Assembly: GCA_008632985.1 (NCBI GenBank)
Contig: QPGO01000079.1
Location: 124,001-188,000, forward strand
DNA from: Psammoneis japonica
Lineage: Eukaryota
Direction of reading: 5' to 3'
DNA: 64,000 nt
Part shown: in pieces, positions 1 through 64,000 of the stretch
How positions within the stretch are numbered: the stretch's first letter is position 1
Layout of the letters: every line of letters begins with the position of its first letter
The notes under the pieces: generated by a model
What the model saw: only the letters and a program-made list of their open reading frames with translations
Told to the model about the DNA's origin: nothing
Database searches by the model: none
Position numbers and translations under genes: made by a program

Positions 1-23789: not shown

Positions 23790-24950
23790 GCAGGAATCAG
23801 GAGCGACACACTTGGATGACAGCTCTTCAAGCTCATTGGGTCAGTGTCGACCACGTCCCGAGAAGCGACCACCAGGCCGAAAACTTCCCGCTCCACCTCG
23901 ACACTCACGAGGCCCTCCCATGGAATCAAGATGATGGCTTTCAGCAGACCAATCATTGGGAGGAGCCATTCTGGCCGGATTGCCACAACCGCCGCCATCT
24001 GCATTGGTTCGGGTGTCGTTTTGATGTTGCATGCAGGAGCCACCATCTTCATGATGCTCGCCGCTGTTGCCACCAGAATTGCAGTTTCCTCGACCGCCAC
24101 AATTTCCTTGGCCACCACCACGACCTTGACAGCCACGGCCTTGCCAACCACGACCTTGATTTCCGCCAGTGCATCATTTCCAATCATGCGTCCTGCTCTT
24201 GTGCACATCTCGTGCCACGACAGAGGGAAGCCATCGAAAATCATCTTCTTCTTTTGGTTCTGAGCAATGACTGGATTGTTTCCCGGCAACTTGTTTGTGT
24301 GTCGCACCAAAGTTTCCATTCGATCTGCGTGTGCCTGTGCTTCAACGTCGTGCGGCTTTTTAAGAGCAAGCAAGCATTCATTTGTCGTGTCACGAGCTTC
24401 AATTTCACAACACGACAAATAAAAACGAGCCAACTCTTGGTCGAAACGAGCTGCCATCTTCTGCGCATCCGGAATCGCCATGGTGAGATTGGACCATTTG
24501 TCTTCAGCTGCATCCATCAACACTTCTTCAAAATTGTCAAACAATTCTTCTCCTGCAGTGAATTCGAGTTTTGCAGCCAGTTTACGAAAATGATCTTCCA
24601 CAAACAACAACGCTTCAATTCCATTGCTTCCGTCAAAACAAGGGCACTTTTTCGTACGCGTGCCACCATCATCATGCGGTTGAGTCAATTTTACGAGTTC
24701 CAAATCCGAATGAGCAAATTTCGCAGCATGCAAAATGCACGGTTCCTTGAGGCTCTCGTGATCACTCATCAGGCCAAGTTGGTCCACCAAGAAACTGTTT
24801 CAAGCACTCTACCTTCGATTCGAGTTGTGCTGCCCAATTCACCAAATCCTGTTTGCGTTGTTTTCGTGTCTCCTTTTCTCGTTTTTGTTCCAAAGCCCAA
24901 TTCGCTGCCTTCGCTCTCAAAGTTCTTTTCTCTTGTTTCGCAAGCCTGTC
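23790..24950 (-). pseudogene. gag: Gypsy gag, degenerate
   Basis: ORF 23699-24790 lies between the 5' LTR and the protease, with a Gly/Arg/Asn-rich C-terminal part in shifted frames. Confidence 0.7.
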
Positions 24951-24996
24951 AGTTGTGTTGTTGTTTCTCATTCAGCTCTTTACAATCGACTGCAAT

Positions 24997-25185
24997 TGCA
25001 GTGCAAGCTCAAGCTGAGGTTGATGTCAAAACAAAGAAGTGAGCAGACCAAAGAGAGGGAGAGCCCAAGCATCAGCGAACGCTGGCGAGTGCTGGCGAGT
25101 GCTGGCAAGCCCTCTCAAACGGCTGCATCAATCTAATGTCCAAAATTAATGCTGTGTGTCAGAAGTGTGCGAGTGAGTTGCTGCA
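24997..25185 (-). repeat. 5' LTR (189 bp, TG...CA, with a 10-bp internal duplication)
   Basis: Direct repeat of 19978-20156. Confidence 0.92.
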
Positions 25186-28170
25186 CGTAAAATGGGGTCA
25201 TGTGACAAAATTTTGGTCTTGTCACAATGCCTTGATGCCTAAATCTTGCCATTTTCCAACATGATTTTGGAACAACTAGTTCAAGAGCCGGGCTCGGTCT
25301 CATCAGGAGGCCTTCAATGCACGCATCAAGAACTTCGCATGCCTTTCGGCGACGTTTTGCCATGGCATCAAAAGGCATCGACAATGCTTTGAGGCCGTGC
25401 AGTGGAGATTGGCAACACCAGGTGGAATGTGGCTCACCCCTCTTTGACATGTAGAGTGTGTGACATCACATCAAGATGTTTCCAGTCATTGACATTTGAC
25501 AAATGACTTTCCACGATGAGCAGTCATTGATGACTTTCCACGACATTAATGACTTTCCACGATGGCATCGTGGAAAGCAAAGACTTTCCATGACAGCATT
25601 GAATCGTGGAATGCTTTCCACGATGCGACTGCCTTCCATTGAATTGTGACTGCATCAAACATTCGTTGCACACAGCAATTGAATGTGTTTGAATTGTCTG
25701 GGCAGAAAGCATTTTTTCAACGGACAGTGAGAGGGCAACATGTGGATTCAAATGTCCTGTTCACGCAATCCCACAGTAGATTCTATGCTGAGAAGTGCGA
25801 GCATGCCCAGTGCGACACTCAACATGCTTTCCACGCTTTTGCGGTGACTTCCTGTGCCGCTTCAACGCAAAAAAGAAGGCCCTGATGCGCGTGTGGAACT
25901 TTCATTGAGGACAAACATGCGCCAGTGTCTAAGACAGTTTGTGCAACCTGTGCATGACCAACAACGAACAAAAGCAGTCAACAACATCACTTGCAGGTCG
26001 TTGCGATGACATCAACACCAGCAGGGATTCCAGCTGGCAATTGACGAGGCACACGAGGGAAATGGAGGAGCAAGTTGTGTTGGACGTGCTTCCAGATGAT
26101 GAGTCACTTGACGATGGGTCTCCCGATGAGGAAACACCTGAAGCCAAGCACAAAAAAAGCCAGGCAATCGCCCCTTCCCCTTGCCAACACTGCATGGCTC
26201 CAACATTGTTCTACTTGGATTTGGTGACCTCAACAAACTCCTTCAACATCGCCAAAACGCACTCTCTTTTTGGAAACAATCTTGAGGCCCATGTGCACTG
26301 GTGCTGCGAAAAACTTCTCAAACTTGTCATCCAAAAAAGAAAGAAGTGCCCAAGCAACCTGCAACGGACTCAGCACCTGAAGTGATCAACATTGCTTGTC
26401 ATTCGCAGCTCTTCTAGAATCGAAAAATCAACCTTTCTAGCCCACTTCATTGGCCGCACTCGCTCCGGGTGAATGCTTTGCAAATGTTGCCACAATTTTG
26501 CGGTCGAAAAGTGCTCCAAGATGGTCATGGGCGATCCAATCCCATCTGATCCCATCCAAAACAATGTGCTGCATTGTGCTGAATGGCACAACTGTTTTGT
26601 CGAGGGAAACTGCGGCCATGTGTCAAACCATTTGGCACGACATTCACCCCAGATGGACTTCATCATTGTGGATGGCTGCTGCACACCCTTTGCTTTAAAT
26701 GACTTTTCTGGACCTCTCATTGCAGAAGGGTCACCGAGCTTGTGCGTGAAGAATCTGACAGATTTGCATGTTGGTCATTTTATTTTGACAATGCTGGTGC
26801 TGGATGAAGAGGCATTTGAGATTGGCAACATGCTTGGGGTGAAAAATGTGTGGCAGAAGAAAGTTTGGAAGTGCATGACAGGAATTGCTTGCTGTCTTTT
26901 AGAGTCCGGCTTTGCAAAGCAGAAAGCAAAAGAGGCTGTGGACAAGGTGAGTGCATCACGCATTGCCAAAATGGCATCAATGCAGGCTTCAGACTGAGCC
27001 AAAAATCGAGTCATGGTGCACTCTCATCCTTTGGAACATTGGTGGCGATTGCTTGGCGACTCCAAGCTTTGCATTGGTTTCCTGTTTTGCTGAGAAGTTG
27101 GCAGCCAAGAAACTGTGTTCCAAGGTGGCTTTGCACTGTGCTTGAAGAACAAGTGTGAACGAAAGTAGAACAAAGTGTGAAAAGTGGAAATTGTGAGATT
27201 AAATTTTGCTCTGTGATTTTTGGTTTCTCTGAATCATGAGTTCTCAATGGCCTGAAGCTTTTGCACTGCTTCTGCAGACAAAAGGCCTTTCGGAGAATGC
27301 AGCCGTGACAACAGATTGTCCAGATGCAATTGCCATTGATGCGCAAGATGTCAACATTGCCATTCGATTGCATTTGCAATTTTCAACTTCCTGTCAACTC
27401 TGTGTGATCATTCTGTCCTTTGCATGCATCCACGATTGTGGCACGATTGACATGTGTGTGATGCACTGTTGCACACATGGCCTGTTCCAGCTCCAGGTGC
27501 TCCGCTTTTCATCACGCTAGATTTTCTACGCAGTTTTCAGTGCCAGACATTTTTGTCTCCACCCGGCAGAGCTCGCACTTTTGGGCTTTGTGCAAACATT
27601 GATTGTTTTGATGACGTGACACATTCATGATGTCAATGCTCATGTGCAACAACTGAGGTGCATTGTGCGTCACAGGAAGAATCGTGTCAGTTGGCATTTG
27701 ATGTTTTCTGGCAATGCGCGGAACAATGCTGACTTCTACGAACACGTGCCGTCCACCCAACACACACCAGCCACAAACGCAGCACACCACTGTCACCACT
27801 CCACAACCCCATCTTTGCCCTTGCGGTTGTGTGGAACCGCCTGCTCCTTTCACTTCAAAGTTACATCATTGTTGTCGCAGTGCAATTGCGGCTCTGAAGA
27901 GTTGCTGTCATTGCGGATGACACCATCTCTTTGCATTCTCTCGTTTCGAATTCGGCAAGTCATTCCATCGTGTTGTTTTTTTGCACGTCACCGCGCGCCT
28001 GCATTTTTCTGGTTGCTTCTCACGTGTCGTTTTATGGTTGTTTTGCACCAGGGCCTTCGGAGCTTCTACAAAACTCAAGCATTCGCCCTGGCGTTCTCCG
28101 AGTGACAGTTTCCACTGGAACAAACTTGTCTTGGTTTGTTTTCACTGTGATGCTTGCTGTTTGTGCTTTT

Positions 28171-28400
28171 CAGCATCTGGAGCTGCCTTGGAGGCTGCCT
28201 CTGTTCATCCGCATCACTTTCGCGGTGACTGACGTTGGCCCCCTCTCTGGAGTGCATTTGTCGCACAAGCAGGAGCGCAGCTTGCTGTTTGACACTTTTC
28301 AGCATCTGGAACTGCCTCAGAGGCTGCCTCTGTTCATCCGCATCACTTTCGCGGTGACTGACGTTGGCCCCCTCTCTGGAGTGCATTTGTCGTACAAACA
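28171..28400 (+). repeat. 129-bp-period local duplication at the head of the tandem array
   Basis: CAGCATCTGGA.CTGCCT..GAGGCTGCCTCTGTTCATCCGCATC at 28171 and 28300. Confidence 0.85.
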
Positions 28401-31400
28401 GGAGTGCAAAAGCAGTGCATTCGCCATGGACATGTTGGCCAAAGTAGCCTCCCAACAGCGTCCCGTTGGCGGCAGTTCTCCTCAAGCTAACGATGCATCT
28501 TCCAGCACGTTGAAGGTTTCCTTTTGCATCCAGCATTGCGTCAAGGCACTCGCGGAACATTGCCCACCGCAGGGCAAAGCCAAAACTTGGCACACTGCGC
28601 CTCTCCAAGATGCAGTTGATCCCCTTGAGTGCCCTCAAGGTCTTGTAGATTTGAGCATCTTGACCACAGAAGATCGTGGAACAAAGAAGACGAGCCCTCT
28701 CTTTCATGTTCTTCATCACAAGAATGGTTTGGATGGGTTCAACAGTGCCAAAACACGGAACACATTCCGCAACACTGTTGTCGATTGGTTTTGTGAAAAA
28801 ATTTAACTCCGAGAATCAACCGCAACTGAACCAATGCATCAAGGACAAGAACCAGCACCTCTTGATGTTGGTTGTGGTGCCATCAGGAATGTGATGAGGG
28901 ATGCCGTGAAGGACAAGCAAAACATTGCTGCTGTTTTGATGTGCCGTGTCAAGACAAACATTGGCCTGCTTGTTGATTACGTCCATGTGACAGAGTCTCC
29001 GGTTGTGTCAGTTGGGATGGGCGATGAGAGTCAATCGATCGTGCCGTCGAGTTGAGGTGCATGTCCTTTTTTGATTGGACTTGCCCAAGCCATTTGCCAT
29101 GGTGTTGTCAAGAAGATGGATGCATGTCTTCATTGTCAGAAGACTTTGAAGTCTCATTGCATGGGAGTGATGGGTTTTGAGGACATCACGGACACCATGA
29201 GTGATCGTTCCGATCTGGCAGACATCCGCAAGCACTGGGACTGGGATGATCTCATGATGAATGATCAAGGCAACACTGTTGCCCTGTGTGCAAAGGAGAG
29301 GATTACTCCAATGAGCTCTGCAATTGTTTTGGCATTGCCTCATTCCAGCGCCGAGCATCAGAACGTTGCAACAGAGATCCGCAAGGACAAAGACTGTTGG
29401 GAGGAACCGCTTGTTGAAGGAGGATGCATTGCTGATCATTCGTGCATTGCCAAGCGCTGATTCCACTTGGCATCTTTGGTCAACATTCAAAACCTAGAAT
29501 TGCACAATGATGAAAAGTCGACCCAAGATTTAAAGATGCATGCGTGGCTGCCTTTTGGCGAGGTCATGTTTCAAAGTTGGTGGCAAATTAAGTCTCCAAA
29601 GGGGGTGAAGAACAATTTTGAAATGTTGGCTTTGAAGGGGTTGGACATCAAGTTCAAATGTGAAACAAGATCTCCCGTTCTATCTGCAAAACGTCACTGG
29701 GGTTCAATCTGCAACCATTGCTCTGTTCCAAACGAAATCGCTCAGAGGAAGCAGGTGGACGAAAAGCCACGTCAAAAACCACGCATCAGCTATGAGAAGT
29801 TGAAGAAGCCCATTGTGGATCACAGTGACGATTGTGTTTTTCATGACGAGTGTTGCAAAAGGGAGAAGCTTGAACAGTCGGATGATGACATGCAGGAAGA
29901 TCCCTGCATTCCCGAACTTCCCACCAACGCACCACACAAAGTGCTCATGAGTTGCCCGAGTGGCTGCCGGAGGATTTTCTCATTTGGGCCATTTGAACCC
30001 GATGACAGACTGCCATCCGAGGCCTTGTTTGACGCCATTGTGGGTTGGTGGCACAACCATGCATTGCAGATTACCTCTGGTGGGGAATGCATCTGGAACT
30101 GCCTCAGAGGCTGCCTCTGTTCATCCACATCACTTTCGCGGCAACTGACGTTGGCCCCCTCTCTGGAGTGCATTTGTCGCACAAACAGGAGTGCAAAAGC
30201 AGTGCATTCGCCATGGACATGTTGGCCAAAGCAGCCTCCCAACAGCGTCCCGTTGGCAGCAGTTCTCCTCAAGCTAATGATGCATCTTCCAGCACGTTGA
30301 AGGTTTCCTTTTGCATCCAGCGTTGCGTCGAGGCACTCGCGGAACATTGCCCACCGCAGGGCAAAGCCAAAACTTGGCACACTGCACCTCTCCAAGATGC
30401 AGTTGATCCCCTTGAGTGCCCTCAAGGTCTTGTAGATTTGAGCATCTTGACCACAGAAGATCGTGGAACAAAGAAGACGAGCCCTCTCTTTCATGTTCTT
30501 CATCACAAGAATGGTTTGGATGGGTTCAACAGTGCCAAAACACGGAACACATTCCGCAACACTGTTGTCGATTGGTTTTGTGAAAAATTTAACTCCGAGA
30601 ATCAACCGCAACTGAACCAATGCATCAAGGACAAGAACCAGCACCTCTTGATGTTGGTTGTGGTGCCATCAGGAATGTTGATGAGGGATGCCGTGAAGGA
30701 CAAGCAAAACATTGCTGCTGTTTTGATGTGCCGTGTCAAGACAAACATTGGCCTGCTTGTTGATTACGTCCATGTGACAGAGTCTCCGGTTGTGTCAGTT
30801 GGGATGGGCGATGAGAGTCAATCGATCGTGCCGTTGAGTTGAGGTGGCATGTCCTTTTTTGATTGGACTTGCCCAAGCCATTTGCCATGGTGTTGTCAAG
30901 AAGATGGATGCATGTCTTCATTGTCAGAAGACTTTGAAGTCTCATTGCATGGGAGTGATGGGTTTTGAGGACATCACGGACACCATGAGTGATTGTTCCG
31001 ATCTGGCAGACATCCGCAAGCACTGGGACTGGGATGATCTCATGATGAATGATCAAGGCAACACTGTTGCCCTGTGTGCAAAGGAGAGGATTACTCCAAT
31101 GAGCTCTGCAATTGTTTTGGCATTGCCTCATTCCAGCGCCGAGCATCAGAACGTTGCAACAGAGATCCGCAAGGACAAAGACTGTTGGGAGGAACCGCTT
31201 GTTGAAGGAGGATGCATTGCTGATCATTCGTGCATTGCCAAGCGCCGATTCCACTTGGCATCTTTGGTCAACATTCAAAACCTAGAATCGCACGATGATG
31301 AAAAGTCGACCCAAGATTTAAAGATGCATGCGTGGCTGCCTTTTGGCGAGGTCGTGTTTCAAAGTTGGCAGCAAATTAAGTCTCCAAAGGGGGTGAAGAA

Positions 31401-34400
31401 CAATTTTGAAATGTTGGCTTTGAAGGGGTTGGACGTCAAGTTCAAATGTGAAACAAGATCTCCCATTCTATCTGCAAAACGTCACTGGGGTTCAATCTGC
31501 AACCATCGCTCTGTTCCAAACGAAATCGCTCAGAGGAAGCAGGTGGATGAAAAGCCATGTCAAAAACCACGCATCAGCTGTGAGAAGTTGAAGAAGCCCA
31601 TTGTGGATCACAGTGACGATTGTGTTTTTCATGACGAGTGTTGCAAAAGGGAGAAGCTTGAACAGTCGGATGATGACATGCATGAAGATCCCTGCATTCC
31701 CGAACTTCCCACCAACGCACCACACAAAGTGCTCATGAGTTGCCCGAGTGGCTGCCGGAGGATTTTCTCATTTGGGCCATTTGAACCCGATGACAGACTG
31801 CCATCCGAGGCCTTGTTTGACACCATTGTGGGTTGGCGGCACAACCATGCATTGCAGATTACCTCTGGTGGGGAATGCATCTGGAACTGCCTCAGAGGCT
31901 GCCTCTGTTCATCCGCATCACTTTCGCGGTGACTGACGTTGGCCCCCTCTCTGGAGTGCATTTGTCACACAAACAGGAGTGCAACAGCAGTGCATTCGCC
32001 ATGGACATGTTGGCCAAAGCAGCCTCCCAACAGCGTCCCGTTGGCAGCAGTTCTCCTCAAGCTAACGATGCATCTTCCAGCACGTTGAAGGTTTCCTTTT
32101 GCATCCAGCGTTGCGTCGAGGCACTCGCGGAACATTGCCCACCGCAGGGCAAAGCCAAAACTTGGCACACTGCGCCTCTCCAAGATGCAGTTGATCCCCT
32201 TGAGTGCCCTCAAGGTCTTGTAGATTTGAGCATCTTGACCACAGAAGATCGTGGAACAAAGAAGACGAGCCCTCTCTTTCATGTTCTTCATCACAAGAAT
32301 GGTTTGGATGGGTTCAACAGTGCCAAAACACGGAACACATTCCGCAACACTGTTGTCGATTGGTTTTGTGAAAAATTTAACTCCGAGAATCAACCGCAAC
32401 TGAACCAATGCATCAAGGACAAGAACCAGCACCTCTTGATGTTGGTTGTGGTGCCATCAGGAATGTTGATGAGGGATGCCGTGAAGGACAAGCAAAACAT
32501 TGCTGCTGTTTTGATGTGCCGTGTCAAGACAAACATTGGCCTGCTTGTTGATTACGTCCATGTGACAGAGTCTCCGGTTGTGTCAGTTGGGATGGGCGAT
32601 GAGAGTCAATCGATCGTGCCGTCGAGTTGAGGTGCATGTCCTTTTTTGATTGGACTTGCCCAAGCCATTTGCCATGGTGTTGTCAAGAAGATGGATGCAT
32701 GTCTTCATTGTCAGAAGACTTTGAAGTCTCATTGCATGGGAGTGATGGGTTTTGAGGACATCACGGACACCATGAGTGATCGTTCCGATCTGGCAGACAT
32801 CCGCAAGCACTGGGACTGGGATGATCTCATGATGAATGATCAAGGCAACACTGTTGCCCTGTGTGCAAAGGAGAGGATTACTCCAATGAGCTCTGCAATT
32901 GTTTTGGCATTGCCTCATTCCAGCGCCGAGCATCAGAACGTTGCAACAGAGATCCGCAAGGACAAAGACTGTTGGGAGGAACCGCTTGTTGAAGGAGGAT
33001 GCATTGCTGATCATTCATGCATTGCCAAGTGCCGATTCCACTTGGCATCTTTGGTCAACATTCAAAACCTAGAATCGCACGATGATGAAAAGTCGACCCA
33101 AGATTTAAAGATGCATGCGTGGCTGCCTTTTGGCGAGGTCGTGTTTCAAAGTTGGCGGCAAATTAAGTCTCCAAAGGGGGTGAAGAACAATTTTGAAATG
33201 TTGGCTTTGAAGGGGTTGGACGTCAAGTTCAAATGTGAAACAAGATCTCCCGTTCTATCTGCAAAACGTCACTGGGGTTCAATCTGCAACCATCGCTCTG
33301 TTCCAAACGAAATCGCTCAGAGGAAGCAGGTGGACGAAAAGCCACGTCAAAAACCACGCATCAGCTGTGAGAAGTTGAAGAAGCCCATTGTGGATCACAG
33401 TGACGATTGTGTTTTTCATGACGAGTGTTGCAAAAGGGAGAAGCTTGAACAGTCGGATGATGACATGCAGGAAGATCCCTGCATTCCCGAACTTCCCACC
33501 AACGCACCACACAAAGTGCTCATGAGTTGCCCGAGTGGCTGCCGGAGGATTTTCTCATTTGGGCCATTTGAACCCGATGACAGACTGCCATCCGAGGCCT
33601 TGTTTGACACCATTGTGGGTTGGTGGTGCAACCATGCATTGCAGATTACCTCTGGTGGGGAATGCATCTGGAACTGCCTCAGAGGCTGCCTCTGTTCATC
33701 CGCATCACTTTCGCGGTAACTGACGTTGGCCCCCTCTCTGGAGTGCATTTGTCACACAAACAGGAGTGCAACAGCAGTGCATTTGCCATGGACATGTTGG
33801 CCAAAGCAGCCTCCCAACAGCGTCCCGTTGGCAGCAGTTCTCCTCAAGCTAACGATGCATCTTCCAGCACGTTGAAGGTTTCCTTTTGCATCCAGCGTTG
33901 CGTCGAGGCACTCGCGGAACATTGCCCACCGCAGGGCAAAGCCAAAACTTGGCACACTGCGCCTCTCCAAGATGCAGTTGATCCCCTTGAGTGCCCTCAA
34001 GGTCTTGTAGATTTGAGCATCTTGACCACAGAAGATCATGGAACAAAGAAGACGAGCCCTCTCTTTCATGTTCTTCATCACAAGAATGGTTTGGATGGGT
34101 TCAACAGTGCCAAAACACGGAACACATTCCGCAACACTGTTGTCGATTGGTTTTGTGAAAAATTTAACTCCGAGAATCAACCGCAACCAAACCAATGCAT
34201 CAAGGACAAGAACCAGCACCTCTTGATGTTGGTTGTGGTGCCATCAGGAATGTTGATGAGGGATGCCGTGAAGGACAAGCAAAACATTGCTGCTGTTTTG
34301 ATGTGCCGTGTCAAGACAAACATTGGCCTGCTTGTTGATTACGTCCATGTGACAGAGTCTCCGGTTGTGTCAGTTGGGACGGGCGATGAGAGTCAATCGA

Positions 34401-35450
34401 TCGTGCCATCGAGTCGAGGTGCATGTCCTTTTTTGACTGGACTTGCCCAAGCCATTTGCCATGGTGTTGTCAAGAAGATGGATGCATGTCTTCATTGTCA
34501 GAAGACTTTGAAGTCTCATTGCATGGGAGTGATGGGTTTTGAGGACATCATGGACACCATGAGTGATCGTTCCGATCTGGCAGACATCCGCAAGCACTGG
34601 GACTGGGATGATCTCATGATGAATGATCAAGGCAACACTGTTGCCCTGTGTGCAAAGGAGAGGATTACTCCAATGAGCTCTGCAATTGTTTTGGCATTGC
34701 CTCATTCCAGCGCCGAGCATCAGAACGTTGCAACAGAGATCCGCAAGGACAAAGACTGTTGGGAGGATCCGCTTGTTGAAGGAGGATGCATTGCTGATCA
34801 TTCGTGCATTGCCAAGCACCGATTCCACTTGGCATCTTTGGTCAACATTCAAAACCCAGAATCGCACGATGATGAAAAGTCGACCCAAGATTTAAAGACG
34901 CATGCGTGGCTGCCTTTTGGCGAGGTCGTGTTTCAAAGTTGGCGGCAAATTAAGTCTCCAAAGGGGGTGAAGAACAATTTTGAAATGTTGGCTTTGAAGG
35001 GGTTGGACGTCAAGTTCAAATGTGAAACAAGATCTCCCGTTCTATCTGCAAAACAGCACTGGGGTTCAATCTGCAACCATCGCTCTGTTCCAAACAAAAT
35101 CGCTCAGAGGAAGCAGGTGGATGAAAAGCTGCATCAAAAACCACGCATCAGCTGTGAGAAGTTGAAGAAGCCCATTGTGGATCACAGCGACGATCACGTT
35201 TTTCATGACGAGCATTGCAAAAGGGAGAAGCTTGAACAGTCAGATGATGACATGCAGGAAGATCCCTGCATTCCCGAACTTCCCACCAATGCACCACACA
35301 AAGTGCTCATGAGTTGCACGAGTGGCTGCCGGAGGATTTTCTCATTTGGGCCATTCGACCCCGATGACAGACTGCCATCCGCGGCCTTGTTTGACATCAT
35401 TGCAGGTTGGTGGTGCAACCATGTGTTGCAGATTGCCTCTGATGGTGAGT
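28302..35450 (+). repeat. Tandem array of four ~1787-bp near-identical units
   Basis: Unit starts GCATCTGGAACTGCCTCAGAGG at 28302, 30089, 31877 and 33664. Matching ORF translations recur with the same period. Confidence 0.97.
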
Positions 35451-37500
35451 GCAGAGGCACCACTTGTCCGCCGGAGCAGTGGTGCAAGCCTTTCAAGCCA
35501 CAATGACACTCCGAGTTAGTGGAGGCCATCGCCAAAGACAAACAAATGATTGAAGTCCACTTCCCTGCCGGACCAACCAGGAAGGATTGTTTCAGAGAGC
35601 CGCTTGCTCACCTTGCTGATTGGTGCAAGGCAGCTCCTGGACTTGCATGGCACAAGTTTTGCAGAAGGATTCATTGCCATCGTTGCATGCATCATGCTGG
35701 TGCTCGTGATGCAGGGTTGAAGGAAGAGGTGGAGGAGGAGGAAGAGGAAGAGGGGAAGGAGGGCACTGAAGAGACGGATGACCTGCAAAAGGCCAAGGCT
35801 GGCACTGCAAGGTTGCAACTGCAAGACAAAAACCAGGAGGAGGAAGATGGAGCCATGGATTAATCGCCTGAGGAAGAGGAGGAAGATGGGGTGATGGAAC
35901 AATCACCTGAGGAAGAGGAGGAAGATGACGGTGTGCAAGACGAAATCCAGGAGGAGCAAGATCCAGAGGAAACTGAGGACGAGGAGGACAATGAATGCAA
36001 GGAAGAAGTTTCTGCGGCTGCAGAAGAGAAGAGGGAGAAAGCCAAGACTGCTGAAGAGAAGAGGGAGAAAGCCAAGGCAGCCAAAGAGAAGAGGGAGAAA
36101 GCCAAGGCTGCAAGAGACAAGAGGGAGAAAGCCCCAGCTGCAGAAGAGAAGTGGGAGATGGTGGGAGACGCTGGATGCAGATGTTCACATCAGACCTTGA
36201 AAGACACAACTGGAGTGCACAAGGATGAGGATCTCATTGGCCTTTGCAGCTCTGTCCCGAAACCAAGGCCAAAAGGAGACATTTCATGGCGTCGGTTGAC
36301 CAAAGCGCAGCGACACCAAGAAGAAAGGGATCGACTCGAGCGTGAGTGCGAAGATGCTCAAGTGATGTTGCAGGTTAAAAAACTCATTTGGATTGATCCA
36401 AGCAAATGGAACAGCCGGCGTCAGCATCCTGGCGATTCCAAAGGAGACGTTCCTCACTTGTTTGGTTGCTTTGAAGGGAAAAACAAGGGCGTCATGTTGT
36501 GCGAACCATGGTTTGATGCGCGATGCAATGAAATGAACGGCCATCCCATGAACACGTGCGCGAGCCTCATCACACGTGCCAAACACAAACCAAACGTTCC
36601 CCAGCAACTCAATCGAAAATGCAGGGACGAGATTAAGAACAAGGTGGAACCGATTTGCAACCCACCACAGATTGCCAAACTGAAGAGATTGACTGAAGCA
36701 GAGATTCAAAAACTTCCACCTGTTGGGCATGGAGCTGATTTCATTGGTCGCAGCTTGGAGGGGAACAGTCCCACGCATGTAACCCTGGATTGGGCTGAGT
36801 GCAATTTTAAGTTTCAGTTTCCAGATGTGTGGAAAGATTTGAAAGAATTGAAGCCATCGGATGGTTGTTGCTCCTTGCCGGAAGGAAGCGTGTTGATGCC
36901 ATCGAACAGCAACTTGCCGACGAGCGGTCCACCCATGAAATTCCTGCAAGGACAAAACGACACTTGCATTTTTTCCTCCCTGGCCAGTGTTCTTGATTGT
37001 GCTGGCGACATGGAAATGAGAGACTACATTGCTTCTCACATTCAAACATCTGCCAACTGTGCTGACACTAACAACAAGTGCATGTTGTTTGCAAAGAACA
37101 TGTTGAACGGTCGTTTGAAGGGAAAATTCCCGCCTGAGAACTCAAACATGAAGTTTTGCGGCAGTGTGGATCAAACGATTTCCCTTGCAGCAGGTGGTGA
37201 ATTTGATGTGACAACCTGCAATGATGACTTCATAACTTTGTGCCGTCTTGTGAACAACCACTGCATTGCCTTGCACCGTGGATGGATCTTTGACTCCAAC
37301 CACCCTTTTGCATTGCCAGCAAAGGACATCAAGTGTTTCAATTGGTGTCTTGGGAACGAGGAACATGAGGTGAAACACAAGGCAAAAAAGCATCTGCAAC
37401 AAGTGTTCATGGTGCACCAGTTCGAACTTCCCAGGGCGGTGCAGCAGAAGTTGCATGCAAAAAGGAAAGCTTTTGTGTTGGATGGCCAATCTAGTTGCGC
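33664..37500 (+). pseudogene. Large cargo gene relic: GNAT-like segment, acidic/EK-repeat linker, C-terminal papain-like Cys-His-Asp motif set
   Basis: ORFs 33620-35506, 35519-35863 and 35891-37720 lie in one frame. Motifs VDYVHV..RGAcPFL.GLAQ..cLHC..LKShc..MGF; QGQNDTC...NHCIALHRGWIFDSN. Confidence 0.5.
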
Positions 37501-37512
37501 GACATTGCCATT

Positions 37513-40500
37513 TCATTCATCCAAATTGTCACTGTCACTGTCCCCTGCCGCGCTCTCATCATCCTCCACAGTGTCTTCCATGTCGTCATTCTCTCCCCCC
37601 CACTCACCAGCTTCGATGTCTTGTTCCTCCACCTCGTCCAAACAGTCCTCAAAACAATCCATTGCCTCCCGCTGTCGGATGGCATCCAGAATTCCTTCAT
37701 GCTCGTCATCACTCAAATGACATGGATGAAGAAGTGAAGCCTCATTCCTGTTGCACATGCTTGGCAGTTCCAGATTGGCTGATGGTTCATCAAGCTCAAT
37801 GTTGGCGGCTGCAATTTGCTTGAGCAACACTCTTGTCTTGCATTCCTCAGCATCACCGGGAGTGTGCCATCCTCTGGCCTGTGGAACAGGGTTGAGACAC
37901 GTTCCCTTGCAAACCCATTCACTGGCCTTGACAGTTGTGGGTGGGTCAAACTCTTTCCAAACCTCGTCCTCCTGTGCTTTGTGGGGGGAGTTCATCCCAT
38001 TGCAGCAGACAGAATCCCTCCTCAGATTCACAAGACAATGCGGCACAGCTGTTTGGAACAATTTCCTTGGCCATTTCCTCAGTCAGGAAGTCCAACACAG
38101 ATTTGTGAACCAACTGCACCTCGTTGGCGTCACTCTCATCTGTTTGAATCACCTGACACACTTGCCAATCGTTCAGTCCCTCAAAGATGGGCCACAGTTT
38201 GCAAGCTCGGTTGACAGGCTTCACAAGCACAAGGAATTCTTCGCAATGCAACCCAACCAATCGAGAAAAGAGGTTCAAATCGGAAATGGTGCAAGGCTCC
38301 AATGCCACAATGGCGCATGTGCACTTGCACCAATCCAGTCAACTTGACTTTGATTGAAGAGCCAAGAACATCGTCAGCTTCCTGCAGACAATGCACCCTT
38401 TGCATTGACTTTCAAAGGGATTCCCTCTTGGCATGTTTTCTGTCACCAACTGCACCGAAAGCATTCTTGTTCTTTGTGACTGTTTTGCAACATTCCTTTG
38501 CATGACTGTGCGTGGCTACAACACTGTTGTCATCCATGACCAAAGCTTCAGGTCCAATTTTCCCATCCTTGTCATTGGCTCCTGCAACAGTTGCAGACCG
38601 CATTTCTCGATGTGTGAGTGATTTGATGCAGGCTCCAATGCCATCAACCTCTCCTTTGCCATGTCCAGGTGCTCCGATGGCACGGTCAAACACAATGTTG
38701 CATTTGTGCGCAAAGACAGACAACAAGCACAGCGCCAAAGCACATCGGCATTGTTTGGCACAACCATCAGTGTGATCCCAAATCACAAGCCACGCCTTGT
38801 GCAGGTTGCAGTTTTTTAACCAGGTGACAAACTTTTCCAAGTGAGCATTGGCGGTGGTGGCATCTTGCTTGGAAGAGTCAGAGAGATGCGCATGATGTGT
38901 TTTCTGAAGCTTGTTGTCAACCATTGCATCGCAAACTCTTCCTTCGATTGACAATGTTCGGTTGTTGCCACAATGGTCACCCTGAACTTGGTTGTTGAAC
39001 TCTGCCTTCTGACGCTCGGAGCAGTCATGAGACGTGAACAGGCTGTTGGGTGTTGACTCAAATGCTTTGCGACGCATTTCCATGCAATGATTTTTCCCAA
39101 GAATGACCACATGGGGAAGGTGGCAGCGGAGCTTCTCTAAACTTGGAATGCAGTGCTCTTTTGTGAAGACACCGACTGGTTTTCGGAACCTTGTCAACAA
39201 GGTCCTGCATTTCACCTTTGCATCCTTGTTCCCATCTGGATCTGCCTCACAAACAGGACATGCTTCCATGTGCACACCATGCTTGGAACAACTTTTTGCA
39301 GTCAAGCAACGTTGAAACAAAACTTGGGGCGCACTGGGACTTTCATTCTGTTCCAACAATGGAGTTGGACAGGATGGGCAATGCTCGCATTCACCCAAAA
39401 CGCATTTCCAATGAGGATGATCCTGACCATTGACATTGCCACAAATGATGGTTGCAACTGCATCTCGGGCTTTAGGATGAAGGTGATGGCTGTTGGAGCC
39501 AAACGCTTCCTCTTGACAGACACGCATTGTTTCCTCCAATTTGCCAAGGGCACTGTCACAGTTCTCCAAGTTCTCAGGATCCTCACTCGCAAGCTTCAAC
39601 CGATTTTGCTCCACCTCCATCTCTTTTAAAAGCTTCCTTCGAAACCTGTTCAATGCATCTTGCAGAAAATTGGCGTTGGTGCAATCGCTGCATTGACACA
39701 TGATGCGTTGACTTGCGCTCATTTTTCGACACTGCTTGGGAATCAAAAATCGAAACATCGTGTCGCTGATGAGGGTCTTGCCATTGGCATCACGTGCATG
39801 TTCGAATCCGCCAACAGACACAGGCTTCAACATGTCGTTGTGCAGCTCACGTGTGGACACATTGCGCAACCATTTGTTCACTCGTTTCTTGTTTCCATCT
39901 TCATCTTCAATGAGAATCATGTCTCATGTGTTGGGAGACTGCACTGTGTCAGGATGATTTGACAACCAGTGCACAAATGCCTTTCGGATCTCAGGGGAAA
40001 CTTTGTGAGGATGCCGATGGGGTTGCACTGAAGACCACATGACATCATCAGTGTTTGAAAGCAACACCTCTCTGGCAATCTTTCCCTTCTTCATTTGGCG
40101 ACAAACAGTGCTCCGTTTCAGGCCAAGTGCCTTGGCGCAGTCATGGGAAGACAACTTTTCCTCTTCAGCAGATTTTTCTGGTGAACTGGAGATTCCAGTT
40201 GCAAGAGCACGGACAAACGATTTTTTGTCGTCGGCGAGGTGTTGACCATTGCTGGTGTCATTGGCACGTGCCCACATTTTGCCCAGCTGCTTGGCAATTT
40301 GCAAGGCCGCAGCATTTGTTTTCGGCAATGTCAAGTTGCAAGCCTGAAGAAATGGGGCCATTTCGGGAAAATGCAAAGCATGCACAAATGCACAGATTTG
40401 TTGTTCTTGAGTGGCGGCGCAAGACAACACTCCTTCTCTTGCTTTGACCGCTGCATGACAAAGTGCCTGTTGGGGATCTTTGTGGGTTGCTTCGAATGCA

Positions 40501-41015
40501 TGAGGATTAAAAGTGGGGCAACCTTGGGAGGTGGCGAGGTTGACAGCAGTTCGGTTGGCCGAAGCGACAGAGGGAGTGATGGCGGCATTGTCAGAGTTGG
40601 GGTTGGAGGGAGTGGCAGCCGCTCCTGCAGCGTGCATTTGGGAGGGGCCTGGCTGTCTTGGCAAGGACAACCCTGGACAATGAGTGGGGTGTCCCTTGGA
40701 GGTGTTCGGGTTGAAAGCAGCCAGGTCGGCGGGAGCAACGGAGGGAGTGACGGCGGCATTGTCAGAGTCAGGGTTGGAGGGAGTGGCGGCCACTCCTGCA
40801 GTGTGCATTTGGGAGGGGCCTGGCAGTCTTGGCATGGATGACACTGGACAATGAGTGAGGTGTTCTGTGGAGGGGTTCGGGTTGAAAGCAGCCAGGTTGG
40901 CAGGAGCAACGGAGGGAGTGACGGAGGCAGCAGAGCTCAGGTTGTTCAGATTGAAGGGAGTGGCTGCAGCTGCTTCAGCTGCAGCAACGACATGGTCGGA
41001 GACCGTGGAGTGCAT
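37513..41015 (-). pseudogene. DDD transposase, Sola2-like, interrupted by TGA stops and frameshifts
   Basis: SHDCSER..NNQVQGDH, HLSDSSKQD, WDHTDGCAKQcRC, GAPGHGKGEVDGIGA.IK, RRIPCACEAC. In-frame TGA at ~39924 and ~38412, plausibly from CGA. Confidence 0.7.
40500..40930 (-). repeat. 171-bp (57-codon) tandem repeat x2.5 in the transposase N-terminus
   Basis: GAGGGAGTGA.GG.GGCA at 40570, 40741 and 40912; AAVTPSVAPA repeats in translation. Confidence 0.85.
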
Positions 41016-44000
41016 TTCAAGTTCACGACAAGGCTTCTTGTTTTTGCTGTTGCCAGTCCCTGACTTGTGTCAACGGCCAACTCCATTTTGCTTCTTCCTT
41101 TTGTTGCCCATGATGCACTGGAAATTTGATTGAAAGTGTGCGTCGAGAGGGCTGGTGGATGAGACGGATGGCAAGTCGAGAGGACACATTTTTTTGGCGT
41201 GCTCAATCAAATTAACTGCATTGTGTCTGTAGAAATGAGGCATGTTCAGACGTCAGTTGAGTTGAAGAAGACCAAACACACGAGCTCCGAAAAATGAAAA
41301 AGTGAGTGATCACGAGCATTTTTCACGTAGAATGGGACACCAGCCGAAAATCACATTTGGCACAATTGAGTCCTTCATTTTTGATCATTTCGAAAATCGA
41401 AAGGTGAGTGTACACCCGAAAACACATGTAAAGTGTACACTTGCCCTTCAATTTGGCAAAAAATGGATTTTGATGACAAAACAGTCAAAACTCTTTGCAC
41501 CCCCACAGTCATGTCTGATCCTGTGATTGTTGAAAGCAACAAGCTTGCAGAAAGCATTCTGCCTCATGACACAGTCTGGGTCTCCTCTGAGTCTGATCAG
41601 AAAGAGTTTTTGCCATGTCTCCTCTGGCCCACCACAGCCAACTTTCCTGTGTTTGACTGTTTGTGCTTCCACCCAAATGGCGAGGTGTCTCCACTTCAAA
41701 TGACCAACGGGAAATGTGGCAGCTGCAACTTGCAGGCAAGCGGCAGTGAGGAAGCAATTGCCTGAACTGGAAGCAATCAGCAGGATGCAAAAAAGTTGGA
41801 TGAACCAATGGTGAGATCTCTTTTAACTTTGACCATGATGAAGAGTCTTGGTGCCCAGCAAGAGAGGCAAGCTGTGGACTGCCCCTTCAAAGAAACTTTT
41901 CTTTGATTGGAAAGCACCCGCAATGGAAACAACCACAGAGTCTCTTGTTGACCTGTGAAATGTTTTGCTTCCCAAAGGATCACCTGCACCACAGCTGCTG
42001 GCTCATCTGAGCTGATCGCACCAAGGAACTGCACAGCGCCAATGGCGAATGCATGACAGGGGGGTGCGTGCTCTCCATTTTATGAAGTCTCCTCACTGGG
42101 AAGGGGAGAAAACAAGGAAAGCAAATTGCACGGGTCTCCAAGGTAGAATGGCGACCCTTGCCTTGACCAGCACATTTGTTGCCAAGCCAATCATGGTCAT
42201 CCCACAAGACCCAAGATGGCTTGAGCAACCCATGTCCCCTGAGCACAACCAGCTCATGCACTGTTGTTGCCAGTCACGCTGCTGCTCATGGACCAACCCA
42301 TCACAAGAGAAAACACATGTTGGGCTTTGGCAAAACCCACCGTCAAAGTGCAGGCCCTCCAACACCTGTTGTCCAATGCCTCTGCTGTCTGTGTCTGGCT
42401 TTGGGGGGGGGGGGGGAGAACAAGAACTCACTTTTGTGATGGAGGTGGCTTCCAGCATCTGCTGCTGGACACTGTTCTCTCTCTGTCTCTCTTGCAGCCA
42501 CACTGCCAAAGTTCACTCCATCTCTTGCCCTCTCTCTGCAAGAAGTGAGGAGGCACTGCCTGTGCAACAACTGCAGTGCTGAGAACTGCAAGCTTGCCAG
42601 TCACACCGGTCACACAACCAAAGCAGTGCTTTTTCTGTTGGATTCCATGAGTTGCACTGACCAATGCTCTCTTTCTAAAGCAGTGTTGCAGAAATCTGCC
42701 AGAAGCAAGCACGGTTCAACCTGTGGCATCCACACAGCCCCATTTGACATGATTGTTCATGTTTTTGTGGGGGTCATGAAAAACAATGCAGCCATTAGAA
42801 CATCAACAGCAACCACAGTGCACCAAGGTGAGATCAAAGAATGATTGCAAGCTGGCTCTGATGGCCATCAGAGGCCGCAATGTGGTGGCTTCCACTTTCC
42901 TTTGTGTGTTTTTCAACATGCATTGTCAAAATTGTCAACAAACTGAATTTGAAAACTGCCGGCAACAGTGCTCAACAAAGTGCAGCTGTTTTGTGCATTT
43001 TGTCTCTGATGTCTCATCAGCTTTTCTTGCACAAGCTTCAATCAAATGCATGCAATGTTTGATTTGGTTGGGATTGACATCCATTTTTATGATGCATTTT
43101 TTGGTTTCCTTTTGATGGTCATCAACTTGAACTTTGTTTCAACTTTGGCCCTCCCCAACTCACGTGCGTGTGTCTTTGCACATGTGCAGTCTGCTTCACG
43201 CACGCACGTGACCCACCCTAATTTTAGGTTCCTCTTCATGCTTCCCAGATTTGTGCAGCCCCCTTGGTCTGCAGCGTTTTCAGCATTTTTTTCACATGTG
43301 CAATTTTCCACACACTTCACAATGGCACACCCTCTCCCCAAAAGTTGAAAAGCAAGAGCATGTGCTGTCATGATTCATGTGGATTCTGCGTGTGGCTGCA
43401 AATCTGCAAATCTACAACCCTGTTGGCCAATGACAGCAGCTCAACAAGTGGTGAAACCTGCTGTTCTCCTTCTGGTTGGTCAAGACAGGTTTTGATTGGG
43501 GCATTGCTTGAGTTTCGTGATCATGAGTGTGCTGTCATTAATCTGCTGCATTGAAGAATCATCATCCAGAGTGCACCAAGCCACTGGCATGTTGTTGTGT
43601 GCACTCATGTCACAAACTTTTCTGCAGCATTGGCACAATTGCGTGTGTCAGAATTTTGCATCCAGAATCATTGCAAGTTGCCATGAATGACACTCTTCAA
43701 ACAAGGTGTGTGCAAAAAGAGGTTCATTGGTTTTTGATGCATTTGCCAACATTGTGTCCATCTCCTCCAATTTTTACATCCAGATCCAGAAAGACTGCAG
43801 GTGGTGCTTGTTCCCACAGCTCTCAGAATCACACACATGAAATGTTGCTTGCCACAAATGACACTCTTCAAACAAGGCATGCACAAAAAGGTTTTTGATG
43901 CATCCGCCAATGTTGCGTCCGTCTTCTCCAATTTTCGGCACACAGATCCAGGAAGACTGCAGAGGCAGAGAGCAGGGAGGCAACTCATTGGAGGTTGCCT

Positions 44001-45399
44001 GAGTTGTTGGGCTCATTTTTAAAGGCTTCCCACATCTCTCTGCTGCTTCTGGTCCATGCTCCAAATTGTCATTGATGAACCATCTCAGCATGGGAGGCAC
44101 AGGGCAAACTCAGTCATTGCTGCATGACTTTGTTGTTCACACAGCACTTTGCACAGTGTGGCACACATGCAGGTGGTGCTTGTTCCCACAGCCATTCCAG
44201 CAAGTGCATTCTGTGGCACTTGAGATGTTTTTTGCTTGCTCATGTGCTTTCTTTCTGTGTTTCTTTAAATTGCAGCAGTGGAGCTGGGTGCTTGATCTCT
44301 TGCACTGCTCACAGGTGCCCACATTGCTGCTCCATGATCAGCGCCGGTGCCAGATGCACTGGCGAGTCTGTGTTGCTGTTCACATTGGTCATGTTGGCTC
44401 ATCTGTGTCATGCTCTCACAACATGCTTCATGCTTTTTGGCAACAAACAAGGCAGATCAGAGCAACAGCACTTCGCCTGCTCCAGAATCAGTGGCATCAG
44501 ATGCACTGCCAAGTCTGTGTTGCCATCCCCATGGGTTGTGTTGGTTCATCTTCGTTGCACTCTCACAACGTGTTCTGTGCTGTTTGGCAATGAACAAGGT
44601 GGATTGGAGCAATGGCAGTTCAAATCATGGAACAGCAGCTCCTGCTGCAAACTTGCCTGATCAGAATCAATGGCACTGGATGCACCGGCAAGCCCACATT
44701 GCCGTTCCTGTTGGTTGTGTTGGTTCATCCACACTGCACTCTCACAACATGTTCTGCACTTTTTGGCAATGAACAAGGTGGCTGCCAGCAGTGGCACTTT
44801 GGGAAAGAGAAGTGCAACTGCTGATGCAAACTTGTGTGGTGTTGTCTCCATCAGCATCAAATTGAAACAGATGTGAACAACAAAATGAACATTTGTGGTG
44901 CAATGCAAATGGTTTTATTTTGCAGGTTTTGTGGGGACAGAGGGTGGGCACTCTCACAGGGAAACGGGTTGCTGTTTCACAGCAGTGAAACATGTTTTTC
45001 TCACAGGGAGGGGGGGGGGTCAGACCCCACAGCATGAAAATGTTCATCTGTCACAGTTGACATGTCATCACCATGCACACAACTGATGAGGTTTGATGGT
45101 GTGTTGTTTTAACCTCCAAAAGGAAAAAATCAGTGTGGGAAAGGAGTTGCCAATCACTGCAATGTGCACTCTGATGGCACTCACATGTCATCTGTTGATC
45201 CTTCAATTGAAACCAGTTGACACCAAGTGATGGATGAATCTGAAGGCATTTGGCACACCAGATCCTCCTGGCAATGCCAGGCCAACTTCAGCTCAATCTG
45301 GCTCATTGCTGTGCCACTGGAAGGAGGCCTCATCACATTGCATGCCAAACTGATTGATGGTTTGAATGTTGAAACCAATCAAGGGAGTTCCACAAGATC

Positions 45400-47830
45400 T
45401 GTGGAGATGCAAATCCAGCAACATGAGTGAAAGAAGCCAAGGTGTGGAATGTGTGGGCACCGTCACGGCCAAGAAGGCCTTTGAAGATGGAGGAGTGTCA
45501 AGCTCAAATGAACATTCTGATGAGAAATGAGACAAACTCAATGATGTGGAAGCATCCCATGCCAAGTCTTGTCAAGTTCAAATTCCATGTGATGAGCGGA
45601 CTGGATGACTCCACCCAAAACAAACTTTGCTGCAGGCTGTCCGCAGCAATGCTGATCCCGCAAAAGTGTGTGTTGGAGAACATGACTCCTGGCACATGAC
45701 CTGCAACAGGCTGCAAGAGTTCCACAGGACTGAGACTGGCACAACTGGCCATCGTGCAAGAAGTGACTCTCTCTGTGTGAAGGGTCTGTGCAGGAGTTGC
45801 ACGGTGCCAAGTGTGAGCATGTGGATTGGCTCTGCATGAGTGTCAACAAGTCTTTTCAATGACTTGTGCTTGAGTCTTTCCAATGACTCACCATGCAACA
45901 AGAATTCTGGTTTCTTGGAAAAGAACACCATCGTGCATCATTTGCACTCATTGCTGTGACCCATGCATGAACAGCACACAAGCACTCATGTCTAAAGGCA
46001 GAGATTTTCTGTGTTGTGTAAAATTAAATTGTGAGACTGTTTCAATTAGAGTGCAAATGCAAGATGGTGTTCTTTTCCAAAAAACCAGAATTCTTGTTGC
46101 TGTGACCTGTGCATGAACAACACACAAGCACTTGTGTCTAAGAGGCAGAGATTTTCTGTGTCCTGCAAAATTAAAATTGTGAGACTGTTTCAATTGGAGC
46201 ACAAGCAAGTGATGGTGTTCTTTTCCAAGAAACCAGAATTCTTGTCACACAACAAGTCATTGGAAAGACTCAAGCACAAGTCATTGAAAAGACTTGTTGA
46301 CACTGAAGCAGAGACAATCCACAGGCTCATGCTCAGCACTGTGCAACTCCCACACAGCCCCTTCATGCAGAGAGCAAGTCACTTGCACAATGGCCAGCTG
46401 CACTGTTCTTGGTTGCATGGAACTCCTGTAGCCTGTCACAGGTCTTGCACTGGGAGTCACATTCTCCAACATGTGCTTCTGTGGGATCAGCATTGCTGTG
46501 GACAGCCTGCAGACACAGGAAAGTGGCATCAACAGTGGCTGCAGCAGGGATGCCTGCTGCAAAAGCTGGTGGGCACAAAATTGCCATGAACCATGAGGAA
46601 CAAGATGCTCCAGACCAGGTTCTGCTGGGAGCAATGTGTCCACAGTTTTGTGTCTTGTTGGGGCTGGCCATTTGGAAGTGTTTCATGGTGTGGGAGGGGC
46701 CACTGAATGTGCGCCATGCAAGTTTGAACTTGCTGATGACTTGAGGGTGCCAGAAGGTGGAGAGGGTGAAAGAAGCTGTCTCTGCCATGCTTGGCTTTGA
46801 AGTGTGCTCACCTGGAGTTTCTGGCAGCCCCCTGGTCTCATTGGTTTGCAAAGCAACAGAAAATTCCCACCCAGTTGTGGTCAGAGAAATGAGAAATGGC
46901 TCTGTCACAAAGATGAGAAGGGCTGCCGAGAGTTGCTGGAGGGCAAGTGCTCAAATGTTGGATCTGTGCAATGGCGCAGAGTTGCCTTGGCCCAGTGCAA
47001 AGGTGGCATCTGGAGACTCTGTGTCAGCAAGCCATGCAAATGCATCATGAAGGAGGGAGGCAACCAGGACATGTTGAGTGACTTCTTGCTGCAGCACATT
47101 GTTTTAGCAACATGGAACAAGTTCCCAGATGAAACATCATTGATGCTTGGCAGGGCACTGTTTTGGCTTGAAGCAAAGACCATGACCATCTTTCTTTGCA
47201 CATCTGAGAAAGAGTGCACCAAGCACACAGTCAAGCAAAGCAACTCCCCAAGGGCAAAAACCCAGCTGAGAAAATTGTTTTGGTTGTCATGGGTCAAGAT
47301 GCAAAAGTGCACTTCAATGAGGTGCTTCAAGTTGACAATGTGGATGAAGAAAGAAGGCAATTGGGTCAGGCTTGAGCTTTGCTGGCAAAAGAACTCTCAC
47401 AACAGGATGAGCTTGGGTGGGCTGTGTGCTCAGAAGTGAGGTCAGTGAGGTGCATGTTGGAAGAGTTGAGTGCAAGAGGTAAAGACAGACATGTGCTCAG
47501 ATTGACAGCTGCCTTGCCAACATGGGGCACAATGTGAGATGCCTTGCAGCCCAATCTGCATTTAGAGTCACTCAAAACAACCAACATCATGACATGTGTA
47601 GAACACCAAGCTGCCGCAGCTCAATGGCAAGCTCCTCCAAGTGCAAACAGCACAAACCATGTGCCTTGTCAGAGCACACCAAGCCCAACAATCAAAGGAC
47701 CATTTTCATTTGTTGTGGCAGGAGTTTGAAAATGGGATTGAGAGTTAGAAGCCTGCATGGAAATTTGCTCAAGGAGAGTGTGGCAGAGTCAAACACAAGT
47801 GTGGCAGAAGGAAAATTGCATGCCACCCTG
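45400..47830 (+). mobile_element. Crypton-like tyrosine-recombinase element relic with GCR1_C-like C-terminus
   Basis: Fragments FKFHVMSGLDD; EEQDAPDQVLLGAMCPQFCVLLGLAIW; CWRASAQMLDLcNGAELPWPSAKVA; LGRALFW; LLWQEFENGI..KPAWKFAQGECGRVKHKcGRRK. Recalled motifs only. Confidence 0.55.
45633..46509. mobile_element. Foldback/MITE with ~300-bp terminal inverted repeats, inserted in the Crypton-like relic
   Basis: CAGGCTGTCC.CAGCAATGCTGATCCC at both ends. Arms ~45633-45932 and ~46211-46509 give matching translations on opposite strands. Internal ~148-bp tandem duplication. Confidence 0.85.
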
Positions 47831-50800
47831 CAAAAGAACTCCAGAACAACAAAAATTCATGCAGAAACAGAGCTAGGTTCCCAGCAGAAACGCCAAGAAA
47901 GTCCAGAATTGTGTGATTTTTTGACATCCCTGGCACTGATTCTACACAGCTTTTTGACATTCCAGACTTTCTTGGCATTTCCACTGGGGCCCTTGCACTG
48001 CTTCCACACAAATTTGTCAATCCAGAGTTCTTTTGTGGGGCAGCATGGGGCTTGGTTTCTGGGCTTGTCAGGGCTGGATTGATTGTGCAGGTTGCTTGTG
48101 ATTGAACATGCCAGGTGTGTGGTGCCTTCATCACCAACACAACCAACAGCTTGAAACAGGACATCAAAGATGGTTGGCTGCATTGGCCACTGCAGATGCG
48201 ATGCAAACTCCAGCACACAAACTTGATCAATTTCTTAAAATTTGGCTTCACATGCTTGGATGAAAAAAAGGATGAGTTGAGCACAAGAAAGAAACAACAA
48301 TGACAGCTCAACAAAAGCAATGGACAAATCTTTCACAGCACCCATGAGAAAACTGAGGTGGTTGCTCTGCAACTCATGCACAGATGTCATCATTTGCAAA
48401 ACAACAACAATGGCTGCATTGTTTGGACTGCAATGGCACCATGCCAACCTGTGAGCCAGTTTCAAAAAGCATGCCATGATGCTTTGCCTGACTCAACATT
48501 GCAGCAACCCAAGTTCAGTGTGGCATCAGGCTGGCCTCAACTGTGGAATGCTGTCAATGCAGCAATTTGGTTCACATCGTGTGAAAACAAGTTGGGCCAT
48601 CTTGCCACTCATTTGGCTTTCTTGCAAAGCTGTTGAGAGTGAAACATGGCAACAGAACAGCTTTTTCACAAGTTGTCATGCACAACACGGAACATCCTGC
48701 TGCACTGAAATGCTTGATTAAACTGCAAGATGCTAGATGTTTGACAGTCACAGCTGCGCCCATCCAAACACATGGGCATCTTCAAGCTGTGGACATGATC
48801 CAGGCCACTCAGAGCACATCTAATGTGGTGGCACTGGCAACACTCATGTTGGCCAATGACAAGTCTGCTGGCACCATGCAACTGGCTCAAGAAGTCACCG
48901 TGCATGTTGTTGTCAACAACATGGCATGTTGTTTCATGTCAATGCATCTCAAGCTGCATTCAAAGTTTCCATTTCTTGCCAAGCACTGGGTGGCACCAAT
49001 TTGTTCAGCCTGGCAGGTGACAAAGCAAGGGCTTCCAAGGTCACTGCCTGTTTGCATGACCAGCAAACATGTCTGGATCCAGCTTCTGCTGTGGATGTTG
49101 GAACACAGGGGTGTGGTGCAGTTTTTGGATGAGCACAGACACAGACAATGTTGAAGTGAAAGTGATGCTGACAACTGCTGGTGTTGGAACATTGGGGTCA
49201 GACGCAGGTTTTGCAGGACAGACTGACAATGCTGCAGTGTGAGATGTGCCAATGATTGTGAACAATGTGGTGAATTTGTGTTCATTGCTCAGATTGAGTT
49301 GCAGGTCTTGTGCTCACTTTTTGACTTCTGCACCTGGTTGACATGGTGACAGTGGTTGGCGGCATTGGGAATGTGTTTGTGCATGTCACACGGTGAGTTT
49401 TGGGTTGGTTAGACCAAACTCAACATAAAAGCTAAAAAGCCATGGCACGACACTCAAAGGAGTGGTGTCATTCAAAGGCAAAGGCTGGGAAGTCATCCGG
49501 AATCCAAAGGCAAAGGCTGGGAAGTCAACAGGAATCCAAAGGCACATCTCATGTTGGTGGATTGTGGCAAACAAGCTGGCTGGACAAGGGCAAAGAAACA
49601 ATCTCTTGAGAGCCTTGTTGTCAAAGATGCTGTTGAGGGTCTGCAGAAAGAGGGTGTGGCAAGGTTGTGTCAGGGCCGGTGAGACTGAGTGCGTGGCTGT
49701 TGGCAAGCTGCAATGCTCAACCACAAGACATGGGCAAGGACACAGCTGAGTGCAAAAGCATGAAAGATTTGAAGGAGTGGGTGCATGTCACCACTGTCAA
49801 GTCAGGATGACAGGCAGGTGGTTGCATGGACACCATGAGGAAGATTGACAAGCATGTCAAAAGAATGTTTGGGGCCAGAGATGCAGATGCTGACATCTCT
49901 GAGACAGGAGAGCATGCCAAAGGAGCCAGACCATCTGTCGGGAGGCACCATGTCAGAGAAGGAAAAGACAATCTGGGGCAAGCAATGTGATCACCATGAA
50001 AAAGAGAGTGCAATCCACAAGACACGGAAGGTGAAAGTGCACCACATGTGTCCATCACCAGAAAATTGGTTCAAGAGATGTGTGCACAAAAATCAAGAAC
50101 ACTCAGAACTGACATCTCACACCTTCTTTGGCTGCCCAACAACTGGCATTTTCTCAATGCATCATGTGTCAGCAGCCAGATCTGTGCTGCCAAGCTTCTG
50201 CTTTGCACCCTCATTGCCAAAAGAGGAAATGACACCATCAAGTCTGATTGCCATCTTTGATCATCATGACAAAGTGTGAGACAAGATGAGATGGTGGTCA
50301 TCAGCCATCAGTGTTGGAAGAACAAACCCAAGAATGATGAGGGACAGGCTCACCTCCCTTTTGGAACACTTGGCAACTGCCAGTTGGAAATTTGTGAAGC
50401 CCAACCAAATGGGGTGGCTGCTGTGCTTCTGACTGCCACCACACTTCCATGGCAGCACAGCAAGCATGCTGCACAGGTGACAGTGTCTCCAAGAACTGCA
50501 ATGACCTGAATCATCAGTCTGCAGTTGACAGAGCAAAATGAAGATGTGCAAATGGGGCACTCTGATGCAGTGGATGCTGTTGGTTTTGCAGTGTTGCCTT
50601 GCTGACTTGGCTGGCAGACAGCACTGGTGCAGGAGAAGGCCATGAAGATGAGTCACTCATGTGCTGGACAAGGCTGAAGACAAAGACCACACAACTGTGA
50701 AGATGCGCAGCAAATGGCACTTCACAATGCACCAGAGTTTGCATGAGAGGACAAAGCCAAGAATGCTGAAAGGCACAATTTTTGAAGGCCCAAGTTGCAG

Positions 50801-53248
50801 CGGGGGCTGCACATTCTGCTGATGATCAAAAAACTGATGCCCAGCTTGTGGTGGATGCAACGCAACAAACTGTGCCACCAGTGTGCAGGTGCCAATGGCA
50901 TGGAACCTTTGGCACAACTTCTGAATGACAAGGACTCACTTGTGCTGGGCAGCTGCACATGGTGCACACTGTGTGGGGCAAGGGACAACAACAACCTGAG
51001 CTCTTTTCTCTTTTGTGTTGTGTGTCACAAGGCAAAAATGTCAATTGTCGACAACAGTGTTGGGCTTTGTCTGCAAAACACATTGAATGTTAGCTTCTTC
51101 TTGAGGCTTGAATCTGCCTCTGCCGCTGGTGTGCCTGAGGACCAGCCAGCAAAAGATCAGTCTTCCTGGTGAGCGGCATTTTTCCACTTGCCTGGCTGGG
51201 CACAATTTTGTCTCCACAACACATTGAATGAGTCATTGGCCAATTGGCACAGCATTGGGCAAGGTGTGCAAATGTTCCTTTGAATGCATTCTTTTGTGAT
51301 TGCCAACAAACTCAAGTGAGTTGAGGACAAAGTCTGACACAGGCTGCAGGCCATCCCCAACATGGTGCCCAGCAAGGTGCAGAGGAGCTTGAAGGCATGG
51401 GCAAAAAAGTGTGGCTCTGCATGGTGCAAAAAAGATGCTTCTTTGCTTGTGTGACTGCCTCACAATCTGTTGTGTTTTTGCTCTCTTGAGCCTGTCATCA
51501 TTCAGGTTCACAAACTTGGTGTGGGCTGGGTCCACCATGGCATGCAGAAAGGAGGGCAAGCTTGAGCACAAAAAGAGCGCCCTGACACAATGTGCTGCAT
51601 TGTGTTTTCTTTGTGCAAGCAGGAGATGAAATTTCTCATGTGGGCTCTGCTGCTTGCTGATGCCACACACTGCATGAGAACAAAAATGTGCAGTGCACAG
51701 CACAGCTTTGGCGGAGCTGTGGCAGCATTGTCAGCTGCCAGTGCAGCCAGCAGGGCAGAGTCAAAAGATGTCAGTGCAACAGTCATGATGACTTGTGCAG
51801 CAGCACAGCAAATTCAAAGTGACCGAACACAAACTTGTGTTTGCAAAGTGGGGGGGGGGGCAGAAATCTGATTTGAGAGAAGAGGAGCAGCCCAAAAATG
51901 AGGCTTTGGCTTTTGGAGTGGGGCAAAGTCAGAGCTGAGAAAGGCCAGGATTTGTGTGAGGCCACTCTGGGTGGTGTCGCCACTTGCAAGGAGAGTTGCA
52001 GTGGTGGTCTGTCTGCATGGTGATTTTGTGCATTTTTGCACTTTCTTCCATCCCTGCATCCCTGCGACCTCCAGCCTGATCCAGCTGGAGTCGGGTTGGT
52101 CCGGATCGGGCTGGAGGTGGCAGAGGGATGGACGAAAGTGCAAAACGTGCACAGAACTCATGCCGCATGGACAGACTGCTGATGCAACTCTCCTTGCAAG
52201 CAGTGACACCCAACTCCACAGGATTCAGTGCAGCCTGTCTTGAGCACCGTGGGTGCAATTCAGGCCCCTCGCTGTGGGAGAGTTGTTTTTGGCACCTCAT
52301 TTTTTCCCTGAGCCTGTCTTGTTTGGAGTCAATTTCTGTGCAGCCCCAGCTTGAAATGTTCCTGGAATTGCTTCAGATTCCATCAGAAAGCGGTGTTCCC
52401 AGATGTGGGTTGGGTGTTGTGAACCTGGGCACCCCTGTGGCTGCATCGTCGCAGCGCTGGCAAAGTGGGGAGGTCTTTTTGCAGAGAGCTCTGTCCTCGA
52501 CAGAGATTTGCACACCGACAGTTTGCAACTTTGGTCAGTGCAGTTGTGTGAAAGGTGTCTGGCTAAACTTCAGATTGCTGATTGCCAGCAGAGCATCTCC
52601 ACTTGTTGTTTGGCCTGACCAACCTCCCTGGATGGCATCGGACGTGGGACATCCAGTGAGGTCTGTGCGGCGCGCAGGCGGAAGAGGCGCGAGCGCGTGC
52701 AGAGCTGATGCTGCAGCGAGAAGTTGCGGAGGTCGTTCGCGCCACGCACCCAGAACACAAGAGAAACTTCCCGGATTGTTCGCGCAGCAACACGTCAGTG
52801 GCATGAAAACACGTGCTGAGCAGGTTTCAATGACAATCGTGCTGTGACGCACCAAGCCGCATGATGTTCCCAGTAGCGGGTGTAAAAACTCAAGTTATGA
52901 GTCAGTCGCGCCGCAGCAGCATCGTACGTACGAGTGGGTCACACCACAACAGCACAACGCCACTTCAACGTTGCTTGCATACGCACTTCACCTGTCTCTG
53001 ACGTGATACCTTTTAGAACTTTCCTGTGATAATTTATTTAAGGACTCGATACGACGGAACATTCCTGAAGGAGAAAGGAAGAATCCAGCCAAAGTGTCAC
53101 ATCTCTCGCAACCACTTCCTTGCACAAACAACACAAACAGTTCCTTTCCCAGGTTCATTTTTCGTTGACAACGAAATTTGAAACGACAGGATTTCATTTC
53201 CCTGCAGTGTGTTACCATTTATACAAAGTCTTTCCCTTCTTTTCAATC

Positions 53249-53593
53249 ATGCCGATCTCCATCAAGTCCATGTCCTCGGGTAACAACGGCCGCGAGGAGA
53301 AAATCTGCGAAGGCTGCGGTGTCCGTACTCACAAGGCCAAAAGGTTCGGCTCAAAGCCCGTCACTAACGCCTTCGTCTACGAAGGAACTTGCATGGCATG
53401 CCACCCAAAGGATGTCCCCCAGGACGTACGCGATGCACTCCAAGTTTATTACGTCAAGCAGGAGAAGAAGGCCCAGGAAAGCGCTGCAAAAGGGGAAGCA
53501 AGGCACGCCAAGCTCGTTCTCATGCTGCAGAAGTGCGAGGCTCTTGTATTAGAAATGATCGGGAAGAAAGGAAGGCTCCTTATCGAGCAGTAA
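53249..53593 (+). CDS. Small hypothetical protein with CxxCG..TH...GxCxxCHP putative metal-binding motif
   Basis: ATG 53249, coding-like GC3-rich composition, motif CEGCGVRTH...VYEGTCMACHP. Confidence 0.65.
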   Translation: MPISIKSMSSGNNGREEKICEGCGVRTHKAKRFGSKPVTNAFVYEGTCMACHPKDVPQDVRDALQVYYVKQEKKAQESAAKGEARHAKLVLMLQKCEALVLEMIGKKGRLLIEQ

Positions 53594-53759
53594 AGGAACC
53601 AGTCTCTCTAGTTTTGGATAATGCAGCATACGTAACGTCCCCTTGTTCACTCAGCACTGTATACTATGTAGGTCCTTTTTCGGCAAGGCATCGATCCTGT
53701 TGAGAATGATTCTCGAGGCCCACCATTTTAATCCTTTTTGGGCCTGGACCGGCCATGCA

Positions 53760-54560
53760 GTCTCTTTCGTGCAATTGCGTAATATTCATGGAACGGTTAA
53801 ACGTTACGCTGTTTTCCTACGCCTTGCATTTCTCTATGAAGCCTTCCTACTTGGCACCCAACGTTTCTTCCGGATTGACTTGACTCTGATCCAGCAAGTA
53901 ACTACCTGGTGTTAATCTGGGGTAAGCCGCAGAGTGATTGTGGCGACAGTAAGTTGACGTTTCGTTCCCTGCAGTAATTGTGAACACCGTGATCGTCTAT
54001 CACTGTCGTTGTAAACACGGCTCAAATAGTCGGGATCCGGTAGCAGCATTAACACGAGTTGCAGTGATTTGGGCATATCGCGATGGTATTGCTTGCGTTC
54101 AAGTTCGGCATCCGTGGTATGAGATTATCCAAAGAGTAACTACCGGTACGATCGTCATCTTTTTTGAGTTTTTCCCACTTGGGAGCCTTATTGCTATCCA
54201 CCACCAAGGTTCTTCCACTGGGTAGCTTCACCACGGCATCGGGTCTTCTGCCCAAGATTGACAGTGTCGGTTGCAATTCAAAAGATAATATCCCACTTAG
54301 TGCTTGTTCGAGACATGTCTTGAGGGGTGCCTCGCACTTTTTCTACCAGAAGCTTCGGTTGTAGTTCTCGCAAAAGGACTCTTTCCGATTCAATTTCTCC
54401 CGCATATTCCCACTTCACTGAATTTCTGTTTCAACTGAGTGTGGAACTTGACACACTCTATATCCTCCTTGCGAAACTGATGCCGTTTTCGCTTCAGTTT
54501 CCTCCGGTATTTTGTTTGCTTCCTCCAAATTATTTTCTGATACCAACAGAGTTTTCAGAA
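53760..54560 (-). pseudogene. RmuC-like PD-(D/E)xK nuclease-domain gene, frameshifted
   Basis: Across frames: GEIESERVL, FELQPTLSILGRRPDAVVKLPSGRTLVVDS.K.P, LVLMLLPD and NVNLLSPQSL, in the same order as RmuC motifs. Confidence 0.55.
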
Positions 54561-55060
54561 AACGTTGGACGTCAATACCACGCCGCCGCCTGACCTGTCA
54601 CTGCAAGACCATCGGCGCCGTACGGTATCGATCCAGGAGACGCATCACGGCGCTGATTTGTGAGTGAATAGTTTTGATTGATGATGCAAGATGAGTCACG
54701 CTCGGAAATGCAACAACCTAAACCGTAAACGTGTGACTCTCGATTCAATACTGTATGCATGAGCGTGTAGAGGACAACCCGGTGAAGTATGCTGTGTACC
54801 GCCCGGGGTAAGGTTACCGTAGTAGCATGGACGGCGACAAGAAGAAAGGCACGTCCTTGGGCACGTCACTGCGCCATGGTGATTTTGCGGTACGACGTAA
54901 ATTTTTTGAATTGTCGTCGTAGAAAATGTATGAGAGCCTACGTGATCGCTCCTTCAGACGTACGCAGTACGGACGTTGGAGCGAGCAACCGGCAACCACA
55001 ACAAAACAATGGTAGCCTGTATCGGTGCTTACCGTATTAATATTTTGGTCGCACTTGCCC

Positions 55061-56159
55061 ATGACACTCTCCCCTCACAGTTCCAACGGAGCTTCCACCA
55101 TTAGTACATCTTTCATCATTCTCGCCCTAGGCACCGCATATCGATCAGCAGCACTGTCTCCGAATTTTGCTCGTACCAAAACAAGAACCTTTTCGACGGT
55201 ACGAACAATGAGTGCATCATCTGTGACGAACAAGTTTGTGGATATCGGTGCAAATTTGCTGGATGAACGCTTTACAGAAGGATCATATCGTGGAAAAGTT
55301 CGACATGAACCAGACTTTGATCAGGTCGTAGAGCGTGCTTGTGCGATTGGAATGCAAAAAATGATCCTCACGGCCGGAACCGTGGCAGAATCCCAGCAGG
55401 CTCTTGTTCTTGCGAGAAAATTTAATAATACACGTGGAAGCAGCCTTTTCCACTCAACAGTTGGTGTCCATCCAACGCGAACTCTTCAAGAATTCGAGAA
55501 AAGGGATTGATCCACAAGAACGTTTAGAACAACTCGTGACAATCGCCAAGGACGGCATGCAAGACGGAACTGTTGTTGCAGTGGGTGAAATGGGTTTGGA
55601 CTACGATCGTCTCCAATTTAGTCCAAAAGATGTTCAGCAACGTGGTTTTGAGCTTCAATTGCAATTGGCGCAGGAGACTGGCTTGCCCCTCTTTCTGCAC
55701 AATCGCAATGTTGGCACTGAACTGTTCGACTTGCTGATAAAACACAAGGATAAATGGGCGAATGCCGGTGGCGTTGTTCATAGCTTTGACGATAGCTTTG
55801 AAGTCGCACAGAAGTTCATAGACGCAGGCTTGTATATTGGACTGAATGGCTGCAGTCTCAAAACACAAGAAAATCTGGACGTGGTGAAGAAGCTACCTCT
55901 GGATCGAATAATGCTGGAAACAGATTGTCCTTACTGTGATGTCAAGCGGACGCACGCGGGACATCAATTTGTGAAAACAACATTTCCGGCTGTAGCGGAG
56001 AAGAAGTTTGAGTCTGGATCCTGTGTGAAGGGACGAAACGAACCTTGCCACATTATTCAAGTGGCCGAAGTGGTAGCAGGTGCTCGGGGAGAGACGGTTG
56101 AGGCCTTGGCCAACGCGGCGTACGACAACTCTATGCGACTTTTCTTCAATCATAGCTAA
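55061..56159 (+). CDS. tatD: TatD-family DNase (TATDN1-like); one frameshift near 55500; possible N-terminal targeting presequence
   Basis: VDIGANL, STVGVHP, AVGEMGLDYDR, LPLFLHNR, GVVHSF, LETDCPYC, RNEP. Confidence 0.93.
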
Positions 56160-56419
56160 TAACAGATAACAAACTCGCAGTGCAAACAGCAGAAAGCAAT
56201 CTGAATGTAGAACTTGCCGGTACTTAAACTGAAAGAGATCTCTCTAAGAAGAAAGAACGGTGTGACCCTCCGAAGAGTCTAACTTGAAAAACAAACAGCA
56301 CCTTTCTCGCCTTGTCACATCCATGAATCATTAGGTATCATAAGCCGTCCCAAATAACCGATGCGTCATTTCATAACACCAAATCTTTGGAAACGTAGCT
56401 TCAGGGCATATGAAAAAGT

Positions 56420-56698
56420 TTAATCAGTCTTTTGTTGGGATGACCCATTCGTCACGGGAGCCGGAGCGGCTGCACCATTGTCTCGACGCTTCTTGACTCG
56501 TTCGTATTCTTTCTCAAAGAATGTCAGGGAAAGAAACAAACCGCCGCTTAAAAAGGCAAGAATAGCCATGTGGATTCTTGCAACACCAGCCACAGCGGCA
56601 CTCGCAGTCCCGAGAAACAAGCAGACAACGACAACCTTAACGAACGGCACCAAAAGAACGCCACCACCGGGTTCCATAAGCTGAGAAACAAAGGACAT
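56420..56698 (-). CDS. Small two-TM protein, Pkr1-like V-ATPase assembly factor
   Basis: MEPG, TM, xIH, TM, FFEKE pattern resembles Pkr1. Confidence 0.55.
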   Translation of the reverse strand: MSFVSQLMEPGGGVLLVPFVKVVVVCLFLGTASAAVAGVARIHMAILAFLSGGLFLSLTFFEKEYERVKKRRDNGAAAPAPVTNGSSQQKTD

Positions 56699-57158
56699 GA
56701 TGAGTGATATAACAGAGAGCAATGACACAGTTGGCAGCGGCGGAGCGGAGGGACTGGTTACGGTACTGTAGTTTCAAGTTGCGGCATTTATTGCGTTGCT
56801 CGCAATTGCTCGACAAAAGAATGAAAAAGCAATGATAACCGTTAGATAACGGCTAAATTCTTGTCGATCAGCACGCACATGGCCCATCTCCGCGCACCAC
56901 GCCAACTCGCGCACTCCCCGCGCGCTCGCAACTCGCAACTACAGGAAAATATCCTAGGGCCCTAGGGCTACTAAAAAAAAACTTGAACACCACGACCACG
57001 ACATCGTGAAGCATCGACATCGAGGTCGGTGTATGTATGGTAGGGCCCTACAAGGTTGGCCTAAAGTACGAATACCCCACTTCTTATATCCTCGACCACG
57101 CTCGTTCAATCATTTCTCGCTTCTTTATTTGTTCTAAGGCTTCACTTTCTGCGTGGAA

Positions 57159-58345
57159 ATGGATTGTGCTGCGGCTCGTCAAGAAAATGTTTCAATGGCA
57201 ACGGCCGACGATCAGCAGATCACCGTGGTAAACTTACCGGAACTTGGGTTGAACCTTTTCAAGTTCTTGAGCCTCAAGGAGCGTTGTATGTTTCTTGCGA
57301 CTTGCAAGTACCTTTGGAAACAACGACGTGATTTTCATAAGCCAGTGACAAACTATCGTTTTGAAGACTGTGACATGTATGCCAGACCAACAACCATTAC
57401 GAGTGGCTGTGTTTTGGCGAGTCTTGAGATGCTTTGGAGCCATTTTGAATGCCTTGAACGACTCGATTTAGGAGACTATGCCACAGACGAGTTCTTGCAG
57501 CTCATTTCTGGAAAAGAGAGTGAGCTTATTCCTAGCTTGCGAGAAATTTCAATGGTTGAATCAACTTGACGGATGAAGGACTAGAATACCTTTCACGTGG
57601 TGATGCAAGAGCAAAGAACTTGGAATCAGTGAACATTACATTTTGCCGAAATACAACTTATCAGGGAACCATGCCTCTCCGTGAGAGGCTTGTCAATCTA
57701 CGTGTCATTCGTCGTCAACCAGAATGGATGGATGGACATTTTCATACTCCGTTTGGCGGCGCATCCGACCCAAACCAGGTAGAGATTCACACCTACTGGC
57801 CGGATGGATCCTTCTCATTCAATCGAGATCAGCAATCCCGAGGATTCTTGTGCGACCTCCATGTTACAGGTCCGGGGATTGTGGAAGATAAAATACAGTT
57901 CAGCAACTTTTCACCACCAGAAGGTTGGCCTGATTTCACTCGAACCTGCTATCGACCGGGCGTTCTGCTCAAGAGACTTCCGGATGATGAATTGGAGAAT
58001 GGCGAGACAGTGAGCAGCGTGTTGGTAGCTCAACGTCTGCGTGGCTTACGACCGCCACAGAGCATTGAGATAATGCGGGTGGCCGAAGATTCAGTCCCTC
58101 TGGGTGAGACCCGGTATTATGATGAAGACGGGAGGGACACTAATGGCAACGCAAGAGATGGGAACTACCAAATGGTAAGCCGCATGCGCGTGTACCCGCT
58201 CGATCCTAGCGAAGGACTTTTGCCCCCAAAACAGTTGCTTGACGAAAACATGGCGATCTGCTCTGACTTAAGATCGCCGCATCATGAAGGAATGGGTGAA
58301 ATGTTGCTTCACAACGTTTTATTGTCTGGATGGGCGGATATATAA
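57159..58345 (+). CDS. F-box/LRR protein; one frameshift near 57566
   Basis: LPELGLNLFKFLSLKERCMFLATCKYLW (F-box); LERLDLG, LREISM..TDEGLEYL and LESVNITFC (LRR). Confidence 0.75.
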
Positions 58346-58831
58346 CAGGCCAGGTCGAATCATCGCATCTACCCTCTTACAGATTTTGCCATTTAGATGG
58401 TTTCAAGCAAAAAAGCTTGGCTGAGGCTTGTGGGGTGTTGAGCAGCAGCTTGAATGGCAACAAGCATCTGCGTATTCTGATTTGTATTGTAATTGATAGG
58501 ATCTATCGATAAGACGTACTCAAAAATGTACTTCTCTAGTAGCTAAGAGCTAGAGAGAGTAAATAGTGAGCAGATCTCCGGGAGAACCACCGTTTTGAAA
58601 CAAACATTTTTCGTCCGTTTCTCGCCTCCATTTGGCCCAGATTTAGATTTAGCGTTTTTGCACAGTTTTTGTGGTGTTTTGAGTGAACCGAGGGACGACC
58701 GAAGAAGAATCGATCATCTGCGGCAATGGTGAACGGTGGATGTCTGTTTTCAATCGCCCTCTGCAATTGCCTCATTAATATTATTTTTTGTTTTTCTCCA
58801 TCGTGTTGTCGCGGTGACAGCCTTCATAAAA

Positions 58832-60624
58832 ATGGCAACTGAAACTGTAGACGTAGTTGAGCCACCCAAAGAAGCTGCGGCTAGCGGTCCACCATTGAGC
58901 AATTTCTTCACAAGACGCAAACGATGGTGGCCATTTCTCATACTTCCTTATCTTGTTGGAATTTCCTGGGCAACAGTCCATCCGGTTCTCTCCATAATTA
59001 CAGGAGAACTAAAATGTCGGGGTTGGTATATTGACGAGAACGCGCTGGAATCCTCCAACTTTCAGACGGAACCGCCCTATCAAATTCCAATACGACGAGC
59101 ATTGAAACCGGGATCATTGAGCTTGTGCGAGACACTTTATTCCCCAGATCAAACAACAATGGCTGACACTATTTCTTGCCATCATTCTGAAACGGGTCTC
59201 TTTGATGTTGCTCGATTGGTGCCGATTTCAAACGCTATACAACCAAGAGCTGAAGTTCTTGTAGTGGTTGTTCCAGCACCAACTTCTGATTGGAATGAAA
59301 GTATTTTACACGCTTCAATGCTTCATTTGATAAAGAGAGTATCAAACTCTCAGACAGTTCCTTGGTTGGCCAAGACGATACTGTTTGTTTCTCCGGCGAC
59401 TCTGAACGTTTCACTGAACGACACGGTGTCGTCCTTTCTCGACTCATATCTATCAGAGGCATCATCAGGAAATGCTACAAACACAATACCGCCACTTCCG
59501 CCACTGTACACAAGCGGAATGATTCGAAACCTTATCATACTCGATAAACATGTGACAGAAACTGATACAGATACTCCAAACGAGCTACAGATTCTGCCTC
59601 AAGGCCGACGAGGCTTGTTACCAAATATGGATTTTGTCTTTGCGAGCATGACAACCTATGCCAAGGCAAGTTTCATTGTGAATTCTCGTCGTCAACCTAC
59701 CATTCTGCTGAGAATGCATCCATACGGCACAAAATCACAAAAATGGGAAAATTGGGTCAAATCCACCATACCTGCTAAGCTTGAGGAATGGGCTATTGAC
59801 CTTGGCAACATGATTTATTCGAGTACAGTCTAGCTTTTGGTCCTTATCCGCCGCATGCACCCGCTTTGGATCGTGGCATTGACGCGCTGACACTGCAACT
59901 GCGCATCAACAGTCAGTCATCAGAGCGACTGATTGTACCAGAATATGTGCAGCGACTCGAGTATATTCTTCACGCTCTCAGCAATCTCCACGAGCGATTG
60001 CACCATTCCATTACTCAATACCTTCTTCCGTCACCCACCAAGTTTGTTTCGCACAGTGAATACCTCCTACCCACCCTTTTGGTGCTACTCCCTCTTGCCA
60101 TGCGGGCTTCACTGCTTGGGCTGCTTCAAACCAAACAGTTCTGTATGCAATCCTTTCAGTTGGCGTTGTTTGTGGCTTGTCTGGTGGCTGCATTGGGCGT
60201 GGCATCATGCAATGTCCAGGCACTGCCAAGGATGAATACCTTTTATCAGCTCATATACGCCACTACGATTCTTCTTTCAAGTCGAGTCAAGAGCTTGGTC
60301 AAGGACAAGGTTGGTAGAAAGCAAACGCTACAGTTCCTGTCTTGTTTGGTGGCAATCTACGTGCATGTTCCACTTGCGATGGCGCACGTGTCCTTGGCGT
60401 TTCCTTCGGCTCTCTTGTGGACGCCACTCTTGGCATTTCCGTCGTATTGTGGCAGTGCCAACGCGGGTAGTAACATGTTGTGGACAAGGCTTGCGATTGT
60501 GATTCTTGTTGTCACGTGGCCACCCATTGCCTTGGTTCCGAGGATTTTCAGCTACTATACGCCATATGTGACTCTTGTTTACACACCGCTTCATTTGTTC
60601 CTTTGTCTCTTGTGGCTCGGATGA
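58832..60624 (+). CDS. GAA1: GPI transamidase component GAA1; one frameshift near 59812
   Basis: N-terminal TM, YIDENAL, PWLAK, GLLPNMD, GIDALT, LSNLHERLHHS, multi-TM C-terminus. Confidence 0.85.
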
Positions 60625-60755
60625 TTAAAATTGTAACTTTTGAAACAGATTATCAAGTTTACACTTACATTATATCTCAGCAAAAGACATCGTCGTAGTC
60701 TCTCTTTGTTGCTGTTTCAGAAGCAGGGCTCGCCGACGTCGTCGTAGAATCCCTT

Positions 60756-61363
60756 CCTTTATTTTCATCCTCGTCGTATTTTCTTTTGCCAGTTGAGATC
60801 CAAGTCTTCCGCATTGGATGAACTCGAGAAAGTCGCAGGCTGTCGGAACAAATTCACCATGACCAATGCGTGACTTTCGTGCGTCCCACACCAAACTGTT
60901 GCCAAAAGTTGGGATGCATTCTGACACCGAGTGATTGTTGCAATGCACCATGGACTCAGTTGGACAGTGCCGAGTGTTGTGGCAGGCCAAAGCACTGCCT
61001 TGTGATTTGGTGCCATTTCTTGCAGAGCAGATCACCTGCACACTTCTCAGCACAGCACAGCACAGCACAGCAAGCAATGAAGCACAGCCAGCCAGCATCC
61101 AGCTCTGTGCTCAGTGCCTTGGCCACCAAGCCAAAATGTTTGCAGCGTGCAAATTGTTCCAACCCCACCTTTGTTTCATCCTCGACGCATGTTTTGTGGC
61201 CAGACAAGATCCAAGTCTTCCACATTGGATTGACTTGAGAAAGGCACAGGCTGTCGCAACAAAATGGCCATGACCAAAATGAGCAGCAGGCCCTGCATTA
61301 TGCTGTTTTGTGGGTTGCGTTCAATGCGTGACTTTCATGTGCCCCAAACCAAACTGTTTTGCC
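60756..61363 (+). repeat. Diverged direct duplication (~60756-60903 and ~61168-61363)
   Basis: Shared AGATCCAAGTCTTCC.CATTGGAT, CAGGCTGTCG.AACAAA, CCATGACCAA, AATGCGTGACTTTC and ACCAAACTGTT. Confidence 0.8.
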
Positions 61364-63550
61364 ACTTCCAAAATTGCCATCTTTTTCCTTTTTCTTCCTT
61401 GTTCAGTCCGTAAATGCCGCCAGTGTCTGCATGCACCTGGCCCATTTCAGTGGAACAATTCAGGGGTGGAGAAAGTTGTCCTTTTCCATTCTTGATTCGG
61501 GCAATGCATCAGTGGAATTCAAGAGGGAAGGCTTTTTGCGAGACAATCCCTGGCCCATGCCAGGGCCTGTCACAGGCTGAGTGCACCAGCTGATGTGGTG
61601 CTTGCATGAAATGGGGGGCACCTGACAACAAGGATTGCCTGGTGGCAAGGCCTGAAACCTGTGGCCCAGTGTCAGTCTGGGTTGCCAGAGCTGCAAAGGC
61701 TCAAGGCATCTGGGTGGGAACTGCAGCACCCGATCAATCTGTTCATCAGCGTCATTGTGAGGAGTGTGGCTGTGAGATCCAGTGTGGGGGGCAGGAGGTC
61801 CATGATGTGTTCTTGTCAACTTTGCCAGCCATTGGAAATGAGCTGCATGTTCCTGACCAGCAGAGCTGGGACAAGGCAGTGCAGCTTGGGATCAAGTGGT
61901 TGCAAGTGCTCCCCAACTCTGCCTCTTCAACATCACACTTGCCCAGATGACTGGGTGTTGGGCACCCAACAAAGTCACTCACAACATGTGAGCTTTTTGA
62001 TGGGTGGTCTTTGCTTGGTTCATGGACAGCAACATGGCCACATCATTGACAAAGGACAATGGGATTTGCATGTCTGCAATGCTGTTTATGACCATGTTCT
62101 GGCTGATCACATCTGATTGCACTTTCAAGGCAAAGCTTGCTGGTTGGTCACAATCCCTTCAGTCATGCACAACATGTGGATTGACATTTTCTGAGAGATC
62201 ATGTCCACCAAGGCCAAGCTGAGCTGGACTTCAACAAACTTCTTTTGGCCAAGGCAGAGGAGATCTGCTCACAGGTGCCTCCTGCACACATGGGCTTGTG
62301 TGGCTGTTCAAATGTCTCCTTTCTTTGCTCATGCAACAGCGGTGCAAAGTTGTGGCAAGTCCTGCTGACATGCCACTTGGCAGTGCCGCATGAGCTTCTG
62401 CAAGCTCATTCCACAGCAGTGATCACCAGGCATGCAATTCCTTTCACAGTCTCTCTGCTGCTGTTGGTCATCAACCCGGGTGTGGTCCATGCATCTGCAA
62501 CCAAGGTGTTTGAGCCAGCTGCAATCTGTTGGGCAGCACCTGCAGAGCTGGCAGCATTGTGGTTAAATCCAGCACATCTTGCAACACCAGGGAGTGTTGG
62601 TGTGGTGCCTGGAAGATCCAGGCATCTTGCAAGGTGAGACAGGTGGTGGCTCCGGTGGGTGCACCAAGAGGCATGGTGATGGGAAGTTCTTGGATCCCCA
62701 ATGTGCAGGGCTGGGTCAGTGGCAAGTCATTCTTGGTTTGCACACTGTGCCACAGGTGCCCTTTGTGCCAGTGGCATTTGTGTTGTGTGCATCATGTGGC
62801 CACATGACAGATTGGGGTGATTGCCCCCAAGAGGCACATGTCACCCACAAATGCACGGGCGTGTCTGTCAAAACAGGGACAGTGCCATGCACAAGTGTGT
62901 GTTGGTGGGTTTTGTTCTGCATGATGGTGGTGTCCTTGAACAACTCCTGGATGGCCACCAGCTGGGGCACCAGTGTCTCCACTGACATGACTTGGGGCAT
63001 GGCGGGTGCACCCACACTGCTTGCATTGCAAACCATCATGGCAGCAAGTTCTTGGGGTGTGTGTGTGCACCACATTGCTTGGGGGTGGCACTGTGAAGAC
63101 ACCAGTGCACCAGGTGGCTCTGTGCATCCCCTGAAAGGGGTCCTTGTCAGCATTGGTGAAGCACTGGTGACACAGGGGGCAAATCCTGATGGTTGCCCTG
63201 TCACTTCATCCAAACACTTTTTCTGCCCTGACTTTGCTGCATCCAAGACTCAAGCACTTTCTGTGAAGGTGTGGAATGGAAGTTGCAAAAAACGAGAAAA
63301 GCATGGCAGGAACACAGAGCTTTTCTGCACCAAGAGCATTTGCTGTGTCTCAGCTCAGGGGACGGCAGATGCTCCTTGCTGGGCATGAGATTGCGGGCAA
63401 CCTCCTGCTCAACTTGTTGCTGGAGTGAGCAACAGATGATTCATTGCCACAGCTTCTTGTCTTTGCATGCTGTCGAGATGATGAAGCAGGAGACACTGCC
63501 AGACCTGACTGACATTTTGCAGTCGCAGCACAGTCAAGACCCAAGGAAGC
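60790..63550. other. TpA/CpG-depleted degenerate domain, unidentified repeat relic
   Basis: Only a handful of TA in ~2.8 kb. Normal composition resumes at ~63555. Confidence 0.85.
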
Positions 63551-64000
63551 AAAAGCTTACGAGATGGAGCACAACTGCTGACAGTTAAAGATGGCTTTTT
63601 TTTATTATTAAGATCAAAAGCATTCTTTACGCTCAGTTCGAGCCTCCACGGCTGTTTTGATCTGCTGTATATTTTTTTTCTCTGGAGTTGCGTCTCAACA
63701 AATAAAATGGCTGCTCAAGTTTGTATCGTCTACGACTTGTAGGGAGTGCCTCAGGTCTGATTGTCCACAGGTCCAAGGCATCCGTGAAGTACTTGCCCCC
63801 GTGATCCTCTTTTTCTGCAATCACAGTCTGCTTTTCTGTGTATCAAAGACTGTTTGTGAACGATTCTCTTCTCCGTTTCCGTGAGCTCTAACGATTCCAT
63901 CTGCTCGGTCAACGACAATTCCAACTCTCCCACAAAGTCTAAGCACCTGAGATACTAGTAACAAGGTCATCCATCGAGTCTCTCCTCTCTCTTCTTCATA

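Follow-up and report, generated by a model that had tools for sequence, protein, structure and literature searches.

Organization of the analyzed region

The window, that is, the whole 64,000-nucleotide stretch of DNA analyzed here, is eukaryotic nuclear DNA of mosaic structure, in which an rDNA unit and host-like genes with normal TpA content occur together with several sharp-edged islands that are depleted in TpA, raised in CpA+TpG and reduced in CpG. A Pfam search with 119 open reading frames (ORFs) recognized only Ty3/gypsy domains, a ubiquitin C-terminal hydrolase (UCH), TatD, Gaa1 and a MYND-finger ORF. The following features were distinguished around the island described below:

3176-9113, rDNA unit, within the window
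about 20.0-52.8 kb (20200..52700), TpA-stripped, CpA/TpG-enriched island of 33 kb, holding a tandem array
19983..25186, minus strand, Ty3/gypsy LTR retrotransposon located at the island's left edge
about 19983-20157 and 25002-25186, LTRs of the Ty3/gypsy element, 87% identical
27898..35506, plus strand, orphan reading frame interrupted by the array; the frame of the repeat unit extends upstream to 27898

In the 1-kb windows between 20 and 52 kb, the observed/expected ratio is 0-0.15 for TpA (0.08-0.13 over the array) and 1.40-2.07 for CpA+TpG; the TpA ratio of the rDNA and host-like gene stretches is 0.46-1.04. CpG is depleted only in the islands, and in the part between 42 and 52.7 kb nearly all CpG has been lost as well. 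Island edges, among them those at about 19.98, 52.7, 60.8 and 63.5 kb, are sharp to 200 bp or less. Relative to flanking normal DNA, the loss of TA+CG (66.6 per kb) is close to the gain of TG+CA (60.5), and TG and CA are balanced in number throughout the islands apart from two stretches, 10-12 kb and 20-22 kb. Searches with the neighbouring ORFs yielded neither viral relatives nor homologues. The island, which begins with the Ty3/gypsy element, is probably mobile or foreign DNA.

The Ty3/gypsy element at the island edge

The retrotransposon is flanked by a 5-bp target-site duplication. Its pol ORF contains a single Tyr in 744 residues, and the YxDD motif reads HIDD. Comparison with the Ty3 structures 7q5b and 4ol8, read by eye, placed His or Cys at approximately 10 positions that are Tyr in Ty3; the occurrence of both outcomes indicates that both DNA strands were hit. 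These replacements of conserved Tyr took place in situ and run from TpA to TpG/CpA. Discordant sites of the LTR pair, also read by eye, comprise four TA/x, six CG/x and three CA/TG sites (a script tally with the flanks included gave a higher number). CG is retained at 6/6 and TA at 3/4 of the respective sites in the LTR at the island edge, and by a binomial estimate the pair fits simple independent loss of TA.

Flanking-base context of TpA loss

The contexts in which TpA survives were counted on both strands of a de-replicated set. Neither ATAC/GTAT (416 expected) nor ATAT (221 expected) survives at all, and 52 TTAA were found vs. 144 expected. The preference follows the order A>G>C>T for the base that precedes the T on the 5' side, or the complementary order for the base that follows the A; an additive half-site model, with predicted half-site weights of A 2.7, G 1.6, C 0.9 and T 0.5, fits the context data to within 0.17.

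Structure of the tandem array

The presence of a four-copy, head-to-tail array at 28302-35453 was confirmed by self-BLAST and a repeat search. Its components are:

28152..28279, plus strand, partial copy of 129 bp (43 codons, in-frame), 93% identical to 28280-28408
28302..30088, plus strand, unit 1 (1787 bp), with 13 TA, two 1-bp homopolymer indels and a coding frame interrupted by three stops
30089..31876, plus strand, unit 2 (1788 bp), with 10 TA, its frame shifted by one extra G
31877..33663, plus strand, unit 3 (1787 bp), with 10 TA, one in-frame TGA and only two private substitutions
33664..35453, plus strand, unit 4 (1787 bp plus a 3-nt GCA microhomology; 1790 bp in all), with 9 TA and a coding frame without a stop

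The units start at a spacing of 1787, 1788 and 1787 bp, and the partial copy consists of 22 nt of upstream flank and the first 107 nt of unit 1. The units had been described as near-identical; with pairwise identities of 96.69-98.94% (19 mismatches between units 2 and 3, 59 between units 1 and 4) they are better called similar, unit 4 being the most diverged. Copy number and unit variants are read here from the assembly. All junctions are in identical register, with an ambiguity of 3 nt, because GCA stands both at the unit start and directly 3' of the array. This ambiguity, the head-to-tail copies and the unit length unrelated to codon phase are as in microhomology-mediated tandem segmental duplication, from which the array differs in no unusual way. 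The first duplication may have used the GCA microhomology, and the later copies may have arisen by unequal exchange.

The orphan reading frame

The array would represent an orphan ORF of ~750 codons in which an internal stretch of 1787 bp has been duplicated four-fold. The unit length of 1787 bp, not divisible by 3, breaks the frame at every unit junction; beyond unit 4 the frame runs to the stop at 35504-35506. In units 1, 3 and 4 the coding frame has 0-3 stops vs. 23-29 in the other two plus-strand frames, and unit 2 is shifted relative to it; at one codon units 1-3 share TGA where unit 4 reads CGA. The unit consensus contains one Tyr in 595 codons, with Cys (27) and His (26) in excess. Differences between units comprise 21 synonymous and 54 non-synonymous changes and one stop, vs. 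51/86/1 expected from CpG transitions; the synonymous share (21/76 vs. 51/138 expected) thus gives no sign of purifying selection.

Homology searches did not assign the unit ORF to any family. Pfam returned no match for the four array ORFs, and no match to the unit ORF was found in a word-index search over 5.8 billion proteins, by HMMER among 1.84 billion representatives or in viral contigs; the ESM Atlas gave no usable match. An AlphaFold2 model of the single sequence had a mean pLDDT of 34.2 and no fold. A degenerate pattern scan of metagenome contigs for an outgroup copy gave 0 matches and, with no such copy found in the searches, the changes are not directly polarisable.

Three functional interpretations were rejected. 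A functional tandem gene array conflicts with the loss of frame at the junctions, the stops and frameshifts in units 1-3 and the lack of purifying selection. A dinoflagellate-type gene array with trans-splicing is not supported by a spliced-leader motif (0 matches with up to three mismatches), and the mosaic pattern also speaks against it. The site reading TG/CA/TG/TA in the four units, described below, was considered as a stop codon under selection (TGA/CAA/TGA/TAA) that would end read-through from the preceding unit, but this read-through frame exists only by virtue of the out-of-frame duplication. Each unit is thus predicted to be a dead segment of an orphan ORF, which would have been non-functional and mostly TpA-stripped before it was duplicated.

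Differences between the units

Alignment of the four units with MAFFT gave 79 variable columns; the counts below refer to alignment columns 0-1779, which comprise 425 aligned dinucleotide sites of the pyrimidine-purine (YR) type and 930 further columns. Substitutions affect 50/425 YR sites vs. 9/930 other columns (Fisher p = 5e-18), the latter comprising seven transversions and two transitions. Three one-base indels were also found (A3/A4, T1/T2 and G1/G2), at alignment columns 494, 590 and 758. Of the 50 YR sites that vary, 37 read CG in one or more units and six read TA in one or more; the other seven are TG-versus-CA only. The original prediction that the units differ mostly at TA or CG sites therefore applies to CG, which dominates, while TA sites are a minority. 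Even with CpG set aside, the changes cluster in YR steps (13/346 sites vs. 2/930 transitions elsewhere, p = 2e-6).

The individual variants reported earlier were all recovered: GTCGTAC, AAGTAGCC and AGCTATGAG in unit 1, CCTAGAA in units 1-3 vs. CCCAGAA in unit 4, and the site that reads TG (28355), CA (30142), TG (31930) and TA (33717). For the last of these a TA ancestor had been proposed, which turned out to be no better an explanation than others; the partial copy also reads TG there.

These data bear on the possibility of an assembly artefact, in which diverged repeats or haplotypes were mis-assembled and sequencing errors account for some of the unit differences. Each of the three indels adds or removes one nucleotide at a lone base or a short homopolymer, a common type of long-read error, and the two private substitutions of unit 3 are few. 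However, artefactual duplications are usually identical, whereas these units differ by 19-59 substitutions and join in one register; 50 of the 59 variable sites lie in YR steps, and sequencing error would not produce such a non-random spectrum. We regard an artefact as very improbable.

All four units share eight TA and about 323-325 TG/CA sites. If the unit originally had a TA content like that of the normal DNA nearby, the identity of these TG/CA sites in all units, compared with only seven discordant ones, implies that most TpA loss predates the duplication. The eight conserved TA lie in less labile contexts than the constant TG/CA sites (p = 0.02); for the TG/CA-discordant sites, no shift towards more labile contexts was seen relative to random TG/CA sites (p = 0.17). 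In the nested units 2 and 3, the private changes comprise, by hand tally, eight CG-to-TG/CA, one TG-to-CG, one TG/CA double and one transversion, and simple TA loss is absent among them. Three TA are private to unit 1, and at each of them the other three units share one alternative, which favours gains; at one of them (28393) the partial copy reads CGCA where unit 1 has CGTA, so that this TA looks like a gain.

Models of unit divergence

The likelihood (lnL) was -736.35 for a gain-only model, -731.82 for loss-only with a refractory class, -729.71 for gain plus loss and -729.01 for gain plus direct doubles. In the loss-only fit with a refractory class, TA is lost at c = 10.7 times the CpG rate, from 16.5 labile TA at the root; with a single site class, the likelihood prefers stable TA with TA gains (c about 0). 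Since unit 1 has no private substitution across alignment columns 241-1157 (p = 4e-5), the history of the units is not tree-like, and gene conversion may distort the model.

In its simplest form, the divergence of the units would reflect ordinary CpG decay by deamination of 5-methylcytosine plus background changes, the TpA process having stopped before the array formed. The involvement of CpG in 37/50 variable YR sites, the mainly CG-to-TG/CA private changes of units 2 and 3 and the CpG observed/expected ratio of 0.53-0.64 across the array windows all agree with this, but CpG decay with slow gains was rejected both against added fast TpA loss (2ΔlnL 13.3, p = 3e-4) and against one-step TG/CA doubles (2ΔlnL 14.7, p = 1e-4). 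Moreover, ~0.4 opposite-strand double CpG losses are expected between unit 4 and units 1-3, and six were observed. CpG decay as the sole process is therefore an improbable account.

The fits do not separate loss of ancestral TA from TA gain with one-step doubles. Under the latter, no ancestral TA would have been left after duplication, a TA in a single unit would be new (C-to-T at CpA) and the TG/CA discordances would be one-event CA-to-TG changes through dual deamination of a YR step, C to U and A to I. This gives the best fit, with doubles occurring at a rate (e = 0.078) not below that of either single change (b = 0.054, d = 0.058), and both changes from CA to TG would be deaminations on one strand; the derived look of the unit 1 TA and the excess of non-CpG changes in YR steps point the same way, and a recent preprint cites ADAT2 enzymes for which A as well as C is a substrate of deamination in DNA (Mettrop et al., 10.64898/2026.01.13.699255). 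The advantage over gain plus loss is, however, only 0.7 lnL, which makes the two indistinguishable, and the mechanism required has never been demonstrated. Simple, independent loss of TA fits the LTR pair, and the extreme TpA depletion would still need TpA loss. We consider dual deamination unlikely.

The reading that we favour, with moderate confidence, is that the array formed late in the decay of the island. TpA hypermutation and CpG decay would have acted mostly before the duplication, and the residual labile TpA would have been resolved independently in each copy. The process would be a locally targeted hypermutation of TpA at the level of DNA, A-to-G or, seen from the other strand, T-to-C, accompanied by CpG-to-TpG/CpA decay; in the island, nearly all TpA and part of the CpG would have been converted to TpG/CpA. 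The putative enzyme may be an adenine deaminase of the ADAT2/TadA type, as proposed in the preprint (10.64898/2026.01.13.699255). Divergence after duplication would consist almost only of transitions in YR steps, about three quarters of them CpG decay; the remainder (six TA-containing and seven TG-versus-CA sites) is best read as the last labile TpA, resolved independently among the copies and lost at roughly 10 times the per-site CpG rate, with a few new TA from C-to-T at CpA. The eight TA kept in all units would be flanked by bases that make them poor targets of the process. The array would then record the tail of the process, not its bulk: by this comparison of the units, TpA loss appears to be mostly older than the duplication and ordinary CpG decay to account for most later changes.

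The original prediction took the array as a sign of a recent or ongoing process. A TpA-destroying process is clearly recorded in the window, and the unit differences need more than CpG decay; most of the TpA loss, however, predates the array, and continued loss that is recent or ongoing is possible rather than demonstrated.

Comparison with known mutational systems

Repeat-induced point mutation (RIP) of fungi makes TpA and removes CpA/TpG. The island resembles its targets in that transition hypermutation is confined to repeats or transposons and inactivates coding sequences, and C-to-T at CpA may explain the few TA gains of unit 1. The direction is nevertheless opposite, since the island has lost TpA and gained CpA/TpG; repeated though it normally is, the rDNA is spared, and the young tandem array is only lightly affected. 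A fungal origin or RIP was rejected, as the ITS1-F primer site is absent and the composition of the array (observed/expected 0.09 for TA, 1.59 for CA and TG each) is the reverse of that produced by RIP.

The CpG decay of methylated transposons is matched by the directional CG-to-TG/CA changes that dominate the unit differences and by a CpG deficit found only in the islands. In its sequence pattern the array shows a CG observed/expected ratio of 0.60 and private changes from CG to TG/CA in the nested units; this decay cannot, however, explain the loss of TpA or the excess of TG/CA discordances.

TadA/ADAT2 and ADAR deaminases prefer an A preceded by U/T, and their product is read as G. The target inferred here is likewise an A preceded by T, with a product read as G. 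ADAR has a 3' G preference, unlike the flank preference of the island (5' A>G>C>T).

The closest parallel is the TpA-to-TpG/CpA hypermutation of integrated viral or foreign DNA in Bigelowiella natans (Mettrop et al., 10.64898/2026.01.13.699255). Its thresholds, TpA rho ≤0.43 and CpA+TpG rho ≥1.52, were applied to at least three consecutive 1-kb windows, with a rho formula that may differ slightly from that of the preprint. TpA rho was 0.00-0.15 in all windows 20001-52001 (0.08-0.13 in the array), and CpA+TpG rho was 1.53-1.66 in 8/8 array windows; island windows 20001, 21001, 24001 and 36001 lie just below the second threshold (1.40-1.50). Both systems form local islands of TpA depletion and CpA+TpG enrichment with both TpG and CpA outcomes, and both are associated with reverse-transcriptase-bearing and unannotated ORFs. 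They differ in degree, as TpA amounts to ~0.5% here (rho 0-0.15) and to 3.3% (rho 0.45) in the NCLDV (giant-virus) region of B. natans. In addition, CpG decays in the present islands, whereas the main text of the preprint does not mention CpG, and a flanking-base rule is visible here. Hypermutation was measured in B. natans and is proposed here from a sequence footprint. The host-like genes of the window have 0-1 introns each, vs. about eight for a gene of B. natans (Table 1 of PMC13746701), and no protein more than 63% identical to the product of the UCH gene was found. The host of the island is probably an intron-poor eukaryote other than B. natans.

Significance

In our literature search, TpA-targeted hypermutation of foreign DNA was reported only in one preprint, for one alga. 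The present data suggest the same TpA process in a probably different, intron-poor eukaryote, in a much more advanced state, and add new detail: the flanking-base rule, the co-occurring CpG decay, the sharp edges at transposon ends and the sparing of rDNA. The value of the array is that of a time marker for island decay. On the best reading it serves as a relative clock, by which TpA loss proceeded at several times the pace of CpG decay and had mostly run its course by the time of the duplication. A bolder proposal, which we hold to be rather unlikely, is that a second, non-chlorarachniophyte eukaryote possesses a genome-defence mutator acting on YR steps of silenced mobile DNA, both at TpA (RTAY erased, TTAA largely spared) and by CpG/CpA deamination, sometimes with double hits; if true, the TG/CA discordances of the array would be direct traces of double CpA hits. 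For genome annotation, islands of this kind will give long, plausible-looking but dead orphan ORFs, whose frames stay open while the proteins lose all tyrosine.

Compositional mosaic of the window

The window is eukaryotic nuclear DNA, with SSU, 5.8S and LSU rRNA genes at 3176-9113 (Rfam). The SSU 3' end (4928-4948) and the 5.8S look stramenopile-like, a weak lead. A 1-kb scan revealed a mosaic composition, in which the rDNA and the stretches carrying host-type genes have TpA values (observed/expected, as for all dinucleotides below) of 0.46-1.04 and CpG near 1. The host-type genes are:

15093-15911, minus strand, UCH
55016-56156, TatD
58733-60621, Gaa1

Four other blocks, referred to as islands, are stripped of TpA (0.00-0.15), enriched in CpA+TpG (1.40-2.07) and reduced in CpG:

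~9.5-12.6 kb, stripped block
~16.1-17.5 kb, stripped block
20.0-52.7 kb, stripped block holding the tandem array
60.8-63.5 kb, stripped block

All eight 1-kb windows of the array have this composition (TpA 0.08-0.13, CpA+TpG 1.53-1.66). Island edges are sharp within 200 bp (e.g., 11 TA in 60600-60799 and 0 in 60800-60999). Measured against normal stretches of the window, which are taken to represent the starting composition, the stripped blocks have lost 66.6 TA+CG per kb, nearly matched by a gain of 60.5 TG+CA.

The complete rDNA unit (3176-9113) is bordered by stripped DNA (1-1000 and 9200-12600), and its TpA is normal (0.72-1.04); since rDNA is normally repeated and yet was spared, repetition alone is probably not the trigger. 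Three ~463-bp tandem copies at 10006-11380, 89-92% identical, contain 0-1 TA per kb and have CpG of 0.05-0.11, and the region of 10-12 kb shows a strong strand asymmetry (TG 260 vs. CA 115, AT skew -0.62) that is absent from the other islands. In the sub-block 42000-52700, which has no recognizable ORF, CpG is nearly gone too (0.04-0.26) and CpA+TpG rises to 1.8-2.07; this sub-block may be older, or more strongly methylated, than 20-41 kb.

Structure of the tandem array

The four-unit tandem array of the original prediction was recovered by both self-BLAST and a repeat finder, with a unit-to-unit spacing of 1787/1788/1787:

28302-30088, direct repeat, unit 1
30089-31876, direct repeat, unit 2
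31877-33663, direct repeat, unit 3
33664-35453, direct repeat, unit 4

A 129-bp partial copy lies immediately upstream (28152-28279). The units are 96.69-98.94% identical in pairwise comparisons, and their multiple alignment has 79 variable columns, among which every variant quoted earlier was found in its place. Copy number and unit variants were read from the assembly alone, and the non-random spectrum of the unit differences argues against an artefact. Three nucleotides (GCA) are common to the unit start and the sequence following the array, which suggests that the first duplication may have been microhomology-mediated.

All three inter-unit indels (alignment columns 494, 590 and 758; window 28796, 28891/28892 and the 30847 region) are one-base length changes at a single base or short one-base run (A3/A4, T1/T2, G1/G2), and sequencing error, not a true frameshift, may explain them. 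At the end of unit 4 (35446-35452), two private substitutions create GTGAGT, resembling a 5' splice site, just inside the array end and ~410 bp ahead of a same-strand 618-codon ORF (35864-37717).

Differences between the units

Site classes were counted over alignment columns 0-1779, which contain 425 aligned pyrimidine-purine (YR) sites.

Table. Aligned YR sites of the four units by class
Constant TG: 166
Constant CA: 159
Constant CG: 42
Constant TA: 8
Variable, involving CpG: 37
Variable, TG vs. CA only: 7
Variable, involving TA: 6

The 930 non-YR columns hold 7 transversions and 3 one-base indels but just 2 transitions, a class of change that is thus nearly confined to YR steps (p = 5e-18), also when CpG sites are left out (13/346 vs. 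2/930, p = 2e-6). The history of the units is not cleanly tree-like: over columns 241-1157, unit 1 lacks private substitutions (p = 4e-5).

Had TpA been lost after the array formed, the units should differ at about half of the lost sites; the TG or CA state is common to all four at ~325 sites and discordant at only 7, and most TpA loss therefore came first. Survival points the same way, independently of gene conversion: across the islands 8.8% of TA and 44% of CG survive, and yet TA-type unit differences number 13 vs. 37 of CpG type, as expected of a faster-decaying class nearly exhausted at duplication.

Markov models of YR dinucleotides (4- or 5-state) were fitted to the four units, the best rooting being unit 4 vs. 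units 1-3.

Table. Likelihoods of the YR models
CpG decay and slow gains only: lnL -736.35
Labile ancestral TA loss only, refractory class frozen: lnL -731.82
Gain and loss: lnL -729.71
Gain and one-step TG/CA doubles: lnL -729.01

A CpG-only picture of the unit differences is rejected by likelihood (p ~1e-4 to 3e-4). In the loss-only model TA loss is 10.7x as fast as CpG decay, and the root has 16.5 labile TA; fast TpA loss and one-step doubles are not distinguished by these fits, and with a single site class the fit prefers stable TA plus TA gains. Evidence for such gains comes from three TA private to unit 1, at each of which units 2-4 share the same alternative, found at 28393 in the partial copy as well. 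The site presented in the original prediction as the product of a TA ancestor reads TG in the partial copy and units 1 and 3, CA in unit 2 and TA in unit 4, and is not diagnostic, as a TA ancestor requires 4 events and a TG ancestor 3 on the likely history.

The array is a late duplication within an island already stripped of TpA, and CpG decay accounts for most of the divergence of its copies since then. The recent or ongoing TpA process originally proposed is partly supported; a minority of the changes is related to TpA and reflects either a tail of that process or a related YR-step mutational activity.

Dependence of TA survival on flanking bases

TA survival in the islands depends strongly on the neighboring bases. 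Counts cover both strands, the array and the 463-bp repeat each being entered once, and the expectation assumes that neighboring normal DNA represents the ancestral sequence.

Table. Survival of TA by context (observed, expected, survival)
ATAC/GTAT: 0, 416, 0%
ATAT: 0, 221, 0%
GTAC: 8, 199, 4%
ATAA/TTAT: 22, 454, 4.8%
CTAA/TTAG: 60, 216, 28%
TTAA: 52, 144, 36%

An additive half-site model, with weights for the base preceding T (or, complemented, the base following A) of 2.68 (A), 1.59 (G), 0.93 (C) and 0.47 (T), fits the eight non-zero context classes to within 0.17 log units. Eight TA are kept in all four units: three TTAA, two TTAC, and single instances of CTAA, GTAG and CTAT. Their contexts are less labile than those of the constant TG/CA sites (p = 0.02); TG/CA-discordant sites showed no context difference from random TG/CA sites (p = 0.17).

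A retroelement mutated in place

The start of the large island is occupied by a mobile element:

19983-25186, minus strand, Ty3/gypsy element with Pfam protease, RT, RNase H and integrase

Its alignment shows a 5-bp target-site duplication (19978-19982 and 25187-25191). Normal TA-rich DNA (34 TA in 19600-19999) adjoins it on one side and TA-free DNA (25187 onward) on the other; the insertion point seems to coincide exactly with the boundary of an older stripped block. The pol frame is open over 744 residues, with 1 Tyr, 40 Cys and 36 His. About ten Tyr positions of Ty3 are His or Cys here (alignment to structures 7q5b and 4ol8, by reading), among them that of the catalytic YxDD, which reads HIDD; such replacements correspond to TAY changed to CAY or TGY, on both strands. 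The two LTRs of an element are identical at insertion. Those of this element (~175-185 bp) are now 87% identical and differ at 4 TA/x, 6 CG/x and 3 CA/TG sites by manual reading of the printed alignment, a scripted count with flanks included giving higher numbers; the island-edge LTR retains CG at 6/6 and TA at 3/4 of the differing sites. The TpA depletion of the islands is the result of mutation in place.

Coding content of the array and the islands

One forward frame contains no stop in unit 4, one in unit 3 and three in unit 1 (23-29 in the other two forward frames of these units), and is shifted in unit 2 by one extra G. It extends upstream of the array to 27898, crossing the in-frame 129-bp duplication, and past unit 4 to a stop at 35504-35506. 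The unit length of 1787 is not divisible by 3, so each junction breaks the frame, and the array is therefore an internal duplication of a ~750-codon ORF, not a gene set. The unit differences comprise 21 synonymous, 54 non-synonymous and 1 stop change (51/86/1 expected from CpG transitions), with no sign in these counts of purifying selection on the ORF; the intact, selected units of a functional tandem gene array were not found.

The consensus unit encodes one Tyr, 27 Cys and 26 His in its 595 codons. Its protein had no match in Pfam, 0 HMMER matches among 1.84 billion representatives, and nothing resembling it in a word-index search of 5.8 billion proteins, the ESM Atlas or viral contigs; the fold predicted from the single sequence has a mean pLDDT of 34. 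The start of the downstream orphan ORF (35719-36158) contains short coding-type tandem repeats of 18, 39 and 30 bp, rich in Glu/Lys.

Other island ORFs have 0-0.3% Tyr and 7.7-11.7% Cys+His, vs. 1.5-5.1% Tyr in host-type ORFs. Dead island genes keep long open frames (503-744 codons) because the process destroys TAA/TAG and cannot create them; examples are 20480-22711 (-), 33620-35506 (+) and 38415-39923 (-). In a small stripped block (0 TA in 16200-16999), an ORF at 16825-17745 (+) has a MYND zinc finger, a weak PRiA4_ORF3-like match, 1.0% Tyr and 12% Cys+His; it may be a host gene hit by the process or may belong to a mobile element.

Comparison with known systems

In mutation-accumulation lines of Bigelowiella natans, a ~1000-fold hypermutation that is restricted to TpA and consists almost entirely of A-to-G/T-to-C changes is reported for an integrated giant-virus region and a virophage region. 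The genome also has 124 clusters of 1-kb windows depleted in TpA and enriched in CpA+TpG, where unannotated and transposon-type ORFs abound, and the candidate enzyme proposed is an ADAT2-like deaminase (10.64898/2026.01.13.699255). The islands described here reach the thresholds of that study and show the same two outcomes, but their TpA depletion is much deeper, they show decay of CpG, which the main text of that study does not mention, and a flanking-base rule is visible in them. Introns number 0-1 across the Pfam domains of host-type genes, vs. ~8 per gene in B. natans (PMC13746701, Table 1), and no protein in the searched collection exceeded 63% identity to the UCH of the window; judging from these two features, the organism is probably not B. 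natans. Fungal RIP acts in the opposite direction, and our literature search found no description of TpA-stripped islands beyond 10.64898/2026.01.13.699255.

The array and its island appear to be a new instance of a kind of system first described very recently, to which they add some mechanistic detail, and the dead island genes with long frames could be mis-annotated as real orphan genes.
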